Shown here: one piece after another, positions 1-56,684 of the stretch
Position numbering within the stretch: the first letter of the stretch is position 1
Layout of the letters: every line of letters starts with the position of its first letter
NCBI GenBank assembly: GCA_015488295.1
Contig: WFOC01000084.1
Location: 1 to 56,684 of the forward strand
Reading direction: 5' to 3'
DNA length: 56,684 nucleotides
DNA from: Gammaproteobacteria bacterium
GTDB lineage: Bacteria > Pseudomonadota > Gammaproteobacteria > SZUA-229
The notes under the pieces: model-generated
The model's database searches: none
What the model saw: the letters and a program-made list of their open reading frames with translations, nothing else
What the model was told of the DNA's origin: nothing
Position numbers and translations under genes: made by a program

Positions 1-1233
1 CTGTTTGGCCTGCTGGCAGCACTGGTTCTGCTCTGGCACGGACCGGAAATTATTGCCACACGCTGGTCACCGGCGATTCTTGCTGTCACCCATTTTCTGA
101 CTCTGGGCTTTCTCGCCATGAGCATGCTGGGCGCGATGATGCAGCTAATGCCGGTGCTCATGGGCATGGTCATCGCACGTCCACAGCTGTTCAGTCGCAT
201 CATTCACCTGCCCCTGTTCGGCGGCACGTTATGTCTTGGCCTGGCCTGGTTGCTGCATTTACCGCAGCTGTTTCTTCTCGCTATCGCACTTCTGGGTTTT
301 ACCTTTAGCACGTTTATTCTTATTGCGGCAGAACGTTTATTGCGCTCTGAAAACCGGCACGCCACACGCAGCATGATGTTACTGGCGTTGCTTGCGCTGG
401 GCATCACCGCCAGCCTCGGCATCTATCTTTCACTGGGTTATGGCTGGCAGAATTTTCCGCTGGCACGCCAGCTAACCAATCTGCATCTTGGCTGGGGACT
501 GCTGGGCTGGGTTTTTCTGCTCATCGTTGCTGTTGCCTATCAGGTGATTCCCATGTTTCAGATTACCGATGATTATCCCGCGCAGCATCAACGCTGGCTG
601 GGGTGGCTCATGTTTGCCAGTATCATCGGTCTCAGCCTGTCTCACCTCTGGCTGCTGGATGGTCTCAAGCTGTTTTTTTCACTGTTGCTGGCAACCGGTC
701 TGGTTGTGTTTGCGATAACCACTTTATGGCTGCTAAAAAATCGTCGCCGCCAGTTGCCCGACACCACCATGAAATTCTGGCAACTGGCAATGAGCTGCCT
801 GCTTCTGCTGACGACACTGTGGATGGTTTCTGCGATAACAAACATTGCGCCACCGGATTTTTTACTGGCGGTGTTGATGATCCACGGTTTTGCCATGACC
901 ACGGTCAACGGCATGATGTATAAAATTTTTCCGTTTATTATCTGGCTGCATCTCAGTGTGAAAAACAAAAACCTGCGCCTCAAGGGAGCACGTGAGTTAC
1001 AGGTTAAAGTGCCACACATGCGCAAGATCATTCCTGAAAAGGCCGGCCTGTGGCAATTTCGTTTTCACCTGCTCAGCCTGCTATTACTGGTGCTGGCGAC
1101 ACTATGGCCGCTCTGGTTTTTTTATCCTGCAGCCATCATGCTTGCCACTGCGCAGTTTTTTTTATTGTATAACCTGACAAAAGCTGCGCATTTTTATCGC
1201 ACAAAAACCGCTGAACTTGCTGCTGTCATCTAA
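1..1233 (+). CDS. Polytopic His-containing membrane protein of unknown family, 5' end cut by the window edge
   Basis: The reading frame is open from nt 1 (LFGLLAALVLLWHGPEII...), so the ORF-track Met at 118 is internal. About 10 or more hydrophobic segments. Recurrent His motifs: THFLTLGF, NLHLGWGLLGW, MIHGFAMTTVNGMMYK. Lies directly upstream of norC. Confidence 0.6.
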   Translation: MFGLLAALVLLWHGPEIIATRWSPAILAVTHFLTLGFLAMSMLGAMMQLMPVLMGMVIARPQLFSRIIHLPLFGGTLCLGLAWLLHLPQLFLLAIALLGFTFSTFILIAAERLLRSENRHATRSMMLLALLALGITASLGIYLSLGYGWQNFPLARQLTNLHLGWGLLGWVFLLIVAVAYQVIPMFQITDDYPAQHQRWLGWLMFASIIGLSLSHLWLLDGLKLFFSLLLATGLVVFAITTLWLLKNRRRQLPDTTMKFWQLAMSCLLLLTTLWMVSAITNIAPPDFLLAVLMIHGFAMTTVNGMMYKIFPFIIWLHLSVKNKNLRLKGARELQVKVPHMRKIIPEKAGLWQFRFHLLSLLLLVLATLWPLWFFYPAAIMLATAQFFLLYNLTKAAHFYRTKTAELAAVI

Positions 1234-1309
1234 GCCTCTGCCTGCCTCTGGCGAGCAACATTCTCCTTCATAGCCCCACCTGCTCTCGGGTTTTTATATT
1301 TTTCGCGTC

Positions 1310-1323
1310 TTGATATTGGTCAA
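1310..1323. promoter_or_regulatory. FNR/DNR-type box TTGATattgGTCAA upstream of norC
   Basis: Near-perfect TTGAT-N4-ATCAA palindrome. Its centre is about 86 nt upstream of the norC ATG. Confidence 0.6.
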
Positions 1324-1402
1324 GGATTTCAGAATATCAGATTTTTATAATTCGCTAATACTCCTAATCCTGACCACTAAAACTAACTAAGAGAGCAACG
1401 CT

Positions 1403-1840
1403 ATGAGAGAGACCTTTACCAAGGGCATGGCTCGCAATATTTACTACGGAGGATCGGTTTTCTTCTTCCTGGTATTTATTGGTTTAACCGTCGACACGGT
1501 AAAAAGCCTGCCAAAAACTGATAACAGGGAAAACCTGACTGCCGAGGTGATCGCCGGCAAACGTTTGTGGGAACACAACAATTGCATCGGCTGCCATACC
1601 CTGCTGGGTGAAGGTGCGTACTTTGCGCCAGAGCTGGGCAATGTTTATACCCGCTTTGGCGAAAGCACCGAAGCCATCAAGGCTTTTATCATGAGCCGTC
1701 CTGTGGAAGGCATTCCCGGTCGTCGCAGTATGCCGCAGTTCAACTTCACCGATCAGGAGCTGGAAGAACTGGCACAATTTCTTAAATACTCCGATGGCAT
1801 CAAAGTCGCCAGAGACTGGCCACCCAACATTCAAGGTTAA
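1403..1840 (+). CDS. norC: Nitric oxide reductase subunit C (membrane-anchored monohaem cytochrome c)
   Basis: N-terminal TM helix, CIGCH haem-c motif, size 145 aa, lies immediately upstream of norB. Confidence 0.9.
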   Translation: MRETFTKGMARNIYYGGSVFFFLVFIGLTVDTVKSLPKTDNRENLTAEVIAGKRLWEHNNCIGCHTLLGEGAYFAPELGNVYTRFGESTEAIKAFIMSRPVEGIPGRRSMPQFNFTDQELEELAQFLKYSDGIKVARDWPPNIQG

Positions 1841-3256
<1,416 letters not shown>

Positions 3257-3271
3257 GGCCTGCACCTGCGT

Positions 3272-3304
3272 AAAAAATACCGCCGTGCCTAGCGGTATTT
3301 TTTA
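3272..3304 (+). terminator. Hairpin plus T-run between norB and norE (intrinsic terminator or attenuator)
   Basis: aataccgc-cgtgccta-gcggtatt followed by tttttt. Confidence 0.55.
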
Positions 3305-3343
3305 TGGTGAATATGAAGACAATGCAAAGGCAATAACATTGAA

Positions 3344-3937
3344 ATGACACAGGCAACGATAACAAAATCCGACACTGACTTACCGAAGCTGTTGCCCGGT
3401 GATTTTGCCATCTGGTTTTTTATCTTCGCCGAGTTACTGGTGTTTGCCATTGCGTTTATCGCTTATGCGGTAGCACGACAACAAAACCTGGCCATGTTCA
3501 ATCACTACCAACTCACACTCAACCGCGAGCTGGGAGCAGCAAACACACTGCTGCTGATTACCGCCAGTTATTTTGCGGTTCGTGCTATTCAGGCGATACA
3601 CCAGGATGAAATAAAAAGTTGCAGCCGCTGGCTGTATGCCTCACTGGCATGCGGCGCGGGATTTCTGCTGTTGAAGTCATTTGAGTATTACGACAAGTTC
3701 GCCGCAGGCATCAACCTTGGCAGCAATACTTTTTATATGTTTTATCTGTCACTGACCCTGTTTCATTTTCTGCATGTGATTCTGGGCATGATCATCCTGT
3801 TCGCCATCACCATCAAGGCGCAACGCGGTGGCTACAGTGCAGAGAATCATACCGGCATCGAAACCGGTGCCTCTTACTGGCACATGGTCGATCTGGTGTG
3901 GATTATTTTATTTCCACTGGTCTATATCATGCACTAA
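3344..3937 (+). CDS. norE: NorE-type protein (cytochrome c oxidase subunit III family), copy 1
   Basis: 197 aa and 5-TM-like. C-terminal YWHMVDLVWIILFPLVY motif of the CoxIII/NorE family. Confidence 0.8.
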   Translation: MTQATITKSDTDLPKLLPGDFAIWFFIFAELLVFAIAFIAYAVARQQNLAMFNHYQLTLNRELGAANTLLLITASYFAVRAIQAIHQDEIKSCSRWLYASLACGAGFLLLKSFEYYDKFAAGINLGSNTFYMFYLSLTLFHFLHVILGMIILFAITIKAQRGGYSAENHTGIETGASYWHMVDLVWIILFPLVYIMH

Positions 3938-3944
3938 CAAACCA

Positions 3945-4220
3945 ATGAACAGAATAATGACAAACAGATTCTATAACGCTGATACATTATGGCTGCTTAT
4001 GATACTGCTGACCCTGTCCACCTATGCCGTTGGCAAACTCGGCTACAGCGGTGTTGAGGTGATGGCCTTTTTATTGTTCACCACAACACTCAAGGCCGGC
4101 TTCATCATTCGTGATTTTATGGGCTTGCGCGGCGTGTCATTGCTGTGGCGCATCATCATGTATGGCTGGCTGGTTATCGTCATCAGCAGCATTGCGGCCG
4201 CCTATCTTTTGGGTCTTTAA
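3945..4220 (+). CDS. Small 3-TM membrane protein (prokaryotic COX-IV/NorF-like), copy 1
   Basis: Start moved to the ATG at 3945, because the ORF-track start at 3828 overlaps norE. 91 aa. Shares the ...K.G.II.DFM.L... pattern with the ORF at 5711-6004. Confidence 0.55.
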   Translation: MNRIMTNRFYNADTLWLLMILLTLSTYAVGKLGYSGVEVMAFLLFTTTLKAGFIIRDFMGLRGVSLLWRIIMYGWLVIVISSIAAAYLLGL

Positions 4221-4244
4221 TTCTTATCAACCATTCCACAACCT

Positions 4245-5081
4245 ATGAGCACTATCATGAACAACATCCCCTTCTACCAGAGCCAGCATGGCGAAATCGA
4301 ATTGTTCGAACACGCCTACAACAACCAGTTGCCGATGTTGATTAAAGGCCCGACCGGTTGTGGCAAAACCCGTTTCATTCAGCACATGGCGGCAAAACTC
4401 GGCCGCCCCCTGTACACTATCGCCTGTCACGATGACCTCACCGCAGCCGACCTGGTTGGCCGGCATTTAATCGGTGACGGTGAAACCTACTGGCACGATG
4501 GTCCGCTGACCAAAGCTGTGCGTGAAGGCGCAATCTGTTATCTCGATGAGGTGGTGGAAGCACGCAAGGACACCACGGTGGTGCTGCACCCGCTATCCGA
4601 TGACCGCCGCATTCTGCCCATCGAACGCACCGGTGAAGTATTGCAGGCACCGCCGGAATTCATGCTGGTGGTGTCCTACAACCCCGGTTATCAAAACCTG
4701 CTCAAGGGCATGAAACCTTCGACACGCCAGCGTTTTGTTGCCATGTCTTTCGACTACCCCGACAGCGAAACAGAAACCGGCATCATTCAAAAAGAAACTG
4801 CCATCGATGAAGCTACCGCCCGACAGTTAATCGAACTGGCGCAGGCGCTGCGTGTTCTGAAAGATCACGATCTGGAAGAATCTGCATCAACACGTTTGCT
4901 GGTATACGCCGCCACCCTGATCAAGTCCGGCCTCGATCCGATTGATGCGTGTCGCGCAGCCATCGTCGAGCCGTTGAGTGATGAAGAAGAAACCGTGGCC
5001 GCATTGATGGAAGTGGTTCGTGCAAAAATGGAAACACCCTGGCATAACCAGGCAAACAAGCCACATGCGGCAGCCATTTAA
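4245..5081 (+). CDS. norQ: NorQ, MoxR-type AAA+ ATPase (CbbQ/NirQ/NorQ family)
   Basis: Walker A GPTGCGKT and Walker B CYLDEVVEA. Strong similarity to the CbbQ encoded at 40366-41181. Confidence 0.9.
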   Translation: MSTIMNNIPFYQSQHGEIELFEHAYNNQLPMLIKGPTGCGKTRFIQHMAAKLGRPLYTIACHDDLTAADLVGRHLIGDGETYWHDGPLTKAVREGAICYLDEVVEARKDTTVVLHPLSDDRRILPIERTGEVLQAPPEFMLVVSYNPGYQNLLKGMKPSTRQRFVAMSFDYPDSETETGIIQKETAIDEATARQLIELAQALRVLKDHDLEESASTRLLVYAATLIKSGLDPIDACRAAIVEPLSDEEETVAALMEVVRAKMETPWHNQANKPHAAAI

Positions 5082-5117
5082 AACTGTGCTGACAGCCATC
5101 ATCAACACCGACCAGCC

Positions 5118-5714
5118 ATGAGCGAAGCTGCACTGCCACCACTTTTCATCAACAGCCATCGCCGGAACATTCCGGGCAGCCTGGCAATCTGGGCTGCGAT
5201 ACTGGCGGAGATGAGCGAGTTTGCCATCATGTTCATCGTGTACTTTCTGGCACGGGCGCACAACCCGGTCGTGTTCCATGAAGGGCCGGCAAAACTGAAC
5301 ACCACAGCCGGTACGATGAACACCATCGTTATGCTGAGCAGCAGCTATTTTGTTGTGCGCGCGGTCATGGCCATGCGTGAAAATCAGGCAAAAACAAGCG
5401 CCCGCTGGTTATGGGCAGCGGTTGCCTGCGGTGCCACCTATTTGATCATCAAATATTATGAATACACATGGAACACAGCGCAGGGGCTTGCCACGGAAAC
5501 AAATATTTTTTATGCGGTTTATTATTACGTCACCTTCAATCATTTTCTGCATGTCGGCTGGGGCAGCGCTGCCATGCTCTGGGTGATCTATCGTCTGAAC
5601 ACCGGTATCTACACACAACAGGAACACGAAGGGCTGATTAATGTCGCGCTATACTGGCACATGATCGACCTCGCCTGGATTACAATTTTCCCGCTGCTGT
5701 ACGTGATTCGATGA
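5118..5714 (+). CDS. NorE-type protein (CoxIII family), copy 2
   Basis: 198 aa. LYWHMIDLAWITIFPLLY motif. Paralogous to the ORF at 3344-3937. Confidence 0.8.
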   Translation: MSEAALPPLFINSHRRNIPGSLAIWAAILAEMSEFAIMFIVYFLARAHNPVVFHEGPAKLNTTAGTMNTIVMLSSSYFVVRAVMAMRENQAKTSARWLWAAVACGATYLIIKYYEYTWNTAQGLATETNIFYAVYYYVTFNHFLHVGWGSAAMLWVIYRLNTGIYTQQEHEGLINVALYWHMIDLAWITIFPLLYVIR

Positions 5715-6004
5715 TGCAAACAGAAAACAAAAAGTTCATCACAAAGCTGTGGCTGCTGCTGATTTCCCTAACCCTGTTCAGCGCCTTCATGGCAGAGCGC
5801 AGCCATCCCGGTCTGCTCAGCGTGCTCATCATGGCTGGCGTGCTGGCCTTCAAGGGACGCATTATTGTGGACTATTTCATGGAACTGAAACAGGCCAACC
5901 CGGTTCTGCGCAAGCTGATGCAAATATATTTTTATGTGATACCGACACTGATTATTTTGAGCTGGCTGTTTCCGCAACAGATTGCCGAATGGACAGCCCT
6001 TTGA
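5711..6004 (+). CDS. Small membrane protein (COX-IV/NorF-like), copy 2
   Basis: Its start overlaps the norE' stop (ATGATG). 97 aa. AFKGRIIVDYFMEL parallels LKAGFIIRDFMGL of copy 1. Confidence 0.55.
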   Translation: MMQTENKKFITKLWLLLISLTLFSAFMAERSHPGLLSVLIMAGVLAFKGRIIVDYFMELKQANPVLRKLMQIYFYVIPTLIILSWLFPQQIAEWTAL

Positions 6005-6040
6005 AAACAACACTGAATTATTTTGCCAGACGAGACATCA

Positions 6041-6241
6041 ATGAAAAATCTGACCTGTAAACATTGTGGTGGCAGCGTTACAGCAGGCGATGAAAACTGC
6101 GCACACTGCGGCATTCCTTTAGCGCCGGATTATGGCAGCTCACCACAAAAAAAATTCAAGCTGTTTTTTATCGGCCTGATCATTTTCTGCCTTGCCATGA
6201 TTCTCTGGCTACCACCGGACTGGAGCCATTTTATCCAATAA
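6041..6241 (+). CDS. Zinc-ribbon (CxxC-N10-CxxC) protein with a C-terminal TM helix
   Basis: MKNLTCKHCGGSVTAGDENCAHCG followed by the hydrophobic stretch LFFIGLIIFCLAMILWL. The ATG at 6041 is preferred over the TTG at 6023. Confidence 0.5.
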   Translation: MKNLTCKHCGGSVTAGDENCAHCGIPLAPDYGSSPQKKFKLFFIGLIIFCLAMILWLPPDWSHFIQ

Positions 6242-6245
6242 AATT

Positions 6246-8099
6246 ATGGAAGAATTCGTCGGAAAAATCTGGGACAGCTTCATCACCAAAAGTGCCAAAC
6301 GGCACTACCCGGAAGCAGTCGTTCACCTGGATGACATACGCCGCACTGCAGGCATTTTCTTTCGTGCGCTGGGCGGTGAAGCCGGCCTGCGCGTGGAAAA
6401 TGCAACCGACTCGGAAATTCATGCCCGGCGCTCCCTGTTGCAGCGCATCGCCGGCACCGGAAAAAAAACACAATACGCCTGGCGTGACGAAGAAACCCTG
6501 CGCCTGCCCGACAGCATCGCACTGTTTCCCGACAAACAACTCAATCATGATCTTTATCTGTGGCTGACGGCGCTCTCGGTCACGCCGGAACCGGATGCAA
6601 AACAACATGCCGACTGGATCAGCAAAAACCAGTATCGCACCCGCAAAACACTGGCGATGTGGCCAGGCTTGCGCAACCATTATCAAAAACTGTTGCAGGC
6701 ACATCTGGCACAGCGTCCACAGCCGGATAAACTTCCCGCACAGGAAGCCCATCAGGAAAAAAGCATCCGTGAAGCGCTGGCAAACCCTGAAAAAAAAGTC
6801 ACACTATCCTACGCCAGACATCCGCCACAACCGGTAACACTGTGGCTGCATCCGGCACCGCCACCACAGGAAATCAACAAAAGCGCACAACTGCATGACC
6901 CCGATCAACCAGAAGCCGATGCCCACCAACAGAACGAGCGCGAGCAGGAAAAAAAGCTGAAACGCAAAAAAGGTGATCGCACTGAAATGCCCGATGGCAA
7001 AGACGGGCTGATGAGTTTTCGCCTGGAAACATTATGGAGCTGGGCGGAGTACACAAAAGTTGATCGCACCAGCGTCGATGATGATGACGATAATGCCAAA
7101 CAGACCGCCGAAGATCTGGACAACATCACGCTTGCCCAGGACAGCGAAACCACCACCGGAAAAATAAAACTCGACCTCGACCTGCCCTCGGAAGAATACG
7201 ACGACATCGTGCTGGATCAGGGCATTCCAGTCGATGAATGGGATTACAAAAAACAACACATGCAAAAAGCCCATTGCCGTTTGCAGGTGATGGCTTCACG
7301 TCATGCTGAAGCAATGGAACTGCCGGCAAAACTGCGTCAGCAGGCACACAAAATTCGTCGCCAGTTTGAAGCCCTGCGCCCGCAAAGACAGTGGCTCAGC
7401 CGACAGAACGAAGGCAGCGAACTCGACCTGGAAAACTACATCACTTTTCTGACCGACCGAAAACACGGCCACGTTAACAGCGACACACCCGTGTATCGCG
7501 ATGTGCGCAATGTCAGCCGCGACCTTTCCTGTTTATTACTCGCCGATCTTTCATTGTCTACCGACGCACACATCAACAATCATGCCCGCGTCATCGATGT
7601 CATTCGCGATTCACTCTACCTGTTTTCAGAAGCCCTGACCGCCACCGGCGACCGCTTTGCGCTGCACGGCTTTTCATCACGCAACCGCAATCACATTCGT
7701 TTCTACAACATCAAGGGTTTCGACGAAAGCTACGACAACAACGTCCGCGGCCACATCAACACCATCCGCCCCGGCTATTACACCCGCATGGGCGCAGCCA
7801 TCCGCCACGCTACACAGTTACTTGCCAAACAGACCAGCAGCCAGAAACTGCTACTCATCCTCACCGACGGCAAACCCAATGACCTGGATAAATACGAAGG
7901 CCGCTACGGCATCGAAGACACCCGCATGGCGGTACTGGAAGCTGAAAAACTCGGTCTGAAACCCTTCTGCGTCACTATCGACGAACACGCCGAAGACTAC
8001 CTGCCCTATCTGTTCGGCAGCCGCTCCTACGCACTGATACACAATGTCGAAGAACTACCGCGTAAATTACCGTTGTTATATTTGAGGTTGACCAGCTAG
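6246..8099 (+). CDS. norD: NorD, VWA-domain partner of NorQ
   Basis: 617 aa. C-terminal VWA/MIDAS-like region (LLLADLSLST ... LLLILTDGKPND) that parallels the CbbO C-terminus (VLLDLSEST ... LILLVTDGEPAD). Confidence 0.85.
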   Translation: MEEFVGKIWDSFITKSAKRHYPEAVVHLDDIRRTAGIFFRALGGEAGLRVENATDSEIHARRSLLQRIAGTGKKTQYAWRDEETLRLPDSIALFPDKQLNHDLYLWLTALSVTPEPDAKQHADWISKNQYRTRKTLAMWPGLRNHYQKLLQAHLAQRPQPDKLPAQEAHQEKSIREALANPEKKVTLSYARHPPQPVTLWLHPAPPPQEINKSAQLHDPDQPEADAHQQNEREQEKKLKRKKGDRTEMPDGKDGLMSFRLETLWSWAEYTKVDRTSVDDDDDNAKQTAEDLDNITLAQDSETTTGKIKLDLDLPSEEYDDIVLDQGIPVDEWDYKKQHMQKAHCRLQVMASRHAEAMELPAKLRQQAHKIRRQFEALRPQRQWLSRQNEGSELDLENYITFLTDRKHGHVNSDTPVYRDVRNVSRDLSCLLLADLSLSTDAHINNHARVIDVIRDSLYLFSEALTATGDRFALHGFSSRNRNHIRFYNIKGFDESYDNNVRGHINTIRPGYYTRMGAAIRHATQLLAKQTSSQKLLLILTDGKPNDLDKYEGRYGIEDTRMAVLEAEKLGLKPFCVTIDEHAEDYLPYLFGSRSYALIHNVEELPRKLPLLYLRLTS

Positions 8100-8119
8100 T
8101 GATGTTTGAGGATTTAATT

Positions 8120-8177
8120 GGGGTCAGAGAGCAATTGTTTCTAATATTAGAGAATATTGCTCTCTGACCCCGTTTTT
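8120..8177. terminator. Bidirectional intrinsic terminator between norD and the HD-GYP gene
   Basis: 16-bp perfect stem ggggtcagagagcaat / attgctctctgacccc followed by gttttt. Confidence 0.7.
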
Positions 8178-8184
8178 AATTATT

Positions 8185-8806
8185 CTATAAAAAGCACTTA
8201 TCAAGTGTGTTGTCTGTAAAAATTTTTAAACATGATTCAACAACATCTGCATCATAGAGAACATTTTTATTTTTTTTAATTTCATCTAGTGCCACTTCTA
8301 CCCCCAAAGCTTGTCGATAAGAACGTGAGTGAGTCATAGATTCAACAACATCAGCAACAGATATAATTTTAGCCTCCAGAAGAATATGCTTTGCCTTTAA
8401 CCCATCTGGATAACCGGAACCATCTAATCTTTCATGGTGCTGACGCACTGTTGTTGCAATCGGCCATGGAAAATCGATATCTTTCAAGATATCTTCTCCA
8501 ACCGTTGAGTGAATCTTGATTAGCTCAAACTCTTCTTTTTTAAGCTCCCCTGCTTTTGAAAGTATTGCTGAAGGAATAGCCAGCTTTCCAATATCATGTA
8601 ATGTCCCGGCAATCCTGACAGACTCAACCTGATCTTTTGTCAGGTTTAGTTCTTGCGCTATTCTTCTTGAAAGTGCTGACACCCTGCTTTGATGTATAGA
8701 AATCTCTAGCTTCTGCTGCAAAGGCAATAGATGAAACCAGTTTAAGCAAATGTCGTTTTTCCATAGATATACCCATACTTATTTCAAATGTTAAGAAATA
8801 TAGCAT
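8185..8806 (-). pseudogene. Stand-alone HD-GYP c-di-GMP phosphodiesterase domain gene, split by an apparent frameshift near 8700
   Basis: Downstream frame: HDIGK and HHERLDGSGYP, with only a TTG start. Upstream frame, with an ATG: ...AAEARDFYT. The canonical ARD.YT..H..RV motif is divided between the two frames. Confidence 0.55.
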
Positions 8807-9224
8807 TACAGTTGGTTACAATGTTTTTATTCAAACGCCCTCTATTACGGCGTTTAAAAATATAACCACGCATTAAACAGAAAGCAGATTTTTTGTGATA
8901 CACAAAATTTTATATACTCTCAACAAAACTCCTGCCCTCATATTTATTACCCGGTCGTTTTACAGGGAATTTATTTTTATCACAAGAAACATAGCCTCAA
9001 CTAGCCCTGCCACATATTCCCAGGACAAGTTTATATTCATATCCAAAACAACGCCATACAACTTCCCTGAAAACTTGCAAGCGGAACATAAAAGCATCGT
9101 ATTTTAATTGTGGTTTTAATAACGGATAGTAAATAAAGCGTCATATCACACACTTTATGTCATCTACTTATAAGCGCATTCATGGCATACTCATTTCTTT
9201 AAAAACACTTTTAGAACATCTGCT

Positions 9225-9911
9225 ATGGAACACGATAACACCGAAATCATTAAACAGAATCTGAAAAAACATCATCTGTTCTCCAAGCTGTCAGAATTGC
9301 AGTTTGATCAGGTTTGCGCATTCAGTCAGATACATCAGCTAAGTGCTGGCCAGCTGCTTTTTAATCAGGCTGACAAGATCACTTCTTTCTACATGGTGCT
9401 CAGTGGCAGTATCAAGCTTTTTCGCTTGTCGCCGGACGGTCAGGAAAAAATTATTGAGATTGCAAAACCGGGTGGTGTTTTTGCCGAGGCTTTGATGTTT
9501 ACCAACAAGACGGATTACCCGGTAAGTTCGGCGGCAATTTCTGAAACAACGGTTATCAGCATCAATGCAAAAAAATTCCATGACATGCTTTGGGATTCGA
9601 CTGCGACATGTTTATTGCTGCTCGGTGATATGAGTTTGCGTCTGCGAAAACTGGTCAATGAGATAAACACGCTGACCCTGCAAAGCGGTACCTGTCGCGT
9701 TGCATCGTATCTATTACATGAGATGCCTGAAAACACCAGAGACTTCAAACTCGACACCACCAAAAAAAATATCGCAGCAAGTCTGTCGATTAAACCTGAA
9801 ACTTTCTCGCGCATTATCAAAAACATGAACAACCAGGGCATTCTTAGCATCAGTGGAAACCATGTCAGTATTCATGATGTCGATGCCCTGAAACAAAAAA
9901 GCATTGGCTGA
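9225..9911 (+). CDS. Crp/Fnr-family transcription regulator, DNR/NnrR-like (no N-terminal Cys cluster)
   Basis: cNMP-binding-like beta-roll followed by a C-terminal HTH with ETFSRIIKNM (the E--SR recognition helix of the FNR class). No FNR-type Cys cluster at the N-terminus. Confidence 0.8.
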   Translation: MEHDNTEIIKQNLKKHHLFSKLSELQFDQVCAFSQIHQLSAGQLLFNQADKITSFYMVLSGSIKLFRLSPDGQEKIIEIAKPGGVFAEALMFTNKTDYPVSSAAISETTVISINAKKFHDMLWDSTATCLLLLGDMSLRLRKLVNEINTLTLQSGTCRVASYLLHEMPENTRDFKLDTTKKNIAASLSIKPETFSRIIKNMNNQGILSISGNHVSIHDVDALKQKSIG

Positions 9912-10030
9912 AAATTGTTTCATTTGTTAAACGCACTTTATTTTTATAAGATGAAAATATTGCATTCCTGATTATTTCTCAAACCATAACGGGCAGGTTG
10001 ATACCAGCCATTTAAACAGAGGGTAGTTTT

Positions 10031-11230
10031 ATGTCGACAGATTTTGCACCGATGCCTAATGATAGAGGTTATTTTGGCGAGTATGGCGGTCAGGTTATAC
10101 CGCCTGAACTGAAACAAATCATGGACGACATCAACGATGCCTATGACAAAGTAAGCCAGACCGATGCCTTCCGGCAGGAACTGGCTTCTCTGAATGCCGA
10201 CTACACTGGCCGCCCCAGCCCGATCTATTTCGCCAGCCGACTGACTGAAAAATGCGGCGGCGCTCGCATCTTTTTTAAACGCGAAGACCTCAACCACACC
10301 GGCGCACACAAGATAAATCACTGCCTGGGTGAAGCCCTGCTGGCCAAACATATGGGCAAGACCAAGGTACTGGCAGAGACCGGTGCCGGTCAGCACGGCG
10401 TGGCACTGGCCACCGCCTGCGCACTGGTCGGCATCGACTGTGAAATTCACATGGGTGAGATCGACATCGAAAAAGAACACCCCAATGTAACCAAGATGAA
10501 AATTCTTGGCTGCACACTGGTGCCGGTTTCACGCGGAACCCGCACTCTCAAAGATGCCGTCGACAGTGCTTTTGAAGAATACCTGAAAGATCCTGTTAAC
10601 TTTTTCTATGCCATCGGTTCGGTGGTCGGGCCGCACCCGTTTCCAAAAATGGTGCGCGATTTCCAGAGCATTGTTGGCCATGAAGCCCGTGAACAGTTTC
10701 TGGCAAAGCAGGGAAAACTGCCTGACATCATCACCGCCTGCGTTGGCGGTGGCTCTAATGCCATCGGCCTGTTTACCGCATTTCTCAATGACGACGATGT
10801 CAAACTCGTCGGTGTTGAACCCGCCGGCAAAGGCCTGGATACCAACCAGCACGCTGCGACCCTCACCCTTGGCCGCAAGGGTGCCATCCACGGCTTCGAG
10901 TGTTACAACCTGCAAGATGACGAAGGTAATCCGCTGCCGGTTTATTCCATCGCCTCCGGGCTGGATTACCCCGGTGTCGGCCCGCAACATTGCTACCTCA
11001 AGGATATCGAGCGCGTGCAATACGAAACCGCCGATGATAAAGAGTGCCTTGATGCATTTATGACAATGTCACGACTGGAAGGTATTATTCCTGCACTGGA
11101 AAGTGCTCACGCAATCGCTTATGCTATGAAGACCGCCGCGACCATGGCGGAAGATCAGACCATCCTGGTCAATCTTTCCGGACGCGGAGACAAGGATGCC
11201 GATTTTGTTGCCGAGAAACTGGATCTGTAA
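10031..11230 (+). CDS. trpB: Tryptophan synthase beta chain homologue (PLP enzyme); no trpA adjacent
   Basis: [39 protein letters not shown] and [10 protein letters not shown] motifs. Confidence 0.85.
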
Positions 11231-11318
11231 ATGGCAGCAACCCGACCGGGGCATTGGAGAAAAGCAGCATAAATACTATGTAAGTAAGACATTTCATTCA
11301 CTTAAAAGGGAAATAAAA

Positions 11319-11837
11319 ATGAAGAAAAACATCTTATTACTATCAACCGCTTTACTGTTTAGCACCTCCGCTCTCGCTGATAACTGGTACATCGATGGCG
11401 GTGCCGGTTTCATCACATTCGATGATGGCACCGACACCTTGTCACCGACAAATATCTACCTGCGTGGCGGTTATCGAGTCAACCAGTATTTTAATGTTGG
11501 CCTGGAATCCAGCACCACGGTTTCCTCCGATCAATTATCAGGCTTCCCCGGGATGGATTTTGATGTTGATGCAGTCACACTTTATGTGCGTGGCGGCATG
11601 CCCGTCACAGAAAGCGTCTGGCTTTATGCACAACTGGGCCGGACAAATACAGAGCTGACCGCTGAGTATTTAGGTGTTCAGGTAAGCGAAGACGATAATG
11701 ACACCATGTATGGTCTTGGTGCTGATGTGGATCTGGGCAGTAAAAACCTTTATCTCGCATTAAATTATTCCATGTACAACAACAACGATGGCGTGGATGT
11801 CACTGCGTTTAATCTCGGTCTGGGCGTTCGCTTCTAG
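11319..11837 (+). CDS. Small outer-membrane beta-barrel protein
   Basis: Start moved to MKKNILLLSTALLFSTSALA (signal peptide). Alternating beta-strand pattern. C-terminal ...GLGVRF. Confidence 0.7.
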   Translation: MKKNILLLSTALLFSTSALADNWYIDGGAGFITFDDGTDTLSPTNIYLRGGYRVNQYFNVGLESSTTVSSDQLSGFPGMDFDVDAVTLYVRGGMPVTESVWLYAQLGRTNTELTAEYLGVQVSEDDNDTMYGLGADVDLGSKNLYLALNYSMYNNNDGVDVTAFNLGLGVRF

Positions 11838-11866
11838 AATAAACCAGGGATAAAAAAACCTGCATT

Positions 11867-11900
11867 AAAAACAACGGCTCCTCAAGGAGCCGTTGTTTTA
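11867..11900 (+). terminator. Intrinsic terminator after the OMP gene
   Basis: aaaacaacggctcc-tcaa-ggagccgttgtttt. Confidence 0.7.
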
Positions 11901-11979
11901 TTATCTTGCCAGACTTTCAAAAAAAACATTTTACAGACGGCACCAGACTTTTATCACCATAAACCGAAGGCAACACAAA

Positions 11980-12396
11980 TTAATGCTGGGCCACCTGAAT
12001 ATTTTTCTGCCAGTAAAAACCACCACCTGTGGCCGCCGCTAGCGACAGAACAAAAACCACGACACCGGTTACCGTTATCTCTGCATTTTCCAGCGTGGGA
12101 TAAAGCATGGCGACGGAAGTGATCAGACCAACAACAAGACCGTGCATCCATATTTTTGCAGTGGCGACCATATCAGCAATATTTGCCGTGATGTAACCAC
12201 CAATAAACATGGTTGCAACAAACAGGGGAATGCCGAGAATATACCGGAACATACCGGCGATCTCATTTAAAAATGGAAGCTCTTTTGCCAGCATGTTATA
12301 ACCAACCGCAACAAAGATATATGCCAGCTGCAACAGCAGCATGACAACAATGATAAACACTATACCGGCTAGAATCGCTTTTATACTTCTCATCAA
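11980..12396 (-). CDS. 4-TM membrane protein, unknown function
   Basis: 138-aa ORF with hydrophobic segments, in line with the two upstream minus-strand genes. Confidence 0.55.
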   Translation of the reverse strand: MMRSIKAILAGIVFIIVVMLLLQLAYIFVAVGYNMLAKELPFLNEIAGMFRYILGIPLFVATMFIGGYITANIADMVATAKIWMHGLVVGLITSVAMLYPTLENAEITVTGVVVFVLSLAAATGGGFYWQKNIQVAQH

Positions 12397-12412
12397 TAAA
12401 ACTCTTAATACA

Positions 12413-12772
12413 TCACAAAAGGGACTGGACTGAACTCGTGCAATAAACCCTGTCCTGCTTCGAAGCTTTTTTCTGCTTCACGCAGCTGGCCCAGTCAGGC
12501 ACGGCTGAAATATGCAGCGTCTGCTCATCGGAAGAAATCAGATAAAAATGCCGGATTTTACTGGCGCTTGAAGCGTGGCCGAATTCAGAAAACTGCAACT
12601 CGCTTTTTATGCAGCGGCTCTCAATCACCGGGATATTTGAGCCTGTAAAAACACCGGCCACCATCGATGCTTTTTGCTGACACTGTTCCAGCGTTTCTGT
12701 ATTTACAAACGACGCATTGATATCACCCGCCCCATTTTGTGTGAGCGTGACCAGCAGAAAGAGTGTCTTCAT
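12413..12772 (-). CDS. Small, probably exported Cys-containing protein, unknown function
   Basis: 119 aa with a hydrophobic N-terminus (MKTLFLLVTL) and 4 Cys. Confidence 0.45.
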   Translation of the reverse strand: MKTLFLLVTLTQNGAGDINASFVNTETLEQCQQKASMVAGVFTGSNIPVIESRCIKSELQFSEFGHASSASKIRHFYLISSDEQTLHISAVPDWASCVKQKKASKQDRVYCTSSVQSLL

Positions 12773-12813
12773 CTTTTCCTGACATACACCAGCATTCAGA
12801 TTAAAACAGAACG

Positions 12814-13398
12814 TTATTTCACACCTCTTTCAATCAGATAACTGCTGTACTCCTTATCCGTGCCATTGATATGTTTGATCAGCCAGACCTTGAGAAATTC
12901 AACCGCATTACTCATCGCCGAATCCTGATCATGCTGGTACTCTGATAAAACCTCTTCCACTTTTTTGAACATCTTTTCGTGCTGCACCTTATGATCTTCA
13001 TACCCCGGATAGCCATTGTCGCGCAGCAGGCCTTCCTCATACGTAAAATGCGTTTTGGTGTAGTCAACTAATTCATCCAGCGCTTCCTGTTCGAATTCCC
13101 TGCTGGTCGAATAATCTATCGCTGTTTGCAGCTGGTTGATCAGATTGATCAGTTTTTTATGTTGCTGATCGATGGAATCGATGCCAACACTGTAATCATC
13201 TTTCCATTCGAGATACTGCTCCGATGACCATTTTTTATGCAGAAAGGGAATGAACAGCAGCATTGCTATCAACGCCCATGTGACCGGGCTCGATGGGTTC
13301 ACCAGTAACCCCAGTATAGCGCCGATGATCAACGTCAGAATAAGCAGTGATACACCGAACATACACATTTTTTTATTCTGGCACATCGTTTTTCTCAT
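12814..13398 (-). CDS. Membrane-anchored hemerythrin-like (bacteriohemerythrin) domain protein
   Basis: Two N-terminal TM segments, then WKDDYSVGIDSIDQQHKKLINLINQL ... HF..EE ... H..H.. pattern of hemerythrin. Confidence 0.75.
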   Translation of the reverse strand: MRKTMCQNKKMCMFGVSLLILTLIIGAILGLLVNPSSPVTWALIAMLLFIPFLHKKWSSEQYLEWKDDYSVGIDSIDQQHKKLINLINQLQTAIDYSTSREFEQEALDELVDYTKTHFTYEEGLLRDNGYPGYEDHKVQHEKMFKKVEEVLSEYQHDQDSAMSNAVEFLKVWLIKHINGTDKEYSSYLIERGVK

Positions 13399-13504
13399 AA
13401 GATTTATTCCTTATAAAGTGTTTCATCAAAAGCAGTATCTGGACTGATCCCATACTACTATGAAATGGATGCCTCATTGTAGACGCAAGCGAATGCAAAC
13501 CAAA

Positions 13505-13518
13505 ATGATCTGTATCAA
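13505..13518. promoter_or_regulatory. FNR/DNR-type box aTGATctgtATCAA
   Basis: About 107 nt upstream of the minus-strand hemerythrin operon start at 13398. Confidence 0.45.
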
Positions 13519-13655
13519 ATCCATTGTAAAAAACAGAAAACAGTAAAAATCTGACAAAAATAGTCTGATAGCAGACTGCTCCTGCATTTTCAGCGATTTA
13601 GTAACAGCTGAAATCACTCGCTATTCCGCCGCCAGAAAAACTACATCTGCATAGC

Positions 13656-13669
13656 TTGACCTAAATCAA
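13656..13669. promoter_or_regulatory. FNR/DNR-type box TTGACctaaATCAA upstream of nirE
   Basis: Its centre is about 108 nt upstream of the nirE ATG. Confidence 0.6.
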
Positions 13670-13770
13670 TGACATATAAGCCCGGGCAATTCAATATCAT
13701 CGACACCTGAACCTTTTTGACGCAGGTGTAAAAACTCTTCAAAAAGCAATAACAAACGAGGCAGTTATTG

Positions 13771-14580
13771 ATGAATTCCAAAGGCTTTGTATCCTTAGTT
13801 GGCGCCGGCCCCGGTGATGCAGAACTAATGACAGTAAAAGCGGTACGCCTGCTGCAGCAGGCCGACGCGGTGGTTTATGACCGCCTGGTATCTGACCAGA
13901 TTCTCAGCCTTATTCCCACCGGTGTCAGCCGTATTTCGGTCGGCAAGGAAGTTGGCAAACACTGTGTACCCCAGGAGCAGATCAACGAAATCATCATCAA
14001 TCTGGCTAAATCCGGCCGCAGAATCGTGCGCCTCAAAGGTGGCGACCCCTATATGTTCGGCCGTGGTGGTGAAGAAATACTGGCCCTCAGAAAACACCAC
14101 ATTGATTTCGAAGTTGTTCCCGGTATTACCGCCGCCTCCGGCTGCAGCACTTACAGCGGCATTCCGCTGACGCATCGCGGCATAAGCCGCCGGGTGCAGT
14201 TTATCACCGGCCACTTCAACAATAACGAGCCGCTGGATCTGAACTGGCAGTCCATCGCCGATCCGGATTCAACGCTGGTTATTTACATGGGTTTGTCTAA
14301 TCTGCCGCTGGCAGTGCATTCATTAATTGATGCCGGGCTTCCCGCTTCAACACCTGCAGCCGCAATTCAAAACGGCACGACCCCCTCTCAGCAGCGACTG
14401 ATTACCACACTCGACCAGCTAAACGATGCCATACACCAGCAACGCATGAAAGCACCGGTGATGATCATCATCGGCGAAGTGGTCTCGCTGGCGGATGAAC
14501 TTGACTGGTTTCAGCAATCTTTGGAGCAGCAGGAAAACCGTTCTGAAGAAGAACAGCTGCGTAAGAAAAATGCGCGTTAA
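13771..14580 (+). CDS. nirE: Uroporphyrinogen-III C-methyltransferase (SUMT), haem d1 pathway NirE
   Basis: VSLVGAGPGDAELMT and GGDPYMFGRGGEE motifs. The ATG at 13771 has acgagg 10 nt upstream. Confidence 0.85.
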   Translation: MNSKGFVSLVGAGPGDAELMTVKAVRLLQQADAVVYDRLVSDQILSLIPTGVSRISVGKEVGKHCVPQEQINEIIINLAKSGRRIVRLKGGDPYMFGRGGEEILALRKHHIDFEVVPGITAASGCSTYSGIPLTHRGISRRVQFITGHFNNNEPLDLNWQSIADPDSTLVIYMGLSNLPLAVHSLIDAGLPASTPAAAIQNGTTPSQQRLITTLDQLNDAIHQQRMKAPVMIIIGEVVSLADELDWFQQSLEQQENRSEEEQLRKKNAR

Positions 14581-14947
14581 CATTTCTTTTTCAGGCCGCA
14601 TGCTGACGATTGTGATCGCCATACTATCCTCACAACCCGTGCTGGCTGACACAACAGTTTCAGGCATTGACGAAAAACGTCAGAACGAACTGCTATATTT
14701 CGTCAAACACGATTGCGGTTCCTGCCACGGCATGACGTTAAAAGGCGGCCTTGGCCCCGCCCTGCTACCCAAAACGCTGGGCGGCAAACCCAAAGCCTTT
14801 CTCGTCACCACTATTTTAGAAGGCCGCAAAAACACCGCTATGCCACCGTGGAAACCCATGCTTAGTCACGATGATGCCTCATGGATCGTCGAACAGCTAC
14901 AAAACGGCAGCATCCCGCAAACCCAGCTGGCCAAAGGTGCACAGTAA
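14570..14947 (+). CDS. nirC: Periplasmic monohaem cytochrome c (NirC / c55X-like)
   Basis: Signal-like N-terminus and a CGSCHG motif. The start overlaps the nirE end; the exact start is uncertain. Confidence 0.75.
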   Translation: MRVNISFSGRMLTIVIAILSSQPVLADTTVSGIDEKRQNELLYFVKHDCGSCHGMTLKGGLGPALLPKTLGGKPKAFLVTTILEGRKNTAMPPWKPMLSHDDASWIVEQLQNGSIPQTQLAKGAQ

Positions 14948-16110
14948 TGTTTCGTTCACTCCTGCTGCTCGCCGCTTTACTGATTTCCCAGAATGTTGCT
15001 GCCCGTGGCACCGGCGACCTCGGCATTGTCATCGAACGCGCTGACGGCAGCGTGCAGATAGTCGAGACCAGCAACAACACCAGCCTCGGGCGTATCGAAG
15101 GTCTGGGCGATCTGTCACATGCCTCCGCTGTATTTTCCCGCGACGAGCAGTTCGCCTATGTTTTCGGCCGCGATGGTGGTCTGAGCAAAATTGATATTCT
15201 CAACAAAAAGCTTGTCAACCGCGTAATGCAATCAGGCAACAGCATCGGCGGCGCGATTTCACAGGACGGTCGTCTGGTCGCTGTTTCTAATTACAAACCC
15301 GGCGGCGTGAAAATTTTTGATGCCGAAACCCTGAAACTGGTTGCTGATATTCCGGCGACCTACGGCAATCATGGTCAGCAGTCCAAAGTCATCGGCCTGG
15401 TAGACGCACCCGGTCAGAAATTTGTTTTCAGCCTGTGGGATGCCGGCGAAATCTGGGTGGTTGACATGTCCGATGTCAGTAACCCCGAAATAAGAAAATT
15501 CAAAAACGTCGGCCAGAATCCCTACGATGCCCTGATTACACCCGACGGCCGTTATTACATCGCCGGCCTGTTCGGTGAAGATGGCATGGTCCTGCTGGAT
15601 TTATGGAATATGGAAAAAGGTATCAAACGTATTCTTGACGGTTATGGCAAGGGTGAGAAAAAGCTGCCGGTCTATAAAATGCCACACCTCGAAGGCTGGG
15701 CCGTTGCCGGACACTTTGCTTTTGTCCCTGCTGTCGGTCACCACGAAGTGCTGGTCATCGACATGCTGAACTGGCGCGAAGTCGGTCGCATCCCGGTACA
15801 CGGCCAGCCGATTTTTGTCATGGCACAGCCCGATGGCCGCCACGTCTGGGTAAACTTCGCCGTGCCGAACAACGACACTTTGCAGGTGATCGATACCCAG
15901 TCATTAAAAATCATCAAAACACTAACCCCCGGTAAAGGCGTATTACACATGGAATTTGAACCACGCGGCGGCGAAGTGTGGGCATCGGTGCGCGACGAAG
16001 ACCGCATCGCGGTTTTTGATACAGACAGTTTCAAACAACTAACAACATTCGCTGCAAAAAAACCCAGCGGCATTTTCTTTACCTCACGCGCACATCGCAC
16101 AGGTTTATAG
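14947..16110 (+). CDS. nirF: NirF, cd1-nitrite-reductase-like beta-propeller protein of haem d1 biosynthesis
   Basis: TAATG overlap with nirC, signal peptide MFRSLLLLAALLISQNVAA, propeller-like repeats, and position in the nir cluster. Confidence 0.85.
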   Translation: MFRSLLLLAALLISQNVAARGTGDLGIVIERADGSVQIVETSNNTSLGRIEGLGDLSHASAVFSRDEQFAYVFGRDGGLSKIDILNKKLVNRVMQSGNSIGGAISQDGRLVAVSNYKPGGVKIFDAETLKLVADIPATYGNHGQQSKVIGLVDAPGQKFVFSLWDAGEIWVVDMSDVSNPEIRKFKNVGQNPYDALITPDGRYYIAGLFGEDGMVLLDLWNMEKGIKRILDGYGKGEKKLPVYKMPHLEGWAVAGHFAFVPAVGHHEVLVIDMLNWREVGRIPVHGQPIFVMAQPDGRHVWVNFAVPNNDTLQVIDTQSLKIIKTLTPGKGVLHMEFEPRGGEVWASVRDEDRIAVFDTDSFKQLTTFAAKKPSGIFFTSRAHRTGL

Positions 16111-16121
16111 CAGGTTAAAAC

Positions 16122-16613
16122 ATGGCTGACCCAATCAAAAATTCAATCAACGATTTCACCCCGCTGGAACAGCACTTGCTAAACGACTACCAGCACGACA
16201 TGTCGCTGTCGGCCACACCTTACGCCGACATGGCACAACGCCTGAACGTAAGCGAAGAAGAAGTTTTACAGTGCCTGCAGTCATTGCAGGACCGCGGCGT
16301 GATCAGTCGCATCGGCCCGGTATTCAGCCCCAACCGCATCGGTGTCAGCACACTGGCGGCAATGGCGGTGCCCGAGCAGGATCTGGAATGCGTGGCACGC
16401 ATCATCAGCGCCTTCCCGGAGGTAAACCACAACTACCAGCGTGAACACGACTACAACCTGTGGTTTGTAGTCACCGCCTCCAGCGCCGAGCATCTCGACA
16501 TTGTGTTACACGAAATTGAACAGCACGCCGAATACCCGTTAATGTCGCTGCCGATGCTGGACGACTATTTCATCGACCTGGGTTTTAAACTAAAAACACA
16601 CGCACACAAGTGA
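16122..16613 (+). CDS. nirD: Sirohaem decarboxylase subunit (Lrp/AsnC-like), NirD-type
   Basis: AsnC-like HTH plus the ...NHNYQREHDYNLWFV motif shared with the next two ORFs. Confidence 0.8.
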   Translation: MADPIKNSINDFTPLEQHLLNDYQHDMSLSATPYADMAQRLNVSEEEVLQCLQSLQDRGVISRIGPVFSPNRIGVSTLAAMAVPEQDLECVARIISAFPEVNHNYQREHDYNLWFVVTASSAEHLDIVLHEIEQHAEYPLMSLPMLDDYFIDLGFKLKTHAHK

Positions 16614-16623
16614 GCGCACAATC

Positions 16624-17208
16624 ATGAACATGGCCGAACTAAACAAACAGGTATTACAGATAACCACGGAAGACCGCGCACTGATTAAAGCCGTGCAGCG
16701 TGGCCTGCCCATCTGCAGCCGGCCTTACGCCGAAATCGCAAAGCAGCTGGATACCACCGAGCAGGATGTCATCTCGCGCCTGCAACTGCTGATGGATAAA
16801 GGTGCCATCAAACGTTACGGCGTGGTGGTGCGCCACAAAGAGCTGGGCTACACCGCCAACGGCATGGTGGTGTGGGATATTCCCGATGACAAGGTCGACG
16901 AAATCGGCATATGCATCGGCAAATATTCCAGCGTCACCCTCAGCTATCGCCGCCCTCGCCGCCTGCCCGAATGGTCGTACAACCTGTTCACCATGATCCA
17001 CGGCAGCAGCCGTGAAGAAGTCAAACAAAAGGTCGAAGAGATCGTCGCCAGCTGCGGCCTGCAGGATGTCAAACACACCATTCTGTTCAGCACACGACGC
17101 TTTAAACAGCGTGGCGCAAGTTATTCTGCCGAACAGGCCCCCGCTAAAAAAGCCGCCAAATTACACCTGATAAAAAACACCGGCAAACAGAAAACACCGG
17201 CAAACTAA
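16624..17208 (+). CDS. nirL: Sirohaem decarboxylase subunit, NirL-type
   Basis: Paralogous to NirD-type proteins (SYRRPRRLPEWSYNLFTMIHG). Has a basic C-terminal tail. Confidence 0.8.
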   Translation: MNMAELNKQVLQITTEDRALIKAVQRGLPICSRPYAEIAKQLDTTEQDVISRLQLLMDKGAIKRYGVVVRHKELGYTANGMVVWDIPDDKVDEIGICIGKYSSVTLSYRRPRRLPEWSYNLFTMIHGSSREEVKQKVEEIVASCGLQDVKHTILFSTRRFKQRGASYSAEQAPAKKAAKLHLIKNTGKQKTPAN

Positions 17209-17212
17209 GTCG

Positions 17213-18229
17213 ATGAAACCCTCAGAGACAACACTGTCAGCACTGGAGCGCGACTTCATCAATAACTTCCAGGGAAATTTCCCGTTGCAGGAACGCCCCT
17301 TCGAAGCCATTGCTGCGCAGCTCGATAGCAGTGAAGACACGCTGATCGAAACCGTAAAAAATTTAAAGAAGAAAAAACTGCTGACCCGTTTCGGGCCACT
17401 GTATGACGCAGCCCGTCTCGGCGGCGGCTTAACCCTGGCGGCCATGGTCGTACCAGAAGATCGCTACACAATTATTACTGAGCTGGTCAACACCTACCCG
17501 CAGGTGGCACACAATTACCGGCGTGAACACGAATTAAATATGTGGTTTGTAATCGCCACAGAAACCCCGGTGGAAGTGGTGCAGGTCATTTCATCAATCG
17601 AAAAAACCACGCGCCTCACAGTGTACAACTTTCCCAAACAACAGGAGTTTTACATCGGCCTGTGGCTGCACCTGTCCGACGATGGCAAACACAGCACGGT
17701 GCCAGTGCCGGCTTCTGCCGACCAGCAAAACGACCATGTCGACAATAACTATCAGCTCGACAGCATCGACCGTAAACTGATCAGCGTTACCCAGTCGGGT
17801 TTTTCTATCGAACCCTGCCCGTATCAGAACATCGCCAACAACATCGGCATCAGCCAGACCGAAGTAATACAGCGCCTGAAAAAATTATTATCACAAAGCA
17901 TCATCCGCCGCATCGGCGCAGTGCCAAACCATTACAAACTCGGCCTGACCGCCAACGGCATGACAGTGTGGGATGTCAACGATGCTAAAATTGAAAAGCT
18001 GGGCAAGCTCATCGGCCAGCTGGATTTTGTCAGCCACTGCTATCAGCGCCCGCGCCACCTGCCCATGTGGTCATACAATATGTTTGCCATGGTGCACGGT
18101 GCCAGCAAAGATGAAGTTGATGAAAAAGTAAAACATATCGAACAACTACTCGGCAAAGACTGTAAAGCGCATGAAACGTTATTCAGCTCTGCCATCCTGA
18201 AAAAAACCGGCCTGCGACTCGCCGCCTGA
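17213..18229 (+). CDS. Fused NirG-NirH sirohaem decarboxylase subunits
   Basis: 338 aa with two tandem copies of the AsnC-like module (AHNYRREHELNMWFV ... HCYQRPRHLPMWSYNMFAMVHG). Confidence 0.8.
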   Translation: MKPSETTLSALERDFINNFQGNFPLQERPFEAIAAQLDSSEDTLIETVKNLKKKKLLTRFGPLYDAARLGGGLTLAAMVVPEDRYTIITELVNTYPQVAHNYRREHELNMWFVIATETPVEVVQVISSIEKTTRLTVYNFPKQQEFYIGLWLHLSDDGKHSTVPVPASADQQNDHVDNNYQLDSIDRKLISVTQSGFSIEPCPYQNIANNIGISQTEVIQRLKKLLSQSIIRRIGAVPNHYKLGLTANGMTVWDVNDAKIEKLGKLIGQLDFVSHCYQRPRHLPMWSYNMFAMVHGASKDEVDEKVKHIEQLLGKDCKAHETLFSSAILKKTGLRLAA

Positions 18230-18246
18230 CAAGCAGAAAAAATACT

Positions 18247-19494
18247 ATGTTCCGATTAAGCCAATATCTGCACGCCCTGAAAGCCGAGCCACAGAAAAAA
18301 CCGACACGGCCAGTCGGTTCTGCCGTACGCAAAACCACCGGCCCGGTGGTCATCTGGAATTTAATACGGCGCTGCAATCTGACCTGCAAACATTGTTATG
18401 CCACCTCGGCGGACAAAGATTTTCCCGGCGAGCTGAACACCGAAAAAGTTTTTGAAGTGATGGACGACCTGAAAGACTTCGGCGTACCGGTGCTTATTTT
18501 ATCCGGCGGCGAACCCTTGATGCGCCCGGATATTTTCGAGCTGTCACACCACGCCAAAGACATGGGCTTTTATGTCGGCCTGTCATCCAACGGCACGCTG
18601 ATCACCGAAGACAATATTCAGGACATCGTTGATGTCGGTTACAACTATGTCGGCATCAGCATCGACGGCATGCGCGAGACCCACGACAAATTCCGCCGCA
18701 AACAGGGTTCTTACGATGAAGCCCTGCGCGGCATCCGCCTGTGCCGCGATGCCGGCATCAAGGTCGGCCTGCGTTTCACCCTGACCCAGGACAACAAACA
18801 GGATCTGCCCGCGCTACTGCAACTGATGGACGATGAAGGCATCGACAAGTTCTACCTGTCACACCTGAACTACGCCGGGCGCGGCAATAAAAATCGCGGC
18901 GATGACCTGCATCACCAGATGACACGCGCGGCCATGGACCTGTTATTTGAGACCTGCTGGAACGATGTATTAAGCGGTAAAAAGCGCGAGTTCGTCACCG
19001 GCAACAACGATGCCGACGGCGTTTATCTGTTGCTGTGGGCGCAAAAGAATCTGCCGCAATACGCCAGCAAGATTCAGATGATGCTGAACAACTGGGGCGG
19101 CAACGCCTCCGGTGTCAACATCTCCAACATCGACAACCTCGGCAACGTACACCCGGATACCATGTGGTGGGATTACACCATCGGCAACGTCAAGGAAGCA
19201 AAATTTTCTGACATCTGGATGGATACCTCCGACCCGTTGATGGCCGGCCTGAAACTGAAAGCACGCCCCGTGGAAGGACGCTGCGCCAGCTGCCAGCACA
19301 TCAACATCTGCGGCGGTAACTCGCGCACCCGCGCCTGGTCGTTGAGCGGAAACTTCTGGGCAGAAGACCCCGGCTGTTATCTGGAGAACAGTGAGATCGG
19401 CGTGGATGATCTGCAGGACCGCCTTGAAGTCACGCCCTGGTCACGCAAAAAAGCACACACTGTCACCATGCCACAGGTAAAAATATCAAGATAA
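18247..19494 (+). CDS. nirJ: Radical SAM protein NirJ (haem d1 biosynthesis)
   Basis: CNLTCKHCY radical-SAM cluster motif and a C-terminal Cys-rich SPASM-like region (CASCQHINICGG). Confidence 0.9.
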   Translation: MFRLSQYLHALKAEPQKKPTRPVGSAVRKTTGPVVIWNLIRRCNLTCKHCYATSADKDFPGELNTEKVFEVMDDLKDFGVPVLILSGGEPLMRPDIFELSHHAKDMGFYVGLSSNGTLITEDNIQDIVDVGYNYVGISIDGMRETHDKFRRKQGSYDEALRGIRLCRDAGIKVGLRFTLTQDNKQDLPALLQLMDDEGIDKFYLSHLNYAGRGNKNRGDDLHHQMTRAAMDLLFETCWNDVLSGKKREFVTGNNDADGVYLLLWAQKNLPQYASKIQMMLNNWGGNASGVNISNIDNLGNVHPDTMWWDYTIGNVKEAKFSDIWMDTSDPLMAGLKLKARPVEGRCASCQHINICGGNSRTRAWSLSGNFWAEDPGCYLENSEIGVDDLQDRLEVTPWSRKKAHTVTMPQVKISR

Positions 19495-19592
19495 TTTTTA
19501 CCTGTCTTCCCTGCTCACTATTAGCTGTTCACTATTAACTTTAGTAAGTATAATTCCGTGCCAACCCGAAACAATAATAAAATCTTGCTAAC

Positions 19593-20033
19593 GTGACACT
19601 CGACGAAATAATCCCCTACCTTCCGCATTTTCAGGCAATACTGAACACCTGCGCTGCGCTGCTGTTAAGCACGGGCTATTATTTCATCAAAAAAGATAAT
19701 CATGATGCGCATAAAAAATGCATGATAACGGCGCTGCTGGTCTCCACGGTGTTCATGATTTCCTATCTGACCTATCACGCAGAAGTCGGCTACGCGCCGT
19801 TTACCGGTCAGGGGATGATTCGCCCGTTTTATTTCACCATGCTTGCCTCACACATTATTCTGGCTGCACTGATCGTGCCGATGGTACTGGCTACCGCCTA
19901 TTTTGCATTCACCGGTAATTTCAAAAAACATCCACGCGTTGCACGCTGGACATTGCCACTGTGGCTTTATGTTTCAGTCACCGGCGTGCTCATCTACATT
20001 CTCGGCTTTCACGTATACAAACCAGAACTATAA
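19593..20033 (+). CDS. DUF420-like 4-TM membrane protein (family usually found near SCO1/CtaA genes)
   Basis: 146 aa, GTG start, 4 TM helices with conserved His. The family assignment is from memory of the pattern. Confidence 0.6.
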   Translation: MTLDEIIPYLPHFQAILNTCAALLLSTGYYFIKKDNHDAHKKCMITALLVSTVFMISYLTYHAEVGYAPFTGQGMIRPFYFTMLASHIILAALIVPMVLATAYFAFTGNFKKHPRVARWTLPLWLYVSVTGVLIYILGFHVYKPEL

Positions 20034-20047
20034 TAAAGGTAAAACTT

Positions 20048-20317
20048 ATGGCATATTTCTACTACACCTTAACCGCTATTCTGCTCTATCTGCTTTCAGA
20101 CTGGATACTCAACCAGATAGAACATTCCATCGGCAAACGGCTGAAATATCGTTCACTAATATTTTTTGTAATTATCCTGACACTATCAATGACTGCTTTT
20201 AACTTCATTGAAAAAATTGTTGCCGAGCCGCCACAAACAAACGCCGAGCAGAAAGAAGCTGTGCCAGGAAGCCCGGAAAATCCAGAAAACCAGGAAGTGC
20301 CACCAGTAGCACAGTAG
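20048..20317 (+). CDS. Small 2-TM protein with a Pro/Glu-rich tail
   Basis: The ATG at 20048 gives MAYFYYTLTAILLYLLSDW... (89 aa). No recognisable family. Confidence 0.4.
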   Translation: MAYFYYTLTAILLYLLSDWILNQIEHSIGKRLKYRSLIFFVIILTLSMTAFNFIEKIVAEPPQTNAEQKEAVPGSPENPENQEVPPVAQ

Positions 20318-20423
20318 CATTAAACATGCCGGGCGGTGCGCTCAACCCGGGGTGCACCGGCTGCTGAATATACGCAGGCCGGGCATTGTCTGAAAAAGAT
20401 AACCGGGTATAAACCGGCAAAAA

Positions 20424-20936
20424 CTAGATAAGAATGAATCCCTGCAAGGGGTCGAACTCAATCAACAGGATGTGTGCAGGCTCGATACTCAATTCCCGTT
20501 CAAACACATAATCAAAGCCCGGGTTTCTTACACTGTCATCCATTCTGATTTCCAGCCGGTGTTTGCCGGCAGAGATTTTTTTACTGAAATAAATATCCAC
20601 GCTACCATCGTTAAACAAGCCCGGCGGTTGCATGGTTTCACTGTAAACCAGCTCGCCATCCAGCCTGGCTTCGACTGTAATCGGTGAGCGTTCACGCGGA
20701 CAGTCTTCCGGTTTGCGCATGTTTGGCGGCAGCTTCATCAACTCCTGCTGGCTGAGTTTGCGGCACGGCTCACGAAGCTCGCCGGCATGTGCGAAGGCAA
20801 TGGTGAGCAGACTCTCGTTTTCACCGATAAGACGCACTGATGGCGATGTTGAAAAATACCAGATCAACGCCATGAATACGGTGTAATTAATGACCTGTAA
20901 CAGGTAACGTACCGGTTTGCTGTTCAGCGCGCTCAT
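20424..20936 (-). CDS. N-terminally TM-anchored 170-aa protein, unknown function, translationally coupled to the upstream fusion gene
   Basis: ATGA start/stop overlap at 20936. One TM helix followed by a soluble domain. Confidence 0.6.
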   Translation of the reverse strand: MSALNSKPVRYLLQVINYTVFMALIWYFSTSPSVRLIGENESLLTIAFAHAGELREPCRKLSQQELMKLPPNMRKPEDCPRERSPITVEARLDGELVYSETMQPPGLFNDGSVDIYFSKKISAGKHRLEIRMDDSVRNPGFDYVFERELSIEPAHILLIEFDPLQGFILI

Positions 20937-22495
20937 CAGCTGTTACCTCCCGCACCATCATTTTCAGCAGCCGTAGCTTCGGCCTGTTTTAATTTCGCCA
21001 GCTCGGCCCTGAATTCATCCAGGTCTCTTTCAACTTCATTTTTATCGGTTTCAGCTGCGCCATGCACGCGAATGCGATTTCGGTCAGCACGACCACGAAG
21101 AATGGGTTTACGCTCGCCGGCAAAACGTGCTTTCACCCAGCGGTTACCGAAACGGTAATAACAATCATTGTGTCGACAGCCGGTGACCATAACGCCATCA
21201 GCGCCATTTTTTAAGGCATATTCAACCAGCGTTGGCGGCAACATGCCGCTGCAGATAAGTCGAACGCCTTTGGTTTCATCATCTTCCAGACGACTCACAT
21301 TCAGGCCATGCTCACAGCCGTAAACCAGTATTTTTGTTTCACCGCTTAGCGCCGCTATCGCTTCCCTGGTCTGGGAACGCATTTTATCGACCGGCAACTG
21401 CGGCATGTCGATACCGGTTTTCAGTTCTTCATTACGCGAGCGGAACGGGTTGGAAGACGGGCAGGAACCCGCACAGATTCCGCAGGCCGCACACAGTTCG
21501 GGATTAACCACCACTTCTTTGTCGAACTTCATGCCGTCGGTACGCGCCTGCACGGTAATGGCATCAAACGGACAGTCATCAAAACACAGTTCGCAACCAT
21601 TACAATGTGCAAGATCAACCACCGCTTTGGGACCGTCTTTTTTCGGCGGCAACCACGGCAACATCATCAACAGCCAGGTAATACCGAGGGTAAAGATCCA
21701 CACCTGACCTTCTGTCCAGATGTCGAGCAAGGGATAGATGTTGAGATAAAACCAGTCAAGATGAATGACTTCAGGCATTTTAGTAAGGTCGGCCGGAGCA
21801 TGACTTAATGCAGGTTTATACAGCGATAGTGCAAGCAGGGCCAGCAAGGTGCCAACAGCAAGTCCACGGGGTGGATTGATTTTTACATCGGACAAACGTT
21901 TTACGTGCAGCCACAACATGAACGCCAGCACCAGCGGCTGACCGAGCAGGTGCAGAAATTCGATGAGAATGAAAAAACGGTCGGTCATCTCACCCGCAAC
22001 AAAATTACGCGTCATTGCGCCCGGCAGCAACGGCAAGGCATCCACCAAACGTGCGGAACCGATAGCAATATACTGCGCCATCTCATCCCACACCAGCCAG
22101 TAACCGGTGATACCCAGGGTAACGACAACCCAGAGATTCGGCACCCCGGTCACCCATGAAAACCAGCGGAAACCACGATAACGACCAGAGGCAAATTCCT
22201 TGAACATGTGCAGCAGAATTGTCACCACCACCGCATCCGAGGCATAGCGATGCAGGCTGCGCATAACGCCGCCAGCGTACCACTGCTGATGGGTAATATA
22301 TTCTACCGAGGCATGCGCACCATCAATGCTGCCGTGGAAAGGAATGAACAGGTAAATGCCGGTGATCAAAATCACCCAGAACAGAAAAAAGGATAAAGTA
22401 CCAAGATGGTATAAAGGATTCCATTCCGTGCCAAACGAAATATTGAACCAGGATTCCAGAGCCAGATAGACTCGTTTAACAGGATTGACTAGCAC
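20936..22495 (-). CDS. Fusion protein: dihaem cytochrome b (b/b6 N-terminal type) + 2x[4Fe-4S] ferredoxin + MvhD/FlpD-like domain
   Basis: RSLHRYASD...LLHMFKEF and FLHLLGQ...WLHVKR (four His in two helices). CNGCELCFDDCP and CAACGICAGSCP. C-terminal ILVYGCEHG...LICSGMLPP...VTGCRHNDCYY. GTG start with agga 10 nt upstream. Confidence 0.8.
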   Translation of the reverse strand: MLVNPVKRVYLALESWFNISFGTEWNPLYHLGTLSFFLFWVILITGIYLFIPFHGSIDGAHASVEYITHQQWYAGGVMRSLHRYASDAVVVTILLHMFKEFASGRYRGFRWFSWVTGVPNLWVVVTLGITGYWLVWDEMAQYIAIGSARLVDALPLLPGAMTRNFVAGEMTDRFFILIEFLHLLGQPLVLAFMLWLHVKRLSDVKINPPRGLAVGTLLALLALSLYKPALSHAPADLTKMPEVIHLDWFYLNIYPLLDIWTEGQVWIFTLGITWLLMMLPWLPPKKDGPKAVVDLAHCNGCELCFDDCPFDAITVQARTDGMKFDKEVVVNPELCAACGICAGSCPSSNPFRSRNEELKTGIDMPQLPVDKMRSQTREAIAALSGETKILVYGCEHGLNVSRLEDDETKGVRLICSGMLPPTLVEYALKNGADGVMVTGCRHNDCYYRFGNRWVKARFAGERKPILRGRADRNRIRVHGAAETDKNEVERDLDEFRAELAKLKQAEATAAENDGAGGNS

Positions 22496-22557
22496 GAATA
22501 TTAATTCCTAAAAATAGACGGGGTCGAAATGTTATCACGGTTTGCTAATAAACCAAT

Positions 22558-22571
22558 TTGACTCATATCAA
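22558..22571. promoter_or_regulatory. FNR/DNR-type box TTGACtcatATCAA upstream of the cytochrome b fusion gene
   Basis: Its centre is about 70 nt upstream of the GTG at 22495 (minus strand). Confidence 0.6.
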
Positions 22572-22703
22572 AGCCGGTTAAATAATGAATACGATGCCTG
22601 TATAGCAGTGCTTTTCAGGCTATCGAAAACTGCTTAAGCATGCAAAAACACACACCTTTATCTATGTCCCTGCACTCTGTGATGAATCATTTTTTATCAC
22701 TCG

Positions 22704-23537
22704 TTAGGCGGGTTTTTTACCCTTGTGCAACTCACGCCGCATAAACCAGATAATCGAAAAGATCACTGTAAAGCCAACAAACATTCCTACAAATAATGAG
22801 TAATCAAAATAGTAAGCTCCGGTATGCGGATCGTATGTAGTGCAGAACAGTTTGATTTTGTTGCCCAGACTGGACAGGAAAGTCTGTTCAGGTTGCGGCC
22901 GTCCCAGCACCAGTTCCAGTAATGGATCAACCAGCAACGGGGTCTCGAACACCTGACCGTAAACCTGCCGGTAAACCTTGCTGTCAGCATCAATAACCGT
23001 GGCCTGTATCAAATGATCAAAACCGCTTGATGTCGGGTAATACAAAAAACCCAGTTCTTCCGTCAGTGAGGCAAGGTTTTCTTCATCAATGCTTAACAGG
23101 TGCCAGCCTTTATCGCTGATGCCCTGCATGTTTGCGAAATACTGCATCGCCTCCGGGGTATCAACACGGGTATCAAAACCGATAACAGCGACCGAGAAAC
23201 TATCCTCGCCCAGAGCATCACGCGCTTTTTCTACCACCTTCGAAAGATGCCGGGTCGTCATCGGACAGATCTGATAACAGCTGGTAAAAACCATGCTGAT
23301 AACCAGCGGCTTACCACGAAAATCGCTCAGTGATACCTGCTTGCCTTCTGCATTTGTAAAAACATGATCACCCAGTTTTTTACCGATGGCTGACTGACTG
23401 GTCCTGAGTGCGACATCATAGTCAAATTTCGGCTTGTCCTCGACCACAGGTTTTTTAGTCGACACAAAAGTCACGCCAACCGCGTGCAGGGGAATCAAAA
23501 GCAGCAGAAAGCTGCCGATTAGAAGGCTCAATCGCAT
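22704..23537 (-). CDS. SCO1/SenC-family copper chaperone (thioredoxin fold), copy 1
   Basis: FTSCYQICP (CxxxC) motif, N-terminal signal/anchor, extra C-terminal TM helix. Confidence 0.85.
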   Translation of the reverse strand: MRLSLLIGSFLLLLIPLHAVGVTFVSTKKPVVEDKPKFDYDVALRTSQSAIGKKLGDHVFTNAEGKQVSLSDFRGKPLVISMVFTSCYQICPMTTRHLSKVVEKARDALGEDSFSVAVIGFDTRVDTPEAMQYFANMQGISDKGWHLLSIDEENLASLTEELGFLYYPTSSGFDHLIQATVIDADSKVYRQVYGQVFETPLLVDPLLELVLGRPQPEQTFLSSLGNKIKLFCTTYDPHTGAYYFDYSLFVGMFVGFTVIFSIIWFMRRELHKGKKPA

Positions 23538-23588
23538 AACGTGCCCAGTCTACCCTACTGACTCAGCAAACTATATGTTAGCTTACGG

Positions 23589-24452
23589 CTAACCCAATAA
23601 AAAAACGTCAAGTACCGCACCGATTAATAAACAGACCAGTTGCACCAGCGAAGCGAAGAAACTTTTCATCGCCACTTTTGGTGTTGGCTGTTGAATCATC
23701 CGGTAATTTTGGTAAATAAAATAACCGCCACCACTTACCGCGCCGGCAAGGTATAACCAGCTCAGACCGTAGAAAAACGGCAGTATCGATACACCAACCA
23801 GGATAAGGGTGTTACCCAGAACCACAACGGCTGTACGTTTATCACCGATTATCACCGGCAACATCGGCACACCTGCTTTGGCATAATCCTGATGCTTGGC
23901 AATGGCCAGGCTCCAGAAATGCGAAGGTGTCCAGAAAAACAGCACCAGTGCCAGCAGAATTGGAATCGGACTCAGATCCGGATCAACCGCTGCTGCACCT
24001 GCGAGCACAGCAAAGCTGCCCGAAGCGCCGCCAATCACAATATTCATCCAGGTACGGCGTTTTAATAGAACCGTATAAATGATGGCATAAAAGAATGCCC
24101 CCAGAAAAATATAAAGTGCCGCTGCATTATTTAAAAATAACGCCGCAGAACCTACACCGGCTCCCAACAATGCCAGGATAAACACTATCCACAGTGGATT
24201 TTTTCGGAAGCTGCCGGTAACAAAAGGACGGTCTTCTGTCCGTTTCATCACACTGTCAAGATCAACTTCAAAGTACTGATTAAAGGCTCCGGCACTGCCT
24301 GCTGATATCAGCACGGCAAAACACAGAACCAATATCTGTACACCACTGAGTGCCTCTCCCGGTGTTACCACCATGGCAACCAGTGCAGTCAGCATCATAA
24401 TGACACCGATACGCAATTTTAATAGATTGGTTAATTGCTTAAATATATCCAT
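23589..24452 (-). CDS. ctaB: Protohaem IX farnesyltransferase (haem O synthase)
   Basis: UbiA-family pattern and the FFWTPSHFWSLAI motif. Confidence 0.9.
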   Translation of the reverse strand: MDIFKQLTNLLKLRIGVIMMLTALVAMVVTPGEALSGVQILVLCFAVLISAGSAGAFNQYFEVDLDSVMKRTEDRPFVTGSFRKNPLWIVFILALLGAGVGSAALFLNNAAALYIFLGAFFYAIIYTVLLKRRTWMNIVIGGASGSFAVLAGAAAVDPDLSPIPILLALVLFFWTPSHFWSLAIAKHQDYAKAGVPMLPVIIGDKRTAVVVLGNTLILVGVSILPFFYGLSWLYLAGAVSGGGYFIYQNYRMIQQPTPKVAMKSFFASLVQLVCLLIGAVLDVFLLG

Positions 24453-24480
24453 CGAAATATTCAGGTTCGTTGGTTAGCGA

Positions 24481-24521
24481 AAAAAAACGTGGGACAGAGC
24501 GCTGTCCCTCCCACGTTTTTT
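24481..24521 (-). terminator. Hairpin plus U-run immediately after HCO subunit I (terminator or attenuator before ctaB)
   Basis: aaaaaacgtgggacag...ctgtccctcccacgtttttt. On the minus strand the stem is followed by ttttttt. Confidence 0.6.
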
Positions 24522-24537
24522 ACATTCTGACATCGTA

Positions 24538-26271
24538 CTAGCTAATATGCCAGACGGATGCCAGGTAGTCCCAGTTGATGAAGTAATACACCACGAAACA
24601 TACCAGCAGTGCCATCGCAAGAACAAACGTTCCCGGTGCCTCAAAGCCACCATCACCATGTTCTTCCACCGGCTGTTTAGGAGCCATCAGCAGACGCTCA
24701 GGCTGTTCAACGTTGTAAACACCTGCAGCCAGTGGCGCACCAAAGCTCTGCAGCAGACCGGCAGACTCTTCCAGCTTCTTACCAAACAGTAAAGAGCCAA
24801 CAGTTACGATCAGATACATCGCACCGCCAACAACGCCGAGTACACCACCAATCGCACCAACGGCCATCATCATGTAAGCCGTACCAGGGTACTCAAAGCT
24901 TAACATTGCGCCGGTGAAGTCCATGTCCCAGTGACGACGTGATACACCCAGTGTACCCGCACCCAGCATGAACAGAACCATCAGTGTCATACCGCCACCG
25001 AAAACGTAAGGCTGCCATTTAGCCATGGTAGGCAGGAACAGTGCACGTCTGAACAGCAGCGGGATCAACAGATAAGTCAATGCCATGAAGGTCAGTGTGG
25101 TACCGGTTACTACTGTGGCATGGAAATGCGCAGGTACATAAATGGTGTTATGAATGATCAGGTTAATCTGCTCGGTACCCATAACAACACCGGTGATACC
25201 GCCGATGAAGCCAAAGGTGAACAGCGAGATGAAGAAGCCCGAGAATACCGGATTCCCCCACGGTGCCTTACGCAACCATTCGAACAGGCCCTTGGTCAGC
25301 CCTTTTCCGCGCTGCGCAACTTCCATCGCCCCCGGAATGGTCAAACCGTGAATCATACTGGCCAGTACCGCAAGATACATCGCGTAACTGGTGTTGAATA
25401 CTTTCCACTCAGAGCTTACGCCCGGATCAACCAGAATGTGGTGAGCACTGGCTAACTGCAGGAAGAAGATATACAGCAGGAAGGCTGCACGACTTACTTT
25501 CTCTGACATTGGACGAGCGCCAAACAAAACACCGACGATCAGATACCAGACAGCTACGTGTGCGGCAACATTAATCTGCTGCGAAGAGTGACCCAGACCC
25601 CACCAGATTATGCGATACATGGCGGAATCAATATGGTTAATGTAGCCGATAGACCAGAGGAATGTCGGCACCAGGATGATGGCACCACAGGCAATGGTGA
25701 AAACAGCGATAATGGCTGCAGTCAGGGCACCAAAGGTAACCAGTGGAATCGAGCCTTCGTAGGTATTATCCTCCTTGGCGATAACCAGCGTGCCAAAGAA
25801 AACAAACACCGCGATGAGCGCCCCCACCGCAAACAGAATAAGCCCCAGATAGAAATGAGGCTCGGCCTGCATCGGCACATAGGATGTCATCATCACGCTC
25901 GAGTTACCCTGGAATACGGCGACATTGTTCATCACCGCACCGACGAGCATCAGCGCAAAGCCGGTCCATGCCCAGCCCGGTGCCGCCAGTCGCGTGCGCA
26001 ACAGGGTCGAGGAAGCGAAATACAGAATCGCCATTTCAAAGAAGATGATCCAGAAGATCAGTGCGTTAATACCATGTGCCGTCAGCACTTGATAGAACAT
26101 ATCTGCAGGCAGCAGATGTACTTCCTGCCAGCGCGTCAGAACAACACCCAACGCCATAATACCTGCGACCAGTAATGCCACTGCGCCAGCAACAGCATTC
26201 GCCTTCATCAGGCTTTCTGCAGATTTGTCAAAATAGAAGCCCGTGTCCGGGCAAATTCTGAATTGTGCCAT
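24538..26271 (-). CDS. Haem-copper oxidase superfamily subunit I, B-family-like but lacking the cross-link Tyr
   Basis: IWWGLGHSSQQ aligns to ba3-type FWWTGHPIVY. AHH lies 49/50 residues later, followed by AHFHATV. Confidence 0.9.
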   Translation of the reverse strand: MAQFRICPDTGFYFDKSAESLMKANAVAGAVALLVAGIMALGVVLTRWQEVHLLPADMFYQVLTAHGINALIFWIIFFEMAILYFASSTLLRTRLAAPGWAWTGFALMLVGAVMNNVAVFQGNSSVMMTSYVPMQAEPHFYLGLILFAVGALIAVFVFFGTLVIAKEDNTYEGSIPLVTFGALTAAIIAVFTIACGAIILVPTFLWSIGYINHIDSAMYRIIWWGLGHSSQQINVAAHVAVWYLIVGVLFGARPMSEKVSRAAFLLYIFFLQLASAHHILVDPGVSSEWKVFNTSYAMYLAVLASMIHGLTIPGAMEVAQRGKGLTKGLFEWLRKAPWGNPVFSGFFISLFTFGFIGGITGVVMGTEQINLIIHNTIYVPAHFHATVVTGTTLTFMALTYLLIPLLFRRALFLPTMAKWQPYVFGGGMTLMVLFMLGAGTLGVSRRHWDMDFTGAMLSFEYPGTAYMMMAVGAIGGVLGVVGGAMYLIVTVGSLLFGKKLEESAGLLQSFGAPLAAGVYNVEQPERLLMAPKQPVEEHGDGGFEAPGTFVLAMALLVCFVVYYFINWDYLASVWHIS

Positions 26272-26272
26272 T

Positions 26273-26812
26273 TTATTTCTCCGTCACAATGATTTTGCCA
26301 AGCATGGTATGGTGGCCAATGCCGCAATATTCGTTACATACAATTGCATAATCGCCCGCCTTGTCAGGGGTCATATTAAAGACCATTTCATAGCCTGGCA
26401 GAACCTGCAGATTAATATTTACCGGCTGCAGAGAAAAACCGTGCTGCCAGTCCATTGAGGTGAGGTGTATACGATACGACTGACCGGATTCAAGCTCAAG
26501 AATTGGATACCACTGCCACAGCCTACCCAGAAGATAAACATCGCTGCCAGCAGGTGGTCGAACAATTGGAATACCAGCTTCTTCGCCGACCTGGTATTTT
26601 TCAACCATGGCATCAACTTCTACCTGAAATTTTGCAGGTGTTGTTTGATAAGCTTCGTTAGAAAGATTTTGTTTTCCATAAATATGCCAGTAAGGCATCA
26701 TAAAAAACATAATTAAACACCAGACCAGTGCGATACCAATCCACACTATCTCCTGTTTACCAACTGGTACGTTCCACCAGATTCGATCCGAAGGGGGTAA
26801 AAATGAAGTCAT
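26273..26812 (-). CDS. HCO subunit II, single-TM cupredoxin with a CuA site
   Basis: WQHGF ... CNEYCGIGHHTM (the H..C.E.C...H..M CuA pattern). One nucleotide separates it from the subunit I start. Confidence 0.85.
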   Translation of the reverse strand: MTSFLPPSDRIWWNVPVGKQEIVWIGIALVWCLIMFFMMPYWHIYGKQNLSNEAYQTTPAKFQVEVDAMVEKYQVGEEAGIPIVRPPAGSDVYLLGRLWQWYPILELESGQSYRIHLTSMDWQHGFSLQPVNINLQVLPGYEMVFNMTPDKAGDYAIVCNEYCGIGHHTMLGKIIVTEK

Positions 26813-26826
26813 TGATATTCTCCTTT

Positions 26827-26988
26827 CTATTCAGCAACGGGGATAGTAGCAACTTCCATAATTCCCCACAAAATGTAGAAAACCGTAGGCATGACTACAC
26901 CAATAAACAGTAACAGGAATGGATTATCAAGCATCCGCTGAAAGAAAGGGATTCTTTCCGTCTTTGGGATATTATCTTCTTGGGACAT
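26827..26988 (-). CDS. Untracked 53-aa single-TM ORF heading the HCO operon (possible small subunit)
   Basis: My translation: MSQEDNIPKTERIPFFQRMLDNPFLLLFIGVVMPTVFYILWGIMEVATIPVAE. A strong aaggag lies 7-8 nt upstream. It falls below the ORF-track length cut-off. Confidence 0.55.
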   Translation of the reverse strand: MSQEDNIPKTERIPFFQRMLDNPFLLLFIGVVMPTVFYILWGIMEVATIPVAE

Positions 26989-27152
26989 ATTAAGTCTCCT
27001 TAGTATTTTTATATAAAGTTAGTAGTTGCTGACTAGTCATCACTAAGCCCTTCGGTAAGGAAAAAATAGCTATCTAGCCTGTCAAATAACACTTTTAGTG
27101 CGTCAAATGACACATTCAGGTACGCAGATTACTGTACACAGCCTGACATGAC

Positions 27153-27166
27153 TTGACTTATATCAA
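27153..27166. promoter_or_regulatory. FNR/DNR-type box TTGACttatATCAA in the divergent HCO / hemerythrin intergenic region
   Basis: About 170 nt upstream of the 53-aa ORF start (minus strand) and about 300 nt upstream of the hemerythrin gene (plus strand). Confidence 0.6.
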
Positions 27167-27456
27167 AAGCCTTTCATCTACTTTAAAAATAACATAAAAA
27201 CAATTGAACTATTTCCTGTGCAAAACAAACCATAGACCCAAACTCCCCGGTTCATGACCTGCATCATGGATAACTATGCCCATAAAGAATAATCTGCATC
27301 TCTGCTGAACATATTTTCCACGAATAACCATACCCAGTTAATGGAAAAAATGCCAGCATATAAATTAAAAACCATTACAATATAACGGTTTTTCACGATG
27401 AATCATAAAATCGTACCAAACAAACAAAGTAACGACTTAAATACAGGAGCCTGTTG

Positions 27457-27933
27457 ATGGCATTAATTGAGTGGCGTAAAGAATTTTGCACGGGCGTTGC
27501 AAGCGTTGATTACGAGCATGAAGAACTCATTAACGAGATCAATGAAATCTATACACTGATTGATGACAACGCCGATAAAGAAAATGTCATCGACAAACTC
27601 GGTGATATTTACGGCAGCATCTCGGCACATTTTGCTCTGGAAGAGCAGATGATGGAAAAGCACGATTACGAACATTTCAAGGAACATCAAGCAGACCACG
27701 AACGTCTGCTGGACGAGATTCAGGAGATTACTGAAGAGTTCGAATCAGCCTCCGGGCTGGACACCGACAAGTTCAAACAAAAACTGAACGACTGGTTTCA
27801 GCTGCATTTCAGCACACACGATGCACGTCTGCACAGACTGGCACACCTGATAGACCACGCACCAGTATGCGAATCAACCATGAAATCCATGATACAAAGC
27901 GCGAAAAATGCCCTGCTACGCAGAACAGGTTGA
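27457..27933 (+). CDS. Soluble hemerythrin-like (bacteriohemerythrin) protein
   Basis: IEWRKEFCTGVASVDYEHEELINEINEIY ... HFALEEQMM ... HQADHERLL ... HFSTHD. Confidence 0.8.
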   Translation: MALIEWRKEFCTGVASVDYEHEELINEINEIYTLIDDNADKENVIDKLGDIYGSISAHFALEEQMMEKHDYEHFKEHQADHERLLDEIQEITEEFESASGLDTDKFKQKLNDWFQLHFSTHDARLHRLAHLIDHAPVCESTMKSMIQSAKNALLRRTG

Positions 27934-27989
27934 GCTTATCCGTATTTGTCAGACCAGCCAACTAGCTTTAAACTGCAGAACTCATCATA

Positions 27990-29048
27990 TTGCAGGAAAC
28001 ACTTTTGTTTAATCCATCTGTCACCGCTAACAAAAACAACAAAGCCATTGCCATCTGGCTACTGATCTGCTGCGCGACTATTTTCGGCATGATTATTCTG
28101 GGCGGCATCACCCGATTAACCGGCTCCGGCCTGTCCATGGTGGAATGGGCACCGATCATGGGCATTCTGCCACCGCTTAATGACCAGGAGTGGCAGCAAG
28201 CCTTTCTGCTCTACCAGCAGTTTCCTGAATACCAGATAAAAAATTTCCACATGTCGGTGCATGATTTCAAATCCATCTTCTGGTTTGAATACGGTCACCG
28301 CCTGCTCGGCCGCTCCATCGGCATCATCTTCCTGCTGCCTTTCCTGTTCTTTCTGTTCAAGGGAAAAATCGAAAAAACACTGACACCAAAACTGATCACC
28401 ATGTTTGTGCTCGGCGGTCTGCAGGGCCTGATGGGCTGGTACATGGTCAAGAGCGGCCTGGTCAACGACCCACGTGTCAGCCAGTATCGTTTAACCGCAC
28501 ACCTCGGCCTGGCCGTGGTGATCTACGCCTATATGCTCTGGGTTGCACTTGTCCTGCTGTATCCAAAAATAAATGAAACCGCGCAGGATTCTGTGCGAAA
28601 ACTTGGCAAGCAGTCGCTGTTCATCACCGGCCTCATTATCATCACCATTCTCAGCGGCGGTTTTGTCGCCGGCACCCACGCAGGTTTTGCCTTCAACACC
28701 TTCCCATTGATGCACGGAAAATTAATTCCCGACGGCCTGTTTGAACTAACGCCACTATGGAAAAACTTTTTTGAAAATATTGTCACCGTACAGTTTGACC
28801 ACCGGGTACTGGCAACATTATTATTTATCGTCATTCCGCTTTTCTGGTTCAAAGCCAGGAAGCTGACATTACATCCGCTGGCCCGCACAGGGTGTCACCT
28901 GTTGCTTGCCGCACTGCTATTACAGATTACGCTTGGTATCAGCACCCTGCTGCTGGTAGTGCCTGTTGCCCTCGGCGCAGCACATCAGGCAGGAGCCATT
29001 GTGCTACTGACCGCAGCATTGTTTGTTAACCAGCAATTACATCGCTAA
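27990..29048 (+). CDS. ctaA: Haem A synthase (COX15/CtaA family)
   Basis: 8-TM-like with EYGHRLLGR, QFDHRVLA and AAHQAGA motifs. TTG start; the exact start is uncertain. Confidence 0.85.
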   Translation: MQETLLFNPSVTANKNNKAIAIWLLICCATIFGMIILGGITRLTGSGLSMVEWAPIMGILPPLNDQEWQQAFLLYQQFPEYQIKNFHMSVHDFKSIFWFEYGHRLLGRSIGIIFLLPFLFFLFKGKIEKTLTPKLITMFVLGGLQGLMGWYMVKSGLVNDPRVSQYRLTAHLGLAVVIYAYMLWVALVLLYPKINETAQDSVRKLGKQSLFITGLIIITILSGGFVAGTHAGFAFNTFPLMHGKLIPDGLFELTPLWKNFFENIVTVQFDHRVLATLLFIVIPLFWFKARKLTLHPLARTGCHLLLAALLLQITLGISTLLLVVPVALGAAHQAGAIVLLTAALFVNQQLHR

Positions 29049-29096
29049 GCCCCCGGCTCAGCATCCCATTAAAATATTTTAACGAGCATTTATAAA

Positions 29097-29612
29097 ATGA
29101 AAAATTCTCTAAGAAAACCTGTTCTGGCCGCTTTTCTGGCAGTGCTAACCATATTACCCGGCAGCGTTTTTGCACTACAGGCCTCCGACAACACCAGCAT
29201 CTTCGAGGGCTATTATGCCCGTGTCGGTAACAACGGCAGTCCATCAAGAACACTGCACCACAACGTCTACATGAAACTATATGCCAGGGACGGAAAACAG
29301 TGGGTCGCACTTTTGCACATCCCGCTGCCTTACGCTTCCACCATTGATGAAGATGCCGTGATTCCGAAAATTTTTGAAAAGATAGGCAAGCAGTTGCACT
29401 CCAGCTCATTTGTTCGCGATACCTTTGGTTATCTCGATGAAAAAGCCACAGTGCAATTCGAACATTTCGGTTATATGCAGGATAAAATTATTTTCGAATG
29501 CGGCTCACTGTCGCCCTGCACCATCATGCCGGCAGACGGTTACCTGGAGCTGGTAAAACCGGGAATGATTAACGAGCACATCATCAAATACGATCACATC
29601 GTTAACAAATAA
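29097..29612 (+). CDS. Exported 171-aa protein, unknown function
   Basis: Signal peptide MKNSLRKPVLAAFLAVLTILPGSVFA. No recognisable motif. Confidence 0.55.
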   Translation: MKNSLRKPVLAAFLAVLTILPGSVFALQASDNTSIFEGYYARVGNNGSPSRTLHHNVYMKLYARDGKQWVALLHIPLPYASTIDEDAVIPKIFEKIGKQLHSSSFVRDTFGYLDEKATVQFEHFGYMQDKIIFECGSLSPCTIMPADGYLELVKPGMINEHIIKYDHIVNK

Positions 29613-29645
29613 ATCACCGTTAAATTTTCCCGGGGAACCTGACTC

Positions 29646-30287
29646 ATGACCAGCAAAAAATTACCGATAGGCACGATTGTTATATTCAGTTTTTTTCTGC
29701 TGACAATGGCAGCGGCTTATTTTCTGACCAAGCCACCCGAGCGACCGCCTGAACTTGAAGGCATCATGCGCCCCGACTTCCGCCTGCTGCACCCGTTCAA
29801 ACTCACTGACCAGAACAATCAGGTTTTCGACGAAAAAAGATTACTGGATAAGTGGAGCTTCGTATTTTTTGGTTACACTTCCTGCCCCGACGTATGCCCG
29901 GCAACGCTTTATGTGCTGAGTTCCATTCATGGTTTATTGACCGATGAAAATGGCAAGGCACCCGACGACATGCAGGTGGTCTTTATCTCAGTCGACCCGG
30001 CGCGTGACACCCCGGAAAAACTCGCCAACTACGTCAGCTATTTCAACAGGGATTTTATTGGCGTGACTGCAGATAAAGAAGAAATCGACAAACTGAGTCG
30101 ACAGTTTGGTGCCGGCTATATCCTCGAAGATAAAAAGGCAGACGGTAGCTATAACGTGGCGCACACCAGTGCGATCTTTTTGATTGATCCCTACGGTCGA
30201 CTGGTTGCCACTTTTTCACAGCCGCACCAGGCACCGACCATTACTTCACAGTATAAAAAAATACGGAAATATTTTTCCTGGGATTAA
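29646..30287 (+). CDS. SCO1/SenC-family copper chaperone, copy 2
   Basis: GYTSCPDVCP motif, N-terminal anchor, ...HTSAIFLIDP. Confidence 0.85.
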   Translation: MTSKKLPIGTIVIFSFFLLTMAAAYFLTKPPERPPELEGIMRPDFRLLHPFKLTDQNNQVFDEKRLLDKWSFVFFGYTSCPDVCPATLYVLSSIHGLLTDENGKAPDDMQVVFISVDPARDTPEKLANYVSYFNRDFIGVTADKEEIDKLSRQFGAGYILEDKKADGSYNVAHTSAIFLIDPYGRLVATFSQPHQAPTITSQYKKIRKYFSWD

Positions 30288-30535
30288 GTATCAGAAGCAG
30301 AGTCTGAGTTAGTATTTTTTCGCTTGTCCACTTTTTTCCAGGCACCAACAGCCCAGATAAAATAAGACAGTATCATCACAATATTGATGATGCCACCAAC
30401 CACATAAAAGTTGATGGTGAGATCTTTGACCTCGGCCTCGGGTGCCGACACTGGCTGCTCTGTGTAGGTGACTTGCGATTGATTCGTTGCTGATTCTTTC
30501 ATAGTTGATAGAAAAACTTTTAAAAAGTTGGCCAC
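30284..30535 (-). CDS. Possible small single-TM protein
   Basis: 83-aa ORF with one hydrophobic segment (FYVVGGIINIVMILSYFIWAVGAW). No clear RBS. Confidence 0.35.
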   Translation of the reverse strand: MANFLKVFLSTMKESATNQSQVTYTEQPVSAPEAEVKDLTINFYVVGGIINIVMILSYFIWAVGAWKKVDKRKNTNSDSASDT

Positions 30536-30587
30536 ATCTCGGGCAGTACATCGCCTGGCACCTTACTCTGAGTTTGGCCATAAGACA

Positions 30588-30601
30588 ATGACACAGGTCA
30601 T
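30588..30601. promoter_or_regulatory. Degenerate FNR/DNR-like palindrome aTGACacagGTCAt
   Basis: Perfect dyad TGAC-N4-GTCA about 125 nt upstream of the 30722 ATG. A weaker consensus match than the other boxes. Confidence 0.35.
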
Positions 30602-30721
30602 TATAACCAGTAAATTAGAAGATGCATTCAGCTATGAATGGCTTTAAAATGCCGCCAGTAAAATAACTTTACCGGCCCACTATTTCAACTTACCAATTGA
30701 ATTCCCTGACGACATAAAATT

Positions 30722-32098
30722 ATGCTGCCTAACCAATTCGCCATGCTGACCCAGCAGTTCACCCTGCCCGTACCCGATGAATCGGCCAAACGAATGTCTG
30801 CTGGCTGGCTGCTTCTCAGCCTCTCTGCACTGGTCATCGGCGGCCTGTTCACCATTCTGGTGGTGCTTTCGCGCACCCCTTTTTTTCAGGAAATCATACC
30901 CTGGGTTGATTTTTTTCACACCGCGCTGGTCGTGCATGTCGACCTCACCGTACTGGTCTGGTTTGTCGCTTTTTCCGGCGTTTTATGGAGTTACAACAGC
31001 GCCGGAAAATGCCTGCGCTGCGGATGGCTTGCACTGTTTCTGGCCTGCGCCGGTACGCTGATCATCAGCATCTCGCCATTTACCGGCGAGAGTCACCCTC
31101 TGATGAGCAACTATGTTCCGGTCTTGCAAAGCAACACTTTCTTCACTGGTCTGGGACTGTTCGGACTCGGCTTTGCCCTGCTGGTGCTGCGCATGCTGAT
31201 GACCACACTGGCAGAAAAAAACAACAGCGGCGGTGACGTTTTACGCTTCGGCATGTTTATTGCTGTGGTCGCCTCTTTCTTTGCGCTTGCCGCACTGGCG
31301 ATGTCTTACCTTGGCCTGGATAAAAACTTTACCGGCGAAGCCTATTACGACCGCCTGTTCTGGGGCAGTGGCCACATCCTGCAGTTCAACCACACCCAGC
31401 TAATGCTGGTCGCCTGGCTATGGCTGGCCACCGTCAGCGGTGCCTATTTGCGACTGACACCACGCGTGGTACTGATTTTATTTATTCTCGGGCTATCACC
31501 GGTATTGATGGTACCGCTTATTTATATTCTGTTTGATGTCAGCTCCGGCGACCACATGCTCTGGTTTATGCTGATGATGAAATATGGTGGCGCACTGGCC
31601 GCTGTCCCCATCGGTCTGGCAACCACACTGGCTATTTTCGAAAGATGGAAACCAACCCCCGGCTTTGAAATTGAACGCAGCGCACTGATATTTTCCATTC
31701 TGCTGTTCGGTGTTGGCGGCATCATCGGTTTTATGATCAGCGGCAGTGACGTGCGGGTAACCGCGCACTACCACGGCTCCATCGTCGGCGTAACCCTGGC
31801 ATTCATGGGCATGACCTATCACCTGCTGCCGCATCTGGGGTTTCGAAAAATCACCAGCCGCGCCGCCCGCTGGCAACCGGGCATCTACGGCACCGGTCAG
31901 CTGATGCACATCATCGGACTGGCCTGGTCAGGCGGCTATGGCGTACAGCGAAAAACCGCCGGCGCGGATCAGGGACTGGAACAGATCGAACAAATCGCCG
32001 GCATGGGCCTGATGGGACTGGGCGGTTTAATTTCCATCATCGGCGGCATTATTTTTCTGGTGGTAGTTTACAAGGCGATCCGACCGGAAAAAGATTAA
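30722..32098 (+). CDS. Orphan compact haem-copper-oxidase-superfamily-like membrane protein with an altered CuB site
   Basis: FWGSGHILQF (Phe where the cross-link Tyr sits), SSGDHMLWF (Asp-His where His-His is expected), VTAHYHGS (HxH of helix X), upstream FFHTALVVHVD. Confidence 0.6.
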   Translation: MLPNQFAMLTQQFTLPVPDESAKRMSAGWLLLSLSALVIGGLFTILVVLSRTPFFQEIIPWVDFFHTALVVHVDLTVLVWFVAFSGVLWSYNSAGKCLRCGWLALFLACAGTLIISISPFTGESHPLMSNYVPVLQSNTFFTGLGLFGLGFALLVLRMLMTTLAEKNNSGGDVLRFGMFIAVVASFFALAALAMSYLGLDKNFTGEAYYDRLFWGSGHILQFNHTQLMLVAWLWLATVSGAYLRLTPRVVLILFILGLSPVLMVPLIYILFDVSSGDHMLWFMLMMKYGGALAAVPIGLATTLAIFERWKPTPGFEIERSALIFSILLFGVGGIIGFMISGSDVRVTAHYHGSIVGVTLAFMGMTYHLLPHLGFRKITSRAARWQPGIYGTGQLMHIIGLAWSGGYGVQRKTAGADQGLEQIEQIAGMGLMGLGGLISIIGGIIFLVVVYKAIRPEKD

Positions 32099-32125
32099 CC
32101 CTGACATCTATGCTATATATGTATC

Positions 32126-33268
32126 GTGATATTAAACCTCAAATACATCTATGGCATTATCTTCATCAGCTTGTCCGCATGGGTTGTCTACGCCTATGTC
32201 ACAACCACTGAGATTATTCAAAGCCAGAAAAATTACGCGCATATCATCAATATCAGCGGTAAGCAGCGCATGCTGTCTCAAAAGACAACGCTTATCGCAA
32301 AACGCTATTACGAAACCGGCGACCCCGAACTAAAAAAACACCTCATCGAACTGTACTGGTTGATGAAAAAAGACCATCAGGAAATCGTTAACACACATCT
32401 GGTCTCGGAAGACATTAAAGCGGTTTATCGTCAGTCACCCGACAACCTCAATGAAAAAGTTGAAAGCTATCTGGAATTGCTTGCCGATTTCATTGAGAAC
32501 AAAGACCCTGAAATACTGAAGCAGATCGAAAAAGCCTCGTTTGAACTTTTGCCGCAAATAAACAAAACCGTTTATATGTTCGAAAACGAAAGCAACAAAA
32601 AAACACAGGCTCTGATGGACCGGGAGTTTTTTATACTGGTTGGCACACTGCTAACGCTGATCATTGAAGCCGCAATCATCGTTATCCCCGCCATCAGAAT
32701 TGCCTCACGTAAAGACTCTGAACTACGCCGCCTGATCGAGGAACGCACTTACGAACTGGAAAAGCTTTCTGTCACCGACCAGCTAACCAAACTCTATAAC
32801 CGGCGCAAGATCGACGACATACTGGCCACTGAAGTAGAACAGGCCAGACGCTACAATAATTCATTCAGCCTGATTCTTATCGACATCGATCACTTTAAAA
32901 AAGTCAACGACCGTTACGGACATCTGGTGGGTGACCGGATTTTACAGGCACTATCAAGACTGTTTTCTTCCAACATACGCAAGACCGATATAGTTGGCCG
33001 CTGGGGTGGAGAGGAGTTTCTGATTATCAGCATGGAAAAAGACATTACAAAAGTTTTAATCTTTGTTGAAAAACTTCGCACCCTGGTCGACGAACACCAT
33101 TTCAAAACTGTCGGCAATATAACCTGCAGCTTCGGCGTTTCTCACTTCAAGCAGGGCGACAGTATCGACACCTTGCTTCAACGCGCCGATGTTGCTCTGT
33201 ACGAAGCAAAAAAAGCCGGCAGAAACTGCGTAAAAATCGAAAAGAGCAAACACCTGTTTCCAGTTTGA
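32126..33268 (+). CDS. Diguanylate cyclase (GGDEF) with a periplasmic PilJ/NarX-P-box-like sensor region
   Basis: NISGKQRMLSQKT between two TM segments. RWGGEEFLI active-site motif. GTG start. Confidence 0.85.
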   Translation: MILNLKYIYGIIFISLSAWVVYAYVTTTEIIQSQKNYAHIINISGKQRMLSQKTTLIAKRYYETGDPELKKHLIELYWLMKKDHQEIVNTHLVSEDIKAVYRQSPDNLNEKVESYLELLADFIENKDPEILKQIEKASFELLPQINKTVYMFENESNKKTQALMDREFFILVGTLLTLIIEAAIIVIPAIRIASRKDSELRRLIEERTYELEKLSVTDQLTKLYNRRKIDDILATEVEQARRYNNSFSLILIDIDHFKKVNDRYGHLVGDRILQALSRLFSSNIRKTDIVGRWGGEEFLIISMEKDITKVLIFVEKLRTLVDEHHFKTVGNITCSFGVSHFKQGDSIDTLLQRADVALYEAKKAGRNCVKIEKSKHLFPV

Positions 33269-33277
33269 AGCGGTGGC

Positions 33278-34795
33278 TTATTGCAGCACTTTTTGCTGGC
33301 GTTTATTGGCAACACCGATGCGACTAACTTTCGCTTTTTTGTTCAGCAGCAACGCCAGCGATGCTTTTTCTCTGGTGCGCGAATAATCTTTCTGCATGAT
33401 TTCAAATAACGCAGACTCGGTAAAATCACCGCGCTGTTTCAAAATATCAAAGATCAGAACAAACAGGCGTTGCAGCGAAATTTTCCAGGTGCTGCCAGCA
33501 CGCTGGTATAACGCATCACTCAGCCGCATAAAGTTTTCAAAAGGCTCGCTGCTTAAAATCAACGGCAGGGTATGTTTGAAACGCCCGGCGTTTGCGATCA
33601 TATCCCAGTAACGTGCAAAACGGTTAACTCGCTGCATAGTCAGAAAATCAATATCACGGGTACTCAAAATATTGTACGGTGCTTCCGGGTTGTAACACAG
33701 CTGATATTCTTCGTTATAACGATTCAGCGGTACACCACGCAGACGTTTTAAAATTCCCAGTTGAATTTCATGCGGCTTCAGCGCCACCAGCTGATCAAAA
33801 CTTTTTGCGAAGTTTTCCAGGGTATCCGAAGGCAGGCCGAAAATCAGGTCAGCATGAATATAGGCCTGCGTGCTTTCACGTAACCAGCGCAGGTTATCAC
33901 AGGTTTTTACGTTATTCTGCTTGCGGCTGATCAGCGCCTGAATTTTTTCATCGAAAGTTTGCACACCTGCTTCGAACTGCAATGTATGATGCGGGAATTT
34001 CTGAATGACAGCTTTCAAGCGGTCATGCAGGTTGTCCGGCACCACTTCAAAATGCAGATACAGATCATCCGTCATTCTTTCCAGAAAAAATTCCAGGATG
34101 GCGATACTGCTGCTGACCTTTAGATTAAAGGTGCGGTCGATGAATTTAAAATTACGCGCGCCGCGTTGATATAGTTTATCCATCTCATCGAGGAACACGC
34201 TTAATTCAAAAGGCTTCGATATTTTGTCCAGCGAAGACAAGCAGAACTCACATTTGAACGGACAGCCACGTGAGGCTTCAACATAAATCAAACGATTTTT
34301 TATATCATCGTCACTGTAATACTGGTATGGCAGCTTTAACTGGTCCAGCGGCAGCTCGTCACTCTGTATCTCTTTGAGCAGGGGTTTGTTGCCGGACAGG
34401 ATCAGCGTACACAGTTCACGAAAACTTTTTTCCGCCGCACCCATCACCACGTAATCAGCAAGCTCAACCACCGCCGGTTTGTCCGGCAGAAAACTCACTT
34501 CCGGACCACCGAGCACAATAATAATTTCCGGTGCAATCTGCTTTAACAGTTCGACCGTTTTGGTCACTTCGGCAACATTCCAGATATAAACGCCAAAACC
34601 GATAATCTTCGGCTGCTGCCTGAGCAGCTTCTCGGCAATATCGATGGCACGGTTCTGAATCGTAAATTCTTCGATGCTGGCCGACGCTTGCAGCTCACCC
34701 AGATTGGCGTACAGATAGCGCAGACCAAATGCGGTGTGCATGTAGCGTGAATTTAGTGCGGTTAATACAATCTGGTGTTGGGATGCCTTTTGCAT
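33278..34795 (-). CDS. B12-binding-domain radical SAM protein (DUF4080-type C-terminus)
   Basis: N-terminal B12-binding-like region and the ASRGCPFKCEFC radical-SAM motif. Confidence 0.85.
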   Translation of the reverse strand: MQKASQHQIVLTALNSRYMHTAFGLRYLYANLGELQASASIEEFTIQNRAIDIAEKLLRQQPKIIGFGVYIWNVAEVTKTVELLKQIAPEIIIVLGGPEVSFLPDKPAVVELADYVVMGAAEKSFRELCTLILSGNKPLLKEIQSDELPLDQLKLPYQYYSDDDIKNRLIYVEASRGCPFKCEFCLSSLDKISKPFELSVFLDEMDKLYQRGARNFKFIDRTFNLKVSSSIAILEFFLERMTDDLYLHFEVVPDNLHDRLKAVIQKFPHHTLQFEAGVQTFDEKIQALISRKQNNVKTCDNLRWLRESTQAYIHADLIFGLPSDTLENFAKSFDQLVALKPHEIQLGILKRLRGVPLNRYNEEYQLCYNPEAPYNILSTRDIDFLTMQRVNRFARYWDMIANAGRFKHTLPLILSSEPFENFMRLSDALYQRAGSTWKISLQRLFVLIFDILKQRGDFTESALFEIMQKDYSRTREKASLALLLNKKAKVSRIGVANKRQQKVLQ

Positions 34796-34852
34796 AGACA
34801 GCCATTATAACAGCGTTAATGAGGCGTTTTTGTAGCATCTAATATCAGCTAG

Positions 34853-34904
34853 CTGCCAGGAAGAGAAGCTGGCAGTTTGCAGTCGGCAGTTATCAGTTAA
34901 AAAC
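34853..34904. repeat. 52-nt intergenic repeat, copy A (50/52 identical to 54593-54644)
   Basis: ctgccaggaagagaagctggcagtttgcagtcggcagttatcagttaaaaac. Confidence 0.85.
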
Positions 34905-35020
34905 CAAAGAAGTAGGTCGGGCACTGCCCGACAGAATAGTGCTTATCTGCTCAGAGAAACGCTGGGCAATGCCCCCTATAACTTATTTTTCTCGCAGAGT
35001 TCGCAAAGAAAAAGCATATT

Positions 35021-35124
35021 ATCCACAGATGAACGCAGATAAACACGGATAAAAGCATTTCTTATTAGCTTCGCCGTAGGCGAAAGCTAAAAACATCTGT
35101 GTTTATCTGCGTTCATCTGTGGAT
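35021..35124. repeat. Nested palindromic element: perfect 26-bp inverted repeat around a 52-nt spacer with an inner hairpin
   Basis: atccacagatgaacgcagataaacac ... gtgtttatctgcgttcatctgtggat. Inner hairpin ttagcttcgcc/ggcgaaagctaa. Confidence 0.85.
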
Positions 35125-35187
35125 AAAAAAACTTTTCTATAACTTTACACAGTACAAGCTCTCTGCAAACAGCAGGGAAATAAACAA

Positions 35188-36042
35188 CTAAACAATAAAC
35201 TTGCCCTTCTCACGCAGGTGATTTTCCATCAGCTCGATCTCGCGCGCACCGGAATAATAAATATCCGAATCAACCGTGTAATCCAGGCTCATGTTGCGGC
35301 CATCATAGTCCACCTTGTTCAAAATACTTTTTACTGCGTTGACATGGGCGCGGTGTTTTTCGTTGCTGCGAATGATCGCCCACGGGCTGGTATGCGTATG
35401 CGTCTGCTTCAGCATCTGGTATTTCATCTCGGTAAATTCATCCCATTTTTCCTGCATCTGCACATCAATTTCTGACAGCTTCCATTTTTTCAGCTGATTG
35501 GATTCTCTTTCGGCAAAACGTTTTGCCTGCACATCTTTTGAAACTGAAAAATAAATCTTGTGAAAAATAATGCCGTGTTCAACCAGATCATCTTCGAACT
35601 GCGACACGGTTTTCATAAAGGTGCTGTACTGCTTCTGCGTACAGAAATCAAAAATCGGCTCGACCATGGCACGGTTATACCAGCTGCGGTCAAACAGCAC
35701 GATCTCGCCGCCGCGCGGAAACTGCTCGACATAACGCTGGAAATACCACTGGCTCTGCTGCACGTTGGACGGTTTACCCAGCGCCACCACGCGGTAATGT
35801 TTTTCGTTCATATAACGCGTGATACGACGAATGCTGCCGCCCTTGCCCGCCGCATCCCGACCTTCGATCAGAATGATCATCTTCTGCTGCTGACGCTCCA
35901 GATGTTCCTGTAACTTGATCAGCTCCGCCTGATAAGGTCGAAGATATATATCATCAAGATAACGAATATAGCGTTTGTATATCAGCTGCCTGAATTCTTC
36001 ATCGCCCTGTTCGAGTTTTTCTAAAAATGCCTGGTATTCCAT
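35188..36042 (-). CDS. ppk2: Polyphosphate kinase 2 family (polyP:nucleotide phosphotransferase)
   Basis: IILIEGRDAAGKGGSIRRI Walker-A-like motif and FDRSWYNR. The ATG at 36042 with an agga RBS is preferred over the TTG at 36066. Confidence 0.85.
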   Translation of the reverse strand: MEYQAFLEKLEQGDEEFRQLIYKRYIRYLDDIYLRPYQAELIKLQEHLERQQQKMIILIEGRDAAGKGGSIRRITRYMNEKHYRVVALGKPSNVQQSQWYFQRYVEQFPRGGEIVLFDRSWYNRAMVEPIFDFCTQKQYSTFMKTVSQFEDDLVEHGIIFHKIYFSVSKDVQAKRFAERESNQLKKWKLSEIDVQMQEKWDEFTEMKYQMLKQTHTHTSPWAIIRSNEKHRAHVNAVKSILNKVDYDGRNMSLDYTVDSDIYYSGAREIELMENHLREKGKFIV

Positions 36043-36236
36043 CGCTGATCCTGTCGGTTTAATCAATCTTGCTCGAACTTATTATCGCAGTTAAATGTGA
36101 CGAATTTACTGATATGGCGCAAATTCAGCACTATTCGTGGATATAAGTGGCATTTTATTTGATTTCATCCGCTGAAAACAGGAAAATACGCCGCTGAATT
36201 TTTGATAATCATTTTAACCATTTCTGAGGAAACCCC

Positions 36237-36878
36237 ATGAAATTAATTCTTTTAGGCGCACCGGGCGCTGGTAAAGGTACTGTTGCAAAATTACTGACTA
36301 AACTGGACGGTTCTGTTCAGATCTCTACTGGCGATATCCTGCGTGGCGCGGTTGCTGCCGGCACCGAGCTGGGCAAGCAGGCCGAAGCGGCAATGAAAGC
36401 GGGCGACCTGGTTTCCGATGACCTGATCATGGGCATCATGGAAGAACGTCTGAAAGAAGACGACTGCAAGGCCGGTTACCTGCTAGACGGTTTCCCTCGC
36501 ACTATTCCACAGGCTGAAGCACTGAAAGTCCTGCTCGACAAAATGGGTGAGAAACTGGACTGCGCGGTTGAAATCGACGTGCCTCGTGAAGTTATTCTGG
36601 ATCGCCTGACCACACGTCGCACCTGTACTGGCTGCGGTGAGATCTACAACGTTAAATCCAACCCACCTAAAGTTGAAGGCGTTTGCGACAAATGTGGCGA
36701 GCCTGTTGTACAGCGTGACGACGAAACAGAAGAAGCCATCAGCAACCGCCTGAATGTTTACAACGAGCAGACTGCGCCGCTGGTTGGTTTCTACAAGGAA
36801 GAAGGCCTGCTGCTTTCTGTTAAAGCAACATCTTCTGATGCTGTGATCGACGCAATCAAGGAAAAAATCGGTAAATAA
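36237..36878 (+). CDS. adk: Adenylate kinase (long form with a Cys4 lid)
   Basis: MKLILLGAPGAGKGT, and lid CTGCGEIYN...CDKCG. Confidence 0.95.
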   Translation: MKLILLGAPGAGKGTVAKLLTKLDGSVQISTGDILRGAVAAGTELGKQAEAAMKAGDLVSDDLIMGIMEERLKEDDCKAGYLLDGFPRTIPQAEALKVLLDKMGEKLDCAVEIDVPREVILDRLTTRRTCTGCGEIYNVKSNPPKVEGVCDKCGEPVVQRDDETEEAISNRLNVYNEQTAPLVGFYKEEGLLLSVKATSSDAVIDAIKEKIGK

Positions 36879-36921
36879 ACTGCTTTGCCGGCGACACCTC
36901 AAGCAGGGTGTCGTTTAATGC

Positions 36922-36957
36922 AAAAAGCCCGGATGTAAAAACATCCGGGCTTTTTTG
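36922..36957. terminator. Bidirectional intrinsic terminator between adk and cbbR
   Basis: aaaaagcccggatg-taaaaa-catccgggctttttt. A weaker hairpin, cgacacc/ggtgtcg, lies at 36892-36913. Confidence 0.75.
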
Positions 36958-36981
36958 TTTGCCGCAGCCAGCCGCGTAATA

Positions 36982-37962
36982 TTACTGGCACTTCCCGGCT
37001 TTAACTTTTTCAGGCTTTCGCTCGACCAGCGGCTGCTGCAACATATCCTTGCCCTGCTGCAATAAAAAGTCCAGAAAAGTACGCGACACCAGCGACAGCT
37101 TCTTGCCCTCCAGATGCACCGCATACCAGCGGTAAAACAAGGGAAAACCCTTCACATCCAGCACCGCAATTTGCTTGTGCTCCAGCTCCAGACGCAGATT
37201 ATGCCGCGACAAAACCGAAATACCCAGCCCGGCCATTACCGCCTGCTTGATCGCCTCACTGCTGCCCAGCTCCATATAAGGATTAATGGTCAACCCCTGC
37301 TCAAGGAACAAACGGTGAATCGCCTGCCGCGTGCCGGAACCTGCCTCACGTACCAGAAACCGTTCTTCATGCAACTGCTGCAGTGTAATATCCGAACATT
37401 TTGTCAACGGGTGATTCACGTTGGCCACCACCACCAGCTCATTATCAACAAAGTGCTGCGCCACCACATCCAGCTCTTCCGGCACCTGCCCCATGATCAG
37501 CAGATCATCCTCATTGGACTTCAGGCGTTCCAGCACGCGCGAACGATTGGTGACTTTCAGTATCGGCTGCACTTCCGGGTATTGTGCGATAAAAGCACCC
37601 AGCAGGTGCGGCATAAAATACTTGGCCGTGGTAATCACCGCGATGCGCAGCGGGCCTTTTACGACCGTACCCAGCTCGGTAGTAACCTCGCCCAGCGCCA
37701 CCATGCGCTCAAGTATATCCTGCGCAGCAGCATAAACTTCTGCACCGGCAACAGTCGGATGCACGCGGCGGCCAACCTGCTCCAGCAAGGGATGACCAAT
37801 AGCCTCATTCAGTTTTTTAATCTGCATGGAAATGGTAGGCTGGGTAAGGTGTAACTCTTCTGCAGCGCGGGTATAGCCGCCGAGGCGCACCACCGCTTCA
37901 AAGATTTGCATCTGGCGTAAAGTTACGTGGCGAATAAGGTTTTCAGCTGTTGCATAAATCAT
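36982..37962 (-). CDS. cbbR: LysR-family regulator divergent from cbbL (CbbR)
   Basis: N-terminal HTH (YTRAAEELHLTQPTISMQIKKLNE) and divergent arrangement with cbbLS. Confidence 0.85.
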   Translation of the reverse strand: MIYATAENLIRHVTLRQMQIFEAVVRLGGYTRAAEELHLTQPTISMQIKKLNEAIGHPLLEQVGRRVHPTVAGAEVYAAAQDILERMVALGEVTTELGTVVKGPLRIAVITTAKYFMPHLLGAFIAQYPEVQPILKVTNRSRVLERLKSNEDDLLIMGQVPEELDVVAQHFVDNELVVVANVNHPLTKCSDITLQQLHEERFLVREAGSGTRQAIHRLFLEQGLTINPYMELGSSEAIKQAVMAGLGISVLSRHNLRLELEHKQIAVLDVKGFPLFYRWYAVHLEGKKLSLVSRTFLDFLLQQGKDMLQQPLVERKPEKVKAGKCQ

Positions 37963-37965
37963 AGA

Positions 37966-37982
37966 TAAAGCTCTATACTTTA
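37966..37982. promoter_or_regulatory. LysR-type T-N11-A dyad TAAAG-N7-CTTTA in the cbbR-cbbL intergenic region
   Basis: Perfect 5-bp inverted arms 4 nt from the cbbR start codon. Confidence 0.5.
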
Positions 37983-38085
37983 AATAGAAACTATTGATTT
38001 TTATTTATACCGGGGTTTTAGCATAATGTCCACCACGCGGTTACCACCGCGCCATAACTCATTTATTGAATCACTGGAGAACACA

Positions 38086-39504
38086 ATGGCTAAAACCTAT
38101 GACGCGGGTGTAAAAGAATACCGCGAAACTTATTGGCGCCCAGATTATACCCCGAAAGATACGGATATTCTGGCCTGTTTCAAAATCACCCCTCAGGATG
38201 GTGTACCTCGTGAAGAAGTTGCTGCTGCGGTAGCTGCAGAATCATCAACTGGTACCTGGACCACAGTATGGACCGACCTGCTGACTGATCTTGATTACTA
38301 CAAGGGCGTTGCTTATGCAATGGAAGACGTACCAGGCGACGACACATGCTTCTACGCATTTATCGCCTACCCAATTGACCTGTTTGAAGAAGGTTCAGTT
38401 GTAAACGTTATGACTTCACTTGTTGGTAACGTATTCGGCTTTAAAGCTCTGCGTGCACTGCGTTTAGAAGACATCCGTTTCCCGATCGCCTACGTTATGA
38501 CATGTAATGGTCCACCACAGGGTATCACTTTAGAGCGTGACATCCTGAACAAATACGGTCGTCCAATGCTGGGTTGTACTATTAAGCCTAAACTGGGTCT
38601 GTCTGCGAAGAACTACGGTCGTGCATGTTACGAAGGTCTGCGCGGCGGTCTTGACTTCACTAAAGATGACGAGAACGTAAACTCACAGCCATTCATGCGC
38701 TGGCGCGCTCGTTTCGACTTCGTAATGGAAGCGATTCTGAAAGCTGAAGCTGAAACTGGTGAGCGTAAAGGTCACTACCTGAACGTTACTGCACCGACTG
38801 CTGATGAAATGATGCGTCGTGCTGAATACGCCAAAGAAATCGGCGCTCCTATCATCATGCATGACTACCTGACTGGTGGCTGGTCTGCTAACACACAGCT
38901 GGCTCAATGGTGTCAGGAAAACGGCATGTTGTTACACATTCACCGCGCTATGCACGCGGTAATGGATCGCAACCCGCACCACGGTATCCACTTCCGTGTA
39001 CTAACCAAGATTCTGCGTCTGTCTGGTGGTGATCACCTGCACTCCGGTACTGTTGTAGGTAAGCTGGAAGGCGACCGCGAAGCAACTCTGGGCTGGATCG
39101 ACATCATGCGTGATTCATACGTTAAAGAAGATCGCTCACGCGGCATCTTCTTCGACCAGGACTGGGGCGCTATGCCTGGCCTGTTCCCTGTTGCTTCTGG
39201 TGGTATCCACGTATGGCACATGCCAGCACTGGTTAACATCTTTGGTGACGACTCAGTACTGCAGTTTGGTGGCGGTACATTAGGTCACCCCTGGGGCAAC
39301 GCCGCAGGTGCAGCAGCCAACCGTGTAGCAGTTGAAGCTTGTGTAGAAGCTCGCAACATGGGTCGTGAACTTGAGAAAGAAGGTAAAGACATCCTGACAG
39401 CGGCTGCGAAACACAGCCCAGAGCTGAACGCAGCGATGGAAACCTGGAAAGAAATCAAGTTTGAGTTCGACACTGTTGACAAACTTGACGTTTCTCACAA
39501 GTAA
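38086..39504 (+). CDS. cbbL: RuBisCO large subunit, form IA
   Basis: [17 protein letters not shown]..., [25 protein letters not shown]. The ATG at 38086 is preceded by ggaga. The ORF-track start at 38026 is rejected. Confidence 0.97.
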
Positions 39505-39606
39505 GATCTCACAGGTCATTTAGTCATTGGCAGGGTGCGCATACACAGTACTGTCGCACTCTGCTGACTAATAACACATATACAAATATTTATTTGGAGC
39601 AATAAA

Positions 39607-39954
39607 ATGCAAGATTATGAATCAAGTTTGAGCGATGCCTCAAGCCGTAAATTTGAAACTTTTTCATATTTACCACCGATGACACCTGAGCAGACTCGTC
39701 AGCAGATCGAGTACATCGTCAGCAAAGGCTGGAACCCGGGTATCGAACACACTGAACCAGAAAATGCCAATGGTCACTACTGGTACATGTGGAAACTGCC
39801 TATGTTTGGTGAAACTGACGTGGACGCTATTTTGAAAGAAGTAGAAGCGTGTCACGCAGCACACCCTGACAACCACGTTCGTCTGTTAGGTTTTGATAAC
39901 TTTGCCCAGTCTGCTGGTGCATCTATGGTTATCTACCGCGGCAAGACTGTTTAA
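39607..39954 (+). CDS. cbbS: RuBisCO small subunit
   Basis: 115 aa. [11 protein letters not shown]...[11 protein letters not shown]. Confidence 0.95.
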
Positions 39955-39974
39955 TTAAACAGCCTTAACGTACT

Positions 39975-40002
39975 GATCCGGTCACAATCATGTGACCGGA
40001 TC
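39975..40002 (+). other. Perfect 12-bp stem hairpin just after cbbS (mRNA 3' stabiliser or partial terminator)
   Basis: gatccggtcaca-atca-tgtgaccggatc. No strong U-run follows. Confidence 0.5.
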
Positions 40003-40018
40003 TATCAGGTAAAAAATA

Positions 40019-40330
40019 ATGGATAAACCAAAAGTATATGTAGGTCTTGAGAATGAAGTAAATGGTGGCATGACCACTATTGGCAAAATCATTCGCGATG
40101 CCTGGGTATTTGGAATTCTCGCCGAAACAGAAACCTGTAAAGGCTGGAACCTAGCCGGGATTGACTCTTTATTACAAAAGGTTAATGCCGAGTGGGACAA
40201 ATATGGCTGCCTGGTCAGTCACCTGCCCGAAGATTTAGCAGCACGTCATCGTGAAATTCATGGCAAAGCCATTGAAAAAGCCAAAGCTGCCGGCTGGTCC
40301 GGTGAGCAGGAAACCGACGACGAAGAGTAG
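40019..40330 (+). CDS. 103-aa soluble acidic-tailed protein between cbbS and cbbQ, unknown function
   Basis: The ORF fills the gap exactly. No motif recognised. C-terminus EQETDDEE. Confidence 0.55.
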   Translation: MDKPKVYVGLENEVNGGMTTIGKIIRDAWVFGILAETETCKGWNLAGIDSLLQKVNAEWDKYGCLVSHLPEDLAARHREIHGKAIEKAKAAGWSGEQETDDEE

Positions 40331-40365
40331 TAAAACAACTATTAATAAGATGAGTGGGTATAATT

Positions 40366-41181
40366 ATGTCTGATACAACAGTAGATCCAAAACAGTACAT
40401 CATTAAAGACGAGCCTTATTACGAAGCCGTTCACAACGAGATTGATTTATACGAGGCTGCTTACAACGTACGCATGCCAATGATGCTGAAAGGCCCAACC
40501 GGCTGCGGTAAGTCACGTTTTGTCGAATACATGGCGTGGAAACTGGGTAAACCATTAATCACCGTTGCCTGTAATGAAGACATGACAGCCTCTGACCTGG
40601 TTGGCCGCTTCCTGCTCGACGCAGACGGCACCAAATGGCAGGACGGTCCATTAACAACAGCCGCCCGCATCGGCGCAATCTGCTACCTCGACGAAGTCGT
40701 AGAAGCACGCCAGGACACCACCGTTGTTATTCACCCGCTGACCGACCACCGTCGTGCGCTGCCACTGGATAAAAAAGGCGAGCTGATTCAGGCACACCCT
40801 GACTTCCAGCTGGTGATCTCATACAACCCTGGTTACCAGAGTTTGATGAAAGATCTCAAGCAGTCCACCAAACAACGTTTTGGCGGCCTCGACTTTGACT
40901 ACCCGGAAGCCGAACTGGAAACATCTATTGTGACCAAAGAGTCTGGCGTAGACAAAGACACTGCGGAAAAACTGGTACAGATCGCACACCGCGCTCGTAA
41001 CCTGAAAGGCCACGGCCTGGACGAAGGTATCTCAACACGTTTGCTGGTTTACGCCGGTCAGCTGATCAGCAAAGGTGTCAATGCCGAAGCTGCCTGCAGC
41101 ATGACCATGGTCACGCCATTGACTGACGATCCGGATATGCGCGACACGCTGAATGCGGCCGTGCAGACCTTCCTGGGTTAA
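40366..41181 (+). CDS. cbbQ: CbbQ, MoxR-type AAA+ RuBisCO activase subunit
   Basis: GPTGCGKS and CYLDEVVEA. The ATG at 40366 is preferred over the GTG at 40354. Confidence 0.9.
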   Translation: MSDTTVDPKQYIIKDEPYYEAVHNEIDLYEAAYNVRMPMMLKGPTGCGKSRFVEYMAWKLGKPLITVACNEDMTASDLVGRFLLDADGTKWQDGPLTTAARIGAICYLDEVVEARQDTTVVIHPLTDHRRALPLDKKGELIQAHPDFQLVISYNPGYQSLMKDLKQSTKQRFGGLDFDYPEAELETSIVTKESGVDKDTAEKLVQIAHRARNLKGHGLDEGISTRLLVYAGQLISKGVNAEAACSMTMVTPLTDDPDMRDTLNAAVQTFLG

Positions 41182-41281
41182 AAACGAAACCCGGAAACTT
41201 GTTCTTATTCAGGATAAATCCGTCAACTCGACGGCAAAATCCGGATAAAACATGAGTTGAAACTACATATGGTGTACCGTT

Positions 41282-43639
41282 ATGTCGTCTATCAAACTTG
41301 AAGATTACGCAGAATTTTTGCAAGAAGCCGCACCGGAAGTGAAGGATGTGCTGGACAGCACATTCCATGATGCAGCGCGTATCATGTCGCCTGCCGGGTT
41401 ACAGGACTACCTCGATGGAGCCAGGGCACTATGCAACCTGGGCCGCGGTCACGACCTGGTCGTAACCTACATCCAGGAAATGCCGCTGGTTGCCAAAGAA
41501 TGTGGCGAAGACATCATTCCCGATGTCATCACCGCTGCCATGAAAGTCTCTTCCATGACCTCTGGCGAAGTCATCACCCTGCTGTTCACCAGCCTGCCGA
41601 CCGCATCACGCCATCTTGGTGATGCCCAGCTGGTGCGCGGTTACCTGACACTGATTCATCAGCTGGCCTCCACCGCTGCCCGCGGTCTGCGCCCCATGCT
41701 GACGCATATCGATGAACTGCTCTCAAAACTAACCCTGAGCGGCCTGCGCCGCTGGGCAAATTTCGGTGCCCAGGCTTATCGTCGTGACTTCGATAACCTG
41801 ACCGCCTATTTCAACCTGGAATCACAGGACAGCCGCGCCATGCTGGAAAAAGAGCGTCGCGGCGTGCTGTTTGTCAAAGTCCAGCGCAAGCTTAATTTCT
41901 ATCTGCGCGCCTTATGGGGCCGTGATTTCTTCCTGCGCCCCACCGGCGCGGACTACACCGATTTCCGCCCCTACGTGGAAGACCGCATCATCTACATGCC
42001 CGATGCGCTGGATGACATCGGCCCGAAAGAAAACCCCATCGCCGGCCTGGAAATTTACCGCGCCACCGCCGCACACATGGCTTCGCACCTGATCTACACC
42101 AGCGCCTCCATGTCTGCCGAGCAACTTAGTCCGGCACAGATGTTTTTCATCGGCCTGCTGGAAGACGCACGCGTTGAATACAAGGCTATCAACAAGTTCC
42201 CCGGCCTGAAAAGACTGTGGACATCACTGATGCAAATCAAATTCGACGAGCCGGTTGAACATGAAACCGTCGAAATACTGGAAAGACTCGCCCTGCAGCT
42301 GCTCGACAGCAACGTGAAAGGCGACGACGAACAGCTCAACGCCTTCGTCGAAAAATTCCATAACGAAATCGAAGAAAAGCAGGACGATAACAACTTCTCC
42401 TGGATGATGGGTGTCGAGTTATACAATATTTTTGCTGGCCGCAAAGCCATGCCAAGCCTGCGCATGCTGGAGCGTTACCGCATTCCTTACCGCGATGACA
42501 ACCGCATCATCTGGCACTTTGAAGACATCGACTGGAACAAGAGTTTTGAATACCTGGCCGCCAGCCAGACCCAGGTACGTTACCAGGTCAGCCCGCTGAT
42601 GATGGCACACGAAGTCGACTGCGAACTGGCCGGTGATGATGCCCAGGAAATCTGGACCTGCTCCGACCTGATGCGCTTCTACGAAGATGACCTGACCGAC
42701 AGTTCAGCCACCTTCAATGAAGCCTGGGGTAAAGAGCCGATCTCCGAGCCCTTCCACTACCAGGAATGGGACTACCAGATTCAGCTGCACCGCCCCGACT
42801 GGGTCACCGTGTATGAGCGCCGCCAGCCCAAGGGCGACCCGGAAGAGATCGATGCAATTCTCGCCGAGCACAAGCCCATCGCGCACCGCATTCGGCAGAT
42901 CATCGATCTGCTGGCACCGGCCGGCGTACAGCGCCAGCGCGGCATGGAAGACGGTGACGAAATCGATGTCAATGCAGCCGTTGATGCCATGATTGCCATC
43001 CGTATGGGTGAGCAGCCAAGCACACGCATCACCATGCGCAACGTACTGAAAACCCGTGACCTTGCTGTTGTGGTATTGCTCGATCTGTCCGAGTCCACCA
43101 ATGAAAAAATTGGTAACTCTGAAAAGACCGTGCTGGAACTCACCCGCGAAGCGGCCACCCTGGTCTCCACCGCCATCGAAGGTATTGGTGACCCGTTTGC
43201 ACTGCATGGCTTTGCCTCTGATGGTCGCCACGACGTGCAGTACTACCGCTTCAAGGATTTCAACCAACACTTCGATGACGATGCCAAGGCACGTCTCGCT
43301 GGCATGCAGGGCGGCCTGTCAACACGCATGGGCGCAGCACTGCGTCACGCCGGACAGCACCTGCTGAAACAACAGGAGCGGCGCAAGCTCATCCTGCTGG
43401 TCACCGATGGCGAACCGGCAGACATCGATGAGCAGGATCCGCAACATCTGCGTCACGACACCAAAAAGGCCGTCGAGGAATTATATTCCACCGGCGTACT
43501 TACCTACTGCCTGACGCTGGATCCACACGCAGACAATTATGTAAAACGCATCTTTGGCGAAAACAACTACACCGTAATCGAACACGTAGATCGCCTGCCC
43601 GAGCAATTGCCACTGTTGTTTGCCAGCCTGACGGGCTAA
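41282..43639 (+). CDS. cbbO: CbbO, VWA-domain adaptor of the CbbQO activase
   Basis: 785 aa with a C-terminal VWA (VLLDLSEST...LVTDGEPADID). Lies downstream of cbbQ. Confidence 0.85.
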   Translation: MSSIKLEDYAEFLQEAAPEVKDVLDSTFHDAARIMSPAGLQDYLDGARALCNLGRGHDLVVTYIQEMPLVAKECGEDIIPDVITAAMKVSSMTSGEVITLLFTSLPTASRHLGDAQLVRGYLTLIHQLASTAARGLRPMLTHIDELLSKLTLSGLRRWANFGAQAYRRDFDNLTAYFNLESQDSRAMLEKERRGVLFVKVQRKLNFYLRALWGRDFFLRPTGADYTDFRPYVEDRIIYMPDALDDIGPKENPIAGLEIYRATAAHMASHLIYTSASMSAEQLSPAQMFFIGLLEDARVEYKAINKFPGLKRLWTSLMQIKFDEPVEHETVEILERLALQLLDSNVKGDDEQLNAFVEKFHNEIEEKQDDNNFSWMMGVELYNIFAGRKAMPSLRMLERYRIPYRDDNRIIWHFEDIDWNKSFEYLAASQTQVRYQVSPLMMAHEVDCELAGDDAQEIWTCSDLMRFYEDDLTDSSATFNEAWGKEPISEPFHYQEWDYQIQLHRPDWVTVYERRQPKGDPEEIDAILAEHKPIAHRIRQIIDLLAPAGVQRQRGMEDGDEIDVNAAVDAMIAIRMGEQPSTRITMRNVLKTRDLAVVVLLDLSESTNEKIGNSEKTVLELTREAATLVSTAIEGIGDPFALHGFASDGRHDVQYYRFKDFNQHFDDDAKARLAGMQGGLSTRMGAALRHAGQHLLKQQERRKLILLVTDGEPADIDEQDPQHLRHDTKKAVEELYSTGVLTYCLTLDPHADNYVKRIFGENNYTVIEHVDRLPEQLPLLFASLTG

Positions 43640-43644
43640 TACAC

Positions 43645-44007
43645 ATGTCTCGCGTTTTCACGATGCCAGTGTATGCGAGCCGTGATGATGAGGTAGAAGC
43701 CGCCCTGTATAACCTGTGGCGGCGGGCAAAATTACACCTGCGGCTGCCGCTGCGTTTTGAACTGCCACCATCCACCCAGATGGCACTGATCATAGAACAG
43801 GATCACTGGGTGGTAGTGGATCAAAATCAATATGATTTACCCATGCTGGCCTGGGTGGATTTTCAGGACAAAGGCCGCAGCGACCTGCACACACCAGTGG
43901 CCTGCACCTTGAATTATTACCACTACATGGCCAGCCAGCTGCGAAAAAAAGTGCTGGAGCAAATGAGCGAAGCACTGGAAGCACATTTGAAAAACGCACA
44001 GCACTGA
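43645..44007 (+). CDS. 120-aa protein directly after cbbO, unknown function
   Basis: 5-nt gap to the cbbO stop. No motif recognised. Confidence 0.55.
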   Translation: MSRVFTMPVYASRDDEVEAALYNLWRRAKLHLRLPLRFELPPSTQMALIIEQDHWVVVDQNQYDLPMLAWVDFQDKGRSDLHTPVACTLNYYHYMASQLRKKVLEQMSEALEAHLKNAQH

Positions 44008-44053
44008 GCAAAACCTTAAACTTTTTTACAGGAAAAATTTACCGGGTAACACC

Positions 44054-45277
44054 ATGCCACTTGTTGATATGAAAGATATGCTGCACCACGCCTACCGTCA
44101 CGGTTACGCTGTTGGTGCCTTTGACCTCGTCAGTCTGGATTTTCTGGAAGGCATCATGATGGCGGCTGAACAGGCGCGTGCGCCTGTCATTCTCAACCTG
44201 GTTGAATCCCACTTCAAATCAATCGACATCGAACTGGTCATGCCTGCGGTGGAAGCCGCCGCGACCCGTGCGCTGGTGCCGGTGGCAATCCATCTCGACC
44301 ACAGCGCCAGCATCGACAGCGCCGTCAAAGCCATCAATCGCGGCTGCAACGGCGTAAAAGTGGATGCCGCACACCTGGACTTCACCGAAAACACCCACAT
44401 CACCAAAGCCATGGTCGAAACAGCCCACGCCTGTGGTGTTTCAGTAGAAGGTGAGCTGGGCTGCGTTCCCGGTGCCAACGGTGAAGATGCTGAACGCCAT
44501 CCCGGTGACATCTGCTACACCTCACTGGCCGAAGCCAAAGCCTACGTAGAGCGCACCAACGTGGATTTTCTTGCCATCGCCATCGGCACCATGCACGGCG
44601 ATATCAAAGGCAAACCCAGGCTGGACTACCAGCGCCTGAAACAAATCAATGAAAAACTGGCGATCCCGCTGGTCATTCACGGCGGCACCGGCCTTTCTGA
44701 CGACCAGTACCGTCGCCTGATTGCCAACGGCGTGGCCAAGATAAACTACTTCACCGCACTGTCAAAAGTAGCGGTCAAAAAAATCAAGGAAAACACCAGA
44801 ACAAACAACGCCTGCGCCTACACCGGCCTGCTGAAAGACATCAACCAGGTCGTTGCCGGTGAAGTCGAGCGCTGCATGCGCATGTGGGGTTCAGCTGGTC
44901 GTGCGGCCGAAGTGCTGGCACAGTGCGGCTCGTGGACACCGGTCGAACACATGATCATGTTTAATGTTGAAGGCGTGGATAAAGTCGGCGCAGACATGCT
45001 GATGGCCGAAGGCCAGCGTGTGCTGTCAGCCATCCCCGGTGTGCGTGAAGTGTTTAGCGGTGAAGCCATGCAGGACAACGCCAAATATCACTACACCTGG
45101 CTGGTACGATTCTGCCACCCGAAACTGGTCGACAGTTATCAGCAACACCCGGCCTACGCCGCGTTCAACTCAAAACTACTCAGAACCGTGTCAAACAAGC
45201 GGGTAACCATCGACTTCCAGACCATGCAGGCAAGAACCGCCAGCGTGATGCCCGGCTTTCAGGAAGCCAGAGCATAG
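44054..45277 (+). CDS. Class II (metal-dependent) ketose/fructose-bisphosphate aldolase fused to a C-terminal Dabb (stress-responsive alpha/beta barrel) domain
   Basis: Aldolase motifs VAIHLDHS, VEGELG, AIGTMHG, LVIHGGTG. About the last 100 aa: HMIMFNV...IPGVREVFSG...YQQHPAYAAF...VTIDFQ. Confidence 0.85.
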   Translation: MPLVDMKDMLHHAYRHGYAVGAFDLVSLDFLEGIMMAAEQARAPVILNLVESHFKSIDIELVMPAVEAAATRALVPVAIHLDHSASIDSAVKAINRGCNGVKVDAAHLDFTENTHITKAMVETAHACGVSVEGELGCVPGANGEDAERHPGDICYTSLAEAKAYVERTNVDFLAIAIGTMHGDIKGKPRLDYQRLKQINEKLAIPLVIHGGTGLSDDQYRRLIANGVAKINYFTALSKVAVKKIKENTRTNNACAYTGLLKDINQVVAGEVERCMRMWGSAGRAAEVLAQCGSWTPVEHMIMFNVEGVDKVGADMLMAEGQRVLSAIPGVREVFSGEAMQDNAKYHYTWLVRFCHPKLVDSYQQHPAYAAFNSKLLRTVSNKRVTIDFQTMQARTASVMPGFQEARA

Positions 45278-45341
45278 GCAGAAAATACGGCGCGGCTCAT
45301 CACCGCCAGCCCTGTATTCAGAACCGCATTCAGAAAAACAA

Positions 45342-46592
45342 TCAACCGTCGCGGCCATCAACACGCGCACTGAGTAACATCGGCGCATAAACCATCACAA
45401 AGATGGCAAACGACAGCACCCACAATACCTGCGAAATACCAACCCAGTAAACATACAGGTCCATATTAAACAAAGGAAAGACAACGCGGAAAATAACACC
45501 CAGCGACAGCAGGGCAAAGCTCCAGAAAATAATAGTCGGCGGTTCAAACACACTGCGCCCGGTGTGACCCAGCGAAACCCGCGACATCATACCGATGGTT
45601 AACAGGCCGATGCCGCCAGCGGTAAACGCATGCACCGACAGAAACGGCGAGATACCAAAAAACACCGATAATGCTTTCAGCGCAAAGCCCAGAATAAGCG
45701 AGGCATAAGCCGCCACCAGAATCCACACCAGCGGCTTGCTCCAGATTTTACTGGTATACCAGCCTGCCAGACGCAGCGTATGTAACAGAGTCAGCAGCAC
45801 AGCAAGCGCACCGGTTAGCGTGTCATACGCGGTGAACACATCGCTGATCCACAAAAACACCAGCAGGATCAAACTGGAATGATCCACCCAGGCACGGTTG
45901 GTCAGCACCACATTGCCGTCCACCCCGTTCTGGATAAACATCGGCATAACGCGACGCATCATGACAAAAATCAGCGCGATGATCATGTACAGCGCTGAGA
46001 ACAGCCCCCACTGCACACCTTCAGCCAGCACACCCATCAGCCCCAGATAAAAAGCAATATTGCAAAACATCAGCAGAAAGATTTTTGAGATGATACCGAC
46101 CTGCTTATATTGTTTCACCTTCAGCACCGGACGCAAACAGGCAACACCCAGCAGGAACAAAAACGCCACGTCGACCAGTGCAATAATTTCCAGCGGAACC
46201 ATCAGGCCTGACAGCGGCAAAATACGCGCAACAAGCCACAGCAAAAACAGCACCGCCAGCGGTTTGCCACGCAGCACTTCCTCGCCCGTCCAGTTCTTGA
46301 TCGCGGTCAGCAAAAAACCGGCCACCACCGCCATCACATAACCGAACATCATTTCATGCCCGTGCCATAAAGCCGGTGGAATACCCGAAAAACTGAAAGG
46401 CGCAGCAAACACAAAACTTGCCATCCAGATCACCATCGCTACAATGGAAAAAATACCCGCCGCCAGAAAGAACGGCCGGAAGCCCAGCCGCCAGACAGGA
46501 GGGCCAAAATCAACAGGTTTGGAATCGACAATTTCACCTTCGATATTTAACATAGCAATTAACTCGAGTTTTTGAATGCGCTGATAATACAC
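45342..46592 (-). CDS. nnrS: NnrS family haem/copper membrane protein
   Basis: WRLGFRPFFLAAG, WHGHEMMFGYV..AGFLLTA and HAFTAGGIGLLTIGMMSRVSLGHTGR motifs. Confidence 0.85.
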   Translation of the reverse strand: MYYQRIQKLELIAMLNIEGEIVDSKPVDFGPPVWRLGFRPFFLAAGIFSIVAMVIWMASFVFAAPFSFSGIPPALWHGHEMMFGYVMAVVAGFLLTAIKNWTGEEVLRGKPLAVLFLLWLVARILPLSGLMVPLEIIALVDVAFLFLLGVACLRPVLKVKQYKQVGIISKIFLLMFCNIAFYLGLMGVLAEGVQWGLFSALYMIIALIFVMMRRVMPMFIQNGVDGNVVLTNRAWVDHSSLILLVFLWISDVFTAYDTLTGALAVLLTLLHTLRLAGWYTSKIWSKPLVWILVAAYASLILGFALKALSVFFGISPFLSVHAFTAGGIGLLTIGMMSRVSLGHTGRSVFEPPTIIFWSFALLSLGVIFRVVFPLFNMDLYVYWVGISQVLWVLSFAIFVMVYAPMLLSARVDGRDG

Positions 46593-46661
46593 AGCAAAAT
46601 GCTCAGGTAAACCATAACTTAAGGCAGGTTATCGTTATTCTAACAATTATTTCATCACTCT

Positions 46662-46675
46662 TTGACTTACATCAT
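46662..46675. promoter_or_regulatory. FNR/DNR-type box TTGACttacATCAt upstream of nnrS
   Basis: Its centre is about 76 nt upstream of the 46592 start (minus strand). Confidence 0.55.
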
Positions 46676-46786
46676 GGACATATAACGGCTGGCTGACGAA
46701 CATGTGCATCTGCTTTTACGCCCCGCTTTTCGGGTCGAAACCAGCCTAACCAAGCATTTCAACCATCCCACTTAACACGAGCCACG

Positions 46787-47698
46787 ATGACAGATAACAG
46801 CAGTAAAAAAACAAATTCTAACAACGATGATTTCAAGGTCAAAGTCGGCCTTGCCGAAATGCTGAAAGGCGGTGCCATCATGGATGTCACCAACGCCGAG
46901 CAGGCAAAAATTGCCGAAGATGCCGGTGCCTGCGCCGTAATGGCGCTGGAACGTATCCCTTCCGATATTCGTCGTGACGGCGGCGTGGCACGCATGTCCG
47001 ATCCCGACATGATCCAGCAGATCAAGGACACGGTTTCCATTCCGGTGATGGCGAAATGTCGCATCGGTCACTTTGCCGAAGCACAGATCATCCAGGCACT
47101 GGAAGTTGATTTCATCGACGAGTCCGAAGTGCTGACCCCGGCCGACGATGTCAACCACATTTACAAACACGATTACAAAGTGCCCTTCGTCTGCGGCGCA
47201 ACCAACCTCGGCGAAGCACTGCGCCGCATCGGTGAGGGTGCCGCCATGATTCGCACCAAGGGCGAAGCCGGCAGCGGCAACATCATCGAAGCCGTGCGCC
47301 ACATGCGCGCACTGCAAAGCGAGATGGCACGCCTGACCACACTCGGTCAGGAACAACTGATGGCCGTCGCCAAAGACATGGGCGCACCCTACGACCTGGT
47401 GTGTTACGTCGCTGAACATGGTGAGTTACCGGTACCAAACTTTTCTGCCGGTGGCATTGCCACCCCTGCCGATGCCGCGCTGGTTCGCCAGCTGGGCGCA
47501 CAGGCGGTATTCGTCGGTTCCGGCATTTTCAAATCCGACGACCCGGCCGCACGCGCGGTTGCCATCGTCAAAGCCACCACCCATTTTGATGACCCGGCAG
47601 TACTGCTGGAAGTCAGCCGTGGCCTGCAACCTGGCATGAAAGGCCTGGAAATGTCAGAGATTCCCGAAGAAGAGCGTCTGGCGGGACGCGGCTGGTAA
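46787..47698 (+). CDS. pdxS: Pyridoxal 5'-phosphate synthase, lyase subunit
   Basis: [42 protein letters not shown]... Confidence 0.95.
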
Positions 47699-47704
47699 AC
47701 GCCA

Positions 47705-48277
47705 GTGAGCAAAACCGTTGGCGTGCTGGCACTGCAGGGCGCTTACCAGAAACATGTAGAAAGTCTGGAAAAACTGGGTGTGGCTTGCCGGCTGATACGC
47801 AAAGCAGGCGAACTGGAAAACTGCGCCGCGCTGATTCTGCCCGGCGGCGAATCGACCACCATCAGCCTGTTATTGCAGGAAAATGGCCTGTACCAGCCGA
47901 TAAAATTTTTTGCGCAGAACCACCCGGTAATGGGCGTGTGCGCCGGCATGATCATGATGGCTAGTGAAGTCGACGATAAACGCGTGACACCGCTGGCGCT
48001 GTTACCCTTCAAGGCGCAGCGAAATTTTTACGGCCGACAGGTACACAGCTTTACAGACGATATAAAACTGACGTTTGACAGCAAGCCCTTTAACGCGCCC
48101 TTCATCCGCGCACCGGGCATAAAAAATCCGTCGGCAGAAATTAAAGTGCTGGCAACACACAAGGAAGAAACCGTGATGATAGGCTGTGGAAAGCATGTTG
48201 CATTATCTTTCCACCCGGAACTGACCGATGATACACGGATACACGAATACTGGCTTAGCCGGAGTAATAATTTTTAG
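47705..48277 (+). CDS. pdxT: Pyridoxal 5'-phosphate synthase, glutaminase subunit
   Basis: VGVLALQG...LILPGGESTT...GVCAG...FHPE. GTG start. Confidence 0.9.
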   Translation: MSKTVGVLALQGAYQKHVESLEKLGVACRLIRKAGELENCAALILPGGESTTISLLLQENGLYQPIKFFAQNHPVMGVCAGMIMMASEVDDKRVTPLALLPFKAQRNFYGRQVHSFTDDIKLTFDSKPFNAPFIRAPGIKNPSAEIKVLATHKEETVMIGCGKHVALSFHPELTDDTRIHEYWLSRSNNF

Positions 48278-48334
48278 TTATAAATTTTTAATTAACAACT
48301 AAAAACTCACAATTCACAATTACCTAACCAACAT

Positions 48335-48832
48335 ATGCAGACACCAAACAAAAAAACCGGCACTTCTCCGCTGTTCCCGACCACACTCTCACTACCGCTG
48401 AAAGTGTTGCCCTCTTTTGTGCACAACAAAGTGCTGGTGACCACGCTCAACAGGATATTTGCCACCGAACTGAAAGAAGGCGAGCTGGATTTTTTACAGG
48501 ATAAAGTCGTTCACATCTCGATTGAAGACGGCGGCGTTGACTATCGCTTTACCCTGCGCGGCGACAAGCTGGTCGCTGCTGATAAAAACATCGCCGCCGA
48601 CCTGACCTTGCAGGGCACAATCTACAACTACCTGTTACTGGCCAGCCGTCAGGAAGACACCGACACCTTATTTTTCAGCCGCCGCCTGCGCATGCAGGGA
48701 GACACCGAACTGGGTCTGTATGTGAAAAACTTTCTCGACGGCATGGACATGGATTCACACAAGATTCCGTCCTATCTGAAATCAGTATTGCAAAAAAGCC
48801 TGCCGGTATATGAACGCCTGTTCGGCAAATAA
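48335..48832 (+). CDS. ubiT: SCP2-domain protein, UbiT (YhbT)-like accessory factor of anaerobic ubiquinone synthesis
   Basis: 165 aa with an SCP2-like pattern (...RRLRMQGDTELGLYVKNFLD). ubiU and ubiV lie 3 kb away. Confidence 0.65.
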   Translation: MQTPNKKTGTSPLFPTTLSLPLKVLPSFVHNKVLVTTLNRIFATELKEGELDFLQDKVVHISIEDGGVDYRFTLRGDKLVAADKNIAADLTLQGTIYNYLLLASRQEDTDTLFFSRRLRMQGDTELGLYVKNFLDGMDMDSHKIPSYLKSVLQKSLPVYERLFGK

Positions 48833-48836
48833 GACA

Positions 48837-48995
48837 TTATTCGGTTGAAAAATACATCCACGCTGTCATAAAAAACAGAAAAATAATAAACGTGACCAGG
48901 CCGGTAACAAAATCACTCGGTGCCTTTTTATCACCTTCAGTCTCAGGGTTCTGATCTAACCCGGCTTTCGATTCGGTGCTGCTTTTATCGTTCAT
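48837..48995 (-). CDS. Possible 52-aa tail-anchored peptide (weak)
   Basis: My translation: MNDKSSTESKAGLDQNPETEGDKKAPSDFVTGLVTFIIFLFFMTAWMYFSTE. Poor RBS. Confidence 0.25.
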   Translation of the reverse strand: MNDKSSTESKAGLDQNPETEGDKKAPSDFVTGLVTFIIFLFFMTAWMYFSTE

Positions 48996-49114
48996 CGTAA
49001 GGTCTGCTTTCTCTTGTATTCATCTTAAATAACTCGACAGATAGTCTACCGTAGAAACGTGGCTGTTTGGAAACTCTGCACACGACTGACCGGCTCATTG
49101 ACCTGGCCTGATAT

Positions 49115-49134
49115 ATATTAGAATTTTCTAATAT
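49115..49134. promoter_or_regulatory. Operator-like palindrome ATATTAGAA-TT-TTCTAATAT upstream of the YceI-like gene
   Basis: Perfect 9+2+9 dyad about 65 nt upstream of the 49198 ATG. Confidence 0.4.
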
Positions 49135-49197
49135 ACTGAATCAGCCAACAATAACGCCATTATTACCCATCACCTAAAACAGGCTCTGCTGTACCTG

Positions 49198-49815
49198 ATG
49201 CTCTGCGTAGTCGCCCCGGTCAACGCAGACAACGAAGAACTGTGCGCGCAATTTAAAGACACAACGGTTAATCAGGACATGATGAAACTGATGCTGCAGG
49301 CTGCGACGGACGGTAATTTATACCGCATTAAACCCGGCTCTTCAAAAATGGGATTTTGCATCAACAGCCCGGTAGGAAAAATCGAAGCAGAGTTTCACCG
49401 CTTCAAAGGCGGCCTGGCGCTGAATGACTTTATGCAGCACGGCACCTCTCTGATTCATATTGATGTCGACAGTCTGGAGACAAATTCGGGCTTTATCAAA
49501 AACATGCTGAAAGGTGACAGTTTTCTGGACAGCGAACAATACCCCGACATTGTTTTTATAAGCACGGGGATCGAATGGATAAAAGACACGCAAGGTGTAC
49601 TAAAAGGCAATCTCACCATGCACGGCATTACAAAAGCTGTCGCCTTTTATGTTGAACTGAAAAAAACAGAAAGCGCGCCGGGCGAAGAATCCCTGACCAT
49701 CAAAGCCTCAACAACCATCCAGCGCACCGAATTTAATATGCACACACTTGTGCCCATAGTGGATGACCGTGTCACCCTGTGTATGTCGATAGACGCTTAC
49801 AAGTACAAGTCCTGA
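49198..49815 (+). CDS. YceI-like (polyisoprenoid-binding) periplasmic protein
   Basis: YceI pattern ...IHIDVDSLETN...SEQYPDIVFIS...LKGNLTMHGITKAV... The true start is unclear: the signal peptide looks N-terminally incomplete and there is no upstream in-frame ATG/GTG. Confidence 0.7.
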   Translation: MLCVVAPVNADNEELCAQFKDTTVNQDMMKLMLQAATDGNLYRIKPGSSKMGFCINSPVGKIEAEFHRFKGGLALNDFMQHGTSLIHIDVDSLETNSGFIKNMLKGDSFLDSEQYPDIVFISTGIEWIKDTQGVLKGNLTMHGITKAVAFYVELKKTESAPGEESLTIKASTTIQRTEFNMHTLVPIVDDRVTLCMSIDAYKYKS

Positions 49816-49852
49816 ATCCCGAGCATCCTTTAGAAACGGCTTTGCGCTTTAA

Positions 49853-50356
49853 TCAAATTTCTTTAGGCCGTAACAGGCTTAGCAGCTCTGCCTGCCCCGG
49901 TTTATTTAATGCTGCAGGCGAAGCCAGCCGAAAACAGGCCACCGCGCAGGTGGTCATTAACTTGCCGCTATCGGAGAGCGGTGGTGGTGAACTGGCGAGG
50001 TGGCTCACCAGATAATCCATGCCCGGGTTATGCGCCAGAATCAGCAGCCGCTGGGCTTCACTCGCATAAAGTTCGATGATCTCGCAGATGGTTCCGACAT
50101 CAGCCAGATAAAGCTGGCGATCAATGATGACGTTATTTTCAGGTCGCGGTAAATTTTGCAGTAGCAACTCGGCAGTCTGCTGCGTGCGTCGTGCGGAAGA
50201 AACAACCATGCAGTCCGGCACCAGGCCGGCATCATTCAGATAAGCGCCCATGCGCACCGCATCCTGCTCGCCACGCGCATTCAGCGACCGCTCGATATCC
50301 GCCGTGTGGCTGTGCCAGTCTGATTTGGCGTGACGCATCAACATTAATTCAAACAT
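49853..50356 (-). CDS. sixA: Histidine phosphatase superfamily protein, SixA-like
   Basis: MFELMLMRHAKSDW (RHA catalytic motif) ... ILAHNPG. 167 aa. Confidence 0.7.
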   Translation of the reverse strand: MFELMLMRHAKSDWHSHTADIERSLNARGEQDAVRMGAYLNDAGLVPDCMVVSSARRTQQTAELLLQNLPRPENNVIIDRQLYLADVGTICEIIELYASEAQRLLILAHNPGMDYLVSHLASSPPPLSDSGKLMTTCAVACFRLASPAALNKPGQAELLSLLRPKEI

Positions 50357-50434
50357 AACAATCAGCCTCCGTTTTTCCGGCCTACTGTTTATGTTACATC
50401 TTGAAGCCTACAACATAAAACTTTAAACAGCTCT

Positions 50435-51373
50435 TTATGTGTTTTCAATCCGCTGATAATAACGCATGCGATACAGCAGGCGCTTGTTTGCTTCATCATC
50501 TTCAAAACCGGAACGATCATGCAGCACATTATTGCTGATCAGCCCCTGCCCTGACTGCAGTGTTCCCCGGTAAATATAGGGTGAATCGGTGTGCAGATAA
50601 TCATGCAGCAAGGCCACAGCTTCGCGTGCCGCCTTGTTCTGCTTCCATTTAATACTGCGCGTTCTGGCGGTATAACGCATGTGCAGGCTGCCATCAGCAG
50701 TGATCGAGAATACCGGGCCGTAACGATCCGGTCGAATGACTTCGCCATCTTTACTGACGTTGGCCGGAATCATCATCACATGCGGGTCCATCAAGGCGCG
50801 GATATAATCCGGGTTCTCCTGGCGCAGTCGAATATAGATTATTTCGTGATCAAGCAAGGCATTCTCACCGCCACTGATTGCCGGGTTCACACAGTGTAAA
50901 AACAGTGAATTAATCTGCCGATCAATCGTGTTGTAATAACCATCGGTGTGCCAGTGAATAGAACGGTTGGTATAAGGAATATAGTCGCCACGCCAGTCAC
51001 CGTCTGCCACGCGCAGCGCAGTGATGCCATCATCCGCACCGCGATTATCATCCGGCTTGGTCAGACCAAACTGTTGCGCCAGTCCGGCAGGAATTGACTT
51101 GTCCGGGTCATCACCGGTCTTGCCTGCGTAAACAGCCATATTGGTTTTTCTGACCAGATCACGAATAACTTTATATTCTGCATCACTCAGATTTCTTGGG
51201 TCATTCACTTCAACAATGATGTCCTCAAGATTCTGTGGATAATCATCCATCTTGTTTTCCAGCCAGGCATGGTATGCCGTGTCATTATCAAGATCGAAAG
51301 GACTACCCAACTTGTATTTATCACTGGAATAGTTTGTTGTTGTCGAAGTCATTTTTAAAACACCTTTACTCAT
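50435..51373 (-). CDS. TauD/TfdA-family Fe(II)/2-oxoglutarate-dependent oxygenase
   Basis: HWHTDGYY (H-x-D facial triad) and a distal His. An alternative start lies at 51352. Confidence 0.7.
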   Translation of the reverse strand: MSKGVLKMTSTTTNYSSDKYKLGSPFDLDNDTAYHAWLENKMDDYPQNLEDIIVEVNDPRNLSDAEYKVIRDLVRKTNMAVYAGKTGDDPDKSIPAGLAQQFGLTKPDDNRGADDGITALRVADGDWRGDYIPYTNRSIHWHTDGYYNTIDRQINSLFLHCVNPAISGGENALLDHEIIYIRLRQENPDYIRALMDPHVMMIPANVSKDGEVIRPDRYGPVFSITADGSLHMRYTARTRSIKWKQNKAAREAVALLHDYLHTDSPYIYRGTLQSGQGLISNNVLHDRSGFEDDEANKRLLYRMRYYQRIENT

Positions 51374-51391
51374 TTTTCACAAAGCCACTTG

Positions 51392-52321
51392 TTACGGATT
51401 GCTGACCGCCGAGGCATCCATACCTGCCTCACCACGCCAGTAACCATCACACTCACCTGACATGATAAATTTCTGCATCGCCTGTTCGGCTTCGTCGTTA
51501 TCAATCTTGCCATGCAAACGATCATCAAAAATCTGGATGATCTGTTCCGTATTTCTCGACTGCGGAGAGATGCGCAAGATGTCAATTTCAAGCTCGATAA
51601 AATCATCCATGTCTCGAATTAAATTTTGTGTTTTTGCTGACTGTGTCTGAATGCCGTTGAGCACCAGGAAGGATTCATCTTCCCGTGTGCGCAACATCAG
51701 GCCATCAGAATAATCCAGGCAACGGAACTGGCAATCATCTTTCGGCAGATTATGCGCCCGCGCAGTAAAACACCGCGCTGAAAATGCCAGCGGTAAACGA
51801 CCAAAAACAAACACTTCGGTTTCAACCCCCAGTGGTCGCTTCTGATGCATTTCAGTCAAGGTTTCCCTGGAAAGCTCAACCGGCAACACCCAACGCTTCA
51901 TGCCAGATCTGGCCAGCACTTCCAGCGTACGTGAGTTATAAATATTCACCGCCGGGCCAGTCGAAAAGGCTTTCTTGCCGGCCATCAACTGCACCGCAGA
52001 CATGTCATTGGCTTCCACCATGTAATCTTCATTGCTGCATATTTTTCGCAGCGCGCTCAACTCCGAATGCGCCTCAAGCAAAGTCAGCGTCGACAGCACC
52101 ACTTCCTTGCCCGCCTCTTTTAACAGCCCGGCAATTTGCAACCATGCATCAGGGCGTAACAAACGACGTTTCGAACACACCGTCTCACCCAGATAAACAA
52201 TGTCGACGTTAGTGTCGGCGATAGACTCATAAAATTTGAACACATCATCACGCGGCCAGTAATATAAAAGCGGACCGAGAGAGAGTTTTGGTTTTTTGGT
52301 GTTTGTTTGTATGTTATTCAT
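51392..52321 (-). CDS. ubiV: U32-family protein UbiV (O2-independent ubiquinone hydroxylation)
   Basis: KLSLGPLLYYWPRDDVFKFYESIA...YLGETVCSKRR closely parallels E. coli YhbV. FSARCFTAR Cys motif. Confidence 0.85.
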   Translation of the reverse strand: MNNIQTNTKKPKLSLGPLLYYWPRDDVFKFYESIADTNVDIVYLGETVCSKRRLLRPDAWLQIAGLLKEAGKEVVLSTLTLLEAHSELSALRKICSNEDYMVEANDMSAVQLMAGKKAFSTGPAVNIYNSRTLEVLARSGMKRWVLPVELSRETLTEMHQKRPLGVETEVFVFGRLPLAFSARCFTARAHNLPKDDCQFRCLDYSDGLMLRTREDESFLVLNGIQTQSAKTQNLIRDMDDFIELEIDILRISPQSRNTEQIIQIFDDRLHGKIDNDEAEQAMQKFIMSGECDGYWRGEAGMDASAVSNP

Positions 52322-52439
52322 ATTTGTACATGCTTGAAATTTGGTACCGCTTTTATAAATGAAAAGTGAAAAATTTTAAGCAAAGTAGCTTTTAGCCTTT
52401 CATTTTTCACTTTTCACTTTTCATTGCACTGAGCTCCGC

Positions 52440-53435
52440 TCACTGCCAGGGTCTGTGATAAGCCCCCAACGTGGTCTGCGAACCTTCTGAAACTTTTTCC
52501 AGCGCTGCCATCCAGTCGGCCTGGCTGTGAAAATTTTCCGGGTCTTTCTCACACAGGTCAATCGCATCGCGCCAGACTTTGGTTACCTGTGCAACATAGG
52601 CCGGGCTGCGCTGGCGGCCTTCGATTTTTATGGCATCAACACCGACTGCCTGTAGTTCGGGCAGCAGTTCCAGCGTATTCAGACTGGTTGGCTCTTCTAT
52701 GGCATAATAGGTGTTGCCTTCAACATTGAAGCGGCCTTTACACAGCGTCGGGTAGCCTGCTGATTCGCCTTCACCGTGGCGGTCGATGAGGATGTTGTTT
52801 AATCTTGTTTCCAGACCGTCGGGGGTTTCGTTCCAGCTCACGGCGTTGGCCGGTGAGCAGGCACCAAACGTATTCGGTGAGCGACCAGTAACATAGGATG
52901 ACAACATGCAGCGGCCTTCGACCATCACGCAAAGACTGCCGAAGCCGAACACTTCAATCGGCACCGGGCTGTCCTGCGCGACCTGCTTCACCTGTTTCAG
53001 TGACAGCACACGCGGCAATACCACGCGCTGGATACCGAAGTTCTGATGATAAAAATTAATCGCCTCGGCGTTGGTTGCTGAACCCTGCACCGACAGATGC
53101 AATCGAAGTTCCGGCCAGCGATGGCTGGCATAATCCATCACGCCGATGTCGGCCAGGATCATTGCATCGACACCCATATCAGCGGCATGATCAACCGAAC
53201 GCTGCCAGCGTGACCAGCCCGAAGGCTGCGGAAAAGTATTAATCGCAACAAACACTTTGCAGCCGCGATCATGCGCATACTGAATGCCTTCCTGCGCACG
53301 CCTGTCATCAAAATTCAGGCCGGCAAAATGGCGTGCATTGGTATCATCTTTGAAACCCATGTACACCGCACTGGCACCGTTATCAACAGCGGCTTTCAGT
53401 GAGGGCAGGTTTCCTGCGGGACATACAAGTTCCAT
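52440..53435 (-). CDS. ubiU: U32-family protein UbiU
   Basis: MELVCPAGNLPSLKAAVDNGASAVYMGFKDDTNARHFAGLNF is nearly colinear with the E. coli YhbU N-terminus. Starting at 53435 gives 331 aa. Confidence 0.9.
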   Translation of the reverse strand: MELVCPAGNLPSLKAAVDNGASAVYMGFKDDTNARHFAGLNFDDRRAQEGIQYAHDRGCKVFVAINTFPQPSGWSRWQRSVDHAADMGVDAMILADIGVMDYASHRWPELRLHLSVQGSATNAEAINFYHQNFGIQRVVLPRVLSLKQVKQVAQDSPVPIEVFGFGSLCVMVEGRCMLSSYVTGRSPNTFGACSPANAVSWNETPDGLETRLNNILIDRHGEGESAGYPTLCKGRFNVEGNTYYAIEEPTSLNTLELLPELQAVGVDAIKIEGRQRSPAYVAQVTKVWRDAIDLCEKDPENFHSQADWMAALEKVSEGSQTTLGAYHRPWQ

Positions 53436-53455
53436 AATCGTTCTCAAATAAATAG

Positions 53456-54427
53456 TTATACAGTTACACAGGCCGGGCTTTTTGCTACGAACACACCCGG
53501 AAGCGATTTTTGATTTTCAGCCACGGCAGCATGCCCTGCCTGCTTTGCCAATGCCGCCGTGATGCCATTGAGCACCTGCCATTTTTTTGAACACCACGAT
53601 GGTGCCAGCAACACATTCGATGAAGCCGTGCCCGTCAGGCGATGAAAAACCACATCCGCAGGTGTAAGCTTGATCAACTCAACCACATCGGCGATATATT
53701 CACACATAGTCATCGGCTGGTATTCACCACGCCGCCATTCATTCGCCAGCTGCGTGCCTTTCACCACGTGCAGCGGATGAAACTTGAGGCCGTCAACACC
53801 AAGCGCCAGCACACGTTGCAGCGAATGAATATGATGCTCGGTGGCTTCACCCGGCAGACCGAGAATCAAATGCGTGCAGACTTTCAGGCCGCGACTGCGC
53901 GCTTTGAGCACCGCTTCTTCATATTCCGCAAAACCGTGACCACGATTAACATGCTTTAAAGAATCATCATGCGCCGACTGCAGGCCAAGTTCAAGCCAGA
54001 CTTCGTAACCCTGCTGCTGATAATTCACCAGCAGATCAAGCACCCTGTCCGGCACACAGTCCGGCCGCGTACCAACCGCCAGACCGATCACATCCGGCTC
54101 TTTCAGCGCTTCATCATAAAGCTGCGTGAGTTCCACCACATCAGCGTATGTGTTGGTATAGGCCTGAAAATAAGCGATATATTTTGTTGCCCCCGTGCGT
54201 TTCCGAATGACCTGACGACCGGCTTCGATCTGTTCACCAATCGGCTTCGGCTGACGACCGTTCGGGCTAAATGAAACATTATTACAAAACGTACAGCCAC
54301 CGCGACCGATACTGCCGTCGCGGTTCGGACAGGTAAAACCCGCATCAATGGCGACCTTGTGGACACGTTCGCCGTAACGCGCCAGCATGGCCTGACCGAA
54401 AGTATTTACGTATTGTGAGAGGATCAT
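53456..54427 (-). CDS. yhcC: Radical SAM protein of the YhcC/TIGR01212 type
   Basis: GFTCPNRDGSIGRGGCTFCN motif. 323 aa. Confidence 0.85.
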   Translation of the reverse strand: MILSQYVNTFGQAMLARYGERVHKVAIDAGFTCPNRDGSIGRGGCTFCNNVSFSPNGRQPKPIGEQIEAGRQVIRKRTGATKYIAYFQAYTNTYADVVELTQLYDEALKEPDVIGLAVGTRPDCVPDRVLDLLVNYQQQGYEVWLELGLQSAHDDSLKHVNRGHGFAEYEEAVLKARSRGLKVCTHLILGLPGEATEHHIHSLQRVLALGVDGLKFHPLHVVKGTQLANEWRRGEYQPMTMCEYIADVVELIKLTPADVVFHRLTGTASSNVLLAPSWCSKKWQVLNGITAALAKQAGHAAVAENQKSLPGVFVAKSPACVTV

Positions 54428-54494
54428 TTAGAACGCCGATAAACAGCGGGCAATCAAAGAGTTGTCATTTTCTATAAATACGGAAAAAGGGTTA

Positions 54495-54508
54495 ATGATC
54501 TAAATCAA
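54495..54508. promoter_or_regulatory. FNR/DNR-type box aTGATctaaATCAA upstream of yhcC-ubiU-ubiV
   Basis: Its centre is about 75 nt upstream of the 54427 start (minus strand). Confidence 0.5.
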
Positions 54509-54592
54509 AGGAGTGCTTGATTAGTGTGAATCCAGTTAAGACCGGACTATTTGCAGGTGTTTTCAGAATCACACGGATCGGATGTCTGCTTC

Positions 54593-54725
54593 CTGCCAGG
54601 AAGGGAAGTTGGCAGTTTGCAGTCGGCAGTTATCAGTTAAAAACAAAAAATCTGAAAACCACGTAATTTGCCGCACAAGCAATGCTTTTGCTTTTTACTG
54701 CCAACTGATAACTGCCAACTTCGCC
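54593..54725. repeat. MITE/REP-like element: copy B of the 52-nt repeat plus an imperfect inverted partner
   Basis: 54593-54644 matches 34853-34904 (50/52). The reverse complement of 54692-54725 is ggcgaagttggcagttatcagttggcagtaaaaa, which shares the gaagttggcagtt and ggcagttatcagtt blocks. Confidence 0.8.
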
Positions 54726-54752
54726 TTTGACTCAATAACAAACCTATATACG

Positions 54753-55412
54753 TTATTGACTCCATACTTGCGCTGCAAATACTGCCCGGATACTTCGCAC
54801 TTCGATCCTGGCGCTCCCGGCATTTTCCAATGCAGAAAGTAAGTCGTTACCTCTGGATTGAATAAAATACATACTGTCCCCGCATCGCGCCTTCTCTGCG
54901 AGCGTTTCAAAGTTTTCGATCAGCGCGTACGATCCATCGCCCCCCCGCCCGGAAACAAGCACATCGTCTGCAAGAGCCTGCACAGTATCATATGACCCGA
55001 TTACTCCGAAAACGAGCTTACCCTGGACGGCAAACAACGATTGCACAATTTTTATTCGTTGCCCTCTGTAATTGAGTTCGATTTTGTCGGAACGCTTCTG
55101 AACTACGCGGCAGTAATAATCAATGCCGGATTCATCTGGTCTTCGCTTTCGATAAGCCCGTTCATTTCGGTCTGCCTGATCAACAATGCGTTTGTCATAA
55201 ATATCCTTCCGAATGAGGACAACGCGATTTTCGTCCGCTAAAAAACTCTCCAGCTGTGTCCAGGCCTTATGCCTGGCAACAACAAATGTGCTTGCTGGAC
55301 CGGCAAACGCCACCTTGTACTTACCAGAATTATCAGTCAACACAGGGGCAGAGCAGAAAGACTTACCCATAACTAAAGGAAAGCCACCAGCCATACTCCA
55401 GTCCCAGCCCCA
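54753..55412 (-). pseudogene. 3' remnant of an unknown gene interrupted by the IS element
   Basis: The 225-aa ORF-track entry takes its first 6 codons (MSPVCT) from inside the IS inverted repeat. The native 5' part must lie beyond the IS. Confidence 0.5.
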
Positions 55413-56683
55413 TGTACAGACCGGAGACATAGGTTACAAAACGTTCGGACACATAGGTAACACTTTTTTCTAAAATCAGGCATCAATTTCTAAATGAGGA
55501 AATCAAGATGCCGTGGAAAGAGGTAAGTATTGTGTCGCTACGAAAAGAATTTGTTGCACTGGCAGAATTGCCCGGTGCCAATATAAGCGAATTATGCCGC
55601 CGTTATGAGATAAGCCGAAAAACAGCTTATAAATGGCTAAACCGTGCTCGATCAGGGCGCGTAGATTCCCTTCACAATCAATCAACACGTCCCAGCTGTT
55701 CGCCGAACAAAACCCCTGATGCCATCGAAGAACTCATCATCGAAGCCAGGCTCCGCTACTGTGAGTGGGGCGGTCGAAAACTAAAAAAAGTGCTGGAGAA
55801 TGAAGGCCATCAGGGTCTGCCAAGTCCCAGTACTATCACCGAAATATTGCGAAGAAACGGTCTGTTGAAGACGAGCTCAGAGCAGCATCGTGGCCCCTGG
55901 AAACGCTTCGAACATGCCCATGCAAATGACCTGTGGCAGATGGACTTTAAAGGGCCAATCAGTACGCACCTCGGTGGCTACCATGCTCTTACTGTTTTGG
56001 ACGATCACTCACGCTACTCATTAGGTATCGAAATATGCAACCGGCAGACATATCAGGACACCAGGGCGGCTTTAACCAGCATATTCAGGCGTTCTGGGTT
56101 ACCTAAAAGAATGACCATGGATAACGGTAACCCCTGGGGAAACACTCATGGCCGATGGACTCGATTCGCCGTCTGGTTAATCGATCAGGGTATTGGTGTC
56201 AGCTATTCAAGACCTTATCATCCACAGACGCAGGGGAAAGATGAGCGTTTCCACCGCTCTCTGAAGGCTGAACTGTTATCACGCAAGAACTTCAAAGATG
56301 CCAGCCATCTACAGGCAGGTTGTAATGAGTGGCGATTGTTGTATAACCAGAAAAGGCCGCATGAGTCACTGGATATGGATGTTCCTATCTCACGCTATCA
56401 AACCAGTACGCGCACTTACAAAGAAGAGGTGCCGCCCTTTGAATACTCTGCCGTAGACGCTGTACGTGTTGTTAATAAGGTGGGGCAAATCTCTTATAAA
56501 GGTAAGGTGTATAAGATTAGTGAGGCCTTCAGGGGGCAAAAAATCGGTATGCGTCCAACTGACATCGACGGAATAGTTGCCATTTACTATCGACATCAGA
56601 GGGTGACTCAGTTAGATTTAAGACAAACTAATGTGTAACCCATGTCCCCGAACAAAGTGTTACCTATGTCTCCGGTCTGTACA
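55413..56683 (+). mobile_element. IS481-family insertion sequence (1271 bp) with 22-bp perfect terminal inverted repeats
   Basis: The left end tgtacagaccggagacataggt equals the reverse complement of the right end. There is a single transposase ORF. Confidence 0.85.
55508..56638 (+). CDS. IS481-family DDE transposase (HTH + rve integrase core)
   Basis: N-terminal HTH (ISELCRRYEISRKTAYKWLNR). WQMDFKG, TMDNGNPW and QTQGKDERFH form a D, D, E pattern. Confidence 0.9.
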   Translation: MPWKEVSIVSLRKEFVALAELPGANISELCRRYEISRKTAYKWLNRARSGRVDSLHNQSTRPSCSPNKTPDAIEELIIEARLRYCEWGGRKLKKVLENEGHQGLPSPSTITEILRRNGLLKTSSEQHRGPWKRFEHAHANDLWQMDFKGPISTHLGGYHALTVLDDHSRYSLGIEICNRQTYQDTRAALTSIFRRSGLPKRMTMDNGNPWGNTHGRWTRFAVWLIDQGIGVSYSRPYHPQTQGKDERFHRSLKAELLSRKNFKDASHLQAGCNEWRLLYNQKRPHESLDMDVPISRYQTSTRTYKEEVPPFEYSAVDAVRVVNKVGQISYKGKVYKISEAFRGQKIGMRPTDIDGIVAIYYRHQRVTQLDLRQTNV

Positions 56684-56684
56684 C

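Follow-up and report, generated by a model that had tools for sequence, protein, structure and literature searches.

A cytochrome b-iron-sulfur fusion protein encoded right after Sco is a near-obligate member of eNOR operons

A 519-aa fusion protein and the product of an adjoining 170-aa open reading frame form a dedicated companion of the NO reductase eNOR: the two genes are near-obligate members of eNOR operons and are encoded right after the eNOR-specific Sco. Both lie in a window of 56,684 nucleotides, the whole stretch of DNA analysed here (contig WFOC01000084.1 of assembly GCA_015488295.1, a gammaproteobacterium of lineage SZUA-229). The fusion contributes a Rieske-less bc-type membrane core with six helices, two b haems and a conserved periplasmic Qo-type pocket, after helix F of which a cytoplasmic 2x[4Fe-4S] plus [2Fe-2S] (MvhD-like) chain is inserted. 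The nearly constant adjacency to eNOR indicates that fusion and partner are probably needed to build or feed this enzyme.

Linkage of the fusion to eNOR

In a genome scan based on an alignment of 12 sequences, 58 of 63 loci with the fusion also had eNOR subunit I upstream, and the partner was present in 74 of 77, confirming the co-occurrence of the pair. In metagenomes, the fusion lies downstream at 39 of 42 eNOR loci, and the gene directly before it nearly always encodes a Sco-type copper chaperone; the same operon recurs in distant phyla. Therefore, the pair is a constituent of the eNOR operon and not a free-standing conduit between gene clusters, as a sequence-only reading of this DNA had it. 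Many of the hosts are lithoautotrophs, and NosR/NirI-like genes are also present in fusion loci. In Magnetococcales the pair adjoins nirS, with no eNOR nearby. One copy (locus L020) is an orphan amid housekeeping genes.

In the window the operon runs on the minus strand. Its first gene is a 53-aa single-TM ORF (26827..26988) with a DNR/FNR box upstream at 27153-27166, and counterparts of 48-53 aa occur in loci L001, L082, L084 and L085. Next come eNOR subunit II (26273..26812, 179 aa, CuA motif CNEYCGIGHHTM; Pfam, NCBIfam) and subunit I (24538..26271, 577 aa, motif WWGLGHSSQQIN, in which Gln stands in place of the cross-link Tyr; Pfam, alignment). They are followed by a haem O synthase of the CtaB/UbiA family (23589..24452; Pfam) and a Sco/SenC-type copper chaperone (22704..23537, 277 aa, with CxxxC, a His and an extra C-terminal TM; Pfam), after which the fusion and partner genes complete the operon. 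CtaA (27990-29048) and a hemerythrin are encoded just upstream of the operon, and the window also encodes a cNOR. No Rieske, cytochrome c1 or cytochrome f gene was found in the window operon or in the conserved block of the other loci. The fusion is therefore not a bc1 or b6f complex.

The atypical oxidase had been called sNOR-like. However, its active site has Gln, not Asn, and its sequence assigns it to the eNOR type and not to sNOR. The GHSSQQ stretch of subunit I aligns to GHPVVY of a B-family oxidase. All 80 metagenomic loci have the Gln motif, as do 62 of the 63 linked subunit I genes. Tyr to Gln is the residue listed as diagnostic of eNOR in Table A4 of PMC8756737. Direct evidence of NO reductase activity and of haem As comes from the R. 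marinus enzyme alone (PMC11214002). The norSY-senC-orf1 cluster of ammonia oxidisers encodes an sNOR whose active site has Tyr replaced by Asn, and its orf1/CbaD (PMC3475470) is a six-TM membrane protein of about 190 aa. The fusion as a counterpart of orf1 was ruled out by this size and topology and by the eNOR-type enzyme in the window.

Architecture of the fusion protein

The fusion gene (20936..22495, minus strand, as are all features below) starts with GTG. Both ORFs exist with the lengths first read from the DNA, 519 and 170 aa, and the proposed combination of three modules is upheld by Pfam matches that all exceed their cut-offs. Cytochrome_B (PF00033) matches aa 26-199 with 60.5 bits against a cut-off of 27.2, PF13631 matches with 44.7 bits against 27, two Fer4 motifs lie at aa 291-347, and FlpD/MvhD (PF02662) matches aa 407-502 with 61.2 bits against 22.3. 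NCBIfam profiles agree on the homology to both cytochrome b and MvhD. The cytochrome b part is similar to SoxC (E 1.3e-9) and ExtP, the ExtQ match covers aa 216-291, and the best match of aa 287-506 is the C-terminal ferredoxin and MvhD part of HdrA2 (E 1e-28).

The N-terminal module is a cytochrome b6-type four-helix dihaem core (aa 26-199, 21899..22420). Its haem ligands are H82 and H96 on helix B and H182 and H197 on helix D, with b6-type spacing; all four align to the b6 ligands of 1q90_B and are invariant in 47 homologues of 28-47% identity. In the same alignment no haem-ci Cys was found, since the position of b6 Cys35 is taken by H30. Subunit-IV-like helices E and F follow (21653..21868; NCBIfam ExtQ, Foldseek) and carry the Qo-type motif HLDWFY at aa 245-250, named after the nomenclature of PMC4122944. 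Asp247 of this motif is kept in at least 90% of the 47 homologues, and the WD loop is conserved together with it.

The Fe-S part comes after the six TM helices. It starts with two ferredoxin-type [4Fe-4S] motifs, CNGCELCFDDCP and CAACGICAGSCP (aa 291-347, 21455..21625), and ends with the MvhD/FlpD-like domain (aa 385-502, 20990..21343), whose Cys residues are C394, C415, C440 and C445. The CSG and GCxxxDCxY motifs of this domain align with the solved MvhD chains 9sw2_D and 5odc_D. Across the same 47 homologues C298/301/304/308, C335/338/341/345, C394 and C415 are invariant and C440 is kept in at least 90%, whereas C445 is present in most and missing from some distant ones. The ligand roles first assigned to the four His and the Cys motifs thus stand, C445 not being universal.

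The AF2 model of the fusion (pLDDT 93.5, pTM 0.90) is a single body with six TM helices, and Foldseek aligned it with the bc1 cytochrome b (E 1e-8, about 285-345 columns), the fold being shared through helix F. TM helices were called from AF2 secondary structure, as a simple hydropathy scan misses helices B and C and the TM helix of the partner. More than 5800 homologues match the fusion in length and architecture, some of them on Mb-scale contigs. Therefore, the fusion is a real protein, and a mis-assembled join of separate genes was ruled out.

The partner is a split-off C-terminal part

The partner gene (20424..20936) has an ATG start and is followed, just past its stop codon, by a terminator-like hairpin and a T-run (20402..20418). 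It overlaps the fusion gene by 1 nt in the sequence TGATG, and not by the ATGA claimed before, with a GGAGG Shine-Dalgarno sequence 9 nt upstream. The protein consists of a TM helix (aa 7-30) and a periplasmic beta-sandwich with a Cys58/Cys79 pair (AF2 model, pLDDT 82). Hence the TM anchor proposed earlier is retained, but the description as lacking any recognisable motif is not, because both the helix and the beta-sandwich are conserved in the family. Cys58 and Cys79 co-occur or are jointly missing, which fits a disulfide. No conserved set of redox or metal ligands was found in the periplasmic domain in the homologue alignment. The partner had no Pfam match even at E<=10 in the family search and no NCBIfam match, and the fold search gave no PDB structure below E 0.01, nothing beyond a generic beta-sandwich.

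The partner is homologous to the C-terminal ~150 aa of family members of about 690 aa (P0245 with E 8e-41, among others) and matches the C-terminus in more than 60 of 150 family representatives. An in-frame fused form of about 700 aa occurs in Verrucomicrobiota, Myxococcota, Spirochaetia and others, and 32 of 41 metagenomic fusion genes have at least 640 aa. Because the partner matches the C-terminus of the fused members and most metagenomic genes are of this length, the two ORFs encode one split protein and not two. The functional coupling of the two genes, suspected from their overlap, is thus borne out by co-occurrence and by in-frame fusion elsewhere.

Promoter region and regulation

A DNR/FNR-type box, TTGATatgaGTCAA on the coding strand (22558..22571), is centred about 69 nt before the GTG of the fusion gene, and a candidate extended -10 element, TGaTAACAT (22529-22537), was assigned by inspection only. 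The window holds four such boxes against 0.46 expected, a number reached in 0 of 100 shuffles, and all four sit in promoter regions of denitrification genes. The box of its own that had been ascribed to the fusion is present here but not conserved, as it precedes the fusion in 11 of 81 loci; a box precedes COX2 in 39. The FNR Cys cluster was not found in the local Crp/Fnr regulator, which makes control by NO or low O2 plausible. Anaerobic or NO-dependent induction, as suggested before, is therefore a plausible reading of the promoter sequence for fusion and partner.

Paralogues and the direction of electron flow

In paralogues of the fusion the FeS/MvhD part is replaced by Fer2+FAD+NAD (NqrF/PDR-like) or flavodoxin+FAD+NAD (CPR-like) modules, and in locus L082 a NuoF-like gene lies between two copies. 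Modules of both kinds oxidise NAD(P)H. By analogy, this suggests that electrons enter the fusion from the cytoplasm and do not flow inward from the quinone pool. The sequence-only reading had proposed a conduit from the quinone pool to the cytoplasm; its dihaem b to Fe-S wiring is supported by the Qo motif, the WD loop and the bc1 fold, whereas the paralogues suggest the reverse direction.

Proposed function

We tentatively favour, while rating it below an even chance, a role of fusion and partner as a transmembrane reductase for Sco-dependent maturation or maintenance of eNOR. The fusion would conduct electrons from the cytoplasm to the periplasmic face of the membrane. The Fe-S chain would accept them from a cytoplasmic donor, in the place that NAD(P)H-oxidising flavoprotein modules take in the paralogues, and pass them through haem bH and haem bL to the periplasmic face. 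There they would keep copper and/or Sco reduced for assembly and upkeep of the CuA centre of eNOR, possibly also of its active-site metal. The TM helix of the partner would probably stand where subunit IV has helix G, and its beta-sandwich would probably cap the docking site of the Rieske head or dock Sco. The wiring is proposed on the basis of the domains, the invariant ligands, the b6 and MvhD alignments, the AF2 model and the Foldseek match.

Gene order and evolutionary rate lend soft support to such an assembly role. Sco is immediately upstream of at least 84 of about 136 fusion genes, most of the others showing a Sco-sized gap, and in the non-proteobacterial clade the fusion is placed between Sco and CtaB. 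In locus L168 a second paralogue, of the CPR type, follows PCuAC-CtaG-Sco. In P0349, a single metagenomic gene call, Sco is fused to cytochrome b, which is weak evidence because no in-frame Sco or COX1 fusion was found in 165 loci. An apparent COX1-cytochrome b fusion, P0319, was left out, as the gene calls at that locus are overlapping and broken, probably by a frameshift artefact. Fusion and Sco diverge alike, with median identities to the window of 50% and 48%, and faster than COX1 (66%) and COX2 (63%). In addition, R. marinus eNOR is a two-subunit enzyme once purified and shows activity when given artificial donors (PMC11214002), which speaks for a companion that acts in assembly, R. marinus itself not being found among the named matches of the fusion homologue search.

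Several observations count against the assembly role. The periplasmic domain of the partner lacks conserved redox or metal ligands, and no similarity to FixG_C, PCuAC or cupredoxins was found in Pfam and structure searches. We know of no precedent for electron transfer from haem to disulfide. The conserved Qo-type motif indicates that quinone binding still matters, and a pure metalloreductase would not need it. The Ferrigenium proteins described below are abundant enough for detection in the proteome, which a respiratory subunit would fit as well, and the Magnetococcales pair lies beside nirS.

The main alternative, only slightly less likely, is that the fusion is the respiratory electron partner of eNOR in a Rieske-less supercomplex. 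Quinol might be oxidised at the Qo-type site and its electrons passed to eNOR, like SoxC in Sulfolobus SoxABCD; electrons of NAD(P)H or ferredoxin might be fed outward to CuA; or the two quinol electrons might be split between eNOR and the cytoplasmic Fe-S chain. The two-way linkage to eNOR of at least 90%, the conserved Qo motif, WD loop and four His, the NAD(P)H-linked paralogues with the NuoF-like neighbour, and the NCBIfam similarity of the cytochrome b part to SoxC/ExtP and of eNOR subunit II to SoxA all favour such a partner. Proteomics detected both Ferrigenium proteins in cells growing as autotrophic denitrifiers, and a supercomplex was proposed (bioRxiv 10.64898/2026.01.22.701106). 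Many of the hosts, moreover, are lithoautotrophs in need of reverse electron flow. However, the CuA site of eNOR is intact, as is typical of enzymes with cytochrome c or cupredoxin donors, and no periplasmic redox cofactor lies between haem bL and CuA. The two-subunit composition of R. marinus eNOR also speaks against it, with the same reservation about this host, and the fusion gene is placed among assembly genes and evolves as they do.

The splitting of electrons deserves separate mention. Fusion, partner and eNOR would form a Rieske-less, Qo-type electron-bifurcating supercomplex, from which lithoautotrophic denitrifiers would draw low-potential reductant to fix CO2. One quinol electron would pass to CuA of eNOR and on to NO, and the other through the b haems to the cytoplasmic Fe-S chain, or to the FAD/NAD(P) modules of the paralogues. 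The formation of this reductant would thereby be driven directly by NO reduction, which equals the "quinol:NAD+ oxidoreductase" of the Ferrigenium preprint. Moving an electron inward against the membrane potential and then reducing NAD+ is by our reasoning thermodynamically demanding, and we consider the proposal improbable.

It is likewise unlikely that the fusion feeds electrons to the O2-dependent CtaA for haem A(s) synthesis at low O2, with bacteriohemerythrin supplying the O2. In mitochondria, ferredoxin and ferredoxin reductase serve Cox15, and the ferredoxin-like and oxygenase-reductase-like (Fer2+FAD+NAD, CPR-like) modules would suit such a task. CtaB is part of the window operon, CtaA and hemerythrin are encoded just upstream, and hemerythrin follows the partner in 15 loci. 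Haem As fills both haem sites of eNOR, and eNOR operons often include ctaA and ctaB (PMC11214002). However, the fusion tracks eNOR and not haem A. No A-family oxidase genes were seen together with it, only 28 of 82 sources (81 loci and the window) have CtaA at the locus, and Sco, not CtaA, is the immediate neighbour. In addition, two Cox15 genes are encoded at other places in the Ferrigenium genome.

Equally little credit is given to a stand-alone NAD(P)H/ferredoxin:quinone or quinol:cytoplasmic-acceptor oxidoreductase that is merely co-regulated with eNOR and serves redox balancing or cytoplasmic nitrosative-stress handling, e.g. by reducing a hemerythrin-type di-iron protein. The dihaem b with a cytoplasmic Fe-S wire and a conserved quinone pocket follows a NarI/NarH-like logic, the window fusion has its own DNR/FNR box, the Magnetococcales pair has a separate site beside nirS, and hemerythrin is frequently downstream. 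This would leave unexplained the fixed position after Sco and the specificity for eNOR over cNOR, which the window also encodes, sNOR and other denitrification enzymes.

Finally, a hydrogenase or heterodisulfide-reductase iron-sulfur subunit, for which there is next to no chance, is ruled out by genomic context: the public names "hydrogenase iron-sulfur subunit" and "F420-reducing hydrogenase delta subunit/ferredoxin" derive from the FlpD/MvhD match, no hydrogenase or Hdr gene was found in the window or in the Pfam-annotated loci, no such cluster recurs in 81 genomic loci, and the hosts are denitrifying Pseudomonadota and others, so that the former name is a domain-derived misnomer.

Significance

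eNOR produces N2O and is thought to yield a sizeable share of environmental N2O; it was reportedly proven a true NO reductase only in 2024. Its operon almost invariably encodes a large, highly conserved redox protein that is uncharacterised and publicly misnamed. Should this protein act as an assembly reductase, it would correspond in the eNOR system to CcoG or NosR and provide a new, bc-type route of transmembrane electrons to maturing metal centres. Should it act as an electron partner, models of energy yield and electron supply in eNOR-based denitrification would change, notably for iron- and sulfur-oxidising autotrophs. Under either reading, these genes improve the set of genomic markers for eNOR systems.

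Comparison with known systems

Similar to b6f (cytochrome b6 plus subunit IV) and bc1 cytochrome b, the fusion has helices A-F, four His with b6-type spacing, a WD loop and a Qo-type motif. In contrast to these complexes, it has no Rieske protein, cytochrome c1/f or haem-ci Cys, carries an Fe-S insert of about 230 aa after helix F, and in the window has the seventh helix in a separate gene. Its Fe-S part is homologous to MvhD and to the C-terminal ferredoxin and MvhD part of HdrA2, with the Cys ligands kept, whereas hydrogenase, HdrA flavoprotein and HdrBC are absent and a membrane cytochrome anchors the module. SoxC of Sulfolobus SoxABCD is likewise a bc-type cytochrome b homologue that has a B-type haem-copper partner and no Rieske protein. 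However, SoxC is devoid of the Fe-S extension, and SoxA is devoid of CuA, which eNOR subunit II has.

With CcoG (cbb3), NosR (NosZ), NirI and the eukaryotic FRE/STEAP/NOX proteins there may be a likeness, by analogy of function only. These are membrane proteins that receive electrons on the cytoplasmic side through Fe-S or NAD(P)H-flavin modules, and each serves one specific metalloenzyme or reduces metal across the membrane. CcoG acts in cbb3 assembly as a cupric reductase, its Cu reduction taking place in the cytoplasm, and the CcoG and NosR genes cluster with the genes of their client enzymes. To our knowledge, CcoG and NosR/NirI carry no b haems. No sequence or fold homology to any of these proteins, nor to the Ig-like domain FixG_C of CcoG/FixG, was detected, the partner family having no match in Pfam at E<=10 or in the PDB fold search at E<0.01.

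The architecture had been taken as unrecorded, but fusion and 170-aa ORF belong to the PDWF-FeS cytochrome b clade recorded by Kao & Hunte 2014 (PMC4122944). This clade combines, as the window fusion does, a full cytochrome b, an x-D-W-F Qo motif and 4Fe-4S plus MvhD parts with no Rieske gene. The same account cites Alicycliphilus denitrificans for a sister branch with a ferredoxin and flavin reductase fusion (PMC4122944). It is a phylogenetic note and includes no function, eNOR link or C-terminal TM and beta-sandwich part, and the form present in the window is the proteobacterial one, split into two genes.

The fusion is also present in an eNOR operon of Ferrigenium straubiae (genes 2878407319 and 2878407323; bioRxiv 10.64898/2026.01.22.701106, a 2026 preprint). 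This operon type, shared with Gallionella loci L048, L060, L063 and L067, comprises eNOR II, eNOR I, haem O synthase and Sco1. It adds a cytochrome b+FeS+FAD+NADH protein, a paralogue that the window lacks, and a cytochrome b+FeS protein, the counterpart of the window fusion. The Ferrigenium proteins were detected under denitrifying growth, and a quinol:NAD+ oxidoreductase function was put forward, as a proposal only (bioRxiv 10.64898/2026.01.22.701106). The authors described the genes as "rather unusual" and as possible Ferrigenium markers (bioRxiv 10.64898/2026.01.22.701106), whereas in the present analysis such genes are near-universal in eNOR operons across phyla.

Architecture of the fusion protein

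The fusion gene (22495..20936, minus strand) encodes 519 residues from a GTG start preceded by AGGA, and the partner gene (20936..20424, minus strand) encodes 170 residues; both reading frames are as an earlier sequence-only reading had placed them. Their junction, given there as ATGA, is in fact gcGGAGGtaacagcTGATGagc, with a stop/start overlap of 1 nt. The overlap, together with a Shine-Dalgarno sequence inside the fusion gene, implies translational coupling. Pfam matches of the fusion, each exceeding its curated cut-off, are Cytochrome_B (residues 26-199), two Fer4 domains (291-347) and FlpD/MvhD (407-502). The top NCBIfam match over residues 287-506 is the C-terminal ferredoxin-MvhD part of HdrA2 (E 1e-28), followed by b-type cytochrome ExtP (E 4e-28), cytochrome b6 and SoxC among the further top matches, and residues 216-291 weakly match the subunit-IV-like ExtQ in NCBIfam. 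The AF2 model (pLDDT 93.5, pTM 0.90) places an alpha/beta Fe-S part after six long helices. Foldseek aligns it to cytochrome b of bc1 complexes over ~285-345 columns (E ~1e-8), spanning helices E and F as well as the core. The three-module architecture read from the sequence is confirmed.

Ligand conservation was assessed in a 47-sequence alignment, whose representatives are just 28-47% identical to the window fusion. His82, His96, His182 and His197 are invariant, bearing out the proposed haem ligands. The eight ferredoxin cysteines, Cys394 and Cys415 are likewise 100% conserved, but Cys440, expected with them, reaches only the class conserved in at least 90%, as do Asp247 of the HLDWFY motif and the Trp136-Asp137 loop. 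The MvhD cysteines line up with those in solved MvhD chains. The fusion aligns without gaps to Chlamydomonas b6 and its histidine spacing is b6-type, showing that the core is of the b6 type but lacks the haem-ci cysteine. The protein thus has a bc-type core, Rieske-less, that carries two b haems and a Qo-type pocket. Three Fe-S clusters form a chain on the cytoplasmic side, rigidly attached to this core, and a seventh helix with a beta-sandwich in the periplasm completes the structure.

The partner is a split-off C-terminal part

A search among 1.84 billion cluster representatives yielded 500 clusters with E<1e-30, and lengths of 690-720 residues are frequent in this set. The C-terminal ~150 residues of more than 60 among the best 150 representatives match the window partner (E 8e-41 for representative P0245). 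On this sequence evidence, the fusion and the partner are one protein split in two. The fused form was found in Verrucomicrobiota, Myxococcota, Methylomirabilota and Spirochaetia, and in a metagenome sample 32 of 41 fusion genes are of this kind; in Pseudomonadota the split form is typical. About 610 partner homologues, none of them named, are co-located with the fusion on the contigs that bear it, and the expected co-occurrence was found in 74 of 77 loci.

In its AF2 model (pLDDT 82) the partner has a single transmembrane helix (residues 7-30) and then a beta-sandwich, with no significant PDB neighbour in a fold search and no Pfam family. The membrane anchor assigned to it earlier therefore stands, whereas its supposed lack of motifs holds for Pfam but not for the helix, where polar Gln14, Asn17 and Tyr18 are invariant. 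In the fused form the helix follows the cytoplasmic MvhD domain, so the beta-sandwich has to lie in the periplasm. Distant homologues either have both Cys58 and Cys79 or lack both, the pattern expected of a disulfide. The helix is probably the counterpart of helix G of subunit IV; if so, the Fe-S module would be an insertion in the F-G loop.

Two-way linkage to eNOR

Upstream of the fusion, on the same strand and in transcription order, lie a 53-residue transmembrane ORF, oxidase subunit II with the CuA motif CNEYCGIGHHTM, subunit I (577 residues), CtaB and a Sco-type protein. Subunit I carries WWGLGHSSQQIN at the position of GHPVVY in B-family oxidases. Gln in place of the cross-linked Tyr is the signature of eNOR, and Asn that of sNOR (Table A4, PMC8756737). 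The neighbouring oxidase, previously assumed to be sNOR-like, is therefore eNOR. The eNOR of R. marinus is an NO reductase with haem As whose purified form has two subunits, and eNOR operons often include ctaA (PMC11214002). The 53-residue single-helix ORF (26827..26988, minus strand), directly 5' of subunit II, is likely a small eNOR subunit; equivalents of 48-53 residues occur in L001, L082, L084 and L085.

The linkage was surveyed from both sides. On the fusion side, GTDB species genomes contained 493 relatives, of which the best 80 were analysed together with a single Mb-scale contig. An eNOR-type subunit I is present in 58 of the 63 fusion loci that extend 4.5 kb or more upstream, and the GH[ST][SA]QQ motif in 62 of 63 large subunit I genes (fusion loci plus the window). 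Conversely, scanning metagenomes with aligned eNOR subunit I sequences gave 80 loci, all with the Gln motif; a same-strand fusion lies downstream in 39 of the 42 with at least 2.5 kb of downstream sequence. The same operon appears in distant loci of Spirochaetia-like and other lineages. The exceptions are three Magnetococcales loci, where the pair adjoins nirS, and the L020 fusion copy, an orphan amid housekeeping genes. Common downstream genes encode bacteriohemerythrin (after the partner gene in 15 loci) and a ~460-residue haem-copper-oxidase-like protein (20 loci). The fusion and its partner are dedicated to eNOR.

A DNR/FNR-type regulon

The window has four copies of the motif TTGAYN4RTCAA where 0.46 would be expected, and none of 100 shuffles reaches four. 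The sites lie in the promoter regions before norC (1310-1323), between a hemerythrin gene and nirE (13656-13669), before the fusion (22558-22571) and before the eNOR operon (27153-27166). These predicted boxes mark a regulon of norCB, the nir/haem d1 genes, the fusion and the eNOR operon. A candidate regulator of the Crp/Fnr family (9225-9911) has no N-terminal Cys cluster and looks more DNR/NNR-like than FNR-like, which suggests control by NO or low O2.

The centre of the fusion box lies ~69 nt 5' of the GTG, and by inspection a TGnTAACAT element follows with the right spacing for a class II promoter. The box assigned to the fusion earlier is real in the window but not general: it precedes the fusion in 11 of 81 loci versus subunit II in 39. 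The gap between Sco and the fusion is often 0-30 nt, and a terminator-like hairpin lies 3' of the partner. Another strong terminator-like hairpin, GGGACAGCGCTCTGTCCC with a T-run (24491..24508, minus strand), lies between eNOR subunit I and ctaB and may attenuate transcription of the accessory genes.

Other genes in the window

A 458-residue haem-copper-oxidase-like protein, COX1_small (30722..32098, plus strand), is 26% identical to eNOR subunit I and matches no NCBIfam family. Its haem His ligands and first CuB His are in place; the helix VII HH pair is missing, indicating that it has no CuB/FeB site. Of 41 metagenomic loci whose upstream sequence is long enough, 31 have it beside the eNOR operon, and outside Pseudomonadota it is the operon's first gene. 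The 'eNOR scaffold protein' that the Ferrigenium preprint (10.64898/2026.01.22.701106) mentions, giving no gene ID, is probably COX1_small. Of two bacteriohemerythrin genes (27454..27933, plus strand; 12814..13398, minus strand), one adjoins haem A synthase CtaA (27990..29048); hemerythrin may deliver the O2 needed to make haem A, or deal with NO. CtaA is separated from a second, canonical Sco (29646..30287) by a 171-residue secreted protein without family match (29097..29612, plus strand).

A complete cNOR cluster (norC, norB, two COX3-like norE, norQ and norD; 1403..8099, plus strand) gives the organism a second NO reductase besides eNOR. An SCP2-domain protein (48335..48832, plus strand) and two U32-peptidase-family proteins (51392..52321 and 52440..53447, minus strand) resemble UbiT/UbiU/UbiV of O2-independent ubiquinone biosynthesis, which fits ubiquinone respiration under anoxia. 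A LysR regulator, form I RuBisCO large subunit, CbbQ and a CbbO-like VWA protein (36982..43639 and 45342..46592) indicate an autotroph. An NnrS gene lies near the RuBisCO region, and an IS481-family transposase at 55508..56638.

Relation to described proteins

Kao and Hunte (PMC4122944) named the PDWF-FeS clade of cytochromes b, which has no accompanying Rieske gene; their Alicycliphilus denitrificans example is fused to ferredoxin and flavin reductase. The Ferrigenium preprint (May 2026) records two such genes, termed 'rather unusual', in the eNOR operon of Ferrigenium straubiae, with the proteins detected. The eNOR paper (PMC11214002) mentions ctaA as the sole accessory gene. The window gene is thus a typical member of a recorded, uncharacterised clade; the architecture and one eNOR operon case were already known. 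The sequence-only observation is confirmed and its interpretation supported in part. New here are the near-obligate coupling to eNOR, seen from both sides and across phyla, the identification of the 170-residue ORF as a split C-terminal part, the fixed Sco adjacency, the census of exchangeable cytoplasmic modules and the regulon in the window. Public names are domain-derived ('hydrogenase iron-sulfur subunit', 'F420-reducing hydrogenase delta subunit/ferredoxin'). The pair is widespread, conserved, misannotated and tied to an environmentally important N2O-forming enzyme.

Proposed function

Sco lies immediately 5' of the fusion in at least 84 of ~136 fusion genes, with a Sco-sized gap in most others. 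The order is subunit I-CtaB-Sco-fusion-partner in Pseudomonadota and subunit I-Sco-fusion/partner-CtaB elsewhere; the Sco-fusion adjacency persists despite relocation of CtaB. A Sco domain is joined to cytochrome b in one called protein, beyond which no further in-frame case was found among 165 loci. Median identities to the window proteins over 42 loci are 66% for subunit I, 63% for subunit II, 56% for CtaB, 50% for the fusion, 48% for Sco and 39% for the partner, so the fusion diverges like assembly factors.

The cytoplasmic module is exchangeable. An extra paralogue in Gallionellaceae, some Burkholderiales and Gammaproteobacteria joins the same cytochrome b to Fer2, FAD_binding_6 and NAD_binding_1, another lineage (P0275) has a CPR-like flavodoxin-FAD-NAD module, and locus L082 has a NuoF-like gene between two fusion copies. 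The CPR-type paralogue of L168 is preceded by PCuAC-CtaG-Sco. Paralogue or NuoF-like entries are L067 (5618-7552), L048, L058, L060, L063, L064, L050, L168 (7001-9484) and L082 (6724-8019); canonical copies stand in tandem in L069, L070 and L075. Fer2-FAD-NAD, CPR-like and NuoF-like modules oxidise NAD(P)H and hand the electrons on, which argues for electron entry to the b haems from the cytoplasm. Of the conduit from quinone pool to cytoplasm suggested earlier, the quinone pocket and Fe-S chain are borne out, but the paralogues argue for the opposite direction. The conserved Qo-type pocket argues that quinone binding at the periplasmic side is retained.

We tentatively prefer a role in which electrons would be carried through the fusion and partner from cytoplasm to periplasm, where they would serve maturation or maintenance of the Sco-dependent copper centres of eNOR. 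A respiratory partnership with eNOR, with SoxC-like quinol input, NAD(P)H input or the bifurcating quinol:NAD+ oxidoreductase supercomplex proposed in the Ferrigenium preprint, is the main rival and only slightly less likely; it agrees with the SoxC match and the NAD(P)H-oxidising modules, while the Sco adjacency and the assembly-factor-like divergence speak against it. Support of haem A synthase has the frequent ctaA of eNOR operons on its side and the immediate neighbour Sco on the other, and is improbable. So, to the same degree, is a stand-alone quinone-linked oxidoreductase, which the nirS-adjacent Magnetococcales pairs favour and the two-way linkage elsewhere does not. The annotated hydrogenase role is essentially excluded. 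For the preferred role in eNOR maturation, CcoG, NosR and the FRE/STEAP reductases, which share no homology with the fusion, offer analogues.

Follow-up and report, generated by a model that had tools for sequence, protein, structure and literature searches.

The three minus-strand genes at 24538–26988 of the window (the whole 56,684-nt stretch of DNA analysed) encode, with a probability that we put at about 0.8, an eNOR-family nitric oxide (NO) reductase made up of a small peptide, a subunit II with a CuA centre and a subunit I derived from B-type oxidases. The eNOR family has already been described and one of its members biochemically characterised; the enzyme encoded here is a further member. 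The operon is organised as follows:

26827–26988, minus strand: 53-aa membrane peptide encoded by the first operon gene (ORF call, one transmembrane helix)
26273–26812, minus strand: subunit II (179 aa), one N-terminal membrane helix and a cupredoxin domain whose CuA site is complete (alignment with ba3)
24538–26271, minus strand: haem-copper subunit I (577 aa), probably of eNOR type (COX1 match, residue alignment, HMMs, tree)
24481–24521, minus strand: hairpin and U-run between subunit I and ctaB, an intrinsic terminator or attenuator (folding, -22.9 kcal/mol, z = -3.96)
23589–24452, minus strand: heme o synthase, ctaB/cyoE (TIGR01473, 260 bits, exceeding the cut-off)
22704–23537, minus strand: SCO1/SenC copper chaperone; CxxxCP motif, membrane helix at the C-terminus (PF02630)

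The initial annotation of this DNA had placed ctaB and SCO1/SenC downstream of the structural genes, with a hairpin and U-run parting the latter from ctaB; family matches and folding, respectively, bear this out. In related loci, the 53-aa peptide was detected by tblastn in 74 out of 80, heme o synthase 3′ of subunit I in 44 out of 52, and the SCO1/SenC gene in 50 out of 52. A small ORF also lies 5′ of subunit II on Thermus, Thermomicrobium and Defluviimonas plasmids; judged by position, the 53-aa peptide corresponds to ba3 subunit IIa.

Subunit I matches Pfam COX1 with 212 bits, and its nearest solved relatives found by phmmer are B-family oxidases (7deg, 2.8e-42; Thermus thermophilus ba3, ~2e-39), in agreement with the kinship to ba3-type oxidases that had been proposed from the sequence by eye. 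The AF2 model (pTM 0.84) also has ba3 as its best Foldseek match (TM 0.74–0.79). In the HMMER alignment, iiwwglGHssqQ of subunit I stands opposite lfwwtGHpivY, so that His228 corresponds to His233 and Gln232 to Tyr237 of ba3. The same alignment reproduces the manual pairing of IWWGLGHSSQQ with FWWTGHPIVY, the HH pair (His277/His278) at +49/+50 from His228, and the AHFH motif at residues 381–384, containing His382 and His384. All six canonical histidines (His66, His228, His277, His278, His382 and His384) match ba3 ligands, with no variation among 61 relatives. By this correspondence, His66 and His384 are predicted to bind the low-spin haem, His382 the high-spin haem, and His228, His277 and His278 the non-haem metal. 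Gln232 occupies the place of the cross-link Tyr, as had been claimed, and is invariant in both the 61 aligned relatives and 39 cluster representatives; thus, it is not a chance substitution. An ordinary B-family O2 reductase of the ba3 type was ruled out by this residue at the helix VI cross-link Tyr position.

Subunit II yields only weak matches to the COX2/CoxB families but aligns with ba3 subunit II (2.6e-16) and retains every CuA ligand: WQHGF gives the equivalent of ba3 His114, while C-N-E-Y-C-G-I-G-H-H-T-M covers Cys149, residue 151, Cys153, His157 and Met160 of the ba3 CuA domain. The CuA motif is therefore complete, as first read, and descent from B-type oxidases with CuA kept is supported.

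The residue at the cross-link Tyr position distinguishes families of NO reductases: it is Gln in eNOR and Asn in sNOR and bNOR/qCuANOR (PMC8756737 Table A4; PMC3475470), the eNOR Gln signature being also given in the Fig. 6 legend of PMC8756737. Subunit I aligns over its full length with a protein of Natronomonas pharaonis (40% identity, 2e-127), a species of the genus in which eNOR was first described. An HMM built solely from haloarchaeal, Thermus and Thermomicrobium Gln-type proteins, all distant, scores subunit I at 620 bits; against the Tyr-retaining sister group and against ba3-like proteins, subunit I scores 500 and 340 bits, respectively. In a neighbour-joining tree of 51 sequences, computed in the absence of R. 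marinus eNOR, sNOR and bNOR references, 21 Gln-type sequences including subunit I and the N. pharaonis protein make up exactly one clade in 192 out of 200 bootstraps, with subunit I grouped with the Natronomonas, Thermus-plasmid and Thermomicrobium Gln-type proteins. The ba3-like sequences of the comparison all have Tyr in the Gln232 column, and the NorB encoded in the window has Glu there, as expected of a cNOR. The protein of a Bacteroidota locus (L027) carries GHSSQQ; in the Thermus Gln-type member Lys replaces the second helix X His, a His/Lys variant that Murali et al. attribute to some eNORs (PMC11214002). The related loci include Magnetospirillaceae, Rhodocyclaceae and other Betaproteobacteria, groups that have been reported with eNOR.

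An assignment of the enzyme to the sNOR family, as an orthologue of norSY-senC of ammonia oxidisers, had been favoured initially. Indeed, sNOR and the bNOR/qCuANOR of Bacillus azotoformans share with it an origin from B-type oxidases, the lack of the cross-linked Tyr, CuA subunits and a neighbouring SenC/SCO1 gene, and sNOR is likewise thought to reduce NO. We nevertheless regard this assignment as very improbable. Asn at the diagnostic position defines sNOR and bNOR, which form separate clades in the published tree, whereas subunit I has Gln232 and is nested in the Gln-type clade; Asn was found in 0 of the best 150 motif-carrying cluster representatives, and no ammonia oxidiser is present among the best 80 genome loci. 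A tblastn search of 72,556 plasmids revealed no Asn-type proteins among the 12 hits examined, of which 3 were Gln-type (Defluviimonas, Thermus and Thermomicrobium) and the others had Tyr. Inspection of channel residues likewise speaks against sNOR, which is reported to lack the equivalent of ba3 Ser309 and to have a conserved Glu elsewhere in the channel region (PMC11214002): here the equivalent, Ser305, is present. The gene context, taken at first as sNOR-like, follows the operon order reported for eNOR, i.e. subunit II, subunit I, heme o synthase and sco1 (bioRxiv 10.64898/2026.01.22.701106).

Other families were also considered. Both cNOR and qNOR were ruled out by Gln instead of Glu at His+4 and by a partner subunit with CuA. 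In gNOR one of the metal-binding His is changed to Asp and subunit II is devoid of CuA ligands; this family was ruled out since all three His and all CuA ligands are there.

The broader part of the initial proposal, that the enzyme is an alternative haem-copper NO reductase and not an O2 reductase, is supported by the Gln232 signature and the eNOR-clade placement, and on these sequence grounds appears to hold. The comparison with T. thermophilus ba3 (1EHK) is instructive in this respect. The two enzymes have in common a 13-helix subunit I, a CuA subunit II, the gene order small peptide, subunit II, subunit I, and a K-type proton path, in which Tyr243, Ser305 (invariant in relatives) and Thr311 correspond to ba3 Tyr248, Ser309 and Thr315, with His308 in place of Thr312. 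In contrast, ba3 contains the His233-Tyr237 cofactor and reduces O2, while subunit I has Gln232 instead, as well as Glu79, Gln231, Asn234 and Tyr296, which are not found in ba3. Tyr296, located in helix VIII, occurs without exception in the Gln-type sequences and not in the relatives, so that it is present just where the canonical Tyr is lost. This residue could be the source of the fourth electron if the enzyme were a terminal oxidase, or a bifunctional O2/NO reductase, working at very low O2. The B-type oxidase ancestry agrees with such a function, as do the nearest relatives outside the clade, which retain the Tyr (GHTxQY group), the need for O2 in haem A synthesis, and the ctaA, DUF420 and hemerythrin genes beside the cluster; a like argument has already been raised for sNOR in Nitrosomonas. 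However, R. marinus eNOR did not reduce O2 with several donors tried, and the models of Murali et al. show no migrated tyrosine (PMC11214002). As far as the work is summarised there, the Magnetospirillum magnetotacticum homologue had no cytochrome c oxidase activity. The operon, moreover, shares an FNR/DNR box with norC and the haem d1 genes. We thus consider O2 reduction unlikely and eNOR the preferred reading.

Two of the boxes concern the operon and its adjoining genes directly:

27153–27166: FNR/DNR-type box TTGACTTATATCAA, 165 nt 5′ of the small ORF, within the divergent promoter region (match to TTGAYN4RTCAA)
22558–22571: another FNR/DNR-type box, 63 nt 5′ of the cytochrome b-FeS gene (match to TTGAYN4RTCAA)

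The window contains 4 TTGAYN4RTCAA boxes compared to 0.46 expected by chance; the three besides that at 27153–27166 precede norC, nirE and the cytochrome b-FeS gene. With only the strict pattern counted, 41 of 72 related loci have a box in the 400 nt upstream (background, 0.03 per 400 nt). The upstream FNR/DNR-type box of the initial annotation is thus recovered as a candidate site, and so are the accompanying cNOR, nnrS and nir genes: the window also encodes norCBQD, nirE/F/DLGH/J and nnrS. The cNOR (norCB, 1403–3256) has the same FNR/DNR box upstream and shares reaction and superfamily with eNOR, but it has Glu at the diagnostic position, pairs with a haem c subunit where eNOR has CuA, and lacks both haem A and a cytoplasmic proton channel.

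Among known systems, the closest biochemical reference is the eNOR of Rhodothermus marinus DSM 4252, which reduces NO but not O2 and contains heme As (Murali et al. 2024, PMC11214002). Gln at the Tyr position, a CuA subunit II, K-channel-like polar residues and haem A biosynthesis genes nearby are common to both enzymes; R. marinus belongs to another phylum, and the likeness rests on the shared signature, Natronomonas homology and the literature. Murali et al. also place in eNOR the ‘cytochrome a1’-like hemoprotein of M. magnetotacticum MS-1 (PMC11214002), which, in the account given there of the earlier papers, was purified, contained haem a and had no cytochrome c oxidase activity (Tamegai 1993; Tanimura and Fukumori 2000). 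A Magnetospirillaceae locus of our set (L042) encodes a protein 68–69% identical to subunit I in the same gene order. In the eNOR operon of ‘Candidatus Ferrigenium straubiae’ KS, the genes for subunits II and I, in this order, are followed by heme o synthase, sco1 and another protein of unknown function; the operon is adjoined by cytochrome b/[Fe-S] genes and is expressed under nitrate-reducing conditions (bioRxiv 10.64898/2026.01.22.701106). The cytochrome b/[Fe-S] genes were called ‘unusual’ in that paper, yet they occur in 50 of 52 related genomes here; one Ferrigenium paralogue has FAD and NADH domains, which the protein of the window lacks.

The surroundings of the operon contain further genes, some of them on the divergent side:

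20936–22495, minus strand: 519-aa fusion, in which a dihaem cytochrome b domain with six predicted helices at the N-terminus is joined to two CxxCxxCxxxCP [4Fe-4S] motifs and, at the C-terminus, a domain resembling FlpD/MvhD (domain matches)
20424–20936, minus strand: 170-aa protein with a membrane anchor and a β-sandwich domain, its start overlapping the preceding stop (AF2 pLDDT 80)
30722–32098, plus strand: 458-aa haem-copper-oxidase paralogue (COX1, 59 bits)
27454–30287, plus strand: divergent unit of bacteriohemerythrin (27454–27933), ctaA (27990–29048), a 171-aa protein (29097–29612) and a second SCO1 (29646–30287) (Pfam/NCBIfam matches)
19593–20033, plus strand: DUF420 membrane protein (CtaM-like) beside the cluster (PF04238, 143 bits)

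An eight-gene module is retained in 44–50 of 52 related genomes; beyond the core it includes ctaB, SCO1, the cytochrome b-2[4Fe-4S]-MvhD fusion, the β-sandwich protein with its membrane anchor, and a haem-copper paralogue devoid of the CuB His-His pair. Its cultivable carriers include Simplicispira hankyongi, Curvibacter sp. PAE-UM, Comamonas faecalis and Noviherbaspirillum sp. ST 5-3 (loci L037, L048, L071 and L076). The fusion is found in 50 out of 52 related loci with its Cys and His conserved, and its Fe-S part is predicted to be cytoplasmic. The 170-aa protein, likewise in 50 out of 52, has 610 homologues, every one named hypothetical; it has no family match in Pfam or NCBIfam, and its AF2 model gave no Foldseek match below E = 0.01. 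In the 458-aa paralogue (44 out of 52 loci), the histidines for haem and that of helix VI are retained, whereas Ile-Tyr replaces the CuB His-His pair; in most relatives its gene is the last of the eNOR operon, but here it has been moved to the divergent side. The fusion, the 170-aa protein and this paralogue are extras of the proteobacterial clade, unreported for R. marinus in the literature found. Genes of the adjoining cluster are retained less often: among the best 80 loci ctaA was detected in 21 and hemerythrin in 13, the latter being also last in the cluster on the Defluviimonas plasmid, and the DUF420 protein was found in 9 of 80 related loci. By its likeness to CtaM, the DUF420 protein is presumably tied to haem-A oxidase function.

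These observations lead to a tentative proposal that the proteobacterial eNOR is the core of a conserved eight-gene respiratory module and not a free-standing two-subunit enzyme, the fusion, the β-sandwich protein and the CuB-less paralogue being its partners. The partners could link NO reduction, by an electron path of its own, to quinol or a cytoplasmic low-potential carrier, bypassing bc1; alternatively, with little O2 available, they could be involved in maturing the haem-A and metal centre. To our knowledge, neither role has been described so far. The module also leaves room for a function other than that proposed: the enzyme might reduce or sense another small molecule (N2O, nitrite or peroxide), or be active only once assembled with the cytochrome b-FeS fusion and the CuB-less paralogue into a larger complex; NO reduction by the core pair of subunits on its own would then not be the physiological reaction. 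The retention of the eight genes, the presence of a cNOR in the same window and the low turnover of R. marinus eNOR, 0.68 NO per second (PMC11214002), would fit. Yet nothing observed points to another substrate, the R. marinus enzyme does convert NO to N2O (PMC11214002), and eNOR transcripts and protein are abundant in denitrifying Ferrigenium (bioRxiv 10.64898/2026.01.22.701106). We judge this possibility to be slight, somewhat below that of an oxidase.

For the eNOR reading, a mechanism can be outlined by analogy with the known enzymes. CuA would be reduced by a periplasmic donor, and electrons would then travel via the low-spin haem (His66/His384) to the high-spin haem (His382), opposite which the non-haem metal would be held by His228, His277 and His278; 2 NO would be converted to N2O at this site. 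With no His-Tyr cofactor, the fourth electron for O2 reduction would be unavailable. Protons are probably taken up from the cytoplasm via the K-channel analogue formed by Tyr243, Ser305, His308 and Thr311, so NO reduction could be electrogenic, unlike that of cNOR. The haems are probably A-type: a modified haem a (heme As) at both haem sites is characteristic of eNOR, and the Rhodothermus enzyme contains heme As. This would account for ctaB in the operon and for the adjoining ctaA, SCO1 and DUF420 protein genes. Low O2 or NO would act through an FNR/DNR-type regulator to induce the operon jointly with norCB, the haem d1 genes and the cytochrome b-FeS gene. Most likely, then, the enzyme would work beside a cNOR as a haem-A-type NO reductase that draws its electrons from CuA, is controlled through FNR/DNR and is possibly electrogenic. 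Besides Tyr296, two considerations count against this picture: with a complete cNOR (norCBQD) already in the window, NO reduction by eNOR would be redundant, and the O2 requirement of the haem A pathway, together with the hemerythrin in the cluster, would tie the enzyme to microoxic rather than anoxic life.

Subunit I and thousands of its close relatives are publicly named cytochrome c oxidase or cbb3-type oxidase subunit I. As a result of such misnaming, genome surveys miss these proteins when tallying NO-reducing, N2O-producing organisms; what is gained here is a correct annotation rather than a discovery. The accessory genes, conserved as they are, offer cheap markers of this proteobacterial module, and they point to a system for electron input or maturation that has yet to be studied. 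If the eNOR reading is right, an autotrophic, sulfur-oxidiser-like gammaproteobacterium has two NO reductases, one of which may conserve energy and be tuned to the oxic-anoxic boundary.

Three tightly packed genes on the reverse strand make up the 24538-26988 region:

26827-26988 (-), ORF, small peptide of 53 aa with a single helix
26273-26812 (-), ORF, subunit II, 179 aa
24538-26271 (-), ORF, subunit I, 577 aa

By its match to Pfam COX1 (212 bits), subunit I clearly belongs to the haem-copper oxidase superfamily; it scores far under the cut-offs of NCBI's equivalog models for subunit I of aa3 and cbb3 enzymes. Its solved relatives, as found by sequence, are B-family oxidases only (7deg, 2.8e-42; Thermus thermophilus ba3, ~2e-39). 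The AlphaFold model (pTM 0.84, mean pLDDT 76.7) has ba3 as its best structural match (TM 0.74-0.79, E = 7e-17), with A-family enzymes six orders of magnitude behind.

HMMER alignment pairs WWGLGHSSQQ of subunit I with ba3 FWWTGHPIVY, so that His228 corresponds to ba3 His233 and Gln232 to ba3 Tyr237, the cross-linked tyrosine. His277/His278 correspond to ba3 His282/His283; His382 and His384 are the helix X haem ligands, and His66 is the helix II ligand. None of these residues varies in an alignment of 61 relatives (38-93% identity). In subunit II every CuA ligand is kept when aligned with the ba3 CuA domain. The initial annotation had described a ba3-like subunit I with an HH pair and helix X histidines, Gln in place of the cross-linked Tyr, and a complete CuA site; this observation is confirmed on each point.

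The same annotation proposed an sNOR-type NO reductase. Published signatures place Asn at the tyrosine position in sNOR (PMC8756737 Table A4, after Hemp and Gennis 2008) and in Bacillus CuANOR, or bNOR (PMC3475470; PMC8756737 Table A4), Gln in eNOR, and Glu in cNOR and qNOR (PMC8756737 Table A4). For gNOR the same table lists Asp, elsewhere described as Asp in place of one of the metal-binding histidines. Gln232 is thus indicative of eNOR; the comparisons with sNOR, bNOR and the Rhodothermus marinus eNOR were made through such published signatures. Searched exhaustively, 1.84 billion cluster representatives yielded 1374 relatives, and among the best 150 of these GHxxQQ occurs in 39 sequences, the other motif carriers having Tyr and none having Asn. 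P0160, a full-length Gln-type representative that is 40% identical to subunit I, belongs to a haloarchaeal group including a Natronomonas pharaonis protein, with which the window's protein aligns end to end (40% identity, E = 2e-127); eNOR was first described in the genus Natronomonas. Further Gln-type proteins are encoded on Thermus thermophilus plasmids (beside nirS), a Thermomicrobium roseum megaplasmid and a Defluviimonas plasmid. In the Thermus protein the second helix X histidine is replaced by Lys, matching the His/Lys low-spin haem variant mentioned for some eNORs (Murali et al., PMC11214002). On T. thermophilus TF24 plasmid pTF24b (L081, 6283-8668) the Gln-type enzyme consists of a small ORF, cbaB_2 and subunit I, carries a ba3 oxidase annotation and is ~3 kb away from nirS.

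An HMM built from distant Gln-type proteins only (haloarchaeal, Thermus and Thermomicrobium) scored the window's protein at 620 bits, compared with 500 bits for the nearest Tyr-retaining group and 340 for ba3-like oxidases. Tree placement, proposed as a check in the initial annotation, was carried out by neighbour-joining on 51 sequences: the 21 with Gln in the tyrosine column form exactly one clade (192/200 bootstraps), to which the window's protein belongs. The window's own NorB, an internal control, has Glu in that column. The B1 subfamily, eNOR and bNOR retain an equivalent of ba3 Ser309 that sNOR lacks (Murali et al., PMC11214002); here it is Ser305, which is invariant. With Gln232 instead of Asn, Ser305 kept and membership in the Gln-type clade, sNOR, as defined by its published signatures, is rejected, and residues, HMM and tree together assign the enzyme to eNOR. 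The family is already known, having been described in 2008 and biochemically characterised in 2024.

The eNOR of R. marinus turns over 0.68 NO per second at 25 °C, with N2O as product; none of the donors tried supported O2 reduction, and both haem sites hold heme As (PMC11214002). A Magnetospirillum magnetotacticum member has been published, as cited in PMC11214002, as a haem-copper protein 'without cytochrome c oxidase activity'. By analogy with these relatives, the window's enzyme is probably an NO reductase and not an oxidase: this half of the initial reading is probably right, resting on the relatives' biochemistry, while its sNOR label was wrong. Electrons would pass from a periplasmic carrier to CuA, the low-spin haem and then the high-spin haem with its non-haem metal site, where two NO would be coupled to N2O. 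Substrate protons would come from the cytoplasm through a K-channel analogue mapped from ba3 (Tyr243, Ser305, His308 and Thr311 for ba3 Tyr248, Ser309, Thr312 and Thr315), and the reaction would therefore be electrogenic. Judging from gene content, ctaB in the operon and the adjoining ctaA, second SCO1 and DUF420 (CtaM-like) genes fit a haem-A, copper-containing enzyme.

A residue table shows that eNOR and a Tyr-retaining sister group share Glu79, Gln231, Asn234, Tyr267 and His308, all missing from ba3-like enzymes, and differ from each other at Gln232 and Tyr296. Tyr296, in helix VIII, is invariant in 14/14 Gln-type sequences compared; in relatives an aliphatic or other small residue takes its place (Leu, Ile or Val in the sister group). 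The HMMER alignment puts Tyr296 beside the ba3 Thr302 position, about level with the metal-binding histidines. In these alignments Tyr296 appears exactly where the canonical Tyr disappears, and it deserves a structural look. Murali et al. (PMC11214002) found no migrated tyrosine in their models, and the failure of R. marinus eNOR to reduce O2 argues against Tyr296 as a functional replacement. The sister group (P0159, P0161, P0166 and P0185; GHTxQY, 34-44% identical to the window's protein) presumably comprises uncharacterised oxidases that mark the step before tyrosine loss. In another set of haem-copper proteins, P0210, P0221, P0244 and one on Azospirillum brasilense plasmid p1 (L088), Tyr takes the place of the first histidine in the His-His pair (LYH), and helix VI reads FHxxHY.

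Subunit I is followed by a hairpin with a U-run (-22.9 kcal/mol, z = -3.96 vs shuffles), and 3' of it lie genes for heme o synthase (ctaB) and then an SCO1 protein. A TTGAYN4RTCAA box precedes the first gene by 165 nt. Four boxes of this kind occur in the window vs 0.46 expected, the other three lying ahead of norC, nirE (a haem d1 gene) and the cytochrome b-FeS gene. Also encoded are norCBQD, nirE/F/DLGH/J, a Crp/Fnr regulator and nnrS. The gene context reported initially (hairpin, ctaB-SCO1, FNR/DNR-type box, and cNOR, nnrS and nir genes) is thus borne out. Of 72 related loci, 41 carry a strict box no more than 400 nt ahead of the first gene (background rate, 0.03 per 400 nt), and we count this predicted site as a trait of the family and not a local accident.

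Two COX3-like (NorE-type) genes flank norQ in the nor cluster (3344-3937 (+) and 5118-5714 (+)). Two hemerythrin genes (27454-27933 (+) and 12814-13398 (-)) each lie near an FNR/DNR box; hemerythrin is found in 13 of the best 80 related eNOR loci, and on the Defluviimonas plasmid (L084) its gene closes the cluster. The protein may be tied to O2 supply or sensing for the adjoining O2-dependent heme A synthase. The host is probably an autotroph, since cbbQ and a cbbO-like gene of von Willebrand type come after a gene for the RuBisCO large subunit (38026-43639 (+)).

A word-indexed search returned at least 8000 subunit I relatives at E = 1e-10; the best 120 are 85-100% identical, and the named entries among them are called cytochrome c oxidase subunit I or cbb3-type oxidase subunit I. 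Relatives were confirmed at no fewer than 586 loci (586 of the first 600 pattern matches, one genome per species). By these searches the family is large and well conserved. The best 80 loci include uncultured gammaproteobacterial MAGs (the sulfur-oxidiser genera Thiogranum, Thiohalobacter, Parabeggiatoa and Thioploca among them), Magnetococcales, a Magnetospirillaceae MAG, Rhodocyclaceae and many Burkholderiales, with the isolates Simplicispira hankyongi, Curvibacter sp. PAE-UM, Comamonas faecalis and Noviherbaspirillum sp. ST 5-3. Those closest to the window's locus are the gammaproteobacterial MAGs. The taxa agree with earlier reports of eNOR from Magnetospirillum, Accumulibacter, Gallionellaceae and other Proteobacteria.

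The window's proteins were compared by tblastn with 80 related loci, and the 52 with at least 7 kb downstream were counted. The genes usually lie on one strand in the order listed.

Occurrence of module genes in 52 related loci
Small peptide: 50/52
Subunit II: 51/52
ctaB: 44/52
SCO1: 50/52
20936-22495 (-), 519-aa cytochrome b-FeS fusion: 50/52
20424-20936 (-), 170-aa protein: 50/52
30722-32098 (+), 458-aa haem-copper paralogue: 44/52

The window departs from this arrangement in that the 458-aa paralogue, usually the last operon gene, is on the divergent side. In 48 sequences this paralogue keeps the helix II, VI and X histidines and has Ile/Val-Tyr (Ile-Tyr in the window) where subunit I has His-His, and would thus be able to hold haems but neither CuB nor FeB. 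It lacks the HNT segment ahead of helix X and has no NCBIfam model; by profile it is nearest to the eNOR clade and to the sister group that retains Tyr, with no match to NorB. A PilJ-GGDEF diguanylate cyclase gene (32126-33268 (+)) lies directly 3' of it. The 519-aa fusion, which has its own FNR/DNR box (22558-22571), joins a dihaem cytochrome b domain to two CxxCxxCxxxCP motifs ([4Fe-4S]) and an FlpD/MvhD-like domain; six membrane helices, counted by reading the sequence, would place the Fe-S part in the cytoplasm. Translationally coupled to it is the 170-aa protein, which has two invariant Cys, no family assignment (all 610 homologues are named hypothetical) and an AF2 model of a membrane anchor plus β-sandwich with no significant PDB match.

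The accessory genes are absent from the Thermus and Thermomicrobium loci; conservation of the module holds for relatives at ≥65% identity. A preprint on Ferrigenium straubiae (2026; bioRxiv 10.64898/2026.01.22.701106) gives the gene order of the operon and describes its cytochrome b/[Fe-S] genes as 'rather unusual', whereas in the window's clade they are the rule. We consider this accessory module the most useful lead.

Follow-up and report, generated by a model that had tools for sequence, protein, structure and literature searches.

The 458-aa protein encoded at 30722..32098 of the window (the whole analysed stretch, 56,684 nt of gammaproteobacterial contig WFOC01000084.1) is a genuine member of the HCO superfamily with a subunit-I fold, in which the ligands of two haems are kept and only one of the three histidines that bind CuB or FeB is retained. 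Judged from sequence comparison, it may well be, at about an even chance, an accessory two-haem paralogue of a B-family-derived subunit I that lacks CuB/FeB, belongs to the eNOR cluster and serves in haem handling or assembly; a haem-handling helper is in any case more likely than a new kind of enzyme. The family is widespread and has already been noticed. Its member in Ferrigenium straubiae (IMG 2878407321), assigned to K02274 (COX subunit I), appears in a preprint (bioRxiv 10.64898/2026.01.22.701106) as an “eNOR scaffold protein” with no function attributed, “scaffold” being only a label there; proteomics detected it alongside eNOR and cytochrome b-like proteins. A literature search for experiments on a scaffold or assembly function of the family returned none. 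The genes and sites of the region are the following:

20424..20936, minus strand: protein of 170 aa combining a TM anchor with a beta-rich domain; H50, C58 and C79 are invariant
20936..22495, minus strand: protein in which cytochrome b is fused to two [4Fe-4S] domains and an FlpD/MvhD-like domain; part of the operon at 57 of 80 loci
22704..23537, minus strand: SCO1-like protein
23589..24452, minus strand: haem O synthase CtaB (UbiA family)
24538..26271, minus strand: eNOR-type subunit I, 577 aa, with H66, GH228SSQQ232, H277-H278, H382/H384 and R445-R446
26273..26812, minus strand: eNOR-type subunit II, a cupredoxin with the CuA motif C159-x3-C163-x3-H167-x2-M170
26827..26988, minus strand: small single-TM protein of 53 aa, conserved first gene of the eNOR-type operon
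27153..27166, unstranded: FNR/Dnr-type box TTGACTTATATCAA between the divergently transcribed eNOR operon and hemerythrin gene, in their promoter region
27454..27933, plus strand: bacteriohemerythrin, whose gene directly precedes the HCO-like gene in several related loci
27990..29048, plus strand: haem A synthase CtaA/COX15
29097..29612, plus strand: exported protein with no family assigned, present in 11 related loci
29646..30287, plus strand: SCO1/SenC copper chaperone
30284..30535, minus strand: small conserved single-TM ORF, antisense between SCO1 and the HCO-like gene
30588..30601, unstranded: dyad ATGACacagGTCAT, overlapping the first hexamer of a sigma-70-like promoter match (30588-30616)
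30722..32098, plus strand: HCO subunit-I paralogue of the “eNOR scaffold protein” family, 458 aa, ATG start, 12 TM helices
32126..33268, plus strand: diguanylate cyclase with a PilJ-type sensor and a GGDEF domain, downstream of the HCO-like gene and not conserved beside it elsewhere

The open reading frame and the motifs from which an HCO-like protein had been proposed in the sequence-only reading are real: FFHTALVVH corresponds to residues 64-72 (H66, H72), FWGSGHILQF to 213-222 (H218, and F222 at H+4), GDHMLWF to 276-282 (D277, H278) and VTAHYH to 346-351 (H349, H351), with the reported spacings of 59/60 residues from H218 to D277/H278 and 71 from H278 to H349. The proposed identity was borne out by Pfam, by an AF2 model and by structural comparison. 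The COX1 model (PF00115) scored 58.9 bits against a cut-off of 34.8 and covered profile positions 6-427 of 436. A phmmer search with the single protein against PDB sequences gave no match, and a family profile was needed; its best sequence-profile match was the subunit I of cytochrome ba3 (E=3e-16). Comparison of the family with the neighbouring eNOR-type subunit I by hhalign returned a probability of 99.94% and E=2.7e-36 over 441 columns with 25% identity. The AF2 model (pLDDT 93.6, pTM 0.94) contains 12 TM helices, and in the Foldseek search it matched subunits I of ba3, aa3 and cbb3 with TM-scores of 0.66-0.76, ba3 being ranked first (0.69-0.76). The protein hence has the HCO fold and is not to be placed in a transporter family outside the superfamily. 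At E<=1e-3, its homologues comprise 1,469 50%-cluster representatives, the nearest being 99% identical, and the family is present in at least 598 species-representative genomes. NCBIfam holds no model for it. Against a decaying pseudo-enzyme, a possibility that was considered and discarded, stands the invariance of many positions throughout this family of more than 1,000 50%-clusters.

The best match both by sequence profile and by structure is subunit I of Thermus thermophilus cytochrome ba3, a B-family HCO (PDB 1EHK, 1XME, 3S8F), with which the protein shares the 12-TM core. H72, H349 and H351 align with H72, H384 and H386 of ba3 and with H66, H382 and H384 of the eNOR-type subunit I, while H218 corresponds to ba3 H233 and the pair R410-K411 to R449-R450. 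According to these sequence and structure comparisons, the bis-His site of the low-spin haem on helices II and X is kept as H72 and H351, the proximal His of the high-spin haem on helix X as H349, and the Arg/Lys pair for the haem propionates as R410-K411. Each of H72, H218, Q221, H349, H351, R410 and K411 is found in 78/78 orthologues, and the same invariant core runs through the wide family. Thus, of the haem ligands suggested previously, H72, H349 and H351 stand, whereas H66 is not conserved; the helix-VI GH, also recognized in that reading, is kept.

The metal site is a different matter. The CuB/FeB ligands of HCOs are three histidines, and the only one retained here is H218 on helix VI. 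In profile alignments to both ba3 and the eNOR-type subunit I, the canonical helix-VII His-His pair (H282-H283 of ba3) falls at I267-Y268 with the canonical 49/50 spacing; position 267 is hydrophobic in 78/78 orthologues, and position 268 is Tyr in 75 of the 78. As had been noted from the sequence, the position of the cross-link Tyr (Y237 of ba3) is occupied by a Phe, F222 at H218+4 (77/78 orthologues), which lies opposite the Gln diagnostic of eNOR. In the HMM alignment to ba3, a one-residue gap brings the invariant Q221 opposite Y237; the ungapped register, with F222 at H+4, is preferred and is backed by the eNOR profile alignment. Polar residues are nearly absent from TM7 and TM8 (S259, Y268, K287, Y288, T301 and T302). 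Since the helix-VII ligands and the cross-link Tyr are lost and TM7 and TM8 are apolar, the protein is presumably unable to bind CuB or FeB in the canonical manner, and a K-type proton path appears to be missing as well; with neither in place, turnover of O2 or NO like that of its HCO relatives seems unlikely. A metal site of a non-canonical kind around H218, Q221, Y268 and H349 is conceivable. In comparison with ba3, the protein is also about 100 residues shorter and has no paired CuA subunit II.

The closest profile relative is the subunit I of eNOR, represented by the 577-aa neighbour in the window and by the Rhodothermus marinus enzyme (PMC11214002). In eNOR, a Gln replaces the cross-link Tyr (PMC8756737, Table A4), and the neighbour carries this signature as Q232. 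Both proteins have the helix-VI GHxxQ, and the TM7-TM8 loop motif S-x-E-aromatic-(K/R)-x-F-x-T is common to both. However, eNOR subunit I possesses all three metal histidines and the Gln, whereas the paralogue has one His and, in the place of the signature Gln, the Phe F222. An assignment of the neighbouring oxidase to sNOR (norSY-senC-orf1) of ammonia oxidisers was rejected in favour of eNOR on account of the Gln signature and the synteny with Ferrigenium.

The neighbours named in the sequence-only reading (SCO1, the exported protein, ctaA and the GGDEF protein) are as described there, but the description of the gene as an orphan did not hold: on the opposite strand, 3.9 kb from the gene, there is an entire eNOR-type operon including a CuA subunit II, and in other genomes such an operon is the gene's usual partner. 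Where 6.5 kb or more of upstream sequence was available (54 loci), an eNOR-type subunit I is present in 42 cases. The genes typically run from a small TM protein through subunit II, subunit I, ctaB, sco1, the cytochrome b-FeS gene and a hypothetical gene to the HCO-like gene, which is the final gene of the operon in most related genomes. The gene of the 170-aa protein lies directly upstream of the HCO-like gene in 46/77 loci; this protein had no match in Pfam or PDB, and its single-sequence model reached a pLDDT of 58. The Ferrigenium straubiae gene occupies the same operon slot (after eNOR II, eNOR I, haem O synthase, sco1, cytochrome b-FeS and a hypothetical gene), and the Ca. Ferrigenium bremense orthologue (L078), approximately 52-53% identical over residues 13-454, is found in the operon order of the preprint. 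In contrast to Ferrigenium, the gene of the window has moved to the divergent arm. There, as in its closest relatives (L001-L009), it follows the hemerythrin gene, (ctaA), the unknown gene and SCO1, and is set apart from the cytochrome b-FeS gene. Homologues of the antisense ORF likewise adjoin SCO1 in related loci.

A gene of the ctaA, ctaB or SCO1 type is found near the HCO-like gene in 60 of 80 loci. Members located apart from eNOR genes adjoin ctaA (L052, L090) or ctaB (L058, L064, L071), and in one protein (P0246) the HCO-like domain is fused to CtaB. Some members (L091/L092) reside in unrelated housekeeping contexts, which tells against a role in haem handling or assembly. A sister clade occurs in ResB-CcsA cytochrome c maturation operons, where it follows CcsA directly in 59/62 loci and has ResB upstream in 53/55. 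A multihaem cytochrome c is encoded upstream of ResB in these loci, and a thioredoxin-like protein and a CcmH/CycH-type TPR protein downstream of the HCO-like gene. Fusion to a TPR domain is frequent in this clade; a 13th TM helix in the fused proteins puts this domain on the periplasmic side, as in CcmI/CycH.

Because of this gene context and the fusions, a role in haem handling or assembly is favoured. The protein would bind haem(s) in the membrane and work in cofactor supply or assembly: it might take or hold haem produced by CtaB/CtaA (the haem A-type cofactor of eNOR would be one possibility) and could act as a scaffold or chaperone during the maturation of eNOR subunit I, with SCO1 and the other operon proteins acting beside it. 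The sister clade may do an analogous job for c-type cytochromes together with ResB/CcsA. Somewhat less confidently, and still on sequence grounds, it can be suggested that the HCO fold was recycled after the loss of CuB/FeB into a haem-holding scaffold, a NifEN-like platform for respiratory haem enzymes, which matures eNOR with CtaB, CtaA and SCO1 and, in the sister clade, takes part as an unrecognized component in the System II (ResB/CcsA) maturation of multihaem cytochromes. NifEN is a paralogue of the nitrogenase NifDK, Surf1/Shy1 serve in haem a insertion, and CcmI/CycH is a TPR apocytochrome chaperone. The likeness would lie in a catalytic-subunit paralogue or membrane chaperone being encoded with the enzyme and the cofactor-synthesis genes and, for CcmI, in the topology of the TPR-fused relatives; the analogy would be a functional one, as none of these proteins has a sequence relationship to the HCO-like protein.

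It is possible, though rather unlikely, that the protein is instead a permanent redox subunit, whose two haems would relay electrons from the quinol pool or from the cytochrome b-[4Fe-4S]-MvhD protein to eNOR, with the multihaem cytochrome c as the partner in the sister clade. Neither the haem sites nor the propionate-binding R-K pair varies, and such strict conservation fits stable redox cofactors at least as well as a transient carrier. The cytochrome b-FeS-FlpD gene shares the locus in the 57 of 80 cases given above, one protein (P0122) joins a cytochrome b domain to the HCO-like domain, and the operon's cytochrome b-FeS-MvhD protein together with this fusion gives a hint of electron transfer; the presence of the Ferrigenium protein in the proteome beside eNOR and the cytochrome b-like proteins is also in line with it. 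However, the cytochrome b fusion was seen only once among the 150 50%-cluster representatives listed, and the neighbours that recur across clades (ctaA, ctaB, SCO1, ResB, CcsA, the thioredoxin-like and the CcmH-like TPR genes) serve cofactor biogenesis and are not genes of redox partners. Moreover, in the window and in L001-L009 the HCO-like gene is separated from the cytochrome b-FeS gene.

That the protein is a membrane haem-based sensor of gas (NO/O2) or redox state, signalling to adjacent regulators, appears improbable. A GGDEF sensor gene is next downstream in the window and a Crp/FNR-family gene lies downstream in a Thiotrichales MAG (L001), and an open, metal-less distal pocket could presumably bind diatomic gases. 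These regulators are nevertheless not conserved (GGDEF in 3/81 loci and Crp/FNR in 8/81, at varying distance), the protein lacks an output domain, and the conserved neighbours are, again, biogenesis genes.

As for regulation of the gene itself, the dyad ATGACACAGGTCAT pointed out in the sequence-only reading is present at 30588-30601, its centre about 127 nt ahead of the ATG. Three copies of the core TGAC-N4-GTCA are present in the window, where 0.93 would be expected, and a count of three is also reached in 3 of 100 shuffles. The dyad may be a regulatory site, although as such it is a weak candidate. It was considered as an FNR/CRP-type site and rejected, as it has four mismatches to TTGAT-N4-ATCAA and is kept only in the closest relative (L002), being absent upstream of the HCO-like gene in seven syntenic loci (L001, L004-L009). 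Better FNR-type boxes precede the eNOR operon and other denitrification genes but not the HCO-like gene.

Contradicted by the alignment and by conservation, and very improbable, is the alternative advanced in the sequence-only reading, namely a stand-alone, compact gNOR-like reductase of NO (or O2) with a non-haem iron coordinated by H218, D277 and H278 in a 2-His-1-carboxylate site next to the high-spin haem. The HCO fold, the high-spin haem ligand and the helix-VI His are intact, and an acidic residue followed by His occupies positions 277/278 in 40/78 orthologues. In gNOR, a predicted NOR family, an Asp is described as substituting one active-site His at the ligand position while the other ligands are kept, and the partner is a cupredoxin subunit II without CuA (PMC11214002); gNOR and the HCO-like protein are both relatives of the HCOs that derive from the B family and deviate from the six-His rule. 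In the HCO-like protein, however, two ligand positions are hydrophobic or Tyr, both helix-VII histidines being absent, and the Asp is found elsewhere. GDHMLWF had been read as the HH position, but D277-H278 lies ten residues past it, in the TM7-TM8 turn at the start of TM8. In the hhalign comparison this pair falls opposite “E-W” in SSEWK, a loop motif of eNOR ten residues after its HH ligands, and not opposite the CuB His-His. Nor is the pair conserved. Position 277 reads E37/D14/G11/N4/A3/S3 and others in the 78 orthologues (acidic in 51, Asp in 14) and position 278 H60/Y10/S4/N3/F1; relatives more than 70% identical already vary between D, Y, H and N at 277, and the Gallionella/Ferrigenium group carries DY, NY, SY or GY, with Tyr at 278 in place of the His of the window protein. 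In addition, no recognizable cupredoxin gene is paired with the HCO-like gene, TM7 and TM8 are almost free of polar residues, and the window already contains both a cNOR-like cluster and the eNOR-type operon. A metal-less haem pocket with a chemistry of its own, such as NO-dependent release of O2 for hemerythrin and the O2-requiring CtaA under anoxia, has at best a very slight chance, as nothing was found in its favour.

eNOR is reported to be a common, possibly energy-conserving NO reductase and therefore a source of N2O (PMC11214002). The unusual haem A-type cofactor and the metal centre of eNOR pose a question of assembly, especially at low O2. The HCO-like paralogue is an obvious candidate for an eNOR assembly factor and a useful genomic marker, because it occurs in at least the 598 species-representative genomes mentioned, mostly with eNOR in the sampled loci. 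Annotation pipelines name the family “cbb3-type cytochrome c oxidase subunit I” or “cytochrome c oxidase subunit 1”, so that terminal oxidases are overcounted when metabolism is reconstructed from MAGs. The link of the sister clade with ResB/CcsA, if functional, would add an extra component to System II cytochrome c biogenesis.

The HCO-like gene, coding for a paralogue of haem-copper oxidoreductase (HCO) subunit I, starts with ATG and spans positions 30722-32098 of the forward strand (458 aa). Its product covers almost the entire Pfam COX1 profile with a score of 58.9 bits (cut-off 34.8), its nearest protein in the database shows 99% identity, and more than 6,798 clusters at 90% identity match it. 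An exhaustive HMMER scan returned 1,469 50%-cluster representatives (E<=1e-3), typically 430-470 aa long, of which 597 lie below 1e-30. The COX1 score, the 99% identical homologue and the 1,469 representatives show a genuine gene that is under selection.

The sequence-only reading had singled out FFHTALVVH (H66, H72), FWGSGHILQF (H218, F222), GDHMLWF (D277, H278) and VTAHYH (H349, H351), with spacings of 59/60 and 71 residues and a Phe at the position of the cross-link Tyr. All of these are present, the Phe being F222 (H218+4); the dyad ATGACACAGGTCAT was located at 30588-30601, and the neighbours named (SCO1, an exported unknown protein, CtaA and a GGDEF protein) were found together with a hemerythrin. 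It was the headline interpretation, a metal site at D277-H278, that did not stand.

An AlphaFold2 model built on the family alignment (77 sequences; pLDDT 93.6, pTM 0.94) contains twelve TM helices and was matched by Foldseek to HCO subunit I structures only, the top being T. thermophilus ba3 (TM-scores 0.69-0.76). The family profile aligned to ba3 subunit I with E=3e-16 and, in a profile-profile comparison, to 15 copies of the 577-aa eNOR-type subunit I encoded nearby with a probability of 99.94% (E=2.7e-36, 441 columns). The protein has the HCO fold, with ligands for two haems and one distal His, and both alignments gave the same residue mapping.

Ligand positions of the HCO-like protein and their equivalents in ba3 and the 577-aa neighbour
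H72: ba3 H72, neighbour H66, low-spin haem
H218: ba3 H233, neighbour H228, helix-VI CuB-type His
H349: ba3 H384, neighbour H382, high-spin haem
H351: ba3 H386, neighbour H384, low-spin haem
R410-K411: ba3 R449-R450, neighbour R445-R446, haem propionates

The helix-VII His-His pair (ba3 H282-H283, neighbour H277-H278) is aligned to I267-Y268, 49/50 residues past H218; this matches the canonical spacing precisely and explains the anomalous 59/60 flagged earlier. D277-H278, located in the first turn of TM8 (276-307; TM7 is 247-270), corresponds to the 'E-W' of the loop motif DPGVSSEWKVFNTSY in the neighbour, in which the actual metal ligands, the HH pair, come ten residues earlier; by this match, D277-H278 is a variant form of a loop motif that was inherited. 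TM7 and TM8 of the HCO-like protein contain hardly any polar residues. Among 78 orthologues from GTDB genomes (48-88% identity to the query), H72, H218, Q221, H349, H351, R410 and K411 are each kept in 78/78 and F222 in 77/78; position 267 is hydrophobic in every one, and position 268 is Tyr in 75/78. H66, too, is variable (H/R/K). The composition of position 277 is E37/D14/G11/N4/A3/S3 plus others and that of position 278 is H60/Y10/S4/N3/F1, (D/E)H occurring in only 40/78 orthologues and D-H in 3/77 members across the wide family. The Gallionella/Ferrigenium group has DY, NY, SY or GY here, and relatives more than 70% identical already show D, Y, H or N at position 277. An Asp-His replacement of the CuB His-His pair is thus contradicted, and the proposed 2-His-1-carboxylate site fails both the alignment and the conservation tests that had been set for it. 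The two helix-VII ligands and the Tyr are lost, and the alignment together with the conservation pattern shows that both haem sites and a single distal His are retained, without a canonical CuB/FeB site.

The gene had also been regarded as an orphan; a survey of 80 loci taken from species-representative genomes, of which at least 598 gave a match, revealed that it usually shares one operon with eNOR-type genes. The usual order is a 53-aa TM protein, subunit II (CuA), subunit I, ctaB, a SCO1-like gene, a cytochrome b+2[4Fe-4S]+FlpD/MvhD fusion, a 170-aa TM protein, in some cases hemerythrin, and the HCO-like gene. Of the 54 loci whose upstream sequence reaches 6.5 kb or more, 42 have subunit I; the gene directly upstream is usually the one for the 170-aa protein (46/77), and ctaA, ctaB or a SCO1-type gene accompanies the HCO-like gene in 60/80. 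The operon is divided in two in the window and in L001-L009, its closest relatives: the block from the 53-aa through the 170-aa protein occupies 20424-26988 on the minus strand, and the HCO-like gene belongs to a divergent arm, where hemerythrin, ctaA, a gene of unknown family and SCO1 come before it. The 577-aa subunit I reads GH228SSQQ232, and Gln at the Tyr position is the published eNOR diagnostic (PMC8756737, Table A4), so its assignment to the sNOR of ammonia oxidisers was rejected. The HCO-like protein is very probably an accessory HCO subunit-I paralogue of eNOR clusters. Other genes of this region are listed here.

20424-20936 (-), 170-aa protein, a TM anchor at the N-terminus plus a beta-rich domain
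20936-22495 (-), 519-aa fusion of a cytochrome b domain (N-terminal) with two [4Fe-4S] ferredoxin motifs and an FlpD/MvhD-like domain
26827-26988 (-), 53-aa single-TM protein, first gene of the eNOR-type operon
29097-29612 (+), 171-aa exported protein of unknown family between ctaA and SCO1
30284-30535 (-), small one-TM ORF, antisense in the SCO1/HCO-like intergenic region, its stop overlapping that of SCO1

The 53-aa protein, conserved in 36/81 loci, may be a small subunit. The 519-aa fusion is conserved in 57/80 related loci; some loci (Gallionella/Ferrigenium) carry two copies, described in a preprint (bioRxiv 10.64898/2026.01.22.701106) as bc1-chain-C-like. The 170-aa protein, with invariant P32, H50, C58, C79, R81, R83, G106, G124 and F161 and nearly invariant H126, had no match in Pfam and PDB searches and might serve as a partner subunit or as a metallochaperone. 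The 171-aa exported protein has homologues in 11 related loci and no real similarity to it (BLASTP E=0.004, N-terminal hydrophobic segment only). Homologues of the 30284-30535 ORF occur in 15 + 13 related loci, mostly beside SCO1, and since those in L018, L035 and L043 share the SCO1 strand, the gene appears to be inverted in the window.

The dyad ATGACACAGGTCAT and the first hexamer of a promoter-like match overlap, and the block around the dyad is conserved in the closest relative alone. Boxes of FNR type, with one mismatch to TTGAT-N4-ATCAA, are located at 1310-1323 (TTGATATTGGTCAA, at a cNOR-like cluster), 13656-13669 (TTGACCTAAATCAA, upstream of a haem d1 block), 22558-22571 and, between hemerythrin and the eNOR operon, 27153-27166. 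When up to two mismatches are allowed, the window has 56 matches, where 35 +/- 6.5 would be expected.

cNOR-like cluster, 1853-8099 (+)
1853-3256 (+), third COX1-family ORF (Pfam COX1 E=1e-76)
4245-5081 (+), CbbQ/NirQ/NorQ-type AAA protein
6246-8099 (+), VWA NorD-like protein
Haem d1 biosynthesis-like block, 13768-19494 (+)
13768-14580 (+), tetrapyrrole methylase
14881-16110 (+), cytochrome D1 haem-domain protein
16122-18229 (+), three NirD/L-like proteins
18247-19494 (+), radical SAM/SPASM protein
RuBisCO region, 36982-39954
36982-37962, divergent LysR-type ORF (our reading of the translation alone)
38026-39504, Form I RuBisCO large subunit (Pfam RuBisCO_large)
39607-39954, probable RuBisCO small subunit

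With the cNOR-like cluster, the window therefore has genes for two NOR-type systems that differ from each other, and for a metal-site-less paralogue. The RuBisCO genes and the closest relatives, which are Thiotrichales, Arenicellales and Gammaproteobacteria MAGs, point to an autotrophic, denitrifying gammaproteobacterium as the source.

The family has already been noticed and named. The 'eNOR scaffold protein' of a preprint (SI of bioRxiv 10.64898/2026.01.22.701106) is IMG 2878407321, a 'hypothetical protein' under KEGG K02274 (COX subunit I), preceded by a hypothetical gene and seen in the proteome; the Ca. Ferrigenium bremense locus L078, whose protein shares about 52-53% identity with the query, has the same gene order as the preprint eNOR locus. 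Neither sequence analysis nor functional data on the family were found in the literature searched. The HCO classifier of Sousa et al. accepts only sequences with conserved His residues, so the family was presumably filtered out.

Members also occur away from any eNOR genes, beside ctaA (L052, L090) or ctaB (L058, L064, L071), and in L045 the gene follows an 823-aa ORF. Among the representatives there is one fusion to a UbiA/CtaB haem O synthase at the C-terminus (P0246; L082 2629-4875; 748 aa), which comes after paired subunit II and subunit I genes, and one to a cytochrome b domain at the N-terminus (P0122; L083 2-2287; 761 aa). Several representatives carry C-terminal TPR repeats resembling CcmH/CycH; their 13th TM helix places the TPR domain in the periplasm, as in CcmI/CycH. 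Three TPR-fused members, looked up individually, all directly follow CcsA, with ResB upstream in two. A metagenome scan seeded with this sister clade yielded 80 loci (L093-L172), with or without TPR and sometimes with a second CcsA after the HCO-like gene. In 59 of the 62 loci with enough upstream sequence, a same-strand CcsA gene ends no more than 400 nt before the HCO-like gene, and ResB lies upstream in 53/55. A multihaem cytochrome c (about 790 aa) comes before ResB, and genes for a thioredoxin-like protein and for a TPR protein of CcmH/CycH type lie downstream of the HCO-like gene. This clade has the same invariant core (helix-II His, W..GH..Q, HYH, RK), and no description of an HCO-fold protein within a System II cytochrome c maturation operon was found in the literature searched.

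The protein would bind haem(s), and canonical O2 or NO chemistry would not be possible. Since the recurring partners in two independent clades are cofactor-biogenesis genes, it most likely would hold or pass haem during eNOR maturation, the sister clade doing the same for c-type cytochromes; an assembly function of this kind is put tentatively, at close to an even chance. A permanent two-haem electron-transfer subunit partnering the cytochrome b-FeS protein would also suit the two retained haem sites, yet is rather unlikely, and a gas or redox sensor, set beside such partners, is improbable. A gNOR-like enzyme is very improbable: gNOR is described (Murali et al. 2024, PMC11214002) with an Asp replacing an active-site His, which does not apply here, and with a CuA-less cupredoxin partner, and no cupredoxin gene is paired with the HCO-like gene.

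The HCO-like gene belongs to an accessory family of eNOR clusters that is widespread and already has a name, and the interest of the gene lies in the role of this family and its link to System II cytochrome c maturation rather than in a new catalytic metal site.
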